Part shown: piece after piece, positions 1-64,000 of the stretch
How positions within the stretch are numbered: the stretch's first letter is position 1
How the letters are laid out: each line of letters opens with the position of its first letter
From: Xylographa opegraphella
Lineage: Eukaryota
Length of the DNA stretch: 64,000 nt
Direction of reading: 5' to 3'
Assembly (NCBI GenBank): GCA_022813865.1
Contig: JALDZX010000006.1
Location: 1 to 64,000 of the forward strand
Notes under the pieces: generated by a model
Told to the model about the DNA's origin: nothing
Database searches by the model: none
The model's input: only the letters and a program-made list of their open reading frames with translations
Position numbers and translations under genes: made by a program

Positions 1-1479
1 CAGAGGAAGAGAAGGCCCTCGTTACGTTTCTGTTACTAATGTCTGATCTTGGGCAACCTGTTCGAGTAAAGTACATACCTTCACTAGCCTTTAGCATCGC
101 CCGCCAGCGGTCTTTCGTTACAACGGATCATTCAATCAAGCCTCCGAATAAGAACTGGCCTCGAGCCTTTGAGAAACGTAATCCTGAACTCAAAGCGAGA
201 AAGGTTCGGGCGATAGATTGGAAACGTCACGAGAATAACATATATGTGAAAATTACACACTGGTTCGAAGTAATTGGAAGAATTATACAGGATCCGGCCA
301 TTCTGCAAGAAAATGTGTACAATATGGACGAGACGGGGGTCATGTTAAGCATGCTCGGTTCCGTCAAAGTCCTTGTAGGTAAGAACGACCTACGAGACTA
401 TAGAGGCGCAGGCGTCAAGCGGACGATGGTAACTGCCATTGAATGTATAAGTGGAGACGGCAGGTCTTTGCTCCCTCTTATAATCTGGCCAGCTTCAACT
501 CACCGCAGCAATTGGACGACATACCCAACCCCAGGATGGCATTACGCACATTCAGAAAACGGTTACAACAATTCCAAAATTAGCTTGGAATAGCTTACGC
601 GTGTGTTTGATCCCCAAATCAAAGGACCAGCTAACCAGAGACCACGGGTACTAATTTACGACGGCTTCGAGACACACGAGACGCTCGAAATCTTGGAATT
701 TTACTTTGCGAATAATATTCTCCTGTGTCGTCTCCCGTCTCATACCTCTCATAAGCTCCAGCTCTGTAATGTCGGAGTTTTTGCGCCTTTGAAGACAGCC
801 TATTGCGACGAGGTTGAACAACTGTACCGAGGAGGTTTAGACACCGTTGGCAAGGAGCATTTCACCTTTTTATACAAGCCTGCAAGGGAAAGGTCGTTAA
901 CAAAGAGAAATATTATGGCCGAATGGCCGCGACTGGTTTTTCCCGTTCAATCCAGAGAGAGTACTCCGATATACACCGAAGCCCGCTGCTATACTTACAG
1001 TTCCAAAAGGTAATGAGGTCTTGTCTTACCCGCAAGACCAAGATCTACAAATGCCTGTAACCCCTGTAACGTCGGTAACAATAGAGGCTCTTACGTCGTT
1101 GCATAATCTGATTAAACAGGAGCTTGATGAGCCAAATACAGACTGTATACAAAGGCACGTACAGAAGCTCGTAAGTGCCGCCAAAGTATTATTTGCCAAA
1201 CAGACCCTCTTTTAGGATCAGAATCGATTCTTGTCCAAATTAAATAATGAAGCCAAAGTTCGCCGATCGACCAGATCAGTAGTTCTGGGAAAGGCGAAGG
1301 TGATAAGCTATAAGAACCTTGAGGAGGCACGAGCGAAGCGTGCCGCAAAAGAGAAAGCGACAGCGGATAAGGGCAGGGGAAAACGCGGGCGTAAGCGCAA
1401 AAGTCCTGCGCCAGAGGAGGGTTCGTCAGTGCCAACGGACAACGAAATGCTGGAGTCAGTGAAAGCCCCAGCGCCATAA
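1..1479 (+). mobile_element. pogo/Fot1-like (Tc1/mariner superfamily) DDE transposase, pseudogenised; 5' end lies outside the window
   Basis: Consecutive ORF fragments carry NMDETG, LIYDGF and LPSHTSHKLQLCNVGVFAPLK motifs plus a basic C-terminus (GRGKRGRKRK). TAG at 591-593 (W expected) and 1213-1215, a frameshift near 920-930, and the third catalytic Asp reads Asn (AAT 768-770). Confidence 0.9.
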
Positions 1480-1890
1480 AGGGCCCCAGTGGCACGAATA
1501 TATTAGGACAGTATTGTTGCTTCAACGTGATCTTGCGCTGGGAGTTGCATAGGCTATATAGGAAAAGAGAATAAATGCTTAACTTAGCAAATTATGGAAG
1601 AAAGCTGGGCTACAGCCAAAGCATGCTAATACACGTTTTATTGCCAGTGCCATCCAAGCCGAACAAAGAGAACATTTTATCACTATATCGAGAAGGTTAA
1701 ATGCGGAGATTGTGGCGTGGGCTCCTTTGAAACGTCGTTGCAAGTAGGTATATATAGCCAGCGTCATCGCATCGTTTTCAAGTGATACGCGGAAGGTTCT
1801 CTAGATACCACGTACATTGTTGGACAAACAGATCAAGCTGAAGAAGTCCTTAAACCACAAAGAGATTCAGATCGTTCAGTGATGCCATAC

Positions 1891-2721
1891 CTAATCGTCC
1901 CAAAAATCCTTTCCGCCATACTTGTTGCCAATAAGAGCTTTTCCATCATCATCCACCACCACGCCGTTATATATATAAGACGCCCCTACCGCCTTCCCAT
2001 ACCAGTCACTGCTAAAAATGTCACCAGCCTAAGCCTTTTCTTTAACTAATACGTTCAGGTATCGATGACCACTAAGAGCTTCTTTGGCAGCATTTTGCAG
2101 TAGGTTATCAATACCTTCTGCAACACTCTGAACTAACTCTAGGGCTCCTCGATCATGAAGTTCAGTCGCTTCCTGCCTGACCAGTAAAACCTGGGCTTGA
2201 GGAGCAGGGAATATTTTCTCGATGTTGTCAATAAGTGAAGAGATACCTTCAATAAGGCTCTTGAATTCGGATTTGCGATAAAGAGCCCATTGCGTGATTT
2301 TCAGGATATTACTCCTCTTCTATCGCTTGATAGCCAGCTCCCTCATCTTGTTGTTCAACGCTACGAAGGTTGAGTCCATACTATTACTGAAAAGAACAGA
2401 AAGGTCTTCGCCAGTTGTATACTGCTGTAAAAATTTTGCCGAATCGGCGAAAAGCATAAGGATCTGATACAATATATTTTTAACCGTCTGAATCTGTTCT
2501 GATGTCGCATCGGGCCTTCCCATTTTCGGATCGTTCAGAATATCCACAGCTTGCCCTCAACGGGTCAAACGGATTCGAGAGCAGTTCAGAGTCAGCAAAT
2601 CTATCTGATAGTCTCGCCCAAAGTGACGCCCAAACTGCACATACTCGAAGCAATCGACACAGGCCGTGAAGGCGGCAGCGATGCCGATAGTACCAACGAC
2701 GATGCCAAATGCTTTAGCCAT
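1891..2721 (-). pseudogene. HET-S-like protein: N-terminal HeLo domain plus C-terminal HET-s-type prion-forming domain; three in-frame stops
   Basis: Manual translation in one frame (276 codons): MAKAFGIVVGTIGIAAAFTACVDCFEYVQFGRHFGRDYQ...RLTR*GQAV...AIKR*K...GHRYLNVLVKEKA*AGDIFSSDWYGKAVGASYIYNGVVVDDDGKALIGNKYGGKDFWDD*. Both termini resemble Podospora HET-S (CVDCFEYVQLGRHFGRDY; IGNEYGGKGFW). Stops at 2557-2559, 2320-2322 and 2029-2031. Confidence 0.9.
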
Positions 2722-3133
2722 TACAATAGTATAACAGGGAGGTGGTTTAGCCAGACGATATGCTCTAAACAGCGAGAAGATCAGAAAATGGTTGGGTTGC
2801 TTGCTGTAAGTAAAATTGTCTGCAGGATCGCGTTTGATTGCTTCAAGGCCACAGTTGATGCCTATAAGTCTATCCCTTCTCGTGGTCGTTTAGCAACTGC
2901 CCCAAAAGTTTGCTTATTTTGTTTAATATTGACCCAAAAGACCACGATAAGGGATATCCGAGGTCCTAGCGTAGCCGTACGGTAGCCTATCACGCCAGGA
3001 CAAAGCCAGCGCGAGGCCGCTCCTACTGTAGGTCTTGTTTAAAGAATACTATATTTTAGCAGTCAAGCCGACCGGCACATCCGCCTAATTGTCAATGCTG
3101 CTTCCTACGGCCACTAACTGATCCGTCGCCTTA

Positions 3134-5183
3134 ATGGCTGATCCCTCCAGGCCAGGGAATCAATACCAGCACATCCGGATCGATCAAGGCGGGAAAGCTC
3201 AACTGGGCGATACGTACATTCTCCGTGAGCTTTGGCATCCCATCCAAGAAGTAATGTCTGCTGACATACGCACGTCTCCTTGACCAGCGGCTCCAGCCCC
3301 TTTATTACCTCCATCCTATCGACTTGGCTTAAATCTTGAAAATGCGCCGCAGATTGACGAGCAGTTCTTCATCGGACGAAAGGACGAGCTTGCTCATTTA
3401 TACGAATAGTTGTCTCCGTCAACGGAACGATAGAATATGATGGCCATCTCGGGACTCGGAGGGATAGGTAAAACACAGCTTAGTTTGCACTTTGCGCGAC
3501 AACACCATCAACGTTATTCGACGGTGATCTGGCTGAATGCCAGCAGCGAGGTCATACTAAAGGCGGTATGTCTTTCGCGCAGTGCATCCAACGCCACAAC
3601 AAGCAACGCGATGCTAGACAGAGCGAGGTAATAGTGCAATTGAAGGAAGAGCAGGCTGTTCAACTGGTTCGACAGTAGCTGTTACAAGCGGAGAATAAGA
3701 CGTGGTTGTTAATGTTCGATAATTACGATGATCCTCGGCTTCCTGGCATTCGTAGTAGTACTGAATACGACATTCGCACTTTTTTCCCCTACTCCACCCA
3801 AGGATCGATCCTGATTACGACCCGATCTTCTCGCATTACCTTTGCGAAGTCGGTGCGCCTTAACAAGTTCGATGACCTTAATCTGAGTCTGGCAGTTTTA
3901 ATAAGGCGATCGGGTCGACAGGCACACGAAGGTAAGTATATATGATTACTAGGGATCAATACCGACCTTGTATCTAACGACCTTTGTTGTTTAACCCAGA
4001 TGTAAATGCGAAGAAACTGGCGGAACGGTTTAACGGACTTCCATTAGCGTTGGCCACAGCGGGCGACTATATCAGTCAGACGACGGATTCGTTCGGTGAA
4101 TACCTTCAAATGTACGAGCAGAGCTGGGCAGACCTAGCCGAGAACAGTAATAACTTGATGGAGTACGGCGATCGAACGCTGTATTCAACATGGAATCTAT
4201 TGCTGAAGCAGGTCGCCGCTTAAGATCCTGAAGCGGCAAAGCTGATTCGGCTGTTGGGGTATCTGGGGAACACGGATCTGTGGTATAAGCTGTTTTAGAA
4301 GGGTGCAGAATCCGCGTCGGAGTGGTTCTGCAATATTACGAAAAGCAAAGCGCGATTTAATAAAGCAATGGCGACACTACACGGTTATTCGCTGATTAAA
4401 ACGATGCCGGGTTACTACAGTCTTTACGCGTGCGTGCATAACTGGGTTTTGGAGTATCTGATTGGCAAGATCGATATAACGCTGTTTGGCTTAGCGATGT
4501 ATTGTATTGCGCAGAATGTTGCTTGGGAATCTACGCCCGAATACTGGGTGGTTAACAGCCGTTTGAACCATCACGCTCTTCGAATAGAGCATTGCCATCA
4601 AAGAGACGTTGTCGATTGGAACGTTGTCGATATGGACGATATTTTTAATATATGTAATTTGAATTACATGATCGGGCGACTGAAAGAAGCGGAGGAAATG
4701 TACATGCGGGCGCTGAAAGGATATGAAAAGGCATGGGGTACGGAACACACATGGACGCTGGACACAGTCAACAACCTGGGGATTCTTTACGCGGATCAAG
4801 GCAAGATGGCCGAGGCGGAGAAGATGTACATGCGGGCGCTGAAAGGAAAGGAAAAGGCATGGGGTGCGGAACACACATCGACGCTGGACACGGTCAACAA
4901 CCTGGGGAATCTCTACAAAAATCAAGGCAAGATGGCTGAGGCGGAGAAGATGTACATGCGGGCGCTGAAAGGAAAGGAAAAGGCATTGGGTGCGGAACAC
5001 ACATCGACGCTGGACACGGTCAACAACCTGGGTGTTTTTTACGCGGATCAAGGCAAGATGATCGAGGCGGAGGAGATATATATACGGGCACTGAAAGGGT
5101 TTAAAAAGATATATGAAGCTGATCATCCACGGGTATTACTTGTAGAATCTAATCTGAGCTCGCTAACGAGTGCAAGAGATTAA
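3134..5183 (+). pseudogene. Fungal NLR (N-terminal amyloid motif - NB-ARC - TPR), with stops and a frameshift
   Basis: Exon 1 (3134-3224) MADPSRPGNQYQHIRIDQGGKAQLGDTYIL; intron 3225-3287 (GTGAGC..GCTGAC..CAG). Then FIGRKDEL, Walker A GLGGIGKT, Walker B WLLMFDNYD, GSILITTR, GLPLAL and 42-aa TPRs. Stops at 3407, 3431, 3676 and 4221; frameshift near 3570-3600. Confidence 0.9.
4689..5110 (+). repeat. 126-bp tandem TPR-encoding repeat, about 3.3 copies
   Basis: Unit starts (GCGGAG..ATGTACATGCGGGCG or a variant) at 4689, 4815, 4941 and 5067 give an exact 126-bp period with near-identical DNA. Confidence 0.95.
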
Positions 5184-5334
5184 TGTGTTGCGATTCAAAT
5201 CAAAACAACGCTTGGTTGCTCAAATTTAACGTTTCTTAGCCAACTATTTAATGATCTAAAAAGGTAATGTTAGAAGGTATTGCCATAGGGAAAAAATATG
5301 CACAATGAGAACCAAGGATATTTAAAGTGACGTG

Positions 5335-5697
5335 TAAAGAAATACCTGGCTAGCCCGATGCACGGCAATTTAGCTGCTTGACATATATCGAGAAGCGTAG
5401 AAACCTGGATAAGCTTGAGTAAATTCCTTTGTTTCGTCGACGACGGTGTTAACGATAGGTCTATAAAGCTTTGAGGCGATGCGATGATTTGTGTTTTATA
5501 TTTAAAAAGCTTTTACCGTAGTAGTCGTACGTTGAATTGTATCACGAAGTTGTACAATAGTTGTTTCGAAAGTTGACCGCGATTCGAATGCTAAAGCGCG
5601 TTAGTTGACTTAACAACGTTAGTACACCAAGAACGCAAGTGTGGTTAGTGCACGGCCACATATTTAACAGCCACAGGCTTGGCTACTAACACACGTA
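5335..5697 (-). mobile_element. Putative 5' end fragment of a pogo-like element, inverted relative to the transposase at 1-1479
   Basis: Minus strand begins TACGTGTGTTAG at 5697, a TA/ACGT terminus like Tan1/Vader-type elements. About 335 nt later it reads VHRASQV, resembling the MDRASQVL N-terminus I recall for this transposase family. TpA-rich. Family assignment is from memory only. Confidence 0.4.
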
Positions 5698-6488
5698 AAA
5701 TACATGTAAGTTGACGATCATATAAGACGTACAAGATCGTCTCGCGCTAGCCAAATTGAGCGATCGCTTCGGTTGAAAGTACCGATTGGCTTGACGACCC
5801 TACATAAATTTGCGCGTCACAGCATATACGAGGCTGACAATGACTTCTCATTATTGTAGCGAGGTTTTGAGGCTCAAAGAAGACCCTTTTATAAGTTTAG
5901 AGTGGTAAGAGCTTTGCGGTAGTGCTGTGGAGAAGGAGGTCCGTTATGTCATGAAAGGAGGTTTTATGCAAATCAAGCTCAAAGACGACAACGCAAGCGT
6001 AATTTTCTAAATAAGCCAGTCCCGAGTATTTAGAAATGGCCATAGTACACGGCTTATACAGAAGTATGGTAAATGTCGATGTGTGCATAAAATCTGAGCC
6101 ACTTGGAATCAGAGTACCTCTCATATTTTCCGGCACAGGTGGTTTTCCGCCACCCATGGAGGGACGTTAACAGTAATTTCGTTGGTCGGATCATGGGAGT
6201 GGCAGAAGGCTCGGTCGTGCATATAACGACCTAGGGTGTAGATGATTTACAAAATGCTAGAATTTCCAAGTACTTCGCTCGAATGAATGTGTATGTATCT
6301 CCTCAGTACAGGTTCAACTGGGCCAAATAGTCCAAGGCACAAAGCTTCCTTCTCACCTCCTCCGGACACCGTTTCACAACAGAGGACCGTAGCAAAGGAT
6401 TTGTGGCGATATACTCTACGGATGGCTCAATGATTGATCATTGAGCCGTCTTGCAGAGCCCAGTCAGAGACTTTCAAGAGGTATTCCG

Positions 6489-7422
6489 TCACCATGGTAG
6501 TGGACTACCATCATAAGCAACAAATTTACCGGAGCTGTTCTCTCGAGACGCTCCGTCGATCTATAGCGAGAAAGAGAGCAAGTCAGTAACCAATCTGATG
6601 ATGGAACTGACATCATCTTTGACACTCACCAGTGTGACCATGCCGTCGATGGAATCTTTCAACACAACAGGTGCCTCCGTTAGGCCATTCGCTCGAGCTC
6701 CGGCATTGCCCATGTCAGTCTGGACCCACCTGTCGACAACAACTGTTAGCTGACGGTGCATAAATTTAGAGCTGGAACAAGCAAACCCAGGATGCAGAGG
6801 GAAGACAGTCAGCTGAGGATGCTCGTTATGGATCTTGAGCACTATGAAATTGGCGGCTGCTTTAGAAGCGCCATATGCTGTGATAGCCATGGGGACTTGT
6901 TCCATGTAACCCATACTGGCTATAGCAGTGGAGATCAAGATGAACTTTGGCTTTTGTGAAAACTGTAGCAGTGGCCAGGTGGCTTGAAACAAGACCAGAG
7001 TTCCAATGGTATTGACATTAATATGATCTCGTAGTTCAGAGATGGGAGTTTCCAACGCCGGTCCAAAATATTTCGCAATCCCGGAGTTCGCTACAACGAT
7101 ATCGAGATGATCAATGCCATGCTCTGATTTCAAAACTTCGACTGCTGATTTCGCGTCTGTCTCGGAGAGGCTGTCCACTTTGACGACGACGAGTTTGCTG
7201 CCCTCACCCACAGTAATCGAGCTTAGACTCTTAGAGGTATCATTGGAAGGGTCGCGGACTCCAGCGATGACTATTGAGTTCGGACGCGAGAGAAATAGTT
7301 CTAGAAGACCACGACCAAGTCCTAGCAGTATCATCAGTTCCAAAGCCACAGTTGTAAGATCGTAGCAACGTCTGCTGACCTCTATTGGCGCCTGTGATGA
7401 AGTAAATAGTTTTGCTAGACAT
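6489..7422 (-). CDS. Short-chain dehydrogenase/reductase (Nor-1-like ketoreductase family), 4 exons
   Basis: MSSKTIYFITGANRG|LG cofactor motif, VANSGI, YGASK (YxxxK), HPG|WVQTDMG, C-terminus GKFVAYDGSPLPW*. Confidence 0.88.
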
Positions 7423-8973
7423 TTCGAAAACCAACTCTAGATCTTGGAACAGTAGGGTTCAATGAATAGTCAATAACGTTTAGATTTATTAAGAAATTGT
7501 AGGAGACGAATAACTTCTTGAATCTTATGCAAGAACTCTCGACATGTTCACGAGGGCTTTATACAATGCCCTGTACCGAGACTTATTATTTGAGGCATTT
7601 CACAAAACTCCTCAAAAGGGGTAAAACTTAGAAAGCAGGCAATTTGTCAGTCACCATTTGGCTGCTGCTGCAACCTTCGTCCATACCAGTTTCTTCCATT
7701 ATTCAGCTGCCCAACAGAATTAGAATTGAGCTTGGAAATCACATATCGCTTTTCGGAGCTCTTGCCACCCGAATTAGGATGTAGCTCCTCGTCCGAGGGT
7801 CGTTTGCGACTTGACGCTAGACGAATACGGGCTGAGCTGCTCAGCTGTCATATTCTTGCACTAGTTTAGTTTTAGCCTAATCAGGTAATTTCTGGGTCTA
7901 TGGCGCGAAGCTAGAATCGGATGGCGCCTTGGATGTGAGACGATTATCAATCTTGCACTCCTTCAGTCATCCCACACTGACAGAAAGACGTTCTACAATT
8001 GGCCAGTTCCAAGTTGGACTCGGACTGTCATTCTTCTGCAAATACTCATCAGATTGCCAAACTCGTATCCTGCCGAACGATGAGTGGTGGAACAGTTCTG
8101 GCCTGCCGAGGATTGTCGTGTTCTGCATATTCTTGGTTAACCAGACATGGTGCATGATGTGAGGAAACTCATTGATTAGGCCGTGCGCATCTCAATGCCG
8201 AACTGTATAAATATCTTCCGTAGCGTGCGAAAGGCTTTCTATGTCAGATTGTTTGTCAGAGCATCTTCATTCACCCATCTAGAAATTCTTATGGAAGCAT
8301 TCGTCTCATCCATCCCACGTCACAACACATTAATTACTCCAATTCTAATTATATCTCCATAGCCGATTAATGATCATCCTTTCCTTTTTATTTGCAGCAT
8401 AAGTGCATACTCGTTGCAATGCTTGACCTCTCGCGCTAGGATCCCTTCTTAACAACCAATTCTCTCGTATGTGACAGGGGCTTCCGATATCCAGAGGAAG
8501 AACATGATTTTTCATGTCTCGGCACCCATCATCTCCACTGTTGCAGCCCAGCGCTGGGGAGCGAGCTCTTGCAACGCTGCGGTAGATGAAAGCATGGTGT
8601 GGTAGGTCTTCCTCGTAAGTGATACGGTAGATCGATAAAGGAGCTGGCAATGTTTGCATCCCAAAGGAAGTAAAGCTTCGTGCAAGTTTCACTTGCAGTG
8701 CTTCATCTCGAAGACGATGTTAACGATTGGCCATATCCTGGCATTCAGTACATTGTACTGACCAATGACAATCTCACGACTAATCGCTGTGGCCCAGAAG
8801 AATATGACGATATCCGAGCTTCTCACGTGCGTCGACCAGCGTCCTGAGTTTCGCAGGAGGCACAAAGTGTCCAAGGGAGTCAGCCAACATCATCGGTAAG
8901 ACTGAACCAACATCAAGATTGACCTGTACCCAGGCGGATGCGACTTTTCTGGGCTCGCTCAAGACGGAAAGCA

Positions 8974-10801
8974 TTACAAGTCCATGATCTCGCTGGCAAA
9001 TTTGCTCCCGGCGCGAATCCTCGGTCCATAAAAGATCAGTACCCATGGCACGATTGTTAAAAGCGCACCCACACCACCCAGGAAGCTCGACGCCCCAGCA
9101 AAGGTCATACGATTGAACATCGCAGTGGTGATGAGCGGGAAGATCCCGCCGAGCATGTTTCGACAGAAAGACTGCGCAGCAAGCGCAGAGCTGGCATAGC
9201 GGTGATACGTATCGGCAAGGTAGTTGAAAACGGCAAGGTAGATGGAGAAGATGCCCATGGTGGCGCAAGCTATTGCCATAGCGGGCACGATCCAGGGGAT
9301 TTGAGAGAATTGAGTCCAGCCAAACCAGAAGAGGCCGATGGGGAGAAGAGCCGACTCGATGCATGAAAAGTAAAGTCGGCCTTCCGGGGTGGAGGACAGC
9401 TTGCCGTAATGCTTTGCGATCTTCTCTTGGTAAATGGAGAGGAGCGTAGATAGGATTGAGCCAACGCAGATGGCTGGGAAATCGTGTCAGCTTGAAGACA
9501 ATCACGATGTCGAAAGGGCACGTACCAGCGAAAACCGCACCATTCTGTTGCAGATCAAAGTGGTGGTTAGCGGTGAAGACCAGCGGTATCGAGCTAAAGG
9601 TAAGGTACAGGACAGCCCAGCTGAATGAAACCCAAAGCGAAAAGAAGAACACTACAGGTTCTGTGGCCAATAAATCTGTGTCTCCGTTAGCAGAGTCGAT
9701 GATATTCCCAAGTATATGACACTTACGAAATGGTCGATATAGCGATATTCCAATCATCTTAGCTAAACTCTCTCTAGCTTCATCAGACTGAACTTTCCAC
9801 CTAATTCTCTGGCTTTGCAGCTTGCTCCCATCATCGCCAACAGGCATATCGAAGCCGAACAGCCCAGCTCCTTCTCTCGCTTCGTACCACTTGTTCAATA
9901 TTTGTGCTTTTCTACTCAGTAGTACACTTCCTCGAGTTTCTTTGAAAAATACAATCACAGCAAGAATACACAAGCCGCAACTGATCACTTGATGCCAAAA
10001 TACCCACCGCCAATTCACATTTTGAGCGATGAATCCCGAACACAGTGGCCCTAGTCCGGTTCCAAGAAGCGCAGCTCCTGCGAACAGCGCCATGGGTGTG
10101 TTCCTGTCTTCGGCATGGAAGATGTCACTCACAACGCCTCCAACCATGGTCGAAAATGTAGAACCGCCGACGCCAACGAAAAACCTAGCCACGAGCATTC
10201 CAGCATACGATTGGGTAACAGCACAGCATATCTGACAAATCACAAACAGGATACCGGTCGCCACAAAAACAGGATACCGCCCATTGATCTCCGAGAAGGG
10301 TGCCAGAATCATCGGAGCAATCCCAAAGCCGGTAGTGAACATTGTGATTCCCACGTACATGGCCTCTTCACTGACGTTCCATTCAGCAGCCATGGCGGCA
10401 GAGGCGGAGGAATACGAGCCCGCCGTGTATGCTGTCACAATGGTAGATACGCACGAGAGCCATAATATCAGAGTTTTTCGAGACTGTGACCAATTGAAGG
10501 GTGACTGGTAATTGCGGAGATCGGGAGCTTCGGGAGCAAGTCCCTCGTTTGTGCCGGAAGAGGTCAGCGTGGATGGCGAAGGGAGCTCGGTGTCGAATGT
10601 AAGATAATGGTAAACGATTGGCGCATGGCCTTGATCAGCTGTAGACCTGCGTCCATTTTTCTCATTGCCTTCGTCAGGAGCATAGCTTCTCTGATCTCGT
10701 ACAATTGGAGTATAATTGTCTGCTGCTCGTGTATTAGGGTTTTCTTCGGCATCAACAAATTCCGATGACGTCGGCGGAAGTCTTGTTTCCAGGCGAGCCA
10801 T
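8974..10801 (-). CDS. MFS drug:H+ antiporter (DHA1-like), multi-exon
   Basis: SPFNWS..K, APFSEINGR, WRWVFW, ETRGSVLL, RPF|HLL.TEP, NYLADTYHRYASSALAAQSFCRN. Confidence 0.9.
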
Positions 10802-11451
10802 TATTACAACAACACGATCCTTAACGATTGTTGCAATTCATCAGTATACTCGAAAGTAAAACAAACAGAAAAAGTCTTGATCTATGTGAAAGGCAGAAGA
10901 AATTATTTGTTAAGTGTATCAAATAAATAACTGATAGTCTGCTTCGGCTCCACCACGGAAGGAAGCCGTTGATCCACATCCGTATCGGTGCCGATCATCC
11001 AGCTTGACCACTAATAAAGCGCGTACCGTATCGAGATCCGCGCTCCTTCCGCAATCGGACCGCGCTTGAAGAGGTTGATCAGTGGTGGTTACAGACGCCG
11101 GAGAATGAGTAGCGCTGCATGGTTCGGTTTACGGATCCTATCGAGACATGCTGGAGACGAAATTTTGAATTTTGATGTTTTTCATCTGGTGTCCTTGCCT
11201 CAGTACTGAGGAAACTGCTGTCCAATGTTCAGCCGGCTTTTCCCATGATCATTACATATACTCAACTTCAAGGTTGCATTTAAGAGCTGATAGATTCCTT
11301 TCCGTTCCCGTTCATATATTTCCAAGAAATCAAAATCCTTCGTCTGCTTTTGCATTTATAGAAGGTTATTTTGGAAAGAAACCTCATCTAGTTCCCGAAT
11401 TCTAAACTCTCCGCCAGCTCTTCACAGCAGTCACCAGTTCAGATTTGAACC

Positions 11452-13173
11452 ATGTCAACAATGCCCGGCCTACCCGGCGCTCCTCCTATCCTCTCCACTC
11501 CAGACACACATATCTTCGAGGACCCTACCCCCTCGACCAGCACCAAAACTCCCAGAAAATCAACGGAACGAATCGCCCTCATCTACGAGATCCACCGCAC
11601 CATTGCCTCCATTCGTCAAGCTCGATACCGCCGCATTGCCCTACAGTTTCCCGACTCCATGCTCCCTGATGCGCCTCGTGTGTTCGAGGCGCTTCAGCAA
11701 GGACTGAAAAGTCCCGCTCCACCTCGGAGGCCAGATGCGCCGGACCGGCGGACCACGGACCAAGTTGTGGATGAGATGCTGGACCTACAGATCTCGGCTC
11801 AAAATGAGAAATTGCCCGAGGAGCGTCTCTACATCCTAGCTGATACGTCGTATGGTGCGTGCTGCGTCGATGAGATTGCCGCGGAGCATGTGGAGGCTGA
11901 TGTTGTGGTGCACTATGGACGAGCGTGCCTGTCGCCCACCGCGCGGCTGCCAGTGATCTATGTTTTCACCGAGCAGCACTTGCCTGTTGAGGGGGTGCTG
12001 GCAGCGTTTCGAGAGACCAACCCGGACAGGGGAGAGAGAGTCATCCTCATGGCTGATGTTACATACGCTAGCCATCTCACTGGGATAGAAGAGCGGTTGC
12101 GGGAGGAAGGGTACGCGAATCTGTTCACCACAGCGATCATGCATGATCCATCATCACCGCTGCCAAACCGCACGGTACCGGAGGAGGTATGCCAAGATCG
12201 CGAGAGGTTGAAGGAGTGGCGTCTTTTTCATATTGCGGAGCCACCGCAGGCCCTGCTTCTGACGCTGAGTTCGAGGGTGGCTGATGTGCACATCTATCCG
12301 ACCTTACAAGCAGATCTCTCCCATCCACAACAAACGCTCTTGGCTTCTACATCTCTTGCACTGCGTAGACGCTATGCCCTACTCACCTCGCTGAGTACGG
12401 TACCAGTCTTCGGCATTCTTATCAATACGCTGAGTGTCAAGAACTATCTGCACATCGTCGAGCACGTCAAGGCGCAGATCCTTGCGGCCGGCAAGAAAAG
12501 CTATACCTTCGTGGTGGGCAAAGTGAACGCCGCGAAAATTGCCAACTTTAGCGAAGTGGGTGGGTGGGTGGTCATTGGATGTTGGGAAAGCTCGCTGGTC
12601 GAGAGCAAGGATTTCTGGAAGCCGGTGATCACGCCATTTGAGCTCGAGCTCTCATTGAAAGGGGATGGAGAAAGGGTATGGACGGGTGAATGGAGGAGTG
12701 ACTTTCAAGGTATTCTGGATGGGGACCTGAAAATCAACGGTCGCGCTGATGAGATGCTTAATGGGAGTGGTCTTATCAGCGGTATAGACGTTGATGCCAA
12801 TGGTGGTGAGCTTGACTCGGAGCCCGAATCCGCACCTCCGGAATTCGACCTGCGCACGGGAAGGTATATATCGCATTCTCGGCCTATGCGAGGACATAAA
12901 TCTGAGCAAGAACTAAGTAACGGAAGCAAGGACGGCCTCGGAGGACCAAGTGATGCACTGATGAGACGCGCTAGAGGTGACCTGGCCGTAGTTGGCGGGG
13001 AGATATCACCTGGGGCCGAGTTCTTGCGTTCGAAGCGAACGTGGAAGGGGTTGGGTAGTGATTTGGAGATCGCATATGATGAAGGTGATGCCCAAAGCAG
13101 TACAGCTGTTGAGGAGGGACGGAGTGGTATAGCTCGTGGTTACACGCTTGGCGATGCTACCGACAAGCGATAA
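11452..13173 (+). CDS. DPH2: Diphthamide biosynthesis protein 2
   Basis: IALQFPD, LYILADTSYGACCVDEIAAEH, VVGKVNAAKIANF, FLRSKRTWKGL, EEGRSGIARGY; 573-aa ORF. Confidence 0.93.
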   Translation: MSTMPGLPGAPPILSTPDTHIFEDPTPSTSTKTPRKSTERIALIYEIHRTIASIRQARYRRIALQFPDSMLPDAPRVFEALQQGLKSPAPPRRPDAPDRRTTDQVVDEMLDLQISAQNEKLPEERLYILADTSYGACCVDEIAAEHVEADVVVHYGRACLSPTARLPVIYVFTEQHLPVEGVLAAFRETNPDRGERVILMADVTYASHLTGIEERLREEGYANLFTTAIMHDPSSPLPNRTVPEEVCQDRERLKEWRLFHIAEPPQALLLTLSSRVADVHIYPTLQADLSHPQQTLLASTSLALRRRYALLTSLSTVPVFGILINTLSVKNYLHIVEHVKAQILAAGKKSYTFVVGKVNAAKIANFSEVGGWVVIGCWESSLVESKDFWKPVITPFELELSLKGDGERVWTGEWRSDFQGILDGDLKINGRADEMLNGSGLISGIDVDANGGELDSEPESAPPEFDLRTGRYISHSRPMRGHKSEQELSNGSKDGLGGPSDALMRRARGDLAVVGGEISPGAEFLRSKRTWKGLGSDLEIAYDEGDAQSSTAVEEGRSGIARGYTLGDATDKR

Positions 13174-13427
13174 GTCTGTAGACGCAGTATCGGAACATAA
13201 TTCTTCCGCTATTGAGCTCCAATCCCATTGCAATCAGTGGTTGTTTCTCGATTTGAGAACAACTCCTCATCTTGATGATGGGATATCCGTAAGCATAGGC
13301 TTCAGGAAGTATGTGCAAGTCATTGCCTGCAGTATATCTGGTCGAGGCTTCCGCTAGACTCTGCCCCTCACTCTCCACAGCGACACATGTACTTTGGAGT
13401 ACACAAAACGGTAACGGGTCAAGATTT

Positions 13428-14385
13428 TCACCACTTTCTACCTACAAGACGTTCGAAAGCTTCTCTATACTTCTCGGCAGTTTTGTTCATGACATCTTCT
13501 GGCATTTCGACGCCTTGCTTTCCCTTAAGCCCGTTAGCCGTCAGCCAATCGCGCAGATACCTGCACTAATTCAGTATTGCTCAATAGGACCTTAAGCTGC
13601 AAGACTCACTGCTTGTCGAAGCTTTCTTGTGTCTGACCAATCTTATAGCTTGAAGCCGGCCAAAAGCGGGAAGAATCAGGTGTCAAGACCTCGTCTACCA
13701 ATACTACCTCGTCAGTCTCGGTATCCAGACCGAATTCGAATTTGGTATCGGCAATGATGATTCCACGTTCCAGGGCATATTTTCGAGCAGTGGAGTATAG
13801 TTCCAATGCAAGCTTTTCAATCCGTTCCGCATACTTCTCCCCGACGATTTCGGCAGCCTGATCGGGATGTATGTTCTCGTCGTTCAGTCCTGCTTCGGCC
13901 TTGGTACTTGGAGTGTAAATGGCTCCCTGAGGGAACGCTTCGCTCTCGGTCAGGCCTGGTTGGACTTTCATCCCGTGTACTGTGCCTTTGGTCTGATACT
14001 CCTTCCAAGCACTACCAGTAATATAGCCACGTACGATAGCTTCAATAGGAAATATTTCAAGCTTCCGTACTTGCATACTCCTGCTTTGTAATCGCGCTCG
14101 GAATTCTTGAGGAACTTGTTGTGGTAGATCAAGAGAGATAAAATGTGTTTTGAGGCTTGGTATAGCAGAAGATAAAACATGGAACCAATGAGCAGATAGA
14201 AGAGTCAATAGAGCTCCTTTCTCAGGAACACCATTTTTCATAATGACATCGTAGGCAGAAATGCGGTCTGATGCTACAAATAAGAGTGTCCGGGAATCGA
14301 TCTCGTAAAGGTCGCGGACTTTACCGCTCGCCAGCAATGGAAGAGTTCCAATTAGTTTGGACTCTGTGGAAGAAATGACCGTCAT
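13428..14385 (-). CDS. ADE1: SAICAR synthetase, 2 exons
   Basis: SGKVRDLY, SDRISAYD, EAIVRGYITGS, ADTKFEFG, DEVLTPDSSRFW, SFDKQ|YLRDWL...LVGRKW* after an intron at about 13561-13609. Confidence 0.95.
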
Positions 14386-14898
14386 AGCTTAGTGCCTCGC
14401 AAATGGTTGATTCTGCAAGTGCTCGCTACGCTTTCACGATCTCGCACGAGAGCGAGTACTCCGTACGATCAAGACACGAACATCAGTCAGATTCCAGTAT
14501 GGTACTCATGTGCAAAGACAGATAGATGGTTCTCTATTATGCGACCTGTGGAAAATGCCATACGATCAAGATGCTGGCAAGAGGCGCTAGTAGATGAGCA
14601 TTGGGCTATGCCGTTATTGTACTAGCTCAGTAGGATCCGCGATTTGAGTCAAAGTAAACAAAACACCACTTTCACAACAGTCGCATTTTCTCTGCATTAC
14701 TTTGGGTTCGCGCCTTGCTGGGACTGACATGAACATGGGGATACAATACTGTTGGACTCTCTATTGAATGCTGTTCTAGTATTCTGCTTCACATTGGTAT
14801 TGGCGGTTACAGAATACTAACTGCTGGTCACTAACACTGCTTTACAATTCTTACACTGGTAGCTAACTTCGACCAATATTGCAACCTACATATCAGAT

Positions 14899-17800
14899 AT
14901 GGCGCAGTCTCCAAGCTCTGATCGCCGCGCTCAATTGATTCGAGAGATGTCAAGAGACCTGAACAGGACACGCCCATCATCGAGATCATCTAGAGGATCA
15001 AATGTTAACGCCGAATCAACAACATCTGACTTTGACCCCGAAAACGAAGCATTGATGTCAACGCGACAACTAGAAAGTACTACACAACGACTCCCCGAAC
15101 TACGGGCTAGTGCACAGAAATATGGCCGCTACTCTCAACCTGAACCAGATTTTGCGATAAATACATCTGCAATTGGGAGAGCATTCCCCGATTTCTCGCA
15201 AGGCGGCAGCTCCTCTGAAGACGAAAGTATGTCTATAGAAATCGGGAGAGGACTACCAAAGAGTAATAATGAGAATGATGCGAAAGCGGGACGGTCAAGA
15301 GATTTCTCTTCAAATATCGGAGGGAACAGCATGGAATTTTCCCCTGCCATGGTCGGTAACTATCAGGTCATGAGCACACCACCCAAACGACCATTCCAAG
15401 CTACAAAGAGATCTACGAACACACCCAACGACTCTCTACGTCGAAATGCTCAAGTCCGCCGTGCTTCCACAATTCAACAAAAGACAACAGAACCATCTCC
15501 TCCTGCCGCAAAGACCACAGATTACGTATCTGGATCGAGCAGACAGGGTAACGCAGACAATCGTCGTACTCTCAGCTCGATGCATGCACGTGTTGCAGAT
15601 GAGGATGCTGCCTCTGATGTAAGCGAGGATCGCCCTCAGACATTGAATTTAACTGCGAGGAACACAAGATTCGGTAACGGTCGCAACGGAACTATAACTT
15701 CAAATAATCACTTGCCATCTAAGTTTTCCTCGACCAAAAGGTTTGTTGATGCAATTGTTCAAGGACAAAGTGTAGATCAGAACATCATGAAAGGTCAACA
15801 CAACAATGCCACAACATCGTCCGGGAATCCAGGGACCCAGCAATCTTTCATACTTCCGGACATGCCTAACATGTCGGAACTGGTCTCTGGCGTTTTCCAA
15901 GATGGTACGCCTGTTTTTTCTAGACATGGCAAGCCCCGAGCCTCCCGTTTTGCATCTGGAGCCCATTCACAGCGAGGCAAAGAATATGTTGAAGTAGCCG
16001 GTATAACTGTTCCAGACGAAGAACAAGCCATATTCGTTTCTTTGAAACTTCTGCAGGATAAAGTGGCTGATTTAGAAAATGCAAAGGCTGAAGCCCAAGC
16101 TACTGTGCATGAACTGCAAGAGAAGAATCTCGTTCTCGAGCGCGAAAAACAGGAATTCAAGCGGTTTAGGAGAAGTGATAGTGCACTCGGTACGACGGAT
16201 GGAAGTGATGGAGCTGACGAGTCAGGTCGAGGTCCACGAAAATGGATCATCGAAAAAACTCGTGAGCATACCAGATTTACATAACAAGAGTATAGACTGA
16301 CTGCAACACAGGACTCGAGTCCAGTATTCGAACATTACAAGAACAAGCAAGCACTGCCATGCACAAGAACTCTGTGCTGGAGATTACTATCAGGAATCTG
16401 ACACAAGAACGTGACACAGTAGTTTCGCAGCTAGGTGTAGCCTATCTCACTACTGAGCAACTGAAGGTAGAGAACGAGAGGCTTGTTGAGGCGAATACGC
16501 ATCTCAGTGATGAGATAGCTCGATTGGGGAGTCATGAGGAGACTCAATCCAAAACTCGTGCGAATAGATACCAGGGGAAAAATGGACGACGAAGTCAAGC
16601 TGATCAAGAAGCCTATGATATGAGCCAGATGTCCACAGAACCTCATGGATTGGACCTGATGCTGGCCCAGGATAACATTATCAGAAAGCCGTCGCGCAGG
16701 GAGAGTGTTCTGGGAAATCAAGCAGAACAGGCCACAATAGCCGCTGGGAATAAGAAGTCTCTTGAGCCAAATGCTCGGAGTGGATCGAATAACAAGTCCA
16801 AAGGAATTTCACAAGCATCCAATAGAGTTGAACCTTTGTATTTCGATGAAGAGCCCAGCACACGTAAGGTCAAGAAAACAAGAATGGTTGTCGAGGAGTA
16901 CTCTGAGAGCGAAGCCACCGATGATTCAGTCAATGAACCCATCATCAAACCACAGACTCATGGTCTTGGAGTTCCAGAAGCTGAAGGTGCTACAACGGGA
17001 GATATAACCTTCTTAAGTTTTCTAGAAGTAAGTTGTTAGTTTCGGTGTTTATTTTCATCCACTAATGTAAGTAGAATGGAGAAATCGCCAAACTGCGAAA
17101 GACACTGGAGCAAGAGCGTATTGCTCGAAAACAGCGACTTGGACAGAGCAACAATACTTTGCAGCCAAAACCTGCTAATACGAAACCGTCCGACTCAGCG
17201 CCTCTGCCGAGAAAATCGTCCATGAAGGACTTGTCTGCGCGGTCCGGCAATCGAGTAGATGAAACAATCCATACCCAGCACAGCTTTGACCATGTAACTA
17301 CTGTAGATGCTGAATCCCCGAATATAGAGCTGACTTTCTCGAAGACTACGCAAGCCAAACCACCAAAAAGCCACAATCGCCTCTACTCCGAGCATTCTCT
17401 CCTGGAGCAACGTAACCAGCGTGACGGGATTGGTATGGACGATATGACTTCCGCCTTCATCGTACCTGATATAACCATGAGAAACCCCATTATGACTGGC
17501 GGAGGGTTCCAAAACATGCCAGCATCTGCTCAACAGACTTCAAACAATCCTCCCGAACACGATGGGCAGAATTGCACAGTCTGTAAGCACGTAATCGAAA
17601 AAGGGTCTTCACACAATCATGGCGAGACAGTGAAGGGAACTGTCAAGATCCCGAAACCTATACCAGTGTCTGACCGTATGCCCGAAGCTGGCCCATACGA
17701 AGAAGAGCCTACTATACGTCCTTCACAGCCACCACCTGTAGCACTCGCAGCTGTTATCAAAGGTCTCGAGGACGAGCTTACACATTTGAAAATACAGCTT

Positions 17801-18199
17801 TCGCAATACCAGTCTCTATATAACCAGCATGATCCAGCCTTGAGTAAGCGCAAACGGAAGTCTGTCCTCGCAAAAATTGAGAAAATGACGCAAACTGTGG
17901 ATATCAAATCCGATCAGATCTACGCTCTTTATGACGTGCTAGAAGGACAAAAAGCCGATGGTCACGAGATCAGTGAAGAGGAAGTCGAAATTACCTTGCA
18001 GTCCGTGGGCATCGACCTGGGAGGATTGGGTCTTCGAGGCGGAGACTTGTCGGAAAACAGCAACCAAAAAGAAGAGCATGTTTGGGATATTGATAGTAGC
18101 GACGAGAGCGAAGGAGATATGCCTTGGGAAGGCATCGAGACAACAGTCGACCTAACCAAAAGGAGTGGCGAGTCGAGAAGGCGAAGCTGGGGTGCTTGA
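14899..18199 (+). CDS. ppc89: Ppc89/Cep57-like spindle-pole-body coiled-coil protein with C-terminal microtubule-binding domain, 3 exons
   Basis: Low-complexity N-terminus, central coiled coil (IFVSLKLLQDKVADLE) and C-terminal PTIRPSQPP..ALAAVIKGLEDEL...KSDQIYALYDVLE, which I recognise as Cep57_MT_bd-like. Introns near 16262-16310 and 17028-17074. Confidence 0.75.
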
Positions 18200-18386
18200 G
18201 CGAGGTGTATAAGCTCATAAAAGTAAGGACGACTGATCGGCCATGCCCAAAGTAGAAGCATGGCGTTGGGGCGTCCGATTCTTCGATTTCAACCACATGT
18301 ATTACTTCACGACATCACCGACCACACCGAGCGTCTCGATGCAAGACATCCTTCCGTTCGGATCCGCGTTGGGACAGCCACCACCT

Positions 18387-18740
18387 CTGGCCTAGATCAC
18401 AGTGTTGACTGACTTCGGTGCATGTCCACTGTTCTACCAGCGAAGAAGTTTCCGACCGGATTTCCTAATCTCAATTTACCGTCATACCTGAACATCAACC
18501 ATAACCGCTCAACTCTTCTCTCGTCGTCAATAGCCTTTCCTTCCGCTTTCTTCAGATTGGCGTGATTCGTGTTGACTGACTTCTGTGTATGTCCACGATT
18601 AAGCTCAATTCGGAGGCAAATGGTGAGAAGAGCCATCTCGACGATCGAATTGGTGCGCAGTTTCGGAACAGAGATCTAGCTTGTTGGGGACTATCCTCGT
18701 ATTGACTGACTGCGGTGCATGTCTGCGATTTGATTTCCCC
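18387..18740 (+). ncRNA. Three copies of a bulged hairpin RNA motif (putative 3'UTR cis-element)
   Basis: Core GTRTTGACTGACTNCNGTGYATGTCYRC at 18402-18429, 18569-18596 and 18699-18726. Each folds with a tetraloop (UUCG, UUCU, UGCG) and its own complementary lower stem. Confidence 0.7.
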
Positions 18741-19202
18741 TCATGCTGGACATCTGATATGTGGTTTCCTGTTGCAAAGCGAGGGTTTGAGTGGGTGGAG
18801 ATGGAGTGCTGGATGAGTCTTGCTACTTGTGCGTTCAATGGGGTTTTTGGTTATGATTTCGGCACGAGACTTTCTTTTCTCTTTGCTCCGTAGGCGTTGG
18901 ATAGGGGGTCCGATGCATTAGGTCAGCGGATGTTGAGAGCGTTTGATTACTGGATGACTTGATGAGTTTAGCTGGTCCACAAATTAGAGGTTCTTGATCA
19001 TTGGCTTGATTCAAAGGTGAGACGGCTCTCGTGCTATATATGCTATATAACTCCTTGCAGGAGAAGCATTGAATGTAAACATGCCATATTGGCGGGTATC
19101 ACATGTAATTCCCAACGCCGTGTCTTCCTCGCCATGCCATACCGAGCTTTGCTTTTTTATACGCCGCGCTATTCAAAATGGTTTTCCAGATGTATAATGC
19201 GT

Positions 19203-20480
19203 CTAGGTATCGTCGTCGCTCATGTCGATGTCACCCTCCGTTGCGGCAGCAACAGCAGCACCAGCAGTAGAAACTGCCTTTTCGTCCCCCAGACCTCGCG
19301 ATGTAGCCTTCTCGTCCGCGATGAAGCAACAGAGCCCGGCATTGCCCTCCAGCATTGCTCGAGCGTAGTATTCCTGGACGTCGTATCCTCCCGCGGTGAT
19401 GACAGGATCGTTCCTCGCATTCTCCAGCCAGGGATGTTCGGAATACGTCTGTAGCGAGTAGTAGAGAGTGTCCATACTCATGCCGCCGAATGGATCGTAT
19501 GGCTTCTGCTCCTCCACAACGACAGGGGCTTTGAGCCCTCTGATCATGAATGACGGGTCCGCCGCACTATTGCCGTTGCCGGTGTCGAAAGGATCTTTGC
19601 TCAGACCCATCTTGTGTTCCAAGCCCTGTTGCTGCAGCCGTGCCTTCTCCACCGCCGACCGTCGTGCTGTGCTTTTTTTTAGCACTACCTTTTGACTTTG
19701 CCGTAGGAAATCTTCCGGGCCCGCCTTCCCGGCTGCGACTAGCTGCGTGAATTCCCGCCGGCCCGCTTCTCGTGCTTGCTTCTGGTCTTCTTCCTCCTTG
19801 CGCGCTGCTTCGCGCGACAACCGCGAAATCTCGCGCTGGGCGGCCTCCCACTCTTCAAGCGAGCTGTGCTCCTGAATTGCGAGCACCGCGTTCTTACCGA
19901 TCGAGGCAGAGTTCTCGGCCGAGTAGGCGGCCAGCTTGGCTTCCGTAGCGGCGACGTCGACACGCTCGATCAGGTTGAAGGTGATGTCTTCTTTAAACTC
20001 AAGATAGTCGTTGTAAGCACGTAGGGAGGTGAACTCGTCTTCACGGCGGTTGAAACTACAGAAGCCTCTTATCAGCACTATGCTTCACGGCACGAGCATA
20101 TATGACAAGGTCAATCCGACATACATCTTCTCTATGCGTGCCCGGATATCACACTCCCGCTCCACCTTCAAGTCCTCAAAGGTCTGCCTCCTGAACCTCG
20201 CCTTCCGGAGAGTCCGCCCACAGCCTGCAATCGGACAAGGCGCCGGGCCTTGGGAGAAGATACGGTCGACGCAAGATTCGCACATGCGGTGGTAGCACTC
20301 CGGATTGATGAGGAAGCGCATCTTCGGGTTGAGGTAGCGGGAAGACTTGCATACTGGGCAGATTTCTGTGGGCCCGTCAGCGAAGGGCTTCGATGGAAGG
20401 AGGGAGAGGTGCAGAGCATTCAGATGGGTATGAAGCTCACCGTCTGCGTCGCCAGACCTGGGGATTTGCGTTTGGGCCAT
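19203..20480 (-). CDS. TFB3: TFIIH/CAK assembly factor MAT1 (RING), 3 exons
   Basis: CPVCKSSRYLNP.MRFLINPECYHRMCESCVDRIF..GPAPCP..GC, FEDLKVERECDIR, FNRREDEF..LRAYNDYLE, AGGY. Confidence 0.95.
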
Positions 20481-21419
20481 GCTATCGCGGCGGCGGGCGA
20501 TCTCATCTGGTGGGCTCGTCGGAGTATTTGACGTTACTACGTAGAGGGACTGAGTCACGGCGGAGAGCGGACTAGTTCCGCCTTGTCGGGAGGAAGAAGG
20601 CACTAGGATTAATGAGGGCTAGCTTCTTGGCCCAACATCACTCGTTCGATTCCGTAAAACGATCTGGTGAAAAACAGTCCAGTGGAAACCGGATTCCATG
20701 GAAGATGGTCCCATAAAAGTCGGTACCCAAAGAAGCAGGTACCCAAAAGTCACGGCAACATGTAGCGTTGAAGCTTGGCCGCAGGATCCCCGTGCAATAG
20801 TCTGCGGTTCCACCACTGTTCCAGTTCCACAATATTATCAAAAGGAACCTCACCTTCGTCTGGAAAGAACCTAATTTCATAAGGGGGGCCATGATTGAAA
20901 GGGCCGGGGACAATCCGGCGAAAAAAGGCGAGATGATCAAGTATGTCGGCTATTGTCGTGATCCGTGTTGAGTCCTTCCTCTACCTGTTCTAAGACCTCG
21001 CCCTCCACGAAATCCATGACAATGCATCATCGATCTCTATCGTCTGAGAAGTATCGGTGGGCTTTTGGAATACGGACGATTTGGGGATCAACCAACTCGT
21101 AAGCTCTTGACTGATTGATAGCTTCTGCCTCTGTTACTCGGACACCATAATTGTACGACTGCTTGGTTAGAAATCCGCACGACCTTGTCGCAATAAGGGG
21201 CGCCGCGAAGAATACATTTTTTCTCATTGATACAAAAGTGAAGCGGGTTCAGGCGGAGCGCTGCCTCGAGTAAAATGGACTAGAATATCCTCCGCAGCTA
21301 TGTTAACTCTGCCATCACCGTACTGGCCCGAAGCTTAAATAAGCCCCATACATTTCTTTACTGTGTTACCTTCAAATTGCCTCAGAACCTCAAAGGTTTG
21401 CCTCAATACCTCGGACGTG

Positions 21420-21710
21420 ACGCACTAACCCGACTGGCGCTACAACAATCCGGCACACTTCGATTCCTCTGTACACAAGCACTGGGGAATATGGTGAAAA
21501 ACATTATGGTGTACATATATCGAGTAGCCTGCATAATCGCACCAAATGATGGACCACCTCTCTGGGCGCGCCTGGTTGGGTATGTTTGGGTCACTTCATT
21601 TCTATTCTGGTCAACTCCGGCGTGGCTTGATCCCCAGGCTGCAGCAGGGCCGCAGGAAATGTTTCTGCCATTTAGCGTACTTTCCAGATTTTGGAAGGGA
21701 GGATGGAGGA
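21420..21710 (+). pseudogene. C-terminal remnant of an MBOAT/wax-synthase (Tri7-like) acyltransferase
   Basis: SGTLRFLCTQALG and PPLWARLVGYVWV..FL.WSTP.W..P resemble the family C-terminus; no upstream exons recognisable. Confidence 0.55.
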
Positions 21711-21979
21711 GTTGTTTCGATGAATATTCAGCACAGCAGGAGATGATAACTGTGGTCTCGGCTGATGGGATGCGGTTGATAAAGCAATGTTGGAAGTAGC
21801 TTAGGACTCAAGATTATCACTCTCGCACGTAAAGCTTCTAGTTTGCCTAGAGTATCGCTAATGGATATTTAGGCTACTTCCTTCTGAATCCTTGGAAGTC
21901 TTGCTTCTATAGTAAGACGAAACATAGTCTACTAGAAACAGAAGTCCTCTTTCCTCGCCAACAGCCAGACCCTTACTGT

Positions 21980-23251
21980 TCAAATGTTGAATTTCTCTCC
22001 GACGAGCCTTTCGCTCAACTTCCATAGTCCCTCTGCATTTGCTTCACTCGTTGCGTATTCCTTGGCTTCTGCCACCTGATTTTCTACGAGTAGCGCTGGC
22101 GACGACTCTGTAATATTAAGTAAGCTAAGTGTATTTCGCATGGAATGGGCTGCTTAATGTTTCCTTACCTCGGAAGGATGGGTCTAATGCAGCGACTAAA
22201 ATACAAGCGGCACCTTGCTGCAGTGTTTTGGTAGTTTGAGGGGGCAGGGGATTGCCTGTATGGCGAATAAAATGTCAGCTCAAGGGCGCCACATACTTGA
22301 TACATGCATTACCGTCGTTTCGCTCGATTGCCAACTTATAAGCTTCCATGAAAAAGTCTTCAGTTACGCCCGAGTTGGGTAGCAGGAGGCTCTCCAGGAC
22401 CACTATCGAGCGGCAGCAAGTCAGCACATCGATATAAATCCGCAAGAAGAAGTCACTGGTAAATGACATACCGCCAGGATGCACAGCGAGGACTGCAACC
22501 CCTTTCTTACTGACCCTCAGGGCTAAAGCGTAAGTGAAAAGAATATTAGCAGTCTTTGACGCCCCATAAGCACGCCATGCGTTATAGGTTTTCCCCTCCT
22601 GTCAAACATGGTTTGGTCAGCGTGCTGAATGACTCGCTAGCGAAGAACATGATTCTACCGACCTGGAAGTTCGAGTCCTGGATATTGAGCTCAGCTAACT
22701 GATATCCCGAGCTTGCTACATTCACGACTATTGCTCCTTTTCCAGCGGCAATGACTTGCGGCATGAGGAGGTTCGTCAAGAGGAAGTGACCAACATGATT
22801 CGCTGCAAATTGGCTCTCGATGCCGTCTTTGGATGTCACATAAGTCCTGACGGCCATGACGCCAGCGTTGTTGATCAGTCCATGAATCTTGTCGGTCATT
22901 GTGAGCACCTTTTCTGCAGCTTTTCGGACGGAAGAGTTGTCGAGTAAGTCGATCTGTACGAATGTAACCTTGACAGAGCTATTGATCTTCTTGATCTCCT
23001 CGATCACAGGATTGACCTTGGCTTCAGTACGAGCCGCGAGGATGATTTGCTTGGGCTTGGCGCGGGCTAAGGCCATGGCCGTCTCTGCTCCAAGGCCCCC
23101 TTTGCTTGTGCCAGTGATCACGACTGCATGCTTCGTATTAGGCAAGGCCTATCGCCGAGATTCGATTGCACGTACAGGTTTTGCCTTCGGCATGGCTCGC
23201 AAGCTTGTTGATCACTTCGACAGCATTAATATCGGCATCGAAGGAAGCCAT
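21980..23251 (-). CDS. Short-chain dehydrogenase/reductase (retinol dehydrogenase-like), multi-exon
   Basis: VITGTSKGGLG, LINNAGVM, QFAANHVGHFLLT, AYGASKTAN, VHPG, TLQQGAA, LWKLSERLVGEKFNI*. Confidence 0.88.
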
Positions 23252-24269
23252 CTCGGGCAGTTCTGATACAGCTGAGTGACGAGAAAAGTGTACTGCAATG
23301 ATCTCAAAGGCTGGTACGAACCGGACTTGATCTTGGAAACCAAGCACTTGAAATATTGGTCAATGGCAAAGAGTGTAGTGTCTGAGACAGTCTTGAGTGG
23401 GAAAGCGCACGGCCGAGAGAAGCAGCGTGCAGGTTGCCTTCACTTTTTCACATCCCCTTCACGTTCCCTTCATATCCCCTCACGTACCCTCCGCCTCCCC
23501 TCCACACGCTGTCGTGCTGCTGCTGCTGTGCGTGAGGTAGACTGCAGCCTGACTCCTGGCAGGCCATCGCACTGCGGCAGGGCACATCACTTCCGAACAG
23601 GCGGACGGGTCACCGGCACCGCGACTCTCGAACGGCAACGAGATTCGTGCGACCATTTAGTGTTTTATTGTCACACGTATTGCCATTCCTGCGGTTGACT
23701 AACGCGATTCGGTAATGTCAACTACTTATCCGTGTTCCGTGTGTGCCTGGTTGCCGTGTTGCCTACACGACCCCAAAGCCACACTCCTACATAGGTAGGC
23801 TTAAATTGAATTGGATGTTTCAATGCGAGAGAGACCGTACGGAGTCCTAGCCGTGCCCCAATTGTGCCTCCGCTACCGACCTTGGTACCTTACGCACCAT
23901 GTACCAACCGACCAATAAATATGCAGCGAGAAAGCGGCGCAGGATTTTGCCTTGAGATGCATGCCACATTATTTATCGAACTCGGAAGGAGCTACGTACC
24001 TTAGTAGGCTTACATGCTGCCAAGCTGTCGACACTGATTGGACATCACCTACTGGCATCGAATTCTGGTAGAAGTTCCCACTACAACTTCGATCCGTGCA
24101 TGGTGACAGCCCATATTGTGAGGCGCAGTCGCTGAGACTTTGACACCTCACTGATTGCAATGGCGGCAACACACGCCGACAATAATATCGTATACGGCGA
24201 GCGGCTTCTATCTCAAGTTTGATGAACATGCACGAACTGAACACAAAGAGAGTATATTTACGCTAATCC

Positions 24270-24396
24270 AGAGCAAACTAGTAATTTAGCTTAGGCTTTA
24301 AAGCAGCTTAATGTAGCTCAGTTTAACTTGGGCTCTGGAGCAGCTCAGCTCAGCTCAAGGCAGTTGAGCTGAGCTGCTACGCCATTGGGAACACTG
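24270..24396 (-). mobile_element. Possible hAT-type terminal remnant with GAGCT subterminal repeats
   Basis: Minus strand starts CAGTGTTCCCAATGG at 24396 and is followed by repeated (G)AGCT units, including a 13-bp inverted pair (24346-24358 / 24364-24376). No partner end or transposase seen. Confidence 0.35.
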
Positions 24397-24445
24397 ATAA
24401 TTTGATCTGTCCACCAAGGTGGCAATTTTATCAATCGCTGTACCT

Positions 24446-25660
24446 TCAAAGCACTCTGCTGCCACATAATAATCGTGACTGTACTGCCGAGATTTCTGCT
24501 GCCGCTTCTTCGCCTTTAAGCTCTTTTACTTCGTTCCCAAATGCTTCCAGCTCAATCTCCCGCGGCGCTCCGCTTCCTATTTCTTTGATCTCAGTGTCAA
24601 TTGCAAGTTCTGGCTTTCTATATCTGGTCCATATAAGATTATGCAGAGTCTTCCGATTCCTTATGTCTATGACGCTTTCCATTTGGTGATGTTTGCGCAT
24701 TCTTCAGCGACTGAAAATCTACATTCCCCAAAACAAGGCCAACAGTGCGATAGCTCCACCCACTACTATACCCGCCACCGCAGTATATGAAGACGCTAGC
24801 TACTGAGTAGCCTAGGTAGTATTACTAGCGCTGGTGATGCTACCAGTCTGAGACTGACTCGCTATATCGTTTGAACTTGACCTACTAGTAGGATACGACG
24901 TAGAAGCTCCAGCTTTAGAAGCAGCAAGATCGGAAGTGGAGATAAAAGTCCCGAATAATGTACTGACCTTTTCGGTTGTTACGCTTCCCGTAGCAGCCTG
25001 ACTGATGTCGGTAGTGGTTGAGATGCTGTTCTGCTCGGCAGATTCTCGAAGAGTAGTGCTTGTCGTAAAAGTAAATAGATAGGAGTTTGAGCTTGTGGAC
25101 AAAGCTTCTGCTATTTGTAGTATGTTCGCTGGCGTTGGCGTTATGGTTATAGTTGAAGTAATACCACCAATCCCTGTATACTGCGCTGTCTTATTTCCAC
25201 ACACATAAGTTTGGTGGCAATCTTGTTCCTCGGCTTGCTCGCAGTCGCCAAGACATTCATTACATATAAAATATGGAATCGTATTCGCATATATACTAAG
25301 GTCAGGCGTTAAGCCACTTGCACCGATACAGGAATATAATAAACTGGACTAAAACACACTAGGTATTAGTTCCTCTAGATACCATATTTCGCTAGCGTCA
25401 AACTTACACCACTACACGAATTTTCAACAGAGGCCCCGCCGTAGAGAATATCGCAGACATTGTTTTGGGCTGTGCACCATGCATCTAAACATCATGAGTA
25501 ATAGTGATTGACGATAATGTCGAGGCTTTAGGGCCTTTGTACTCAATGTAGTTAAGGGGGTGATTGAGATGAGCTGATCAACGCTGCAGGACAGGGTCAT
25601 CGCGCTGCGAATAATGCTGTGTAAGATTATACTGAATAGAGGTGATAGACGCCATGTCAT
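24446..25660 (-). pseudogene. Decayed Ser/Thr-rich single-pass membrane (Mid2/WSC-like) protein
   Basis: Signal-peptide-like start, Cys-containing segment and long S/T tract, then TT*ATQ*LASSYTAVAGIVVGGAIALLALF (two in-frame TAG before the TM helix) and a cytoplasmic tail with ELE motifs. TpA-rich. Confidence 0.55.
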
Positions 25661-26630
25661 CTTAAATTATGGTGCCTTGTTTTTAACAAAGCTTCGGTAT
25701 GATCACAATTTCATGTTACCGTAATAATAGGAATGATGACAATCTTATTGAGAAAGCTAGTCTCAGGGGGCTTAGATTATAAGAGAGTGCTGCTTTGCGC
25801 CTGTATGTGCCCATGCGCAGCGTGAAACCGGAACAGAAGCTTTATTGGCGATGCATTACCGACGACATACTAAGAAGAGAAGGCAAGTAACACTAACGTA
25901 TGTACAGGAAAAGAAACTGTACATCTTCTTGGATGGCCGCTCAATCATTGTTCAGAATAAAAGAGCTTGAAAATATGAATAGAAGCCATTTCATCCCAAC
26001 GGCTCGTTCCAGGAGAAGTTGAGAAAATCAAGCACTAAACACTTTTCGAACTCTCTAAAGTGTGTATCATCGGTGGGAACTGACGGCTCTTACCAACAAG
26101 AGAAAGGGACAAGGTGCAGATATGCACCCTTTTGCGACTGAAAGATGCACTGAAAGCCGCACAAACCACGGAGAGAGCATCCCCTATGAGGCTGCGCTGA
26201 GGCCAGGACCAGGAACCTTCTGCTCCTGTACCTTTAATCAAGGTAGTTATGCACTCTGGCTGCACGAGGCCTCTCTTGCAAACGTTGTTTGGCAGGAGGG
26301 CGGTAAGGTGTAAGGTATGCATACAGGATGATAATTTGGATTGCGGCTACGCCACACTCTATGTGCAGGAAGTAGTAGAGAACAGTTGTTTGAGATCCAT
26401 CAAGCGCGAAAGTCTGGGGAACTATCTAGAATATTTCTATGCCCAAATTTATGATAAAGAAGCACAGATTGACAATTTCAACGATAATAGAGTAGACTAT
26501 TCTGTATATACTCCGTACCTAGGATAAGAAAAGCGTTGGACGCATGCGTTACTTTGGTCACGCTAAGGACCAAGCTGGGCCAAATTTACCACACTTGAAT
26601 CAGCTCGTTCGTCCTTATCGACTTCATCTC

Positions 26631-28726
26631 ATGGCTGCTGCCTCGGAAGATTTGTTGGATCTCGAACGCCAACGTAAGCAGCTTGAAGATTCTGTGGTTC
26701 GCCTTCGCAAGTCCCTTCAACACTGGCGGACATGGGAGGCAGAATATGAAGGACTGAAAGAGGAAATACTGGGCATTGGAAACGACCCTCCGATACAGAA
26801 TCTAGTAACTATTCTTATCGATCTTACCACATAGTAGGGTTATTCTGATGAATATCTAGAACCATGTGGGCGCTGACTTTGGGGGAGAACTCTTGACAGA
26901 GGCTGGTGAGTCAAAAATTTTCTCGAGTCTTGCTGTTGAGAACTACGGGAGCTAAGATGCTCTAGAGATCAAACGACTATTTGAAAGCACAGGAGGGCAA
27001 CAGCGTAGTGCTGCTCAGGTATTAAGCCTGCTCTCGAGGCGGGTGGACTGTAAAGTGCCGTCTCCGCTGTATGGCCTATCTGCTCACTCGTGTAGATGTT
27101 CAGGATAATGTCAAAAGTATCATCAAGCAACTTAAGGCAGCCGAGGACAAACTCTACGCGATCGAGGTTTTGATTCATCCTGAGGAGCGAAGTGACGAGG
27201 GTTTACCACTAACGGAGATCATCGAGGAACTTGATGAAGATGGCAATGTCATCGGTCCGTGGCAGCACTGATGTAGTATTAATTATGTGACTGATAATTT
27301 TCTAGCAAGCTCGGTTTTGACACCTAAAGAATCATCCAAGCAAGTCGTAGAGGCTTTACGAAATGCTGGGGTAAAGAATCTCCCTATTCCAAAGCAGTCA
27401 GAGGTAGTCAACCCATCCTTACCAGGGGAATCTGCCGTACAGAGCTCAAATAAACCTCCTGACGCAGACTTGGAGTCAAGAGGAACCGAAACATCCACCG
27501 AGGGAAACGACAATTGGAAATCGAAATCAGCGGATTCAATCCGAAAGCCGGTAGAAACTTTAACATCGCAAGGTAAGAAAGTTGTCTCGTTTGCTCAAGA
27601 TGTTAAGGTGGACGTCCTGGAAAAGCCAACTAGCAGTCATTTGACCACGAGCGAACAAACATCTCCTAAAAGCCACGATGCATCTATACCCAAGGATGCT
27701 ATACCCCATACAGCAGAAATTGTGCCTGATACCCAGGAGGCAGACGGGTACCATGGCGGTCTGTCAACTGAGTCTCCCGAAGACGCTGCTCTGCGGCGAC
27801 AGATGCTTCAATACAGTATGAACGAGGTCGGAGCTATCGTTGCTGAAATGGACCTCGAGGAAAGTGATAGCATGACGGACTATTCTGAAGAAGCTGACGA
27901 GGAACTCGGAAGTGAGACTGATGAAGAAGAAGATCAATATGGCCGAACAATAAGGCGTGTAATATCGGACGACTATAGAAAGCAGATGCTAGAGCTCGAA
28001 CGCAAGCTCAACGCTCAGATGCTGGAAAACGTTGGCCCTAACCCTGATATCCCTACTCTTCAGGATTTTTCGCGTGGCAACGAAAGTGTGGAAGCAAACT
28101 CTGAGCAACAACTTTCAAGCGGGACAGAACCAAACACCACCAAACCTAAGAAAGGTGTACGCTTTGCCGAGAGCTTAGACATCTCAGAAGGACCACCACA
28201 AATTGCAAACAGCCAAACCCTCAAAAACACATCGAGTGCCTCAACGCCCATAGCAGACCTCATCATCGAGCGCACACCCTCCGACACGGCAGAAGCAAGC
28301 ACCACGATCCCAAAGAAACGGCAATCCAAGTTCAAAACCACCCAGGAAAACAAAAACTCCAAGCCCGCCAACCAGAACAACCCCATGAACAACTCTCTCT
28401 CCAACGCAAGCAGCGTCGCCCATCCCCCCAAGTCCTCACAGCGTCCACTCCCCACCGGCCCACTCGGTCTCACCCTCGCCGCCACCCTCGTCGAGCGCCC
28501 CTCCGCACCCTCCCCCTCTGCAGCCCCGCCGCCCGACGAACTCGACCCAGCGCTCATGCAGCAATCCCTCACAACCGAGTACCACCGCATGCGCAACCGG
28601 ATGATCCAGCGCAGCGGGGGTTTCCTCGCCCACGATGACGAGGAGCCCGCCTCTTCCCCGCTCGAAGACCCCTCCCAGCCGGTGGGCAAGCGGGTGAGCT
28701 TGTTCAAACGCGCAAGGCTCGGGTAA
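26631..28726 (+). CDS. URI/Bud27-like unconventional prefoldin (prefoldin + DUF3835-like C-terminus), multi-exon
   Basis: LRKSLQHWRTWEAEYEGLKEEI, EGLPLTEIIEELDEDGNV, ESPEDAALRRQMLQYSMNEVGAIVAEM, KKGVRFA, EYHRMRNRMIQRSGGF, KRVSLFK. Confidence 0.8.
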
Positions 28727-29645
28727 ACAAGTAAGTAACTCAAGTACGTTGGTAGGTAGATAACCCACCAAAAATAAAAAATAAAAAGCTTTCACACATC
28801 CAATACTCCCATTCCGCACCACCCCTACCCGCGTGTCCTAACCCCCGGTCCTATCCACACTCCTCTGCCATCCCCATCTTCGCTATAGATGTGATATCTG
28901 CAAGGAACACAGCGCGCCGCCCTCCCGGGCTCCCTGAGCGGCGGCACCTCCCCACCCGCCTGCTCTGCCACACGCGCGCGACGCGCCTTTCGGGGCCGGG
29001 TTTTCCGAGATCGAACCACAGAGGGCTCTCTGAAGCCGCGCCCGGTTTTCGTGTCAAGGCGCGGCTATTCGTTTCACCCTCTACATGTGGGGTTGTTTTG
29101 GTCGTTGTTTGTCTGTGGGCTATTGGCTTTCGGGGGGGGGGGGGGCCTGGGGTGTAATGTGTGTGTGTGTGAATGAGGAGGGTGCGTTGAAGAGTAGGGA
29201 GGGCGGTATCTTGGAGAGTGTCTCGTCCGTGTAACTGCTGCTCTTGCTTTCTGACAGGAAGTGAGGTTTGGAGGTCGTGGTTGCGTGGTCTGGGAGGTAA
29301 GATTTTGGTGATTTGAATGGACTGGCGTAGGGGGTGGGTGAGGTTCACATGGATACGTGCATTGTTTACGTGTGATGATCTTTTCGACATGCAACATGGT
29401 TATCAGGCGTAAATGAATTTTCCTATATTCCGCTTATGTGATATGAGGCGGTGACGCGCACCACGTATGTGGAGCTTCTCAGGGGCCCATAAAGCTTGCT
29501 CAAGCACATCCCCCATCGCCTCATAATATGTACAGCCGGTGCCTGTACGCAAACCCGCGCCCGCAACGCTATGCCGCTCCAGATCGCCCCCGATATATCA
29601 TCCAATCATGACACATACACACATCCACGCCGCCAGCCACGACAC

Positions 29646-31865
29646 CTACCGCCCGCCTTGCCCCTCGTCCTTCTCGCCCTCCAACCAAATCTCATGCCCA
29701 TCACCCTCAAACACCCAGCCGCTCGCTACCCACCCCACCATAGCCATACCAGCCAACCCCCACCACACGCCGCCGACAACGCCCTTCTGCAAGCCGACGC
29801 CGAACAGCCAGCCGCCAAGGACGGGCCCGAGGGTGCGGCTGGCGCTGCTGACGCTCTGGCCGATGCCGTGGACGGTGCCGAGCACGCTGGGGTGGGGGCT
29901 GCAGTTGTTTACGAGGATGGTGTTGGCGGGCAGGGCGAAGGTGCGGGCGAGGACCTGGATGAAGAGCACGGCGCCGAGGGCGAGCCAGAGGAGGGGGCCG
30001 GAGGCCGGTCCGGGTGGCGGGGAGGAGGAGGGCACGATGGCGAGGTAGGGGGCCAGGGAGTAGGTGAGCGGGAAGAGGCAGAGGAAGGTGCGGTAGGAGC
30101 GGAGGGTGCCGAGGAGGGCGTTGACGCGCGGGTAGACGGCGAGCTGCAGGGTGATGCCGATGAGGCCGAGGACGGCCATGGCGAAGCCGACGGTGCGGGG
30201 GGGCATGCCGAGGCCGCCGGTGAAGGAGAAGGCTGTGGTTTTGGAGGTTAGTGATGGTAATAATGGGCTGGGTGAGGGGTGGGGCTGGGAGGGTGACATA
30301 CGTAGTGATTGTTGGGTGTGCGAAGGGGGAAAGGGGGCCGCGGGGTCGAAACGGGGGGTGGAGAGGAAGATGAACCAGAGGTTGTTGAAGGTGCCGATGT
30401 GGAAGGCGAGGAGGAAGTGCGAGAGGAGAGTGAAGAGCACGTTGCTAGTGAAGATGCGTCTGAACGGTAGTTTTTGCCTGGAGCGCCGCGCTACCGAGAG
30501 GGGCGTCAGGGGCGTGGCTGGTGCGATGGGTGTGGTAGGTGTGCGGTTTTCGAGGTCATAGCTCTCAGTGCCCGGGGTGTCGATGTCCTGGTCGTGAACG
30601 GCCGTGTACTGCGGGTTGCGGCGCTTGAAAACGCGGCGGAGGAGGGCGCTGATGGAGTGCGCGATGCGGAGGCCAAGGTCAGGTTTGTCACGAAGTGACT
30701 CGAGCGTCTGGTCTGCGTTAGCATAGAACCTCGGTGTTGTGTAGTGGTGAAAGCATTTACTTCTTCTAGGCCGAAAAATACACCTGCTGCGGCGCTGAAG
30801 AGGAACATTGCGCTGACGAGATTGGGAAGAGCATACGGCCAATGCTTCATCCACCAAACACCATCCTTGCCACCGAAGAAAGAGTTGTCGCCAAACACGG
30901 AAGGATAGCTTCCCACAGGATCCGCGAGAAGTCCTCCACAGATTGGGCCAACGATAACGCCAATGTTGAAACACATTGGGAGTAGCAAGAAGGCACGAGA
31001 CTGGTACCTGCATGATTCGATTAACAACGTAGAAAGAAATGGATCACAATATCCTTCACTTTTTCTCCTTGATAATCTCCGACACCATCGTCCGGATCAC
31101 GCCAACATTCCCATTCAGGATCCCACCCACAAAGCGGAATATAGCCGCCTGGAGGAACGATCTTGAGAATCCAAATCCGATGGCCGAGACACAAGTTCCA
31201 AACAGCCCCATCAACAGCACTCTCTTCCGCCCTCCCCAATCGGCATCCGCAGCTCTTCCCCACAACATCGCCGTCAAGAACTGTGCGCCGGTGAAGCAGC
31301 CCTGCAAGATTCCAGCTTGCGCGGAAATGGTCGACGCCGGCAGCGAGGGGTCGAAGGATCGGAGCTGGTAAAACATATATGCCTGCAGCGAAGTCTGCGT
31401 GATTGGTTCCGACAACCTCGCCATTGTCAAGATGAAAAGCTGCCGCTTCTGAGGAAGATCACGCCAGGAGACTGGTCCGGTCTTCTTGGGCGGCGGAGGA
31501 GTTGATTTCGGTTCTTCGCCATCTGCATCGGAGGGACGTCGGCCAAGGCTCGATACTCGAGGGACGAAAGCTAGGGATTTAGGCCGTCGTCGTTTCTGTT
31601 TCAACAGAGCCTCATGCTGTCGGAGTAACGAAGCTGGATCGTCGTCCTCGGAGCCTTTGGCCTTGCTCTTAGGCTTTTCCTTTGGCCTTTCCTTTGACTC
31701 GTCCTCTAGCTTGTCTTCGAATGCAACATGCTTTTTCAGTCGCCGTGAGCCCGCCGCCTCGGCTGCAGCCTCCCACTGGCGGACATTGACCTCTTCCATT
31801 GAGTTGAGCATGGTGGCGCTGCTGTTCTCTGACTTGGGCTTCAGACTCGACGATGGCAGCGGCAT
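29646..31865 (-). CDS. MFS transporter (YCR023C/ZIFL-like), multi-exon
   Basis: VSWRDLP.KRQL..L..ARLSEP, WGRAAD...GRK, NGNVGVIRTMVSEI, YQSRAFLLLP, LGTVHGIGQSVSS..RT.GP. Confidence 0.9.
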
Positions 31866-32463
31866 TATCCGGGCTCCGGCCTCCGGGAAAGCAAGCTAGT
31901 GCCGATAAGGCTTATCGTGAAAGATTCTTGGCGGGGTTGTTGTGGAATACGTCAGCGGGGAAGAAAGGCAGTCCAGCAAGGCAAACATAGAGTACGAAGC
32001 AGTTTCAATACAACAGCAGGATGCAGTGAAACGATTGAGACGCTGGGCGTAAAACTCCGCCTTATCCCCAAACTCTAAAGTCGTCGTAGCACAGATTCCG
32101 CGAGTGGATCAACCGCGTTGCCGAGAACGATCAACTAACTACCTCAGCTAATGGACTCTCCTCAAGCAGGCAGGCACTCTACCAGTTTGTCCGGCGGGAC
32201 TAGCACGATTCGACCACCAGATTCCACGAATGGCATCATTTCTTTTCGTAAAGATTTTGCATTACTGGTGTCTTTCATATCCTATTACTTAAAGCTAACC
32301 AGAAACCGTTATGCAGAGCGTCCTCATACTGCCTTTTTGGAGAACCCGAGAGGAAATACCATTCGACACAGCACGTTCTATCAGTCCAACAGCTGTCATT
32401 CAAAGCTACAGTCATTGGCGGTCGTGAGATGCCTGACCAGAGCCGGGTGAGCCGATTGGTCCC

Positions 32464-33587
32464 TCACAAGGCTTTGATCCTCTGCCCACCCTCCCAGGTG
32501 TCGCCGCCTTCCAGGGTCATCCACTGACCGACACTTCCGGCTTCGACGCAGACCATGCTCTTCCATCCGTCGGCTGGTCCAAAGTCGGCCATGCCCTTCG
32601 CCTTCTCCGCCCACGGATTCCAGACTACCACATCGCCAAGGGCATCGCGTTTCACTTCGAATCGTGGCTTATCGCTTTCGAGGACGGTGATGGTCTTGTC
32701 AGATTTTGTGTAGACACGATCTGTCTCTTGTTCGAAGGTGATGGCCTTCTGTGTAGCCGAGCTCTGTTTAGGACCTCCAGCTACCACCTTGTCCAAGAAC
32801 GCCGTCTCCTCCAGGCCAGTGACCGAAACTTTGGAAATGTCCTATTCCCAGAGTTAGCAGAAGACATCCCGTACATTGAACTGTCGGAGTTTCGATGGTT
32901 GGAATAACTGACAATGATCTTCAAGTATGTATGGAAGAGAACCTGGAAGTCCCAGGCACTGCTTTCCGTATTGCTCACTGCCAGACTCGTGTACAGTTCT
33001 CCGGTGCTCAAGGTGATAGAGTACGTGAGACCGAATTGATGGTTCCACGCCGAGCGTGCCTTACTATCAATGATACCCTCTGAGAGTCCGAAATCAAGCT
33101 TCACAGATGCATCGCCGCCATTGCCTGGAAGTGAGGACGATTCGGATGACGACTTGCCAAGATACTCCCATCGGGAGCTACGCGCAAATCCATGTTGAGG
33201 GAGCTTTCCGGTCTCGTGGCTGGCCGTGGGAGCGCCGAACAGCTACAGTGATGATGATTAGTGAGAACTAAGGAGACGAATGGCTTCGCTATATGATTGG
33301 TGTTTGGGAAAGAGGCACAACCAGATACCCACCGGGAAGACAACCGGAATCCCGCCTCGTACGGGTTTAGAGCCATCCAAGTGAGCTTTGTCACTCAGAA
33401 ACAGATTTTCTTTACCGTTAGCAGACTTCCAAGAGATCACGGTAGCGCCATAGAGCAGGACTTCGACCCGATCCCCCGTGGGCAGGGTCGCAATGACGCG
33501 CGAGTTATCATCAGAGATAGAGACTTGAGGAGCGGGTGCGAGCGGTGAGACCGGAATAGCGGACGGCTTCTTTGTGCGTTCGACCAT
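32464..33587 (-). CDS. D-hexose-6-phosphate mutarotase (glucose-6-phosphate 1-epimerase), 3 exons
   Basis: GATVISWK, KPVRGGIPVVFP, LPQHGFAR, LFHTY, ETDRVY, VVWNPW, MVCVEAG. Confidence 0.92.
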
Positions 33588-34251
33588 CTTTCACTTGACC
33601 TTTGCAGACTGGATGGATTGGGAATTGAATGTAGAAAAGGAACACTGGGAATTGAAAAGGGAGCAGTGTGTGACAGCAGATGTGGACGAAATAGCTGCAG
33701 CTAGGTGGAAAGAAGAAGGCGGAGGAGAGGCTCTGGGAAAGGGCGGTGATAGTTATGTAGCAAAGGTGGGATGGGCAGCAAGCGGGAGCCTTCAAGTGGG
33801 GTGTACCGGACGGAGCTTATTATCTGAAACGTAGCGCCGGTGCAGGGGGTCAGCCACTAAGAACGTGGACCAGCTGCGCGGGACCGGCATGGGATGGCCC
33901 CGGCCAACAAACACATCGACGTCAGCGGATTCACCAACAGCCCGAGCAGTTGCTCCTCTTCGACACATGCGACAACGTGCAACAGTCTCATCATGCCATT
34001 CCGTGCTTCATCTGAAAACACATTCTCGCTGCAGGTGCCGCTGAAACGCTCGGTGAAACAAGAAGAATACTCTGACGTGCCAACGAGAGGGACTCCACCA
34101 GCCAACAGAAACGATGTCCGGCGCTCAGGTGACATGACGACCCTCCGATACTCCCTCGTCTGGTCTCACAAAAACCGTGCGCGCTGAGAAGCAGCTGAGA
34201 CTTTTGCAACGACGCAATCCATCAATATGCTGCACACTGGCGGTAGCACCT

Positions 34252-37200
34252 CTACGTTGCACCCCGTCGTTCCGCATCTTGCAACTCTCTCCCGAGATCC
34301 ATCCACGCTGATATGACCTCACGGCCTTCTGCGGGTTGTAGCACCGCTTCCCTTGCTTCTACCAGCATCATTCTCAATTTCTCAAGGATGCCTGCTGCGC
34401 TCGCTTGCCCTCCTTCCAAGCCCACAGATGTCTTGGCCGGCTCGTTGGAAGTGTCCGCACCATGACTGGATTCTCCGAGAAGCACCTTAGCGCTAGGCTT
34501 CATATGCTGAGAAGAATGCAAAGATAGATGTGTCCCTGCATCCTGAGACGAACTGGGCGACGAGCCTCCAAGAACTGCCATGGATTCTGCTACTTCAATT
34601 TCGGATTCTCTGCCTATCAGATCGTTCCTGCTAGCATACCCAGCCAATTCTGGTTGCGCTCCGACATGAACGGCGCTGTATGAAGCCAGGGTCACTGTTA
34701 CTTGATCAGGTTGATAGTGCTTCTCTGTTGTATCAGTGCTCGTCAATTGCACCGGCTGCGTTGAAACAACAAATCCAGGTTGGTTCGGCGAACATGAAGC
34801 AGACCCCGGAACATCGAATCCGGAGGATCTGCGGCCTGACTCCTCTTCTACACTGGGCCGTTTTTCCGACATTTTTGGTATGCTCTCGATCTCGATTGAC
34901 GAAGTGGTTAACTCTTCAGGCTCATGTAGGGTAGCTGCATCTCGAACGGTCTTGCGTGGTCTGCTTTGTTTCTTGAGGGTGACATGTTTGCCGACACGAT
35001 ACCGACCACGAGTGACTGGTGGGTGGGTAGCTCGACCAGACTCATCCCCTGTATCTGCTTCTGATAGTATAACAGGCGAAGATACCACAATGCATTCGAG
35101 GATCTCCTCTTCTGTAGGAGCCTGGGCCTGTTTCATATTGTCAATCTCAGCTGATCCACTAAGCCTGGGCGAACATCTCCTTTTCGTGTTTGGCTCAGGG
35201 CTCATGGACAGCCACTTCCTTTTCGCACCGGTGGCCTGTGCTCGTGTGTCCAAAGGCGAAGAGGCCTTCGAGCTTTCTGCAGCTTGTGAAAGTGCCCTTT
35301 CCATATCATTTGCGATCTGGGCGGACACCTCGTCATCAGAATCTACTGAGATGTCATGATATTTGCTCTCGATCATATTTTCTGGAGCATTGCTGAACAA
35401 TACTGATATTTGAGCGATTGTATCTGTTGATATACCACTTTGCAGAGTGGGCTTGTTCTCCTGCGCTCTGTTCGGCAACGGGCTTTGTTGTCGAACTTCT
35501 GTAGCATCCTGCTCACTAGCATTTGTAGAACAGTCCTTCGACTTCTGGAAGCCTGTAGAAGTCGGACCATCGTCTATCTTTGCATTAGGAGACTCGAGTA
35601 CGTGTTCGTGTAGAAAGTTCGTGGCACGTCTAGGGTGTTGAGTATCAGACTCAAGCTCAGAGAGATATGCGCTGCCACTCTTTTCGTCCCCTGGTCTGGG
35701 TATCGCTTGAGGATCTATGGTTGGGTCAATCAGTATCTCGTCTACTATGTCTTGGAAATATCTCGAGGGTGATAGTAGTTTCTTCTCCACAGCCCCGTGG
35801 TCTTCAAAAGGTGGAGGCGAAGAAGGAGGCCCGTCTTGGTGGAAGAATCTACTCGAACGTTTTGCGCTTGAAGAAGGCGTTGGAGTCGAATCCAGGAATG
35901 TATTACTTATGTCATTTGGTAGTGGCAGAGTTGGAGACACGATTTCATCCACTCGATCGTGACTTCTTATGTCCCTAGCCAAACCCAAGTGCAGCCGTGG
36001 TGGCTTTGTCGCACAATCGCGAGATTTTCGCCGCGAACTCGATCGAATGTCTGGAAACATTGCAGCAGCTTCTTGGTGCTGTCTCTTATTAACCTCCCTC
36101 TGCCTCTCAGTCAAAAATTGTGACTCCATCGCTTCTGAACACGACGGCGACGATTCGATAGCAGCGAATTGGATCTGAGAGTCATTATGACGCAGACGTG
36201 CTATTGGACTCCTTGCCGTATAACCTTTCCGTGGCGATGGTGTGGAAGTACAATTGGCAACGTTAGAAGGTGGTTCTGGCCCAGCTTCAATGGTTTCTAC
36301 ACGGTATTCAATAGATTCGCTTGGTGACTCCCTAATGAGGCCTTGACTGCGACTGTTGTCAGGTGCTAGATTTTGCTCCAATGCTTCAGGAGTTTCAATA
36401 AAGTCAAATGGTGTTGAATCGTGCTGTACAGAGTCAGTTGTAATCGAAATGGATTTCGCAGAGAAATGTACATACTCCAAAACACTCATCGTTATCGATA
36501 AATAGACATGGTGCTGAGATCTCCGTCGCTCGACTCAAGCGCCGAAGGGTTACAGCTATGACTGACGGATATTCTAAATCTATTGTGAGACCGAAAGTGG
36601 TGTTCCATAAGTTGATCGTCAGGTTGACGACTGCTTTGTGCCTACTAGATAGACCCGCATCAATTAAGGGTGCGAGAAGAAGCAGTAAGTTTGTATCGAA
36701 TTTAGGAAGATTACTGATCAGTTGGGATATGGTGGTCCACGTTTGCACGACCTTGCGCAAAGCGTTAGTTGGAGCCGAGAGAACAGATCCAGATACTTAC
36801 GGCAGAAAACAACAATTGATATGATCGATCCTCGTTGTTCATATGTCCCTCGGTATCTTTGATCCAGTAAGCCACGCCATTCTGCATTCGCTTGAGTAGT
36901 ACCGCTGATGCCGATGGTGGGCAGGAACCAATGAAGGAGCTTATAGCTTGGAATAGATTATTGTTATCTCCAAATTCCTCTACACTAGACGATGTATAGA
37001 GTGTACAAAGCACATCGTCGAGTAGCGCGAACAGACCTTCGAATAGACCATTGGTAGATGATCTTATAAGTCCTGAATTGGGTCCCCATAATGTTCGCTG
37101 GGCACGCTCTAGATCCTTGCGTGATTCCGGCCAACCTGCGTTTCTGACAAGGACTATGATCTGTTGAATTGTTTTTTGATCATAAGATTTGCCTGGGTCC

Positions 37201-39773
37201 CGCCGCAAAACTGCTGCGAAGGGTTCAATTATGGCAAGAATCGATCCTCCGATGCCACATTCGCGCTGTACATGAACATTGATATGGTCGAAAGTCGCTG
37301 CCCAGCTAGACTTCATGGGTGTGGAAGACTGAACTTCGAGTTCCAGTATTTTAATCATTTCTCGGTAGTCTTGTCCGGCCTGTGGAGTACTGGCGGCAGC
37401 AGTTCCATCCGATCTCGAGATTGGTGTAAGTGTAACTAGGACTTCTAACACAGCCGTCCAGAGACAATTGTTCGCGTCGTTTTCTGCTACTGGGTTGAGT
37501 GTCGTTAAATAAGCCACTTCACGTAATATCTTGAGCTTCGAATGCCTAGAAGTTGCGGAGCGAAGTGCAAGTCGAATGAAGTCCCTCAGAATGTCTTCAT
37601 AGTATTTATTAGCATCATGAAAGCAACTCAATACCATGCCAATGAGATGGACCATTGCAGAAGCTAAGAGGCCCTGAGCTCGAGGAGCTCGGCTTGATGG
37701 GGTGTCAGCCGCCTGAAATGAGTACCCAGAGGTACGTATTATACGTTTTTCGGCGAATGGAATGGGTCCGAGATTGTCGACTGCAATACTGACAAGGGAA
37801 GCGAGTTTTTGAATCCCAAATGGAGAATCTGAACAGCTCTCGTCATGCTTTGACATTGAAACATGCTTCATACAATTTAACATGTCTGCCATTGCAGATA
37901 ATGTTTCTGTGGAGATCTTGACTTCTTTACTCCCTGCATCACCGAGTGCTTTTGTGAATCCTCGCCAGGCTTGTAGGACCCATGATTGACTTGTATTGCT
38001 CGACTCCCATTTAGTAGTCAGAAGAAGAGGCTCTAGCACTTCCAGCACAGCAGCGGACTTCATTCGGACCCATTGTGGATCCAGACGCGGAAGTTCTTCT
38101 GGTTTCATTGGCAGACCATCGATAGCTCTGTTTTCTGTCCAGGCAGTCTGTTGCGAGTCTCCGAGCAGAAAGGATAAGACCTCGCAAGCAAAGTTTGCAT
38201 CCGTCTTGATAAGTAGCGGAGCAATATACTCAGCCCAGAAACGGTCTAAACCGTCATACGATGAACCTGGTCGCAAAGCGTAATAGATAAGAGTGCAGTA
38301 GGTTGCGTAAGCAATCTGTTTTGCCTGTTTGGAGTGCTTATCGCTGGATTTCCGATCAAGCTGAGCTACAATAGGCTGTCGAAGCATCTTTACCATAGAT
38401 GACCCTGTAGCAACGCTAGGATTTATGGCAAATATGAGTCGGTTCCATGAGATGTGGGCCTGGAACTTGACTTGATTGTCGGTTGAATTGAAGCACTTCT
38501 GAATGATCACAAGCCACACCCTCATGTACTCCCAATGTTCTAACTGATTTCGACGACTTCGAAGAAAGAGCATTACAACACTCCATATCTGAGGTACATG
38601 CACACCTTCATCCCTGGAGCTGAGCATGTCGTTGAGGCGGTGCACAAGCACATCCGAGAACTTCTTTCCTTCTAAAGATTGTCGGTTGAAGATTTCTAGG
38701 ACAGCGCGAGACACCTGACTCGTAGTGCCCAGAGTTGCGCTGGCATCGAGGCCAAACGCAAGCGCTCGAGACCTCACTTCCTTGATATTACTGAGCATAC
38801 CAGAAAATAGATGATCAATCCAATCGCTCACTCTGGACACCATCAATGCATTAGTCTGTGTGAGCAGTGTTTTATAGATCATGAGTCTTTGTCCAACCAC
38901 ACCATTTCCTTTGACGTTACTTGTAATTTCGCCCAGGACGTTCAGTAAGCGGTTAGCTCGATCATTGTTCATTATCTTCGGAGGAAATTTCTGTACGGCA
39001 GCTAAATGCATGTAGTGGTTGACAACGGTCTTCGAGCTGCTGGGGTTTCCAATAACGTTGATGGATTGGCTGAGAATAAATATCCGGAAATCGTCCTGAA
39101 GCATGTCGGCGAGTTTTGGCGTCCATAGAAATATTCCAAGCAACTTCAAAACCTGTGTAACCAATTGTGTATCTAAAACCACTTTTTCTGATGCTTCCAA
39201 AGATAGATCACGCCGAATGAGGTCCGTAAGTAGTGGTAATTTGTCGACGAGAGCATCGGGGTCTGGAGTATCATCATAGGTTTTTAGACAACCGTTCAAG
39301 GTCTGATAAGCATCCAGTCGTGAGCTTCGAGAGGAACTCGAGAGTTCCCGGATAACGTCCTCGAGCATTCTCGGAAAGCTGCGCGTGGTATGCTCCGGCA
39401 GCTTGCTCTCGAATTCAGAAGGGATATTGTATTTAAAGGGTTTCAGAATCGACTTTGGAGGCTTGCAGTCTTTCGATGGAGGTATTGCTCGTACATCCTT
39501 TCCTAAGGCTACAATACTTCTGCTAGCTTGAGTGAGCAAGTTGGAGTTGTCGGACAAGAAATCCACGCGCTTGAGTGGTCGTTCCGAGGATCGAGAGAAG
39601 TAGTCGGCAGACGAGTTCGGGGACTCTTCGGGTGTATCGAGCCTCGATCGGACAGTGTGTTTCGAGAAGATGATATTTCCCGGAGAGGCTATATCTTTCT
39701 GGGTATCAACTTCATGTGGTGGTGTGGGTGGCCGAATTGTTAAAATTGCCAATCCACCGGCAGTCCTGTCCAT
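34252..39773 (-). CDS. RIF1: Rap1-interacting factor 1 (telomere/replication timing regulator), 3 exons
   Basis: N-terminal PP1-docking KRVDF (RVxF) and SILK motifs; helical Rif1_N region (RLDAY, WL.IIQKCFNS, W.RL); LRHNDSQIQF and LTERQREV in a disordered C-terminus. Confidence 0.9.
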
Positions 39774-39954
39774 TTTTCAGGGAGGTAGGGTCTTGAATAG
39801 TGATCAGAGGGTGCTCGTCCATTCTCATATAGGAGGATAGCAGATATCGAGGTTCAGTGATGGTTGCTCCAAGCGTGAGGAGAACCTTGCACTTTGTCAG
39901 CGTCTACGCATTGCAAGCAGAGAACCTGTCACAACTGCAACTTTTCTGCGAGCT

Positions 39955-40026
39955 ACGCGTAGAGTATCCCTGCTCACGCGGAGCACGCGTTAAGTGGCCG
40001 GTTGCCAAGCTGCCAAGCTGCCAAGC
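39955..40026. promoter_or_regulatory. MCB boxes and tandem GCCAAG motifs in the RIF1/RIC8 divergent promoter
   Basis: ACGCGT at 39955 and 39985, ACGCGG at 39976; (TGCCAAGC)x3 at 40003-40026. Confidence 0.5.
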
Positions 40027-40445
40027 TTTGACCCTCCTAACCGAGGCCATGATCCCGGTCGTCGATCCTTGTTTGCATTCGTGGGGTAAGTTGAAGTCTC
40101 CTCGGCGCATTTCATTCTTCGAGCCTGAGCAACGAATCTACCTACTTCGACCGAAATCAAGTTCCAAACTATTCCGCTGACAACAAAGAAGCCTTCGGAT
40201 ACTGACGAAGCTCTGTCGGCCACGTCTGGTTCTTACCAGTCCAACGCTCACCGCTGGTCTGCGGGCGTTCTAAGCCACAGGGGCGGATTGGCCCGAGTGC
40301 CTTTCTTTCGCATATCAACGCTTTAGAGGAGGGTCGACTGGACCCTCGTGAGTTAAGTAAACATCTATCAGCGCTATGTCAGTCTTCGCAGGCAATATTC
40401 CAACATTAGTGTTTCGAAGGCTGTTGTCAACTTCGAACCGTAGGA

Positions 40446-42224
40446 ATGGCGCTGAGTCCACCGATACCAATCGGACCTGTGCTCAGCGGAGCTGGCGAGT
40501 TCCACTACACATGAACTTACTTTTTGAATTCTAATTGTTGTGAATAGAGAAACTTGCTGAGGTTACGCGATTGATAAACATACTGGAGGTCGACTTGAAA
40601 GAGAAAAATCTCTTACCACCAAGTGAGAACTCCCGCATTCAAGAATCAGCCTTGACTGATTTGGTGGCATACAGAGCGTAATGCAACGCTTGAAGAGCTG
40701 AAGGTGCATACCCGTAGCATCGACGATGCAGACCCAATCCTCACTACACGGGTAATATTCTCGGGCTGTACTACCATGACTTCGAGCTGACATTGCTTAG
40801 GGGATCAGCGTTCTCTGTCAACACAGCTTCAAAGGGAATTCACTCACGACAGCACGAGGGGCGCTGAAATGCTTAGCCAATGTTATGCTTCTGGAACCAT
40901 CGACGAGACAGATATTTGTGGATTTGGGATATGCTCCAAAGGCTGCTGAGCGTCTGAAGGTTACTTTAAGTTGCCCTGACTCCATGGAGTGTAATTAACC
41001 ATCGATAGAATGACAACCGGGAAGACGAATTCCTGGCTTCGCGGCTTCTATTTCTGACGACTTACGAAACCAACTTGGACTTCGAGGACTTATTCGAAAC
41101 TCACCAACTGGCGGAGAGCATTAATACTGTAAGTCAGAACTTCCATTGTTGAAAAGTTTCAATGCGACTAACACTCGGTATAGAATCTCTCGCGGCATGC
41201 CAAAATATTTTCTAAAGCCGGCCCCAAATCCCCAGTTCCGCTATTTACTATTCTGGCACTTTCCGAAACGCTCAAGCTTCTTTTCAACCTCACCCAGTTC
41301 TACCCTCACCATGCGCTTGTATTCACCAAGTCCTTGCTGTATATCCTTAAAATACTGGCCAATATCAAAGTGCCAACGCCGCCGTTGCAACCACCTATTA
41401 CATATCTGATCAACTCTTTGTTAAACCTTGATCTTGAGGATAAGAAGGCTCGGCATTTTATGCAGAATCCACTCTTCCCAAAGTTTGATCCGAACAACAA
41501 TGCCGACCGGCTCATCAAAATCCTAAACTCAGCTGTGCGCCAATATAAGGCGGAGGAACTTGAGCGGCTCGCTACCCCATTAGCCTCCCTCATCCGCAAG
41601 ATATATGACTTCGCACCTGAGACCGTGAAGCATCATATACGTTTCTTACTCCTACCATCGGATGAGGAGCGTGCACAACCATTGGGCAAGTCAGACACAC
41701 TATCAGCTCATCTGCTGCACCTCTCCACGTCTCCCGTTGCGCCTAGCTTACGAGAGACCGTCTCAAATTTATTGTTCGAGCTGTCTGATCGTGACGCAAC
41801 AAGTTTTGTACGAAACGTTGGATACGGATTCGCCTCCGGTTTCCTTTTAACTCACGATCTTCCCGTTCCGGAAAATGCGCTAGAAGCGTGGAGCACTGGT
41901 GCCAATGGTGATAAGGAGCCTTTGCTGGAAGACCTCGGAGAGAAGATTACCAACATCAACGGCGTCGAAATCAACCCTGTCACTGGACAGAGGCGCGATA
42001 GAGAGCCCAGCAATACCGAAGTGGAGATGACAGAAGAAGAGAAAGAGATAGAGGCTGAAAGATTATTCATCTTGTTCGAAAGGCGAGTTGCTAGACCTTT
42101 GTACTCGAAGATTACCTTTACGATCATGCTAACCACTCCCAGATTACGTGCGACAGGCGTAGTGAACGTGGAAAATCCTGTGACCCGAGCCATGCAGGAA
42201 GGCAGATTCGAAGAAATCGAATGA
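40446..42224 (+). CDS. RIC8: Ric8/synembryn G-alpha chaperone/GEF, multi-exon
   Basis: ALKCLANVMLL, EFLASRLLFLTTY, LSETLKLLFN, FVRNVGYGFASGFL, INPVTGQ, MTEEEKE.EAERLFILFER|LRATGVV. Confidence 0.92.
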
Positions 42225-42605
42225 AAGTTTTGCTACCCAGGTCCACTGATCTCTGGAAGTGATTCCAAAAGTCTCCTAAGCGACTAATTATGGTGTTTGA
42301 GTTGCTTCACGACGGATTTCCTTTGGCACGATAACCCAATAGGTTTGGGCGTACATTGATGTTTTGTGCGCAATGCCCTCTGACGACAAGAGTTGGAAAT
42401 CGACAAGCTCTAGCTCAGTGACTTTCTGCGTGTATTTCAGCTGTACTGTCCGGCTCTAAAAGCGAACTTCTGATTTTGTATGCTATGCTCCAAGTCTATA
42501 GACACTGCAGCTCCTTTTCATTGAGCTTTGTGCAGGCCTTGTGTATTATAATCCACGCGCAACAAAATCCTTTCAACGCTAAATCGCACGATCACCACCC
42601 ACCTA

Positions 42606-43571
42606 TCAATCTTCCTTGTCCCCCCTCCCTCCTTTCTCCCCTTGCGGGTTTTGAAATCTCGCCCTCACCGTCCGCACCATCCTGCCAAACCAATATACGT
42701 TCAACACGCTCAGAACCGTGTTGCTCGCCAAGTACGCCAGCGCCAGCCACCTCGGCACCGGCAGCTCCGCGGGCGTCTGCATCGCGCGCCAGACATCTCG
42801 ATACAGATTGACGCTCTGGTACGTCCCCCACAGCAGCCTGCTGCAAGCGAAAGTGGTGATGAGAACAACGCCGTTAACGAGCTGCGCCCACGAGCCCGTC
42901 ATGCCGAGCTTATCCAAGAACCAGTGAATGTTCAGAAACGGCGTCGACAGCTCATAAAGCACGAAGTTCAGGCCGTAGTAGTTGACGAAGGGGCGCTGCA
43001 GCACAATTCATCAGTCAATCATTCAGTCATTCCCTGAACCCCGCTGAGCAGGGCTCCCGGTAACCAAAAACTAAAGGGGAAGGGTACGCACGAAACCCAG
43101 CAACGACACCGCCAGCGCGCTGCCCGCGTGCGCCACCGCGCCCCACCCGAACAGGCCCGGGTCCGCCACGCTGACGAGCAGGTCCCAGAGGAAATACCCG
43201 GTCGCGAAACCCTGCACCATGCCCGTGGCGCCGGAGTAGCCCCAGACGCGCTCACGCCAGTCCATGCGGCGGCGGTCGGCGTCGGCGTAGAGCAGCCACA
43301 GCGTGAGGCCGTTGACGGCAAGCGACTGCAGCAGCGAGACGACGTGCACGTCCCAGTTGTGGCGCGTGCGCGCGGGCAGGCGGCCGTAGGCGGCGGGGAA
43401 GAGGCGCGCGGAGAGGAGGGGCGAGGCCACGCGGCCGAGGAAGGCGTAGATGCAGAAGGCGGGCAGGATCTCGTGCATGTGCAGCGGGAGCGTGCGCAGG
43501 TGGAGGGCCTGTGCGAGGGGGAGGGAGGCGCGGACGAGGGGAGGGGGGGCGGGGAGGAAGGGGTCGTGCAT
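42606..43571 (-). CDS. TLC (TRAM/LAG1/CLN8) domain membrane protein, 2 exons
   Basis: TLPLHMHE, NWDVHVVSLLQS, ERVWGY, GYFLWDL, RPFVNYYGLNFVLYELSTPFLNIHWFLDK, LNVYWF. Confidence 0.9.
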
Positions 43572-44284
43572 TGTGCGGAGGGGTGGGGGGTGGAGGAGGG
43601 AGGTGGTGGTGTTAGTGGTGAGGAGGGGTCATTGGAGTGGATGGAGGGTTGGTGAGAGTTTGTAGACAAAGGGGATTGGTTTTGTGAGGATTGGGGAATG
43701 TGGTTGTGCGAATGAATGTTGGGAAATGGGTGCTCTTGGTTGATGCGGTCATAGATCTGGATATTCATATAGCCCTATCCGCTCCCGCTCCCGCTGTCAG
43801 ATAAGCGAGCAGCTAGGGGCGAGTCGGAGCGAGTGGACCTCTTAATTCTTCGTTGGTGTTCAGGTAACCGAATTGTATGACAGCAGTGGGTGGATGGCCC
43901 ACGGATACAGATATAGAATAATGATCGGGATGTACAATAGAGTGTCGATTGTCAGTCGCTGGATGGTATTTGAATCTCTATGTGCACAATCTATGTTAAA
44001 CGCCTCCGGAAAATGCCCTCGATTGCCAACCACGCTTCGTTACTTCCGTGCCACAGCGAGTGCTTTCCTGTCAAGGATGGTAACATTCGCTCCTGCTCGT
44101 CATGCCTTTTCTGCCGTCCATAGCAATAAACGATGTTCACGTATCCTTCCATCTCAACTTGTACATCATCGCTTGTTCAGCCCATAATTAGAGTATCGTT
44201 GTCCAGTACATCCATTACAGCTTATCCAGCATTTCAAACTTCGATTTATATTTGGTTCAAAACATTTTTAGTACCTCGACCATC

Positions 44285-45203
44285 ATGTCGAAACACTGCG
44301 AAGCATCCTCCTCCACTCCAGCTTCGTCCCCCCTCTCCCCTCTCGCTTTCTTACATGATCGTATCCTCTCTATCTTCCAAGACGGTCGGAAGCGCTCTGC
44401 CGGCAAATTCCTTGCCCTCCGCCAGCTCGTTCTTGACGGCACAGATCCCGTACTGGACTTCGACGCCAACCTTCAGGCCATCGGGACGGGGCGGATTGGG
44501 TGGAACGTTTGTGAGCTTGTGGCTGGGACGGTCATGGTGGTGGCCTCGCCTTGTGACAGAAGGCAGAATAAGCAGGCGTTGAGATTCGCCTCCAGGATAC
44601 TCGGGGGTCTGCCTACGATGAGGACAGTCGGTACCGTCCCCTCCGCAGATCTCGGCGAATACTTCAGGGTGGCGAAGAAGGCCGCCATTGACGGCCACGT
44701 GGGAAAGCTGACTGTGCTGGGCGTGAACCTTGTGGATGTAGGAATGCTGGAGAGGAAGCAGGCAGGCAAGGATTTAGGGTATACATCTTTTGAGCATACG
44801 TTTGTGCTGGGAATCGGACGAGAAGGATTCCGCATGTGGTCGGCGTGGGCTCGTTGTGATTACCAGCTCGATGATCTTGCCAAGCCAACGGGTGCACGGC
44901 TCCGAGACTGGGATGAAGGGAAGGAACTCTTGAAGTTCTTCAAGATCCTCACAACGGGGAAGGTATATATCGAATTTGCGTCAATCGGGGAGCGGGTATT
45001 GCTGACGAGCATCATCATCATAGGGTACATGGTCCGAAGAAATCAACAAGGCATACGCGACATTGTTCGAAGTCGACTTGTTGGAAATACGCGGAAAGGA
45101 CAAACAATGTTTGCCTATTGTGCCTGAATACAAGTCATGGGTGCGCATATTTGAGATCAACGACGTCCAGACGACGAATTTTGAAAAGCTCAAGTGGTAC
45201 TAA
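44285..45203 (+). CDS. Uncharacterised fungal protein, 2 exons
   Basis: Open frame from ATG 44285; intron about 44963-45022 (GTATAT..GCTGAC..TAG); exon 2 GTWSEEINKAYATLFEVDL...EKLKWY*. Confidence 0.7.
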
Positions 45204-45433
45204 ACGTCTCGAAATAATGTTATGGAGAGTATGCTGATTTGACATTAGTTATCCCTTGGGCCCACGGCTGAGGAGATCCTGCGAGGATATGGGTGCACAC
45301 TCTATTGTCACCAATGGAAAATTTCATGGCGAAATATAGAAGCTTAGGTGGTAGAGAAACCCGCTCAGGATAAGCGAACGTAACTTTTCTCATTGCTCCT
45401 CTATAAGCGTTCTGGTCTATGGTCTAATCTAAT

Positions 45434-47343
45434 TCATCGACTGAGCTTTGTCTCTCTGATGAAAGCTAGATCACAATTAACTTCATGTCCCATTGTTTTT
45501 GTTATTGGTGACGGACCGCTACTTATCAACGCACATACTACGATTCCGGTCATCAGCATGAAACCATGGCTTGTCGCGGTACCATAGCATTTTCGAACAA
45601 TGTCTGCAATCTTAGGCTCCAGTGTCTTAATAACATCGAGACTCTCTCGAACTTTGCGGACAATCTCGTCTGCATCTCTACCACTGTTCAGCTTATCCCG
45701 TAGCTGGTTTCGAAGGGATTGCTGAACGACCGTGGCAGATATGGATAAGCCAACCACCGAGCCTAGAGACCGGAACAGATAAGAACAAGCAGTCGCTACT
45801 GCCTGATCTTCTGGAGGGGCATTGGCGATAATGCTAATTAGGGTTGTTGTGACCCCAATACCATTGCCGAAACCGGCGCTTCCAGTAGGTAAGCAGAGGC
45901 AATGAAATCAGGGGCTGAGAACACTGACAACACAAGCCCCACAGACAAACCCCAGGTACTATTCACAACGACTCCTGTGAACAACAGCACCAGCAAGACT
46001 CCAAGCGTCAAACTCGCATAAGCTAAGACAGTGAGAATGAAGTATTTCCTGTTTTGTAAAATCAGCAACCTGAATCGCTCCATAGTCCCGAGTGGCGATC
46101 TACCCGGTCTTTTGCATCACCAGTCCTCCAAACAGAGAGCCAGACACACCTGCACAAATACCCGGGAGAAGTCGCACGCCAGCTTGCGTAGCACTGAAGT
46201 TGTCCACAGTCTGAAAGTATAATGGTATATAGAAGAGACACGCAAGCCAGCCGCCGAAACTGAAAAAGTTACATAAGTAGCAAGCAAACAGACTGCGTTC
46301 AAAAATGATGTGACCTGGTGCGAATGGTTCTGCGGCGTAGTTATGTTCGACAAACACAAAGAGTATGAATAAAGGTAACGAGAGGCAGAGAGGGACGATG
46401 CTTATAGGGGCCGACCAAGACACATTACTACCTCGATCGAGACCGAGTAGAAGTGTGAACACGGCAGATACTAGTACCAAGGCCCCCGGAAAGTCAATTC
46501 GTGCAAGTTTTGTTTTCCAATGCGAGCTTTCCGTCTTTGGCAATTTCAAGGTGAAGAAGACACTGATGAATGCGAGTACGCAAAGTGGAAATTGCCCGAG
46601 AAATGCCCACCGCCAGCTTATCGAGTCAGCGATGATACCTCCCGCAGGAGCACCAATCCCAGCGCCCGATGCGTCTGTCATGGTTCGTAAGATTGTCAAT
46701 CCCTCAATTCGGCGAGTTGCTCACATATGATGTTGATGATTCCTTGCCACGTCCCCCTCTCGCGCAATGGTACGATATCACTCATCATGATGGAGACCAC
46801 CGTTGTCATTCCTCCGCCACCGATACCGGCAAACGCTCTTGCAGCGATCAGTTCGTTCATGTTTCTGGCTAGCCCACAACACAGACAGCCGATCCCGAAT
46901 ACTGCATACCCGAAGAGAAGCGCTGGCTTTCTTCCGAATATATCGCTGAGTTTGCCATATAATGGCTGGAATGAAGTGAGAGTAAGGAAATAGGCGGTGG
47001 CTATCCAGGAGGTATTATTCAGCGCATGCAACTCGCTTCCGATCTTACCATAGCATGACACAATAATGGTTTGGTCTCCAGCAGACAAAAAGATACCAAC
47101 TGCAATGGCCGGAAGAATATATTTCAACTGTTTTTTGACTTCTGGCAACCCCTCGTATTGGGCACCCCGCGGATTATCTTGCCCTTGCCGTTCCTCATCA
47201 CCATCCGGCGAGGGGTCCTTGAAAGACCCATTGACACTACCATTGTTTGACGAAGTCCCTTGAGCTGCGTCCCCAGGTTCGAGATAGGCTGTAGATGCTC
47301 CGGACAGCAGTGGGGATGATTCAGTGGGCTCGCTGGCAGGCAT
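45434..47343 (-). CDS. MFS DHA2/Vba-like 14-TM transporter, multi-exon
   Basis: ESSPLL (acidic dileucine-like), FLSAGDQTI, FQPLYGKLSDIFGRK, DIVPLRERGTWQG, WRWAFLGQ, RIDFPG, ATACSYLFRSLG. Confidence 0.9.
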
Positions 47344-47926
47344 AATTATGAGACACTGGCACGCAAGACTATGTACGGCCAAAAAAGTACCCCAAAGTGA
47401 AATGTGACCGATGAGACTGACGCATCTTTCGGCTCTTCACCCACAGCAGCACTTCCGTTTGTTGAGGATATGACATATCACTTTTGGGGTGAAAAGCTAC
47501 GCTTGGCATGGCAGGTCGAAGCCAGCTTATCGGACGATCGCGCACGTGCTGATAGTGTATACTTGCCCTAGACGCTGCCTCTTGTCGAACGTGCACAACT
47601 CGCTTAACGGTCCGAAAGAGGAAAGGATAATTAAGATTGTCGACCAGGGGTGTCTGCATAAAATGGCATAAGCTCGAACTGGCCGGCTATCGGCGTGCAC
47701 GGCAGAAGTTCCCATCCGAGCATTGCTGTATGAGACGCGCCAGACAGGGAGATCTCTAACGAAATGGAATCCCCGCCTCGATACGTGCGATGTGATCACT
47801 GCGAGCTTCATTGTTGCGTCACACTGTCACTACAGAAGATTCTTTTCGCAGCAGCGAGTGAGTCCGGCACCGGATATCAACGACCTGATCACCAGTTTTA
47901 GTTGCCGCCCGGGAGGACTAGTAACT

Positions 47927-49923
47927 ATGGAGGCTACTACCCGTACGTTGGCTGCTTGTTTGCTGGACTTACCTCCACCACCATTCCTTGAGCGCCTGCT
48001 GACTTTGGGTGTGCTCGTTCAGGAGCTGGTCCGCCGCAGGACCAGAACCCTTCGTCCACCAAGCAGTTCTCAGATGCTCGGCGCGAAGAGAACGGGACCC
48101 CGAGTACTCCCGAAACAACTAACGGAAACATACCTGACCGTCTGTCATCTTCGACTTCTGTTCTGTCAGCGCAGTCGAGCCTTGCTTTCCATGGCGAGAA
48201 TGAAGAATCGAAGACGCCAGTCTCGGACACGAACCATAACGGGGACCAATACGCGAAGGATATTGAGAAGGTCGAATTAGAGGAGAATACATCTACACAA
48301 CAGGCCACAACCAAGGATCCTAATATTGTTGATTGGGATGGGCCGAATGATCCCATGAAGGCGGTCAATTGGTCGAAGAAGAAGAAATGGACTACTATTG
48401 GGTGTCTTTCGGCCATGACCTTCATAACGTGCCTTACAAATCTGTCCCCCTGTGGCCTTGTCGCTTATGCTGACATTCTTTCAGGCCACTAGCCTCCTCA
48501 ATGTTTGCTCCTGGAGTTCCTCAAGTCCTCTCCGACTTCAACTCAGATGATGCCCTGCTGGGATCATTTGTAGTCTCGGTCTACATCCTTGGTTATGCAA
48601 CGGGTCCTCTAATCGTCGCGCCTCTCTCAGAACTATACGGTCGTAGATGGGTGTATCACTCGACTAACGTTCTCTTTGTTATCTTCACCATTGCATGTGC
48701 TGTCGCTTCCAACCTGAACATGCTGATCGGCTTTCGGTTTCTTGCAGGCTGCGCAGGCTCGGCGGTGCTCACGATGGGGGGCGGGACCGTCGCTGATCTG
48801 TTTAGACAGGAAGAGAGGGGATCTGCGATAGCGCTGGTATAGATAAATCCGAGTTATCTGATAACAAAGAAAGTTATTTATTAACAAAAACAGTTCTCCG
48901 CAGGTCCATTGCTCGGTCCTGTCGTAGGTCCCGTGGCTGGCGGATTTTTGTCTCAAGCAAAAGGCTGGAGATGGGTCTTCTGGGTGATCGCCATATTCGT
49001 AAGTCATATTCGCTTCCGCCCACTGAATAGCGATTGACGACTTCCAGGCTGGTGCCCTTACCATTGTCTGCTTCTTGGTGTTGCGTGAGAGCTACCCGTC
49101 TGCAATATTGGAACGGAAGGCGAGAAAGCTACGAAAGGAGACCGGCAACCAGTCTTTTCGATCGGCCCTTCACTCTGGACTCTCGCCGGTAAACCTATTC
49201 AAACGATCAATCATCCGACCAGCCAAAATGCTATTCCTCTCGCCCATTGTTCTCCTACTGTCCATCGACATGGCGATAGTCTACGGCTACCTGTACCTCC
49301 TCTTCACGACCATCACCGAGGTCTTCCAAAGCACATACCATTTCTCCCAGGGCTCCGTCGGCCTGACCTATCTCGGCCTGGGTATCGGCATGTTCATGGG
49401 TCTCGCCATCTTCGGTGCCGCGTCCGACTACATCCTGAAGCGGCAATCCGCCAAAGGTGAGATGAAGCCGGAATATCGGCTCCCGCCCATGATCCCCGGC
49501 GCTTTCTTCATCCCCATCGGCCTCTTCATCTACGGCTGGACGGCAGAGAAGCAGGTCTTCTGGTTCGTGCCCATCTTCGGCAGTTCGTTGGTGGGTTTAG
49601 GTTTGCTAGCCACCTTCGTAAGTTCCTCATATCTCTCTTCCTTTACCCCTTTATTCATTGGGTTCCAGTTGCCCATCCAAACATACCTCGTCGACGCCTT
49701 CACCGCCCACGCCGCATCCGCCTTGGCCGCCAACACCGTGCTCCGGTCCCTCGTCGGCGCCTTGCTGCCCCTGGCTGGCCCGACCATGTACGCCAAGCTC
49801 GGTCTCGGGTGGGGGAACTCGCTGCTCGGCTTCATCGCCGTGGCTATGCTGCCCATACCGTGGATCTTCCTGATCTACGGCGAGCGCATCCGCACGAGTC
49901 CGCGGTTCCGGGTCACTTTCTGA
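47927..49923 (+). CDS. MFS DHA1 multidrug transporter, multi-exon; start exon tentative
   Basis: [75 protein letters not shown]. Confidence 0.9.
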
Positions 49924-50202
49924 GAAATCTAAGGGGTTTTTGCAGCGGATCAAAGGGCTGGCTGTCGGAGAGTGATGACGGCTGGTTTTGGGGGGAAGGG
50001 TGTGGTTCGCAATATACCCGGCTATGATTACTACGGATCCATAGCGTAGCCGAGAGGGTGGGGGACATTTCGATCTTCGCACCCGCACAACTGTACATGC
50101 ATACATACATGCAATCACATTCACCGCATCGCATCGCATCACATGATCGTCCGTAGCGTCTACCTTGCACAATCATTCAAACCCTCAAACCCCCTACCAC
50201 AC

Positions 50203-53200
50203 TCAAGCAAAAACATCACTCGCAAACCTCTCACTCCCCACGCCCCGAAACCACTCCTCGGCCCTCTCCCGCCCCCACCCCATCTCAGCCTCCATCGCAA
50301 TCCGCACCACACACGCCCTAACCCCCTCCCCGAGCTCCCCACTCCCACAGACATACACACGCGCACCACGGTCCCACAGGTCGCGCACGTCGGCGCGGTC
50401 GCGCCACACGCGGTCCTGGACGTAGCGGCAGCCGTCGCTGGCGGCGGGGCGGCGGCTGAAAGCGTAGCGCACGCTCGTGACGGCGCCTTGGGCTTGCCAT
50501 GCTTGGAGCTCGGTGGCGTAGAGGGCGTCGAGGGTGGGGGCGCGGCAGCCGATGAAGAGGATGCAGGGGGCGATGGGCCGGTGGGCGGAGAGGTGGGCGG
50601 CGCGTTCTTGGATGAAGCCGCGGAAGGGGGCGAGGCCGGAGCCGGCGCAGATGAGGCTGGTGGGGTGGGGGCGTTAGCGGGGGTTTTTGGAGGGAGGTGG
50701 GTGTGGAAGATGGTGGGTGGAGGTTGGGGTGGGGGTTGTGGTTTGTGGGCACTAGAGGGGAGGGGGAGAGGGGGTACGTACATCATTGGGACGCTGGAGA
50801 TGTCGAGCGGGGGGTGGAAGGCAGTGTGCGAGGTGCGGACGGAGACGAGGAGGTGGTCGCCGCGCGTGAGGGAGGCGAGGTAGGTGGTTGCGACGCCGCG
50901 GGAGCGGTTAGAGCGGAAGGGGAGCGCGGAGGTGCAGTTCGTGATGGATGTCGGGGTTTCGTCGCTGGATGTATCGGTTCGAGACTCCGAGGCTTGGGTG
51001 GACGACGGGAGAGAGGGGGCTGGGGCATCGACGACTGCGTAGGTCAGGGTGCAAGTTGTGGGTGAGAAGAGCGGGGAGGATGAGATGCTGTATTGGCGGA
51101 CGCGCATGGGAGGGAGCATCGATAGGTAGGCGTGGAAAGGCAGGGTGGCGGTGGGGTGAGCTTCAAGGAGATAGAGGGGGGAGAGGCGCTGCGACGAGAT
51201 GAGAGATGACGGGGTGGCGAGGAGGGAGGATCGAAGGGTGGGGTCTGGGATGGAAGAAGCGATGGCGGCGACGTTCTAAAGCAGGTTAGCATAGCGAAAA
51301 TATAACTTCCTTGGAGAAGTAATAGAAAACCGCCATACCTTGGTAGTGGCTGGCTGATTGAGCTCAACGTAAGCGGAGAGCAGGTCGAAAACGCTCATAT
51401 CGCGGCCACACGGCAGGATAGTATTTTGGCCCTCCTTAATATTGATCTTGGAATCCCATGGAAGGGAAAATCTCTTCATTACCCTTTTCACAATCTCAGA
51501 GCTATTCAGCGGCAGGACGGCGAGATAATCTCCGGCGCGGTAGGTCATGTTGGTAGGTAATTGCAACTCGATGTGGCGCTTCTCGGGCTCACCGGGCGCA
51601 GTAAGGATTTTCACGTCCTTGACAATGGCTTCACTTACATCTTGGCGGAGATCGTTAGACCGAGTGTTGGTGGAGATTTCCACGTCGAGGCCTTGGCTTT
51701 CTGAAGGGTCTTCGTCTTCAACTCCATATTCTGCAGCGATACCTGGCCACAGTGTGTGGTCGACCCAGCTATCAAAGTTGTTAAAGATATCATTGTCGGC
51801 AGCGTCGGCGTTGCCTCGTGCGGCGAGTCGCTTGCTGCCGTGTGTCTCGAACAGATTGTCTATAGCTGTCGGAATCTTCTGAAATGTGGCCTGCCAGTCA
51901 CCTAATTCATGTATCAATACAGCCTCTGCGAAAGAGCTTTTCTAACAAGACTTACGGTGACCGCAACCAAAAACCGCATATTTGACTCCATCAAGTCTAT
52001 CGTCTTTGAGACCTTGTAGCCATTCCATGAAATAAGTAGCATTATCGGTCGGCTGACCCTCGTAACTGGCGGTGATGATGACTACAGGCTGGTCTTTTGG
52101 AATCTTGTCCGCCGCCGAGTCCAACGTCTGGACGAGGGACTTGTAGCCACGACTTGAGGCACTATTTGCAAGTGTCCGGGCAAGCGACTCACAAGTACCT
52201 GTGTTGGAGCCGTACAGGATGGTCATCAGTCTCCGAGGCTTCTGAGAGCTTGGGTTCTTCTCTGGAATCTTCGTCTCCTTCGACGTCGTTGACTTGCCAC
52301 CATCGACATTGTTCCAGAATGTTTTCTCCAGACCAATCGGATCAACGCCTTCTCGAAGAGTGGCATACATGTAAAAGTCCTTTGGCTTGATCGTAAGTGT
52401 CTGCTTCCAGTGGATTTCATAAGACGGGTCATCTCTACGGAAGTTGAAGTTCTGTAGAAGCATAGCCACAACAATATGAGCTTCCTGCCAAGCAAATGCT
52501 CTACCAATACAGGCCCTTGTACCATTCCCGAAAGGCTGCAAGATGTTAGCTCGGCCCACACGAAGTGAATCAGAAGTCCTACTTTCCAAGCATTCGGCGG
52601 AAGCTTGCTGAACTTCTCTTCGAGCATACGCTCTGGCTTAAAGACCTCGGCATCCTCGCCCCATACTGCAGGATCTCTATGAATACGAGGAAGAATCACA
52701 CCAATTGGCTGTCCGAAATGAACTTCATATCTCTCCTTGCCAATGTAAATTGGATATTCGTTTCGATCTTTCGAAATAGGTGCCACAGAAAAACCAGGAG
52801 CGGTCGGATACAAGCGGAGTGTCTCTCTGAGACAGGCTGTAAGGTAAGGAAGTTTGGACATATGCTCATAGCTGATGGACCCCTTGCCAACCACCTCGTC
52901 CACTTCCTTCTGAGCGGTATTGTAGGTCTCTGGATACTTTAGGAACAGAGCGAATAGGAATGACAAAAGACCAGAAGTGGTCTCGTGGCCTATCATGGAT
53001 TAGTTGAGACTTTAGGAGACCTCTGAAGTGAATTTACCGGCGACTAGGAATGTGATCATGTTATGGACAATGTTTTCATCTGAAAGCGTCTTGCCCGATC
53101 TCGGGTCCTTGCCGAATAACATTGTATTCACCAAGTCATTCTTGTCAGTAGGATGAGCCCGTCGATCTTTGATAACCTGTAAAGATATGGACTTCATGAG

Positions 53201-54079
53201 CTCGATACTTTCCCAATACTTCCGTGTCGAATCTCGGTAGATGTAATTGGTCACAAAAGCGGGTCTTGAAGCTCGAGCACCAGATTCGGCGAGGAAGTAC
53301 TTGACATTCAATCAGCCATACAGCTCTTCTGGCAAGCTGCAAGAGAGATAAGGTTCATACCACCATGGCATCGACGAATGGGTGCATCCCCTCGCGATAA
53401 AACGAGTTGAACCTCGCATCAAGCGCACATCTGTTGAGGAAGCTCGTTAGAATCGTCTCTACTACTCGAACAAGAACCATCTTGGAACTACGTACAAAGC
53501 AATACTGTCAAGTGTGAGTCGAGTGAAGTCGTCTGTTACCGAAATCTTGTTCTCGGGACCGTATCTTGCCCATTTTGAGACCAGCTGAGTTGCAATATCA
53601 AGCATCTCTAGCACAGGATATTAGATCCGTGATAATTCAAAGCCGCGATATGATTCGGTCGTAGATCATACCATCGTACATGCTGCGAATTGCCATGGGC
53701 CCGAATGCAGGCATGAGGATCCTATGAGCGAGTCCCCAATTCTCTTCGTCGCCAAACGCCGTGAACAGGCCGTCCCCAGCTCCGTTCCGAATTTCAAGCA
53801 AACCTCCGGAAGGCTGTTTTGCAAAGCGCTTTTCATCGCACAGCTCATTTAGAAGCTCATAGCTCGAGGCGACTAGTCTCTCATTACCCGCGATATTCAG
53901 TTTGAAAATTGGGCCTATCCATCCAAATCTATAAGCTCGATGTCCCTTAATGCTGAGATTCTAACAATACCATATTGGTCGATCAAGTGTAGGACACTGT
54001 CAAGAGTATTTGCGGGGTCGAGGTCTCTCACATTGCCCAAGATTGGCAAGCCTGGAGGCTGTGGTATTGGCGTCCCCAT
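50203..54079 (-). CDS. CYP505-family self-sufficient P450/NADPH-P450 reductase fusion (P450foxy/BM3-like), many introns
   Basis: [23 protein letters not shown], heme motif [11 protein letters not shown], flavodoxin [49 protein letters not shown]. Confidence 0.93.
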
Positions 54080-54296
54080 TACTGCCAGAAATATACAATA
54101 GAGCTAGGATGTCAAGCGGAGAATAGCTTCAGATAGATGAAAGAGAGGTCGGTCGTCAACGATCAAGGACGCAAGAGAACTGCCACGAAACCACACGGGT
54201 TCAGCAACTAAAGAAGAGCCAGGCTTTGCTTTTCTAGTCGAAAGAGCTACAGAACGACGGAACGGAACAGTCGATGATTGGGCCGCAACGCCATAT

Positions 54297-55179
54297 ACCT
54301 CGGGGAGATACGCCGTGGTTTATGCTTCATAACCTGCATTGGATCATGTAAAATATCATGTGCTTCTACCATGGATGCGCATCATGCCGTGATACCATAC
54401 ATCGAATGAGTCCGCCGCAGCCCATGAGACCCACTCGGTTGGTAGTGACTCTGTACCTTTTCTCAACGTGCGTAAAGCTTTAGGGTCAGGAGTAGCGTGA
54501 GAAGCGACTGATGCAATGCCTGCATTCAAACTACCTACACTCCCTGTATACGGGACCAGCGCTGTCTGCCGGCTGGCCCGACCGACGGCACAATCATTTG
54601 GCCAGACCTCGGCATCTTTGCGACGACAGGAGTCAACTTCATGACAAAGTAAAGACATCCCTGACCTCAATATGATTCAAAGGAAGCTTGGTTTCGAATA
54701 CTGATCAATTCCCATTTTCTTCTTTGCGAGCTCCTCACACGGGTAAGAAAAATTACTATGCATAGTTCTGAGTGCGCTCGTTTCTCGAAGCTGCCTTTAC
54801 CATACATACTAAGGTAACAAAACACTTCGGAAGAATACTTTCCCGAGCGCTCCGTCTGCTATTCCGTATGGGGAATAGCGGGTCAGCCAACGATTGCCAA
54901 GAGCACTGATGGCTTCATGCATCAGCGAGACCAGGTACCCGAGGTACGAGCATCTTCAAGAAACGGCTTATTAAATCGGAACTCCGTCGTTAAAAAGGGA
55001 AAACTTAGATTGCATAGTATATTATCCAGGATCTCTCGGTCTAGGTCCTAGGCTTCAATTCTGCACGGCCAAGAGACCGAGGTCTACCCGCACTCCGATT
55101 GTTCCTTGTCTGGAGGACATACCGAGGTCAGATCAGATGCCTACTAACTTACGAGACTCAAACTGGGGCGCCACCTCGG
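54297..55179. promoter_or_regulatory. Cluster of six ACCTCGG/CCGAGGT (FarA/CTF1-type) motifs upstream of CYP505
   Basis: CCTCGG or CCGAGG at 54298, 54607, 54939, 55077, 55122 and 55174, all extending to the 7-mer ACCTCGG on one strand. Confidence 0.65.
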
Positions 55180-55379
55180 CTTCGTCAGAGAGGCACCTGG
55201 TCCGGACCCAAACCTGCCGTATGACTGCAGTACCCAAGAAGTCCCGCGGAAGATATGATAGTATGTCTTGCTTCAGTCAAGTGTAGAGACAAGTCAAGCA
55301 ATAGGTCAGCCGATACAGAGTATATCAGGGAACGAAACGGCGGCAAAAGAGGTTCCATGGATCCTAAATACCATCCAGT

Positions 55380-56945
55380 TTACAACTTCGTTCCCAGGTT
55401 GACGTGCACCGCCTTGCTATTCGTGTAAGCCGCAAGGCCTGCCTCGCCCAGCTCACGCCCTATTCCGCTCTGCTTGACGCCACCAAAGGGGATCCTGTAA
55501 TCGCTATCGTTACTGCTATTAATCCACACCATGCCCGCCTCGATGTTCCTCGCCACCCGGTGCGCCTTGGTTATGTCCTGCGTGAACACTGCACTACCGA
55601 GACCATAGGTGGTGTCATTCGCCATCTCCACAGCCTGGTCTTCCGTCTTGAACGAAGCAACGACGGCGAATGGCCCGAACACCTCTTCGCGGTAGATCTT
55701 CATGTGGTCCTTGACGTTGGTAAATACTGTTGGCGCGATGAAGAAGCCCTTTCCGTTGACATCCTTATGCGCTTGCCCTCCCAGTGCCAGGTCTGCTCCT
55801 TCCGATTTCCCGGATTCGATATAGTTCAGCACCCGTTCATACTGCGTCTTTGTGACCTGTGGTCCTTGGAACGTCTCATCGCTGAACGGGTCGCCGACTT
55901 TGCTGACACTCTTGATTTGCTCCATGAATAGCTTCACAAATTTATCATATACCGACTCCTGCACCAATATCCGCGATGTAGCCGTACAGATCTGCCCCAT
56001 GTTGGACATAATACCGATATGGCTCCACTTCACCGCCTGCTCCAGATCTGCATCCTCGAATACTAGCAACGGCGACTTTCCACCCGTCTCCAACGTGATA
56101 TTCTTCATCGTCGCACTCGCCATCTTCATAATCTGCTTCCCTGTCGCCGTGCTCCCCGTGAACGCAATCTTGTCAATCCCCACATGACTCGCAATCGCCG
56201 CACCCGCATCTTTCCCGTACCCATTCAGGATGTTTACCACCCCAGGCGGGAAACCCGCTTCCTTGATCAAGTTCGCAAGGAACAATATACTGAGCGGCGT
56301 TTGTTCCGCCGCCTTCATGACCACTGTATTACCACATGCCAGCGCAGGACCCAGCTTCCATGCGGCCATCGCCAACGGGTAGTTCCACGGGATGATTTGT
56401 CCGCAGACGCCGAGGGGCTCGCGGATTGTGTAGGCAAGCTTAGCGGGCGAGGTGTCGATAACCTGCCCGTGAATCTTGTCCGCGTACCCACCGTAATAGC
56501 GGAGGCAGCCGGCCACCTCGGCAAGGTCTCCATTCAACGCCTCCGAGTATGGCTTACCATTGTCCCAAGTTTCGATGGTGGCGAGCGTCTCCGCGTGGTC
56601 TTCGACGAGGGAAGCGAGTTTAAGGAGCAGGTTGCCACGAGAGGTGGTGGGAAGATCGCGCCATGACGAGGCTTTGAAGGCCGCGCGAGCGGCAGCGACT
56701 GCGACATCGACGTCCTCAGCGGTAGCGGCGTAGACGCTGGTGATTTCAGACTCGTCGCTATGATTGTATCAGTCAGATAATTGAGACGAGTGACAAAGTG
56801 GGTAGGGGATGGCCTACCTTGGATTTATGCTGGTAATCTTCTCGCCCTTCTTTGACTTGACCCATTCGTTATTGATGAATAGCCCTATTGGCTGCTTATA
56901 CTTTCGACCATTTGGTGCCGTGAGCTCTATCTCAAGGTCAGACAT
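55380..56945 (-). CDS. NAD(P)-dependent aldehyde dehydrogenase, 2 exons
   Basis: GLFINNEW, IIPWNYP, AFTGSTATG, LETGGKSP, GQICTA (catalytic Cys), EEVFGP, PFGGVKQSGIGRELG. Confidence 0.95.
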
Positions 56946-57291
56946 TCTTGAGGACCCGATACTATGTATGATGCGATTGCACTGGTGGATGAATGTAGGC
57001 TGTTTGAGCGCTCTATAGCTGAGTCTTCTGATGAGAGATGGTTTGAACTGTGTCAAAAATAAGCACATGAAGTCGCAACAGCCATCAGTTCACACGATGC
57101 GGGGCTCTCTGCTGGGAGAGGGGTAGGAGAATTGGTAGCCATAGGTCGGCGATAGACGGCGATAAGATAAGATAGCTCCTAGTCCTGATGACATGGGTCG
57201 TCACTAGACTCGGGTAGCTTAAATATTTCTCTGCACAACTCGATCACATATGGGCCTTTAGAATTGACTTGTTCGTGATTAGATAGGCGCT

Positions 57292-58902
57292 ATGGCGACT
57301 GTACTACCGCCGCCGAATAAGCGTCAGAGGTTAGAGAATGCAGAAAACGCTCGCAAGCAGCAAGATGTTGCAGGCATTCCGCAAGACTTAGGGAGTTTCC
57401 GAGTCCAATTTGTCGACAAAACTACCGGAAAGCCTACCGGAGGTCTGGTCTCTATACCAGTAGCAGACTCTACTGTTAAGAATCTGGAACTATTGCTCAA
57501 TTCCTTGCAGGGTAATGTACGTATAAGTCCTATAGTAAGCCCAGAATGAGGTGCTAAGGGTTGCGATCAGGATGTGTCGGAAAGAGTGCCGTATCGATTT
57601 ACGTACCAGTCTGGAAGTGGCAACCAATCTAGCAATCCAACTGTCGATATCACAAGCGACCTTCACAAGTCGTTGCTACAACCCGGCCTGAAGACTACCG
57701 AAGACTCAATTAGCCTTCAATACACTCCGCAAGCAGTTTTTCGAGTCCGGGCGGTCTCGAGATGCTCATCCTCGATACCAGGACATGGTGAGGCAATACT
57801 AGCGACTCAATTCTCCTCTGCCTCATCATCTCGTATGGTGAGTGGTAGCGGCGATAATACAGCACGAATATGGGATTGCGATACCGGGACCCCTCTCCAT
57901 ACGCTCAAAGGGCACACAAGTTGGGTGTTGGTGGTTAGCTGGTCGCCTGACGATAGCATGATCGCAACAGGGAGCATGGATAATACTGTTCGGATCTGGG
58001 ACCCACAGACCGGTGCTTCCCTCGGGCAACCGCTGAAGGGCCATACCAAATGGGTTCGAAGTCTAGCGTGGGAACCCTATCATCTTCAGTCCTTAGGCAG
58101 ACCCCGCTTGGCCTCGGCTTCGAAAGATGCTACTGTCCGTATCTGGGACGTCGTCTCGAAGCGTATCGAGATAGTCCTCAGTGGTCATAAAGGCTCTGTT
58201 TCCTGTGTGAGGTGGGGCGGCACTGGCAAGATATATACCTCATCCCAGGATAAAACTGTGAAGATCTGGGACTCATCCACTGGCAGTCTCCTAAGCACCC
58301 TCACTGCCCATGCTCACTGGGTGAATCATCTAGCTCTCTCTACAGACTTTGTCCTACGCACTGCCTACCACGATCATACAGGTCAAATCCCGGCCTCGGA
58401 TACACAAAAGCTCGCGAAAGCGCGCTTGCAGTTCGAAACCTCAGCAACAGTCGCTGGCGAGATTGTCGAACGCCTTGTCTCCGCTAGCGACGATTTCACC
58501 ATCTACTTATGGAATCCTTCATCTACCCTCAAACCAGTTGCCCGGTTGTTAGGTCATCAAAAGCAAGTCAACCATGTCACGTTTTCGCCAAACGGGCAAC
58601 TGATCGCTTCTGCCGGGTTTGATAACCATGTCAAACTGTGGAACTCCTCCAACGGCAACTTCTTGTTTTCACTACGGGCTCATGTAGGTCCTGTATACAT
58701 GACTAGTTTCTCAGCGGACAGTCGGTTGTTGGTCAGTGCAAGCAAAGACACAACACTGAAGGTATGGGATGTGGCGACGGGAAAGATGAAGGAAGACTTG
58801 ATCGGACACAAGGACGAAGTGTTTGCTGTGGACTGGGCGCCGGATGGGGTTAGAGTGGCAAGCGGAGGAAAGGATAAGGCAGTAAGAATATGGCGTCACT
58901 GA
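57292..58902 (+). CDS. RSA4: Ribosome assembly protein Rsa4/Notchless (UBL + WD40), 2 exons
   Basis: MATVLPPPNKRQR, YTPQAVFRVR.VSRCSS.I.GH, HAHWVNHLALSTDFVLRT, ERLVSASDDFT, WD repeats ending VRIWRH*. Confidence 0.95.
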
Positions 58903-59599
58903 AAAGTTATATATCATCTGGCTTTCCTTTCGTTATGATACCCTGGAGTGCGAATTTCGAGAGATTTGGGGTCATAAGGGAAGGCATAAATGACTATTGA
59001 ATTGATCCACGAGAAGCATCTTGGAGCTGCTGCTGCTTGGCAGTTGCCAGGGCATATTTGATTAGGATATCTTTAAGATGGTACGAAATGAATCGTTTAT
59101 ATTGGAAATTTCCAATAGCTGCGGCGTCGAACCATACTGTGTATGACGCAGGGTTCTCTTGACTTGGCACCCGCGCTGATAGCCCCTACGTATTTCTACG
59201 TATATTAACCCTGAGTATTTCTCATTTATATTTTACTACATTATCGATGACATCTATCTTGGGTCTCTTGATCATGCAGCATAATTGCTAGCCAATTGAC
59301 TGATAATCTTCACTCTTTTGCCGCTATGATTATGACGTGCTCTCAGCTTAAATCCGCGATAAGAACATTTAGCTCAATTTCCTCTGCGGGTTTTATACTG
59401 CTGCTGCAATCTTTTTCGTTTCCTTGTATTTTGTCATTCTTTCTGCCAATACGGCCGCTGAATTGAAGACAAGACGCTACAACAGTGCGACCAGCTGGCT
59501 GGGTCAAAAGGTTCAAGCTGTGCCATTCTCCCTCCATCGAAGCGCATCACGCCAAACCATCCTTCGATTCTATACAAACAACTCAACCGCTACTCTACA

Positions 59600-60522
59600 A
59601 TGACCACCCCCCTCCCCACCACCTATGAGAAGCCTCCGCCGACCCCATCCTCCCTCTCCCCACCACCCCGTTCCCCCCTCCTGACGCACCTCCTCACCCC
59701 CATCACCCCCACCCTCACCTCCCTCCCCCTTCTCCTCTCCACCTTCATCTCCGGCCTCGCCGACGCCGCCAGCTACAACGCCTGGTCAGCATTCGTCAGC
59801 ATGCAAACCGGCAACACCGTCTTCCTCGCCCTCGGCGCCTCCTCCCAGCCGCTCACCCGCCCCTACGGCTGGCTCAAATCGCTCACCTCCATCCTCTGCT
59901 TCAGTGTGTCCCCCTCCCCTTTACCCACCCTCTTCCCGCGACGACGGAAGACTGACACTACCTACAAACAGTGCTGGGCTGCGCCTTCTTCGCGCGCCTG
60001 ATGCGCGCCCTCGGCCACGGCGGACGCACCCGCCTCGCACTAGCCAGCAGCTTCGCCATTCAAGCAGCAATGATGCTGACAGCGGCGGGGCTCACGACGG
60101 GAAGGGTAGTGCCGACGCCCGACGGGCCTGCCAGCCCGCCTGCCAACCCGCCCATGTTCGTCGAGCTGCTGCCGCTGGCGCTGCTGGCCTTCCAGGCGGG
60201 CGGGCAGATCGTCGCGAGCCGGGTGCTGGGCCACGCCGAGATCCCGACCACGGTGCTGACGAGCGTGTACTGCGACCTTACGAGCGATGCGCGCGTGCTG
60301 AGGCGGGATAATGCCCTGAGGGATCGTCGCGTGATGGGCGTGCTGTGTTTGCTGCTGGGGGGGATTGTGGGGGGGTGGGTTAGCAGGAGCGAGGCTGGAT
60401 TGGGAACGGTGTTTTGGATCGGGGGCGGGTTGAAGTGTGGTTTGGTGGGCGCGTGGTTGGGGTGGGGGGCTGAGAGGGAGGAGGAGAGGGGGAAGGGCAG
60501 TAAGCGGTGGAGGGGGTGGTGA
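59600..60522 (+). CDS. DUF1275-family membrane protein, 2 exons
   Basis: SGLADA, FVSMQTGNTVF, LLAFQAGGQ, EIPTTVLTS.YCD; intron about 59904-59971. Confidence 0.85.
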
Positions 60523-60884
60523 GTTGGTGTGTTTTGGGGGGGCAAGCTGTTCCTGAGTTTGTGGAGCCGTCTGATGGAGTGTTTGGGGATTTGTAGAGAT
60601 TTGGATATTACAGCATGTGCCAGCCACGCTATCTGCAACGGGATAAGGTAGCCTCTTATCCAGTCGTTCAAGCTGTGCCGTCAGATCCGCTCAACCTCGA
60701 AGTGGAAAGGGGTAGATCTAGCTGTGTGGAAGAGCAAAAGTCTAAGATATCGCCAGAGGACGACGACGAGCAAGTGTTGCAAAATCTTTGGTGTCTGCAT
60801 CACTCTGGGTATTGCAAACTCGTTTAGCGCGCCTGAGTTAATAGCATACTTCATAACCGCCGTCAATTTACAGACGAGCCTCGC

Positions 60885-61609
60885 TCAAAGCAAGAGCACC
60901 AAGAGCGTCGCGAGCACCCACACCCACGTCTCCACTCCCCTCAAACTCCTCTTTCCACCTGAACAGATCGCCCCTTGCGGGCACTGCTCCCCACCGTCCA
61001 CCTCTGCCTGCACCTCGGCCCCAAACTCTCCGATGACATTCCCTGGCGGATAGTACTCGCAGACCACATACCAGCCCGCAACATCATTCGTCCCATCACA
61101 CAACATGCGTCCGCACCCAACCGTAGTCGTAGCCTTCCATACCAGTTGTGTGAAATGTCCCGTCGCCTCGCTGAACCCCGGGCTGCCGAAGTCGTACTCG
61201 TTGCGCTCGTCGCCCCACGCGTCCACGGCGTCGGTGACGTTGGTATAGCCTTGCGCTAGATTCTCGCCGCTCGGTCCACCCTAGATCGGAGCAGTATGCG
61301 TCAGCCCAATGGTTTCTTCTGCTGAGACTCTCCTCTCACACGTACCGAATGCTGCCAATGGCAGTTCCCAGCGTAATCAGCGGCGTAAGCGGCGAGGGAG
61401 TCATTCCAGCTCAAAGCGGTGGCGTTGTGCTCGTCGCGAAAAACGTTGGTAGAGTTCAGTATGGACGATTGGAAGTCGTCGTCGGAGGTGTATTGGGACG
61501 ACGAGGTTGCGGAGTTGGATGGCGCGGTCACAACGACCGTTGCTACGATTGTGGTCTGCGCGAACGAGCAGAGGGGAAGGAGAGGGAAGAGGAAGAGGTG
61601 GGAATGCAT
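60885..61609 (-). CDS. Secreted CAP/SCP/PR-1-like protein, possibly GPI-anchored, 2 exons
   Basis: Signal peptide, N.FR.EH.A..L.W, HS|GGPSGENLA, GHFTQLVWK.TT.VGCG, YVVCEYYPPGN, hydrophobic C-terminal tail. Confidence 0.92.
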
Positions 61610-64000
61610 CACGGGTCACGATTGAGATCTGTGCCCATAACTTTCCCAGGAATCTTACTTGAGCAAAGTGTGCTGGTTAAGCAGTTGTTAACGTAACGCG
61701 ATGAATGCTAGCGATATTCTTGAGGCATAGAGCCGGAGATGGATGAAAAGGACCAGACGCGTAGACCTCTCTTCTGGAAGCCACGCCCCTGCTTGACGAT
61801 TCAGCCGAAGTTTGAGCATATCCAAAGCTTGGTCGTTCTCTTGGTCGAGATCTGGGGAAGGCGTGACATGGGCGCGTACTGTGACATCGCTCGAGCAAGG
61901 TATCCCTGTAGGATATAGCTCCTTGCATGTCTGGGGCTGAAAGGGATTCCGACGTCTAAATCAACGACATCGGATCCTTCTGGCATATATCCAGGCAATT
62001 TCAACAGTAGAATATCACTCGTATCCTACTGCATCTTGGAGCAAGCCTTCCGATGTTGCATAGTATCTTGACGTGGACCGCATGTACTAGGTCAATGACA
62101 AGATCGTAGCAGCAATATCAGTATAAACACCAAAGGCGGCAATCATCTGGGATTGAGGTTTCTGTTCCGGCCCAGGATTCGAAGTATTCAGCAACAACCA
62201 GACTTTGGCGGGCGGTCTCGCTGCATAGGACCTTGGAAAGGCGTGGCTACATTTCACTGAATTGGAATTCTGCTTAGCAATCCGTATTAGAGAAGGCTTT
62301 AGAATAATGGTGGTATGTGTGATTCTCTCGTCAGTCGTTGCGGCTCTAGTGCCGGATAGTCCGATTTGCACGTTCGTTATATCTTTGTAAGAGAGTTCAG
62401 TGTATTAGCAATGAAGGTTCAAAACGGCTACGAATACGATCTCCTCTTTGGCTTCGTTGGAGTCGGTCTTATGAGAATGATCCTACGAATTGTCCTTATC
62501 AAGGGTGGCACAGCAGACTCATCATCACGAAAACCAAATAGCATGAGCAAAGTTAGTAGAGTAATGTCTTTCAAAGATGTTGCCGATATCTACTATGCTA
62601 TTCCCGAATACAAATTCAAAATTAAAGTGGCCAAAAAGGGCAGGAGTTTTGTTACTATTCCTTCTTTCCTTTGAGTTGAGTGTTTTCCGTATTCAAGTCG
62701 AATATATCCTTTTCCAGCTTGGTCACTTCTTCCTTCAACTCAGCATACTTTCTCGTTGCTTGAAGATACATCTCATTTGAAATGTATGATGTCTATGGCG
62801 AGATACTCCAGCTTTGATTCCTGGCAGCCTTTCATCGCATTCTTTCCATATGCTACTCGCGATGAAACTGTGATCTACATTTGCGGTGGCTGAGTTTGTG
62901 CTGGATGTCTATCCAATAGTACAAAGCTTATTCCGGTGATTAGACATGACTACTCGGGCGAGGGAATCCGAAGCAAGTCTTCTGCTGCAGTACTGAGCGA
63001 CGCAAGCCTAGAGTTTGCAAGATGTCCACATGCATAGGTCTACGCCGCCGGGAATTGGGATACTCGTTCTGTCTCTTCGACCTTCTGATTCAACTGCTTA
63101 GAATCCCATTCAAATATCGCGAGGCTCAAGTAGTCAGTTGCTGGTATCGGTGGTACAAGATAAACATCCGGGCACTCCTCATCAGTGATCGATGTCTGTT
63201 TATTGATTTCAATAATGTCCCGCAAATTTATATGCTCTCTGGACTGGGACGAATCGTTCGCAACTTTACTCTACGCACTTTCCGAGCCAAATCTGGCCAC
63301 AGTGCCACTACCAGATACCGATAAGCTTTGACAATCTGCAAAGGTTGCAGTTGCAACTTAGGATTATGCCGTGGACATGGATGCCTTGAGCTTTGATTAT
63401 GGCGATCAAACCATCTCGACTCGGAAGCAAGCCAACTCTGGAGGAACTAGACGCCTCAAACTAAATCTTCAGATCATGGTAGAAGACTGTGGCAGACGGT
63501 AATTCCGACTGCGAACGATACTTAGGTTTTGAAGCTCGGTTTCTTTTGAGTCTGGAGTCCACTTACCGGACGGAATTTCGCCTCGAGGACATTCGAGGCT
63601 TGACGCGACCTTCCCAGGAACGGTTTCCATGACTTCTGCAGGAGTGCTAAAGAAAGTGGCTTCGTTCTTCTGACCGAAGCTCCGTACCCCCTTAAAGCGT
63701 GCTCTTGGAAAGTAGCATTCTCGGCGACGCCCATCTCCGCTTTCCGTATCTAGACGAGATCCTCGAAGCTCAATTGTTGTTCCATGTTCTACTACTGACA
63801 AGGAAGCTGACAACTTCAAGGTACTAGTTTGTGGGTGTGAAACATAGTGAAAGTGGTCGGTTGGGATGTAGGAACGACCTCAGATGATGACAGTCTGGAA
63901 ATCGAGGAAATAACAAAAACTACGGATAAACACTATATTCAAGACAGACACTCATTTGTAAATTCAGGACCATGATATGTGAATTTTTCGTGTAGGATGA

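Follow-up and report, generated by a model that had tools for sequence, protein, structure and literature searches.

A degraded HET-S/NWD2-type gene pair with HRAM3 motifs, probably inactivated by repeat-induced point mutation, in a relative of Teloschistaceae lichen fungi

Our analysis of the window, by which we mean the whole stretch of 64,000 nucleotides, revealed a dead gene pair of the HET-S/NWD2 type carrying HRAM3 motifs, probably inactivated through repeat-induced point mutation (RIP) with duplication of the module as the likely trigger; we give this reading a probability of roughly 70%. As read from the sequence, the locus is a pseudogene pair and not a working module, because both genes are multiply disrupted, the HeLo-domain effector by three premature stops and the NLR by five stops and a 4-nt deletion. 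The earlier note had proposed a two-gene module equivalent to NWD2/HET-S; it was right about the kind of module (HeLo domain, repeats r0, r1 and r2, NB-ARC-TPR receptor), but this copy cannot work. By best matches, the closest relatives of the source fungus are Teloschistaceae lichen fungi.

Structure and damage of the two genes

The effector is encoded on the minus strand and the NLR on the plus strand, with their ATGs 412 bp apart, which confirms the head-to-head layout noticed previously; the region between them is presumably a shared promoter. The features of the locus are as follows.

3..1500, plus strand: remnant of a Tc5/pogo-type DNA transposon (DDE_1, HTH_Tnp_Tc5), running off the left end, with in-frame stops
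1891..2721, minus strand: HET-S-type effector pseudogene, single-exon, a 276-codon frame with its natural stop at 1891-1893
1894-1920, minus strand: effector tail YGGKDFWDD, the C-terminal end
1921-1983, minus strand: effector repeat r2, from the motif reading
2017-2073, minus strand: effector repeat r1, with an 11-residue linker to r2
2029..2031, minus strand: premature TAG at effector codon 231, motif position 17 of r1 (Q in 13/15 orthologues, L in 2/15)
about 2134-2706, minus strand: HeLo domain of the effector, by Pfam profile
2320..2322, minus strand: premature TAG at effector codon 134 (Q in 15/15 aligned orthologues)
2557..2559, minus strand: premature TGA at effector codon 55 (W in 15/15 aligned orthologues)
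2722..3133, no strand: divergent intergenic region, 412 bp from ATG to ATG, of differing length among relatives
3134..3224, plus strand: NLR exon 1, 30 codons and 1 nt, undamaged, with the ATG at 3134
3152-3214, plus strand: r0 amyloid motif of the NLR, residues 7-27, within exon 1
3225..3287, plus strand: NLR intron 1, 63 nt (5' GTGAGC, branch CTGAC, 3' CAG)
3288..3931, plus strand: NLR exon 2, N-terminal part of the NB-ARC, with Walker A GLGGIGKT at 3452-3475
3410-3412, 3431-3433 and 3676-3678, plus strand: stops in NLR exon 2 relative to intact orthologues
3566/3567, plus strand: net 4-nt deletion in the NLR relative to intact orthologues
3932..3999, plus strand: NLR intron 2, 68 nt (5' GTAAGT, branch CTAAC, 3' CAG)
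4000..5183, plus strand: NLR exon 3, C-terminal part of the NB-ARC, helical linker and TPR, with the natural stop at 5181-5183
4224-4226 (TAA) and 4296-4298 (TAG), plus strand: stops in NLR exon 3 relative to intact orthologues
about 4647-5160, plus strand: TPR_10/TPR_12 repeats of the NLR (Pfam, 123 bits for TPR_10 and 111 bits for TPR_12)

The effector, previously called HET-S-like, is a true homologue of HET-S. In a profile search with the stops read as X, its residues 6-196 matched the Pfam HeLo model (PF14479) at 141.5 bits (cut-off 23.2; E=4e-41), and the profile of its family matched the HeLo structures of HET-S/HET-s (2wvo/2wvn) with E about 1e-59 and, with E=0.0036, those of the HET-s prion domain (2kj3/2rnm). 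Pfam model PF11558 (HET-s_218-289), which had been suggested as a check together with the HeLo model, matched neither the 59-residue C-terminus (E up to 10) nor the whole effector; in the 2015 dataset this model matches 38 of the 155 double-motif proteins and misses 117 (PMC4518210). Effector orthologues are 276-280 aa long, at 76-87% identity. For the orthologue P0003, the HeLo part of the AF2 model (pLDDT 83.8) matches 2wvo (E=1e-14, TMt 0.88), and two beta rungs with a like strand pattern are formed by residues 220-236 and 250-268; the Foldseek match of the prion-domain part to 2rnm (rank 36, E=0.56, TMt 0.40) is compatible with such a fold but is not evidence for it. As read before, the minus-strand frame ends in both pseudo-repeats and the GGKDFWDD tail, and the TAG at 2029-2031 inside r1 is real; the stops at 2557-2559 and 2320-2322 are additional to the earlier reading.

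The NLR likewise proved to be an NB-ARC-TPR neighbor with a matching repeat in its first exon, by its domain matches and the reading of r0. The peptide of exon 1 carries GNQYQHIRIDQGGKAQLGDTY, and none of its residues G8, N9, Q10, Y11, I14, I16, D17, G19, A22, Q23, L24, G25, T27 and Y28 varies among the ten aligned sequences. Reading through intron 1 leads to a TGA at 3284. The splice signals of this intron are kept in two related loci, L024 and L001; in the latter, a 2-nt indel lies inside the intron, and the indels of exon 1 are multiples of 3. The proposed joining of the r0 exon to the NB-ARC is supported by the gene models of intact orthologues: some splice connects them in all nine aligned models, four of which have exactly the proposed junction. 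Automatic annotation calls for caution here, as the models vary on the motif-bearing 30-codon first exon, which is treated in three ways among the aligned ones.

Read through its stops, the NLR, whose damage the earlier note does not mention, runs colinear to P0136, an orthologue that is intact. The NB-ARC fragments of the window score 20.1 and 13.8 bits, under the cut-off of 23.5, because they are broken up, vs 50.5 bits in P0136, which has TPR as well. The 3' part (4299-5183), with 294 codons including the TPR array, is stop-free, and the internal repeats at 4686-5098 show 88% mutual identity. In X18, the sole RNA run, which is a metatranscriptome from another habitat, RNA depth was zero over 2840-3583.

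The motif shared by effector and receptor

By the published criteria, an HRAM motif spans 21 residues, of which positions 5, 8, 10, 16 and 18 are hydrophobic, position 15 is R or K and position 19 is G; it occurs twice after the HeLo domain, with a loop of 6-18 residues and an aromatic/diglycine tail (PMC4518210). In the window, positions 5, 8, 10, 16 and 18 are Y, V, V, A and A in r1, Y, V, V, A and I in r2, and Y, I, I, A and L in r0; K15 and G19 are present in all three repeats, the loop has 11 residues, and the tail is of the aromatic/diglycine type. The subfamily had been considered not assignable by eye; it can be assigned to HRAM3, because the published criterion for this class, H at motif position 3, is found in r1 (H219) of the window and of 15/15 orthologues. 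At the same position of r2, 15/15 orthologues have H249, which a C>T change has turned into Y in the window, and position 12 of r1 is E vs the consensus G. Position 3 of r0 is N, likewise in the published r0 of row KFZ24429 of the 2015 dataset.

The match between the three repeats, claimed earlier, is upheld by a shuffle score and by its recurrence among relatives. Aligned ungapped and in register, r0 and r2 of the window score 28 with BLOSUM62 (6/21 identical), whereas shuffled r2 gave a mean of -18.2 (sd 9.95), and 28 was reached in a share of 7e-5 of 14,000 shuffles pooled over seven loci. When the six-frame peptides of the window (1,970) were searched with an HMM built from 104 distinct r2 motifs of homologues, r0 was the best non-self match, at an E-value of just 0.35, which makes this a weak test taken alone. 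Locus-specific co-variation of r0 and r2 was not seen in the seven pairs (own-pair mean 31.7 vs crossed 33.0). Co-folding of two r0 peptides (P0259, residues 1-32) with residues 208-276 of P0003, alignments unused, scored 0.01 against a mark of 0.34, which speaks neither for nor against an interaction.

By homology, HRAM3 motifs would be expected to form amyloid. Following the Podospora model, in an intact version of the module an activated NB-ARC/TPR receptor would oligomerise, and its r0 repeats would form a beta-solenoid-like amyloid nucleus. This nucleus would template the r1/r2 prion domain of the adjacent HeLo protein, upon which the HeLo domain would insert into the membrane and cause cell death.

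Relatives and known systems

Orthologous effector/NLR pairs are present across Teloschistaceae lichen fungi. Orthologues with the same arrangement, which the earlier note had proposed to look for, were found in metagenome loci and in three named MAGs, where the two genes have adjacent locus tags (Q9205_006093/4, Q9178_008093/4, and L6R40_008347/8). Related metagenome loci with at least 500 nt upstream of the effector were scanned with a regular expression for r0, which a divergent r0 may escape; r0 was detected upstream of the effector gene, and on the other strand, in 10 of the 25 loci, and also in two loci with less flank. A single r0 followed by NB-ARC and TPR adjoins the effector in the window, L001, L024, and the named MAG pairs. 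In L024, the effector is interrupted by two frameshifts and the NLR is truncated, and the NLR of a further locus, L002, is without its 5' half. The HRAM3 module is widespread and syntenic in Teloschistaceae, with repeated degradation that befell the window, L024 and L002 independently. In the flank, only positions 7418-7808 of L024 resemble the window (5695-6172, 67% identity), in opposite relative orientation.

The effector orthogroup is paired with NB-ARC/TPR receptors, and in more distant relatives with NACHT(+WD40) or ankyrin-repeat NLRs. Among NLR paralogues that share the second exon, the N-terminus is an HRAM3 r0, a Ses_B-type motif, or a domain of ~290 residues. Duplicated NLRs occur in Gallowayella cf. 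fulva (L6R40_008348 and L6R40_008222) and Flavoplaca limonia (Q9205_006094 and Q9205_007369), and effector paralogues in Flavoplaca austrocitrina (Q9198_009004 and Q9198_009668). Elsewhere in the window, a WD40 ORF (57550-58902) was considered as a second NLR and rejected, there being no NACHT or NB-ARC ORF beside it; it looks like an ordinary WD-repeat gene. Single-copy genes neighboring the pair encode an SDR (6561-7436), an MFS protein (8780-10837) and a diphthamide synthase (11449-13173).

The pair resembles HET-S/NWD2 of Podospora anserina, as described in the accessible parts of two papers (PMC4344463; PMC3321046), in being divergent neighbors, in the combination of a HeLo domain with a two-repeat prion domain and a C-terminal aromatic loop, and in having a receptor whose N-terminus bears one repeat and which lacks any other effector domain. 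Both the fold and the sequence of the HeLo domain are directly homologous to those of HET-S. Several differences should be mentioned. First, the receptor here combines NB-ARC and TPR, whereas NWD2 is a NACHT-WD40 protein. Second, HET-S belongs to HRAM1, with N at position 3 of r1 and r2, unlike the HRAM3 effector described here, which has H at this position of r1. Third, r1 contains a 2-residue gap. Finally, the copy in the window is a pseudogene pair.

There is nothing new in the mechanism, HeLo/HRAM effectors with matching NLRs having been catalogued since 2015. In the part of that dataset available to us (Daskalov, Dyrka and Saupe, PMC4518210, supplement file 2), rows Amore1_33010 and Oidma1_134549 are the orthologues P0086 and P0090, and the rows share with the window the r1 gap, the 11-residue linker and the YGGKDFWD(D) tail; their HRAM3 class was assigned here from the criterion of the paper and not from row labels. 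A further row, KFZ24429, has an r0 that agrees with that of the window at 13/21 positions. Unlike the pair of the window, the rows are intact genes. Teloschistaceae are absent from the species of Table 1 of the same paper, Cladonia grayi being the sole lichen fungus recognised there (PMC4518210).

The use of NB-ARC-TPR instead of NACHT-WD40, pointed out earlier, had also been described before, in Arthroderma. This genus belongs to the Eurotiomycetes and Teloschistaceae to the Lecanoromycetes; Arthroderma otae and Microsporum canis are presumably the same organism. HeLo effectors beside NB-ARC/TPR receptors with a common extension were reported in 2012: in the accessible text of that paper, a HeLo effector of A. 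otae and A. gypseum with a C-terminal PFD-like extension adjoins an NB-ARC/TPR STAND protein with a homologous N-terminal extension; unlike the motif of the window, the PFD-like extension is called distinct from the HET-s PFD motif (PMC3321046). The Microsporum canis row of the 2015 dataset, Micca1_8381 in its available part, has the same tail (PMC4518210).

Origin of the damage

Judging by its base changes, the damage to the gene pair looks like RIP. The strongest competing explanation, which we regard as unlikely, is neutral decay of a pseudogene after loss of selection, with the excess of GC>AT changes reflecting the usual mutational bias. Window-specific changes, counted at positions on which the other loci are unanimous, do not fit it well. 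First, C>T/G>A changes number 35 in the effector and 47 in the NLR, T>C/A>G changes 6 and 12, and transversions 8 and 5, respectively; the pooled ratio of C>T/G>A to reverse changes, 82:18, is significantly higher than in the sister lineage of L024 at the same sites (33:22, Fisher p=0.004). Second, 44 of these 82 changes (54%) are in the CpA context, vs 27% expected (chi-square p=4e-7). Third, derived changes are more numerous in the window lineage than in L024 in both genes (effector, 49 vs 29; NLR, 64 vs 41). Finally, the orthologous residues at all eight premature stops are W, Q, C or R, so that one transition suffices for each of the stops. What neutral decay does account for is that L024 and L002 were degraded by non-RIP lesions and that the RIP indices of both genes remain below the usual thresholds, which are TpA/ApT of at least 0.89 and (CpA+TpG)/(ApC+GpT) of at most 1.03. 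The respective values are 0.77/1.34 for the HeLo gene and 0.75/1.14 for the NLR, so RIP, if real, was mild; the GC content of the gene pair region stays at 45-49%.

The adjacent transposon remnant, recognized by a Pfam DDE_1 match with E=6e-14 on 594-1013 and weaker matches on 3-593, has borderline indices (1.01/1.00) and is a possible source of RIP, spill-over from which would be an alternative or additional trigger. RIP acting on repeats has been reported in genomes of Xanthoria, by best matches a member of the same fungal family; there, in the accessible part of the report, it concerns AT-rich transposon-filled regions of >4 kb, unlike the mild RIP of a gene pair considered here (10.1101/2025.11.25.690456).

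Duplication of the module is the most likely trigger because of a less mutated second form, which occurs at the same depth as the window in the sequencing run that matches it best, X1; this run may be the source data of the window itself. Contigs identical to the window (0 differences) have a depth of 165-180, and those of the second form, 6-9% different, a depth of 164-196. Compared at two of the nine defect sites, the second form is intact at both, with CAG at 2029-2031 and with the 4 nt that are missing from the window at 3566/3567. From the equal contig depth only, we infer that the second form resides in the same genome; RIP would then have inactivated both genes of the window after the duplication. 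A second copy of the module was not found within the 64-kb window. The contigs of X1 total 31 million letters, which we take to be about one fungal genome.

It is improbable that the two forms represent allelic variants or haplotypes of a single polymorphic locus, coming from two individuals or nuclei, with the window as a null allele kept in the population of a het-like locus. Their equal depth would suit this explanation, as would the fact that lichen samples can contain more than one fungal genotype and that the similar Podospora locus is itself, in the accessible description, a het locus. However, two genomes diverged by 7% would exceed the total length of the X1 contigs, the divergence of the forms, mainly consisting of one-directional transitions, is unlike that of balanced alleles, and duplicated NLR/effector paralogues exist in related MAGs. 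That the module is functional, its stops being bypassed or due to errors of sequencing or assembly, is hardly credible, since, although r0 and the TPR array are stop-free, eight stops and a 4-nt deletion fall within about 2.7 kb of exon, the X1 contigs, possibly the same data, reproduce the window exactly, and key motif residues (r2 position 3 and r1 position 12) are altered too.

Inactivation by RIP after duplication leads to a broader and more tentative suggestion, to which we give somewhat less than even odds: amyloid modules of Teloschistaceae could turn over by duplication and RIP, the window holding the inactivated twin of an expressed pair, and the intron after the motif could be a point of label exchange for the NB-ARC/TPR chassis. 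In this locus, RIP, acting as a genome defence, may have silenced a duplicated immune/cell-death gene pair, and RIP of a duplicated pair would bear on the expansion and contraction of the NLR repertoire.

Class of the gene pair and its amyloid motifs

The gene pair is a copy, in a lichen-forming fungus, of the known HRAM3 type of HeLo/NLR amyloid-signalling system (HRAM, HET-s-related amyloid motif), and this copy is a pseudogene with RIP-like (repeat-induced point) mutations. The features of the region are the following.

3-1500: remnant of a Tc5/pogo-type transposase (DDE_1, HTH_Tnp_Tc5), broken by in-frame stops; the effector 3' end lies about 390 bp away
2721..1891, minus strand: effector, read in one frame throughout (276 codons, then the natural stop) and broken by three in-frame stops
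Effector residues 217-235: C-terminal pseudo-repeat r1
Effector residues 247-267: C-terminal pseudo-repeat r2
3134..5183, plus strand: NLR gene
3225-3287, plus strand: NLR intron 1, 63 nt (5' GTGAGC, branch site CTGAC, 3' CAG)
3932-3999, plus strand: NLR intron 2, followed by the remaining NB-ARC region and the TPR array

The plus-strand ATG at 3134, separated from the effector by 412 bp, starts a 30-codon exon encoding MADPSRPGNQYQHIRIDQGGKAQLGDTYIL, which contains the single motif r0. The statements of the earlier note on the sequence (effector repeats, tail, gap, short exon, and the stop in r1) were all correct. The two-gene amyloid module that it proposed stands as to its kind, an HRAM3 HeLo/NLR pair, but not as to its state, with three stops in the effector and five stops and a net 4-nt deletion in the NLR.

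Of the two Pfam searches suggested there, the one with HeLo matched effector residues 6-196 (E=4e-41, stops read as X), and the one with the narrow model HET-s_218-289 gave no match to the effector; 117 of 155 double-motif proteins likewise lack a match to this model (Daskalov, Dyrka and Saupe, 2015, PMC4518210). The effector-family profile hit the HET-S/HET-s HeLo structures 2wvo and 2wvn with E of about 1e-59, and the HET-s(218-289) amyloid chains 2kj3 and 2rnm with E=0.0036 over r2 and the tail. An AlphaFold2 model of the orthologue P0003, built from 108 aligned sequences (mean pLDDT 83.8), resembles 2wvo in its HeLo part (E=1e-14, TMt 0.88) and draws r1 and r2 as two rungs with an identical strand pattern; this r1/r2 part resembles 2rnm only weakly (rank 36, E=0.56).

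As described in PMC4518210, HRAM repeats carry G at motif position 19, R/K at 15 and hydrophobic residues at 5, 8, 10, 16 and 18, with 6-18 residues in the loop between them and an aromatic/diglycine tail; the effector repeats fit this description. The effector has an 11-residue loop between r1 and r2 and the tail YGGKDFWDD after r2. The earlier note held that the subfamily could not be assigned by eye; the criterion of the same paper, H at position 3, gives HRAM3. This position of r2 is Y in the window vs H in 15/15 orthologues, and position 12 of r1 is E vs the consensus G. The relatives P0086 (Amorphotheca resinae) and P0090 (Oidiodendron maius) are rows of supplement 2 of PMC4518210 and have a 2-residue gap in r1, as in the window; another supplement row contains an r0 with 13/21 residues common to that of the window. 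In Arthroderma, HeLo effectors adjoin NB-ARC/TPR receptors that share the effectors' C-terminal extension (2012, same group, PMC3321046); the section in question deals with PFD-like regions that differ from the HET-s motif. Given the 2012 and 2015 descriptions, this kind of system, NB-ARC/TPR receptor included, was already known.

Aligned in register, r0 and r2 share 6/21 residues and score 28 by BLOSUM62; shuffled r2 scored -18.2 +/- 9.95, and of 14,000 shuffles, pooled across seven loci, a fraction of 7e-5 attained 28. With an HMM of 104 r2 motifs, the r0 peptide ranked first among the non-self peptides of the window, though at E=0.35. The recurrence of the arrangement in relatives is a stronger case for a real motif match than these scores.

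Damage and its origin

The three effector stops replace W55 and Q134, each conserved in 15/15 aligned orthologues, and Q231 (Q in 13/15, L in two). Read through its stops, the NLR aligns colinearly with P0136, an intact orthologue of 687 aa: identity is 85% over residues 1-123 and 76% over the remainder, which aligns with P0136 residues 126-637. Premature stops occur at 3410, 3431, 3676, 4224 and 4296, and a net 4 nt are missing at 3566/3567, where relatives encode two extra residues. Exon 1 with r0 and the final 294 codons with the TPRs are stop-free. Three 126-bp TPR units at 4686-5098 have 88% mutual DNA identity, and sequencing-run depth rises several-fold over 4700-4947, within this region; internally conserved repeats have been described for fungal NLRs (PMC5485727).

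Changes specific to the window were counted where the closest loci agree (effector: L024, L001 and L002; NLR: L024 and L001). The effector has 35 C>T/G>A and six T>C/A>G changes and eight transversions; NLR 3127-4188 has 47, 12 and five, respectively. Over the same sites, the L024 lineage shows C>T/G>A to reverse ratios of 12:12 in the effector and 21:10 in the NLR (pooled transition asymmetry of window vs L024, Fisher p=0.004). Moreover, 44/82 GC>AT changes of the window lie in CpA context vs 27% expected (p=4e-7). This GC>AT excess with CpA enrichment is the pattern of RIP, which has been reported for Xanthoria genomes (preprint 10.1101/2025.11.25.690456). Its effect on the pair is mild: GC content stays at 45-49%, and the thresholds of the classical RIP indices are not exceeded in either the effector or the NLR; these indices pass the threshold, marginally, only in the transposon remnant. 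Homology of the window to related loci ends at 1626. The sequence at 6561-20084 and beyond contains ordinary single-copy genes by appearance (SDR, MFS transporters, diphthamide synthase, SAICAR synthetase, Cep57-like, MAT1, Rif1, Ric8, aldehyde dehydrogenase, P450 reductase-like) and no NLR or transposon island.

The related metagenome loci are damaged independently. L024, with 88% DNA identity to the window, has two frameshifts in the effector (L024:6001-6826), possibly assembly errors, and a truncated NLR (4723-5770), its homology stopping at window position 4188. L002 has an intact effector but has lost window 2825-4010, which contains r0 and the P-loop-bearing 5' part of NB-ARC (L002:5248-5900). 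In L001 the effector ORF is intact and about 2.6 kb are inserted between the genes (L001:2042-4693). Window 5695-6172 is 67% identical to L024:7418-7808; this stretch lies past the NLR 3' end in the window but past that of the effector in L024, where its relative orientation is reversed. An inverted module or a dispersed repeat could explain this.

A second form of the pair

The sequencing run X1, possibly the source of the window itself, includes 89% of the sampled words of the region. Some of its contigs match the window exactly (depth 165-180), and others, at equal depth (164-196), are 6-9% different from it. Over all X1 contigs compared, the window has A/T vs G/C in the second form at 130 places, and the reverse at 56. 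At the two of nine defects compared, the second form reads CAG where the window has the stop at 2029-2031, and it carries the 4 nt absent from the window at 3566/3567. We infer, from contig depth and the small total size of X1 only, that both forms belong to one genome; the module would then have been duplicated, and the window would be the RIP-hit twin.

In X18, a metatranscriptome from another study and habitat, the effector gene has a depth of 10-30, and the letters agree with the second form at every listed covered place, at 1950 in part of the depth only. One X18 contig skips 53 nt (window 1838-1890, minus strand) with GT..AG ends, directly behind the effector stop codon, which suggests a 3'-UTR intron in a transcribed relative. 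Therefore, sequence of the second-form type appears to be transcribed somewhere, DNA in the RNA library being a possible alternative.

Relatives and possible exchange of the signalling module

Among 1,183 candidates, 265 proteins matched the effector at E<=0.001. The closest (76-87% identity) come from Teloschistaceae MAGs (Gallowayella, Flavoplaca, Variospora, Xanthoria, Wetmoreana, Gyalolechia), followed by Leotiomycete and Dothideomycete proteins (55-64%). The same arrangement, which the earlier note proposed to look for in intact paralogues or orthologues, recurs in relatives: effector and NLR have consecutive locus tags in three Teloschistaceae MAGs, and in a metagenome scan yielding 64 loci, a regex detected an upstream r0 on the other strand in 10/25 loci with at least 500 nt of upstream sequence, plus two with shorter flanks. 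The r0 motif is N-terminal in 10/16 NLR relatives examined and in P0136; the other six have different N-termini or are cut.

The proposed joining of exon 1 to NB-ARC is supported by nine aligned orthologous models, all automatic predictions: r0 is joined to NB-ARC in 9/9, four of them using exactly the junction proposed in the earlier note, two using a later acceptor and three entering the intron before splicing. Removal of intron 1 is predicted to put exon 1 in frame with the NB-ARC region; unspliced, it runs into a stop at 3284. L024 and L001 retain the splice signals and the branch site; indels in exon 1 come in multiples of three, whereas the intron holds one of 2 nt.

NB-ARC receptors were found in L001, L024 and P0136, the last also with TPR. 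Seven other loci pair an effector of the same orthogroup as the window's (40-63% identical) head-to-head with an r0-bearing receptor of NACHT type (NPHP3_N; L006, L008, L022, L025, L056 and, together with WD40, L057) or with ankyrin repeats (L021). The frame of r0 differs from that of the next long ORF in 6/7 of them, which would fit an intron directly after r0.

The NB-ARC paralogues P0243, P0249 and P0250 share the window exon-2 sequence (3288 onward) from its first residues (APAPPLPPSYQLGLN...). They begin, respectively, with a Pfam Ses_B motif (27.6 bits, above cut-off), an unnamed 60-residue leader and a domain of ~290 residues without a Pfam name. By analogy with the Podospora paradigm, the intact relatives would act through amyloid signalling. 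The differing N-termini on a common exon 2 suggest that the signalling module is exchanged at the intron.

Follow-up and report, generated by a model that had tools for sequence, protein, structure and literature searches.

A tandem bulged hairpin conserved in the ppc89/MAT1 spacer of lichen fungi, a candidate cis-acting 3′UTR element

The DNA analyzed, referred to as the window, is a 64-kb stretch (64,000 nucleotides) of a Xylographa opegraphella contig (JALDZX010000006.1). At positions 17075 to 20618 the last exon of a Cep57/Ppc89-like gene on the + strand, a gene read as three exons from stop-to-stop frames, converges on a MAT1/TFB3 gene. The translation of 17075-18196(+) matched Pfam Cep57_MT_bd (E 1.4e-29) and that of 19206-20084(-) matched Pfam MAT1 (E 5.9e-28), and the names ppc89-like and TFB3 given in the first-pass annotation were upheld by these matches. 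The closest named relative of the window Ppc89 exon was from Lambiella insularis (62% identity), which makes a lichen-forming ascomycete the probable source. The spacer between the two stop codons contains three hairpins, of which the first core begins 206 nt past the ppc89-like stop and the last core lies 480 nt away from the MAT1 stop. The features are as follows.

17075 to 18199, + strand: last exon and stop of the Cep57/Ppc89-like gene (Pfam Cep57_MT_bd)
18200 to 19202, no strand: intergenic spacer between the convergent stops, 1003 nt
18387 to 18440, + strand: hairpin copy 1; core 18405-18426, loop UUCG; 6-bp stem ACAGUG/CACUGU, outer stems UAGA/UCUA and CUGG/CCAG; covariance model R1, 63.8 bits, E 3e-17
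18556 to 18609, + strand: hairpin copy 2; core 18572-18593, loop UUCU; stem UCGUG/CACGA, outer stem AUUG/CAAU; inner pair UG/YA, with G-U replacing G-C; R1, 54.4 bits, E 2.5e-14
18686 to 18740, + strand: hairpin copy 3; core 18702-18723, loop UGCG; stem UCGUA/UGCGA with a U-G wobble, outer stem GGGGA/UCCCC (GGGGA..AUC/GAU..UCCCC); R1, 60.6 bits, E 3e-16
19203 to 20618, - strand: MAT1/TFB3 gene, convergent; open frames 20618-20085 and 20084-19203

To include the whole array, the 3′UTR of the ppc89-like gene would have to extend to at least 18740, a length of at least 541 nt. A 3′UTR of this size is long by fungal standards.

The first-pass annotation had claimed three copies of a bulged hairpin, and the repeat finder, the sequence and ViennaRNA agreed with it in each detail checked. 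The repeat finder returned a single 34-nt family with three members (18400-18433, 18567-18600 and 18697-18730; identities 82, 100 and 82%), with a copy spacing of 167 and 130 nt and dissimilar spacers. The 22-nt pattern common to the copies, TTGACTGACTNNNGTGNATGTC, occurs three times in the 64-kb window, each time on the + strand, where 0.08 occurrences are expected by chance; three were reached in 0 of 100 shuffles. The loops UUCG, UUCU and UGCG, the lower stems and the change from UG/CA to UG/UA in copy 2 were all present in the sequence as described, and the outer stems CUGG..UAGA/UCUA.CCAG, AUUG/CAAU and GGGGA..AUC/GAU..UCCCC were recovered in ViennaRNA folds, although the UG/UA of copy 2 stays unpaired in its minimum-energy fold. 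Folding energies of copies 1, 2 and 3 were -16.2, -14.5 and -17.8 kcal/mol on the + strand (z-scores -1.30, -2.16 and -2.48) and -16.0, -10.3 and -12.1 kcal/mol on the minus strand, which is weaker for copies 2 and 3. Across the single sequences examined, z-scores ranged from -1.3 to -2.8. Stability of this kind is modest, so the weight of the case lies on comparison across genomes.

Related loci were retrieved by scanning metagenome contigs for the exact 22-nt pattern, giving 35 loci (designated with L numbers). A relaxed regular expression was then applied to all loci and the window (240,589 bases) and returned 55 cores, 27 of them distinct. At least five of six flanking-stem pairs are formed around 21 of the 27 distinct cores. 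The other six, found in L001, L004, L005 (two cores), L017/L034 and L029, have 0-3 of the six pairs; they were treated as chance or decayed matches and set aside.

At least four further fungal lineages have the core on the same strand and in the matching intergenic place. By blastn and Pfam, the orthologous site was located in L002/L011, L003/L016, L013/L015, L027 and L018, in each case on the same strand and adjoining MAT1 (assigned by blastn and/or Pfam). A Cep57_MT_bd gene was confirmed upstream of the hairpins in L002/L011, L003/L016 and L013/L015; the L018 contig is cut off upstream, and the upstream ORF of L027 fell outside the Pfam test. Homologous hairpins near ppc89 in other genomes, which the first-pass annotation had set as a check, are therefore found in the orthologous ppc89/MAT1 spacer. 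In all convergent ppc89/MAT1 pairs the array is closer to the ppc89 stop (65-206 nt) than to the MAT1 stop (about 380-870 nt). The lineages, compared with each other and with the window, have 41-52% identity in the Ppc89 exon and 45-67% in MAT1, and orthologous spacers have almost no 9-mers in common besides the hairpin cores. Invariance of the core is partly by construction, because the relatives were fetched with the exact pattern and loci with a lost or altered core cannot appear in such a retrieval; with this proviso, the identity of a 22-nt non-coding core despite 41-52% Ppc89 identity points to strong purifying selection. Contigs of three DNA runs were aligned to 16300-20700 of the window. 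A contig of run X2, from another organism, matches 18402-18429 (the core) only, and both of its flanks are unlike those of the window.

A covariance model was built from 18 hairpins, as the first-pass annotation had proposed. It detects a second copy, missed by the pattern, in every orthologous locus. These second copies score 43-50 bits except in L018, where the score is 14 bits and the core is lost.

Pairs were counted in an alignment of the same number of hairpins, comprising the three window copies and 15 others. In the proposed structure 87.7% of 342 cells pair, compared with 77.3 ± 1.3 in shuffles, of which 0 of 500 reached the observed value; the percentage paired is raised by the omission of exact duplicates and of the six stemless matches from the 18 rows. 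Changes on both sides were seen in 12 of the 19 pairs. Six core-adjacent pairs supply the bulk of the covariation signal, with six pair types at columns 19-48, four at 18-49, and A-U in 10 hairpins and G-C in 8 at 22-45. In a control with the 3′ partners shifted by 1-3 columns, pairing fell to 25-44%, and RNAalifold, run unguided, yielded the same helices. Covariation beyond shuffles, together with conservation at orthologous sites, supports the earlier claim that this is a selected structured RNA.

The strand was assigned from wobble pairs. Cells of the 6-bp stem comprise 91 Watson-Crick pairs, 13 G-U pairs, 0 A-C pairs and 4 others, and of the 18 aligned hairpins, 11 have G-U and 6 have G-C as the inner G-Y pair. 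Because G-U occurs without A-C, and wobbles become mismatches on the minus strand, the selected structure is the + strand RNA, in the sense of ppc89. The preference for this strand, argued earlier from wobbles, is thus borne out by 13 G-U against 0 A-C cells.

The hairpin is about 55-60 nt long, with about 19 bp in all. Its fixed module is made of three very short helices parted by single-base bulges (5′ strand UU-GAC-UG-AC, 3′ strand GU-G-YA-U-GUC), beneath which the lower stem covaries freely and above which sits a tetraloop cap. With bulges included, the constant part is GACUGAC facing GU-N-YAUGUC. A 5′ bulge of UU is present in 19 of the 21 hairpins that have the stem, and UC and UG are found in one each. 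One hairpin has C at the bulged-G position, where the other 20 have G. At the Y position U is found 14 times, C six times and A once. UNCG loops are present in 17 of the 21, and UUAG and UUCU are each seen once. Tetraloops of the c(UNCG)g type are stable RNA caps. In two copies found by the model, L013b and L002b, the apical helix is longer by 2 bp and capped by UUUG or CUUG, so that the apical stem has either 2 or 4 bp. These insertions keep and extend the AC/GU helix, which supports the pairing register given by the first-pass annotation and indicates that the loop is a structural cap; to judge from these variants, the apical loop would serve only as a cap and not as a recognized part. Below the 6-bp stem, most metagenome copies have a two-base bulge on the 3′ side and a second helix (GCUC/GAGC-like), in place of which the window copies have different outer stems.

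Hairpins also follow two genes unrelated to ppc89. Across three gene contexts (Cep57/Ppc89, a KEN-box protein and a PHD-like protein), the first core, or the intact one in L033, lies 65-405 nt past the upstream stop and on the sense strand. Of the remaining loci, the majority belong to a single group, in which one or two hairpins are located between a frame of 346-404 residues, encoding the KEN-box protein, and an ATP-dependent DNA ligase gene. In these loci the first core is 197-405 nt past the stop and the likely ligase start is about 700 nt beyond the hairpins. Homologs of the KEN-box protein were found in Alectoria, Lepraria, Lecanora, Cladonia, Stereocaulon and Psora, and are named "hypothetical protein" apart from one "Thymidylate kinase." The invariant columns include KENIPP and R-x-P-L-G-x-L, which we take to be a KEN box and a destruction box, respectively. 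The protein has no significant Pfam match, and its profile gave only chance ubiquitin matches when searched against solved structures. The protein Atlas offered a securin cluster for it at 0.79, and a securin-like identity is regarded as a lead only.

When five KEN-box loci were aligned, two hairpin positions about 100 nt apart were apparent, and the rest of the spacer was without conservation. Position A is decayed in L033 and position B in L006, with the partner intact each time. The copies thus turn over with at least one kept, and appear from this pattern to be redundant. Single intact hairpins are found in L006, L033 and L035. In L035 the core begins 210 nt past the stop of a 929-residue PHD-like protein, for which eight unnamed homologs, a Pfam PHD match at E 0.17 and Atlas scores below 0.9 were obtained. 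Loci of the Ppc89 type and of the KEN type are found in the same assembly in five cases (L002/L022, L011/L020, L016/L019, L013/L030 and L015/L010), which suggests that single genomes carry the element on both genes.

Copy number per genome was estimated from the window, the 6-kb loci and the contigs of DNA run X1, which probably derives from the genome of the window (30.6 million letters, 98,362 contigs). With filters off, the covariance model found three copies in the 64-kb window; a further 17-bit match at 20283-20344(+), within MAT1 coding sequence, was attributed to chance. At a search level of 80% likeness, one other core-bearing contig was present in X1. It is 127 nt long and has two cores about 101 nt apart, and its depth of 162.7, compared with 163.4, is that of single-copy DNA, which indicates a second locus with a doublet and not a high-copy repeat. 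By its arrangement this contig is probably the KEN-box locus of the window's own genome. Related loci are limited to three or four gene contexts. A MITE, which the first-pass annotation had named as a finding that would count against its proposal, was rejected: the element is multi-copy, yet with three copies in 64 kb and one further X1 contig its number is low, and neither target-site duplications nor terminal repeats were seen around the window units.

Known RNA families were searched using cmscan with Rfam 15 at E values up to 10, over positions 17800-19600 of the window, 2670-3830 of L008 and 2810-3520 of L013. The hairpins had no match in these segments. This search, too, had been set as a check, and it places the element in no known Rfam family. 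Away from the hairpins, snoRNA models matched with E values of 8.4, 1.4 and 0.88; the match near the window hairpins, to a Tetrahymena C/D model (E 8.4, 18942-19017), lies off them and was discarded. A novel snoRNA could be missed by the Rfam snoRNA models. Box C/D RNAs have a C box (RUGAUGA) and a D box (CUGA) with a terminal stem, and H/ACA RNAs the order hairpin, H box, hairpin, ACA. Inspection of the three window units by eye showed no C box, and what is conserved in them is a closed hairpin that lacks any open, guide-like strand. Kink-turns, which are bound by L7Ae, Snu13 or L30, have a three-base bulge followed by tandem sheared G-A pairs; in the core, the bulges are 1-2 nt and opposed GA/AG dinucleotides are absent. 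MicroRNA-like precursors have a conserved stem arm, a variable loop and a stem of Dicer length, which is the reverse of the pattern seen here, where it is the stem arms that covary freely, below a fixed apical stretch of 22 nt.

The closest systems are hairpins of mRNA 3′ regions. Iron-responsive elements occur in tandem in the transferrin-receptor 3′UTR, where they are read by IRP, and are defined by a CAGUGN loop of six bases and, five pairs beneath it, a bulged C. The present hairpins resemble them in being tandem in one 3′ region and in having a fixed module on a covarying stem; IRE copies are roughly 30 nt long, and the IRE is found on a handful of unrelated mRNAs with one reading protein. 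Unlike the IRE, our hairpins have no CAGUGN loop or C-bulge (the bulges are UU, U and G), have no Rfam match, and carry their fixed part as an internal, triply bulged module above which the hairpin loop is dispensable. Like the histone 3′ stem-loop bound by SLBP, a short conserved 3′ hairpin could mark a few division-related mRNAs, but the histone stem-loop is a single hairpin of 6 bp and 4 nt at the extreme 3′ end, whereas ours is longer, bulged, repeated and 65-405 nt past the stop. The cell-cycle theme in this comparison draws only on Ppc89 and a KEN-box protein of putative function. Sites for Smaug/Vts1 and Roquin and the six METTL16 hairpins of MAT2A are likewise 3′UTR elements, often repeated, that combine a shape with a few fixed bases. 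Recognition of those sites depends on the loop sequence (a CNGG-type loop for Smaug/Vts1, a tri-loop for Roquin and a fixed nonamer for METTL16), whereas in our hairpins the loop varies in sequence and length and the internal bulged helices are fixed; a CNGG(N) loop of the Smaug/Vts1 type was found in 0 of the 21 hairpins.

To our knowledge, few structured cis-regulatory RNAs have been described in filamentous fungi. A full-text literature search for the core hairpin, for lichen-fungus UTR stem-loops and for the Ppc89 mRNA or UTR returned nothing relevant. Screens for structured RNAs in fungi have reported UTR motifs supported by covariation, several of them UNCG-capped, in the sections consulted (PMC5640933; PMC8216456). 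Those sections of Li and Breaker 2017 (PMC5640933) and of Gao, Jones and Rivas 2021 (PMC8216456) mention no tandem hairpin near Cep57/Ppc89. The structure reported by Gao, Jones and Rivas is described there as 85 nt long and essentially single-copy, with 442 sequences in 412 genomes (PMC8216456). Compared by that partial description, our hairpin may overlap it, because MAT1 has a RING finger. It is well supported by the searches and alignments above that the hairpin represents an undescribed conserved RNA structure, presumably of the cis-regulatory mRNA hairpin kind.

The reading that we favor, as somewhat more likely than not, is that these hairpins constitute a new family of cis-acting 3′UTR elements read by one putative RNA-binding protein. 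The hairpins would be transcribed within the 3′UTR of the upstream gene, here the Cep57/Ppc89-like gene, and the fixed bulged module would form the docking surface for a single trans-acting protein, with two or three copies per mRNA allowing multivalent or redundant binding. Placed on a few unrelated mRNAs, the element could subject them to common post-transcriptional control of stability, translation or localization. The first-pass annotation had proposed autoregulation by Ppc89 or a localization signal to the spindle pole body. Both a Ppc89 autoregulatory site and a zip code private to ppc89 are weakened, since unrelated genes share the hairpin, which makes an mRNA-specific signal unlikely and a shared trans-acting reader likelier. 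A narrower version, in which a lineage-restricted regulon of mitotic mRNAs (those of Ppc89 and of a KEN-box/D-box, securin-like APC substrate) is governed by one reader of a new RNA fold, is speculative and on present indications rather unlikely. In the fold so recognized, a tandem UGAC strand would pair with GUGYAUGUC, and single-base bulges would alternate along it. Three gene contexts make regulon a thin label.

Conservation, covariation and strand would fit equally well if the units acted in trans as small non-coding RNAs in their own right, or as a short polycistronic precursor, arising from a dedicated transcript or excised from read-through RNA. The 1003-nt convergent spacer is roomy for a compact genome, and two or three units 100-170 nt apart resemble small-RNA clusters. 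Such RNAs would not be expected to hold a consistent sense-strand position 65-405 nt past the stop in three unrelated contexts, and no conserved promoter- or terminator-like sequence was seen around the hairpins. With no box C/D or H/ACA layout by eye, no Rfam match on the hairpins, and conservation of an apical module where microRNA-like precursors conserve a stem arm, we consider this explanation distinctly unlikely. It is improbable that the hairpins are signals for cleavage or processing by an RNase III-type or other structure-specific nuclease, leading to mRNA decay or 3′-end formation, even though a long interrupted stem of about 19 bp with a stable tetraloop, placed in tandem in 3′ regions, would suit such an enzyme. 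Yeast Rnt1 measures from the loop, cutting at a fixed distance from an AGNN tetraloop; here the AGNN loop is absent, and the distance from loop to module varies with an apical stem of 2-4 bp (2 or 4 bp in the copies compared above). Recognition by a nuclease would also be a special case of protein recognition in which the outcome is a cut.

Two hexamers of the core look like splicing signals: ACUGAC is similar to the branch-point consensus of fungi, and GUAUGU to a 5′ splice site. Both are present in most copies, and tandem hairpins 100-170 nt apart would enclose an intron-sized segment, so that masked splice signals or a snRNP decoy might control a 3′UTR intron between the hairpins and, through it, nonsense-mediated decay. 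In the would-be GU, the U is replaced by C in 6 of the 21 hairpins and by A in one, and the G by C in the intact L003b hairpin and in the stemless L005b core. The would-be GU thus varies as expected of a G-Y base pair and not of a splice site. The first AG past the branch-like site is mostly GAG, the poorest splice acceptor; loci with a single intact hairpin (L006, L033 and L035) persist; and covariation and UNCG caps show that the folded form is selected. Regulated splicing is accordingly rated as highly improbable. A feature of the DNA itself with no role for RNA, whether a palindromic transcription-factor site, a recombination or cruciform structure or a MITE-like repeat, or else a minus-strand coding repeat, is barely credible. 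The element is an inverted repeat, and one minus-strand frame encodes a similar nonapeptide in all three copies, the loop variants all being Arg codons. Each of these peptides ends at a stop only a few codons on, and neither copy spacing (167 or 130 nt) is divisible by 3; on the plus strand, stops in the core interrupt two of the three frames. Both coding possibilities were rejected. Complementarity kept through sequence change, with 13 G-U and 0 A-C cells, is strand-specific and argues against a DNA-level role, as do the three copies per 64 kb with one other X1 contig and the absence of target-site duplications and terminal repeats.

If the hairpin is a protein-binding site, as in the reading favored here, it would define a small regulon and provide a handle for finding the reader, and would connect, at the level of mRNA, spindle-pole-body control with a putative substrate of the APC/C. 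Should the regulon of mitotic mRNAs prove real, it would be a fungal counterpart of the histone stem-loop with SLBP or of the IRE with IRP, and might couple cell division to the growth of lichen fungi, which is slow and bound to the symbiosis. Free small RNAs would instead represent a new small-RNA class. Under either reading, the covariance model can be used immediately for genome-wide searches.

One locus differs in arrangement. In L005 the two cores without flanking stems are located upstream of an MCM gene, and the frame upstream of them is unconvincing as a gene; this arrangement is at odds with a 3′UTR position and is a poor fit to the other explanations too.

Hairpin copies are subject to turnover at the KEN-box locus, where they lie 3′ of the KEN-box protein gene and 5′ of the ATP-dependent DNA ligase gene. 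In the five-locus alignment A4 (columns 390-545), a different one of the two hairpin positions was decayed, and its partner intact, in L033 (~2985-3040) and in L006 (~3085-3150), a pattern of copy turnover in which at least one copy is kept. Within the ppc89/MAT1 spacer of another metagenome locus, L018, the second hairpin (347-411, + strand) retained covarying lower stems, carried unrelated sequence in place of the apical core, and scored only 14.3 bits with the covariance model built from 18 hairpins.

The KEN-box family frames and the cores found outside complete hairpins were located as follows:

L006, L007, L008, L010 and L033, ends at ~2576-2801: KEN-box family frames, compared in alignment A3
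L005, 565-586 and 757-777, + strand: two cores without flanking stems, 192 nt apart

The DNA ligase gene was downstream of the KEN-box family gene. The columns invariant in A3 include KENIPP, resembling a KEN-box degron, and R-x-P-L-G-x-L, resembling a destruction-box degron; on the basis of these motifs the protein may be a securin-like APC/C substrate. The hosts of this family are lichen-forming fungi, and no source gives it a functional name.

Downstream of the two stemless cores of L005 was an MCM gene (MCM_N, E 3.2e-14); upstream of them was a frame that was not convincing as a gene. Such a setting is at odds with a 3′UTR reading. A contig from X2, a DNA sequencing run of another organism in the same study, contained a 28-nt core matching window 18402-18429 with unlike flanks.

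On the minus strand of window 18400-18730, one frame of each of the three copies would read as a similar nonapeptide, in which all three loop variants were Arg codons; because a stop codon closes each of these frames only a few codons on, the resemblance was taken as coincidence. A weak covariance-model match at window 20283-20344 (+ strand, 17.1 bits, E 0.0096), antisense within the MAT1 coding region, is probably due to chance. A TATATA-rich stretch at window 19030-19055 lies ~300 nt beyond the last hairpin, with the MAT1 stop ~150 nt away; either of the convergent genes could use it as a poly(A) efficiency element.
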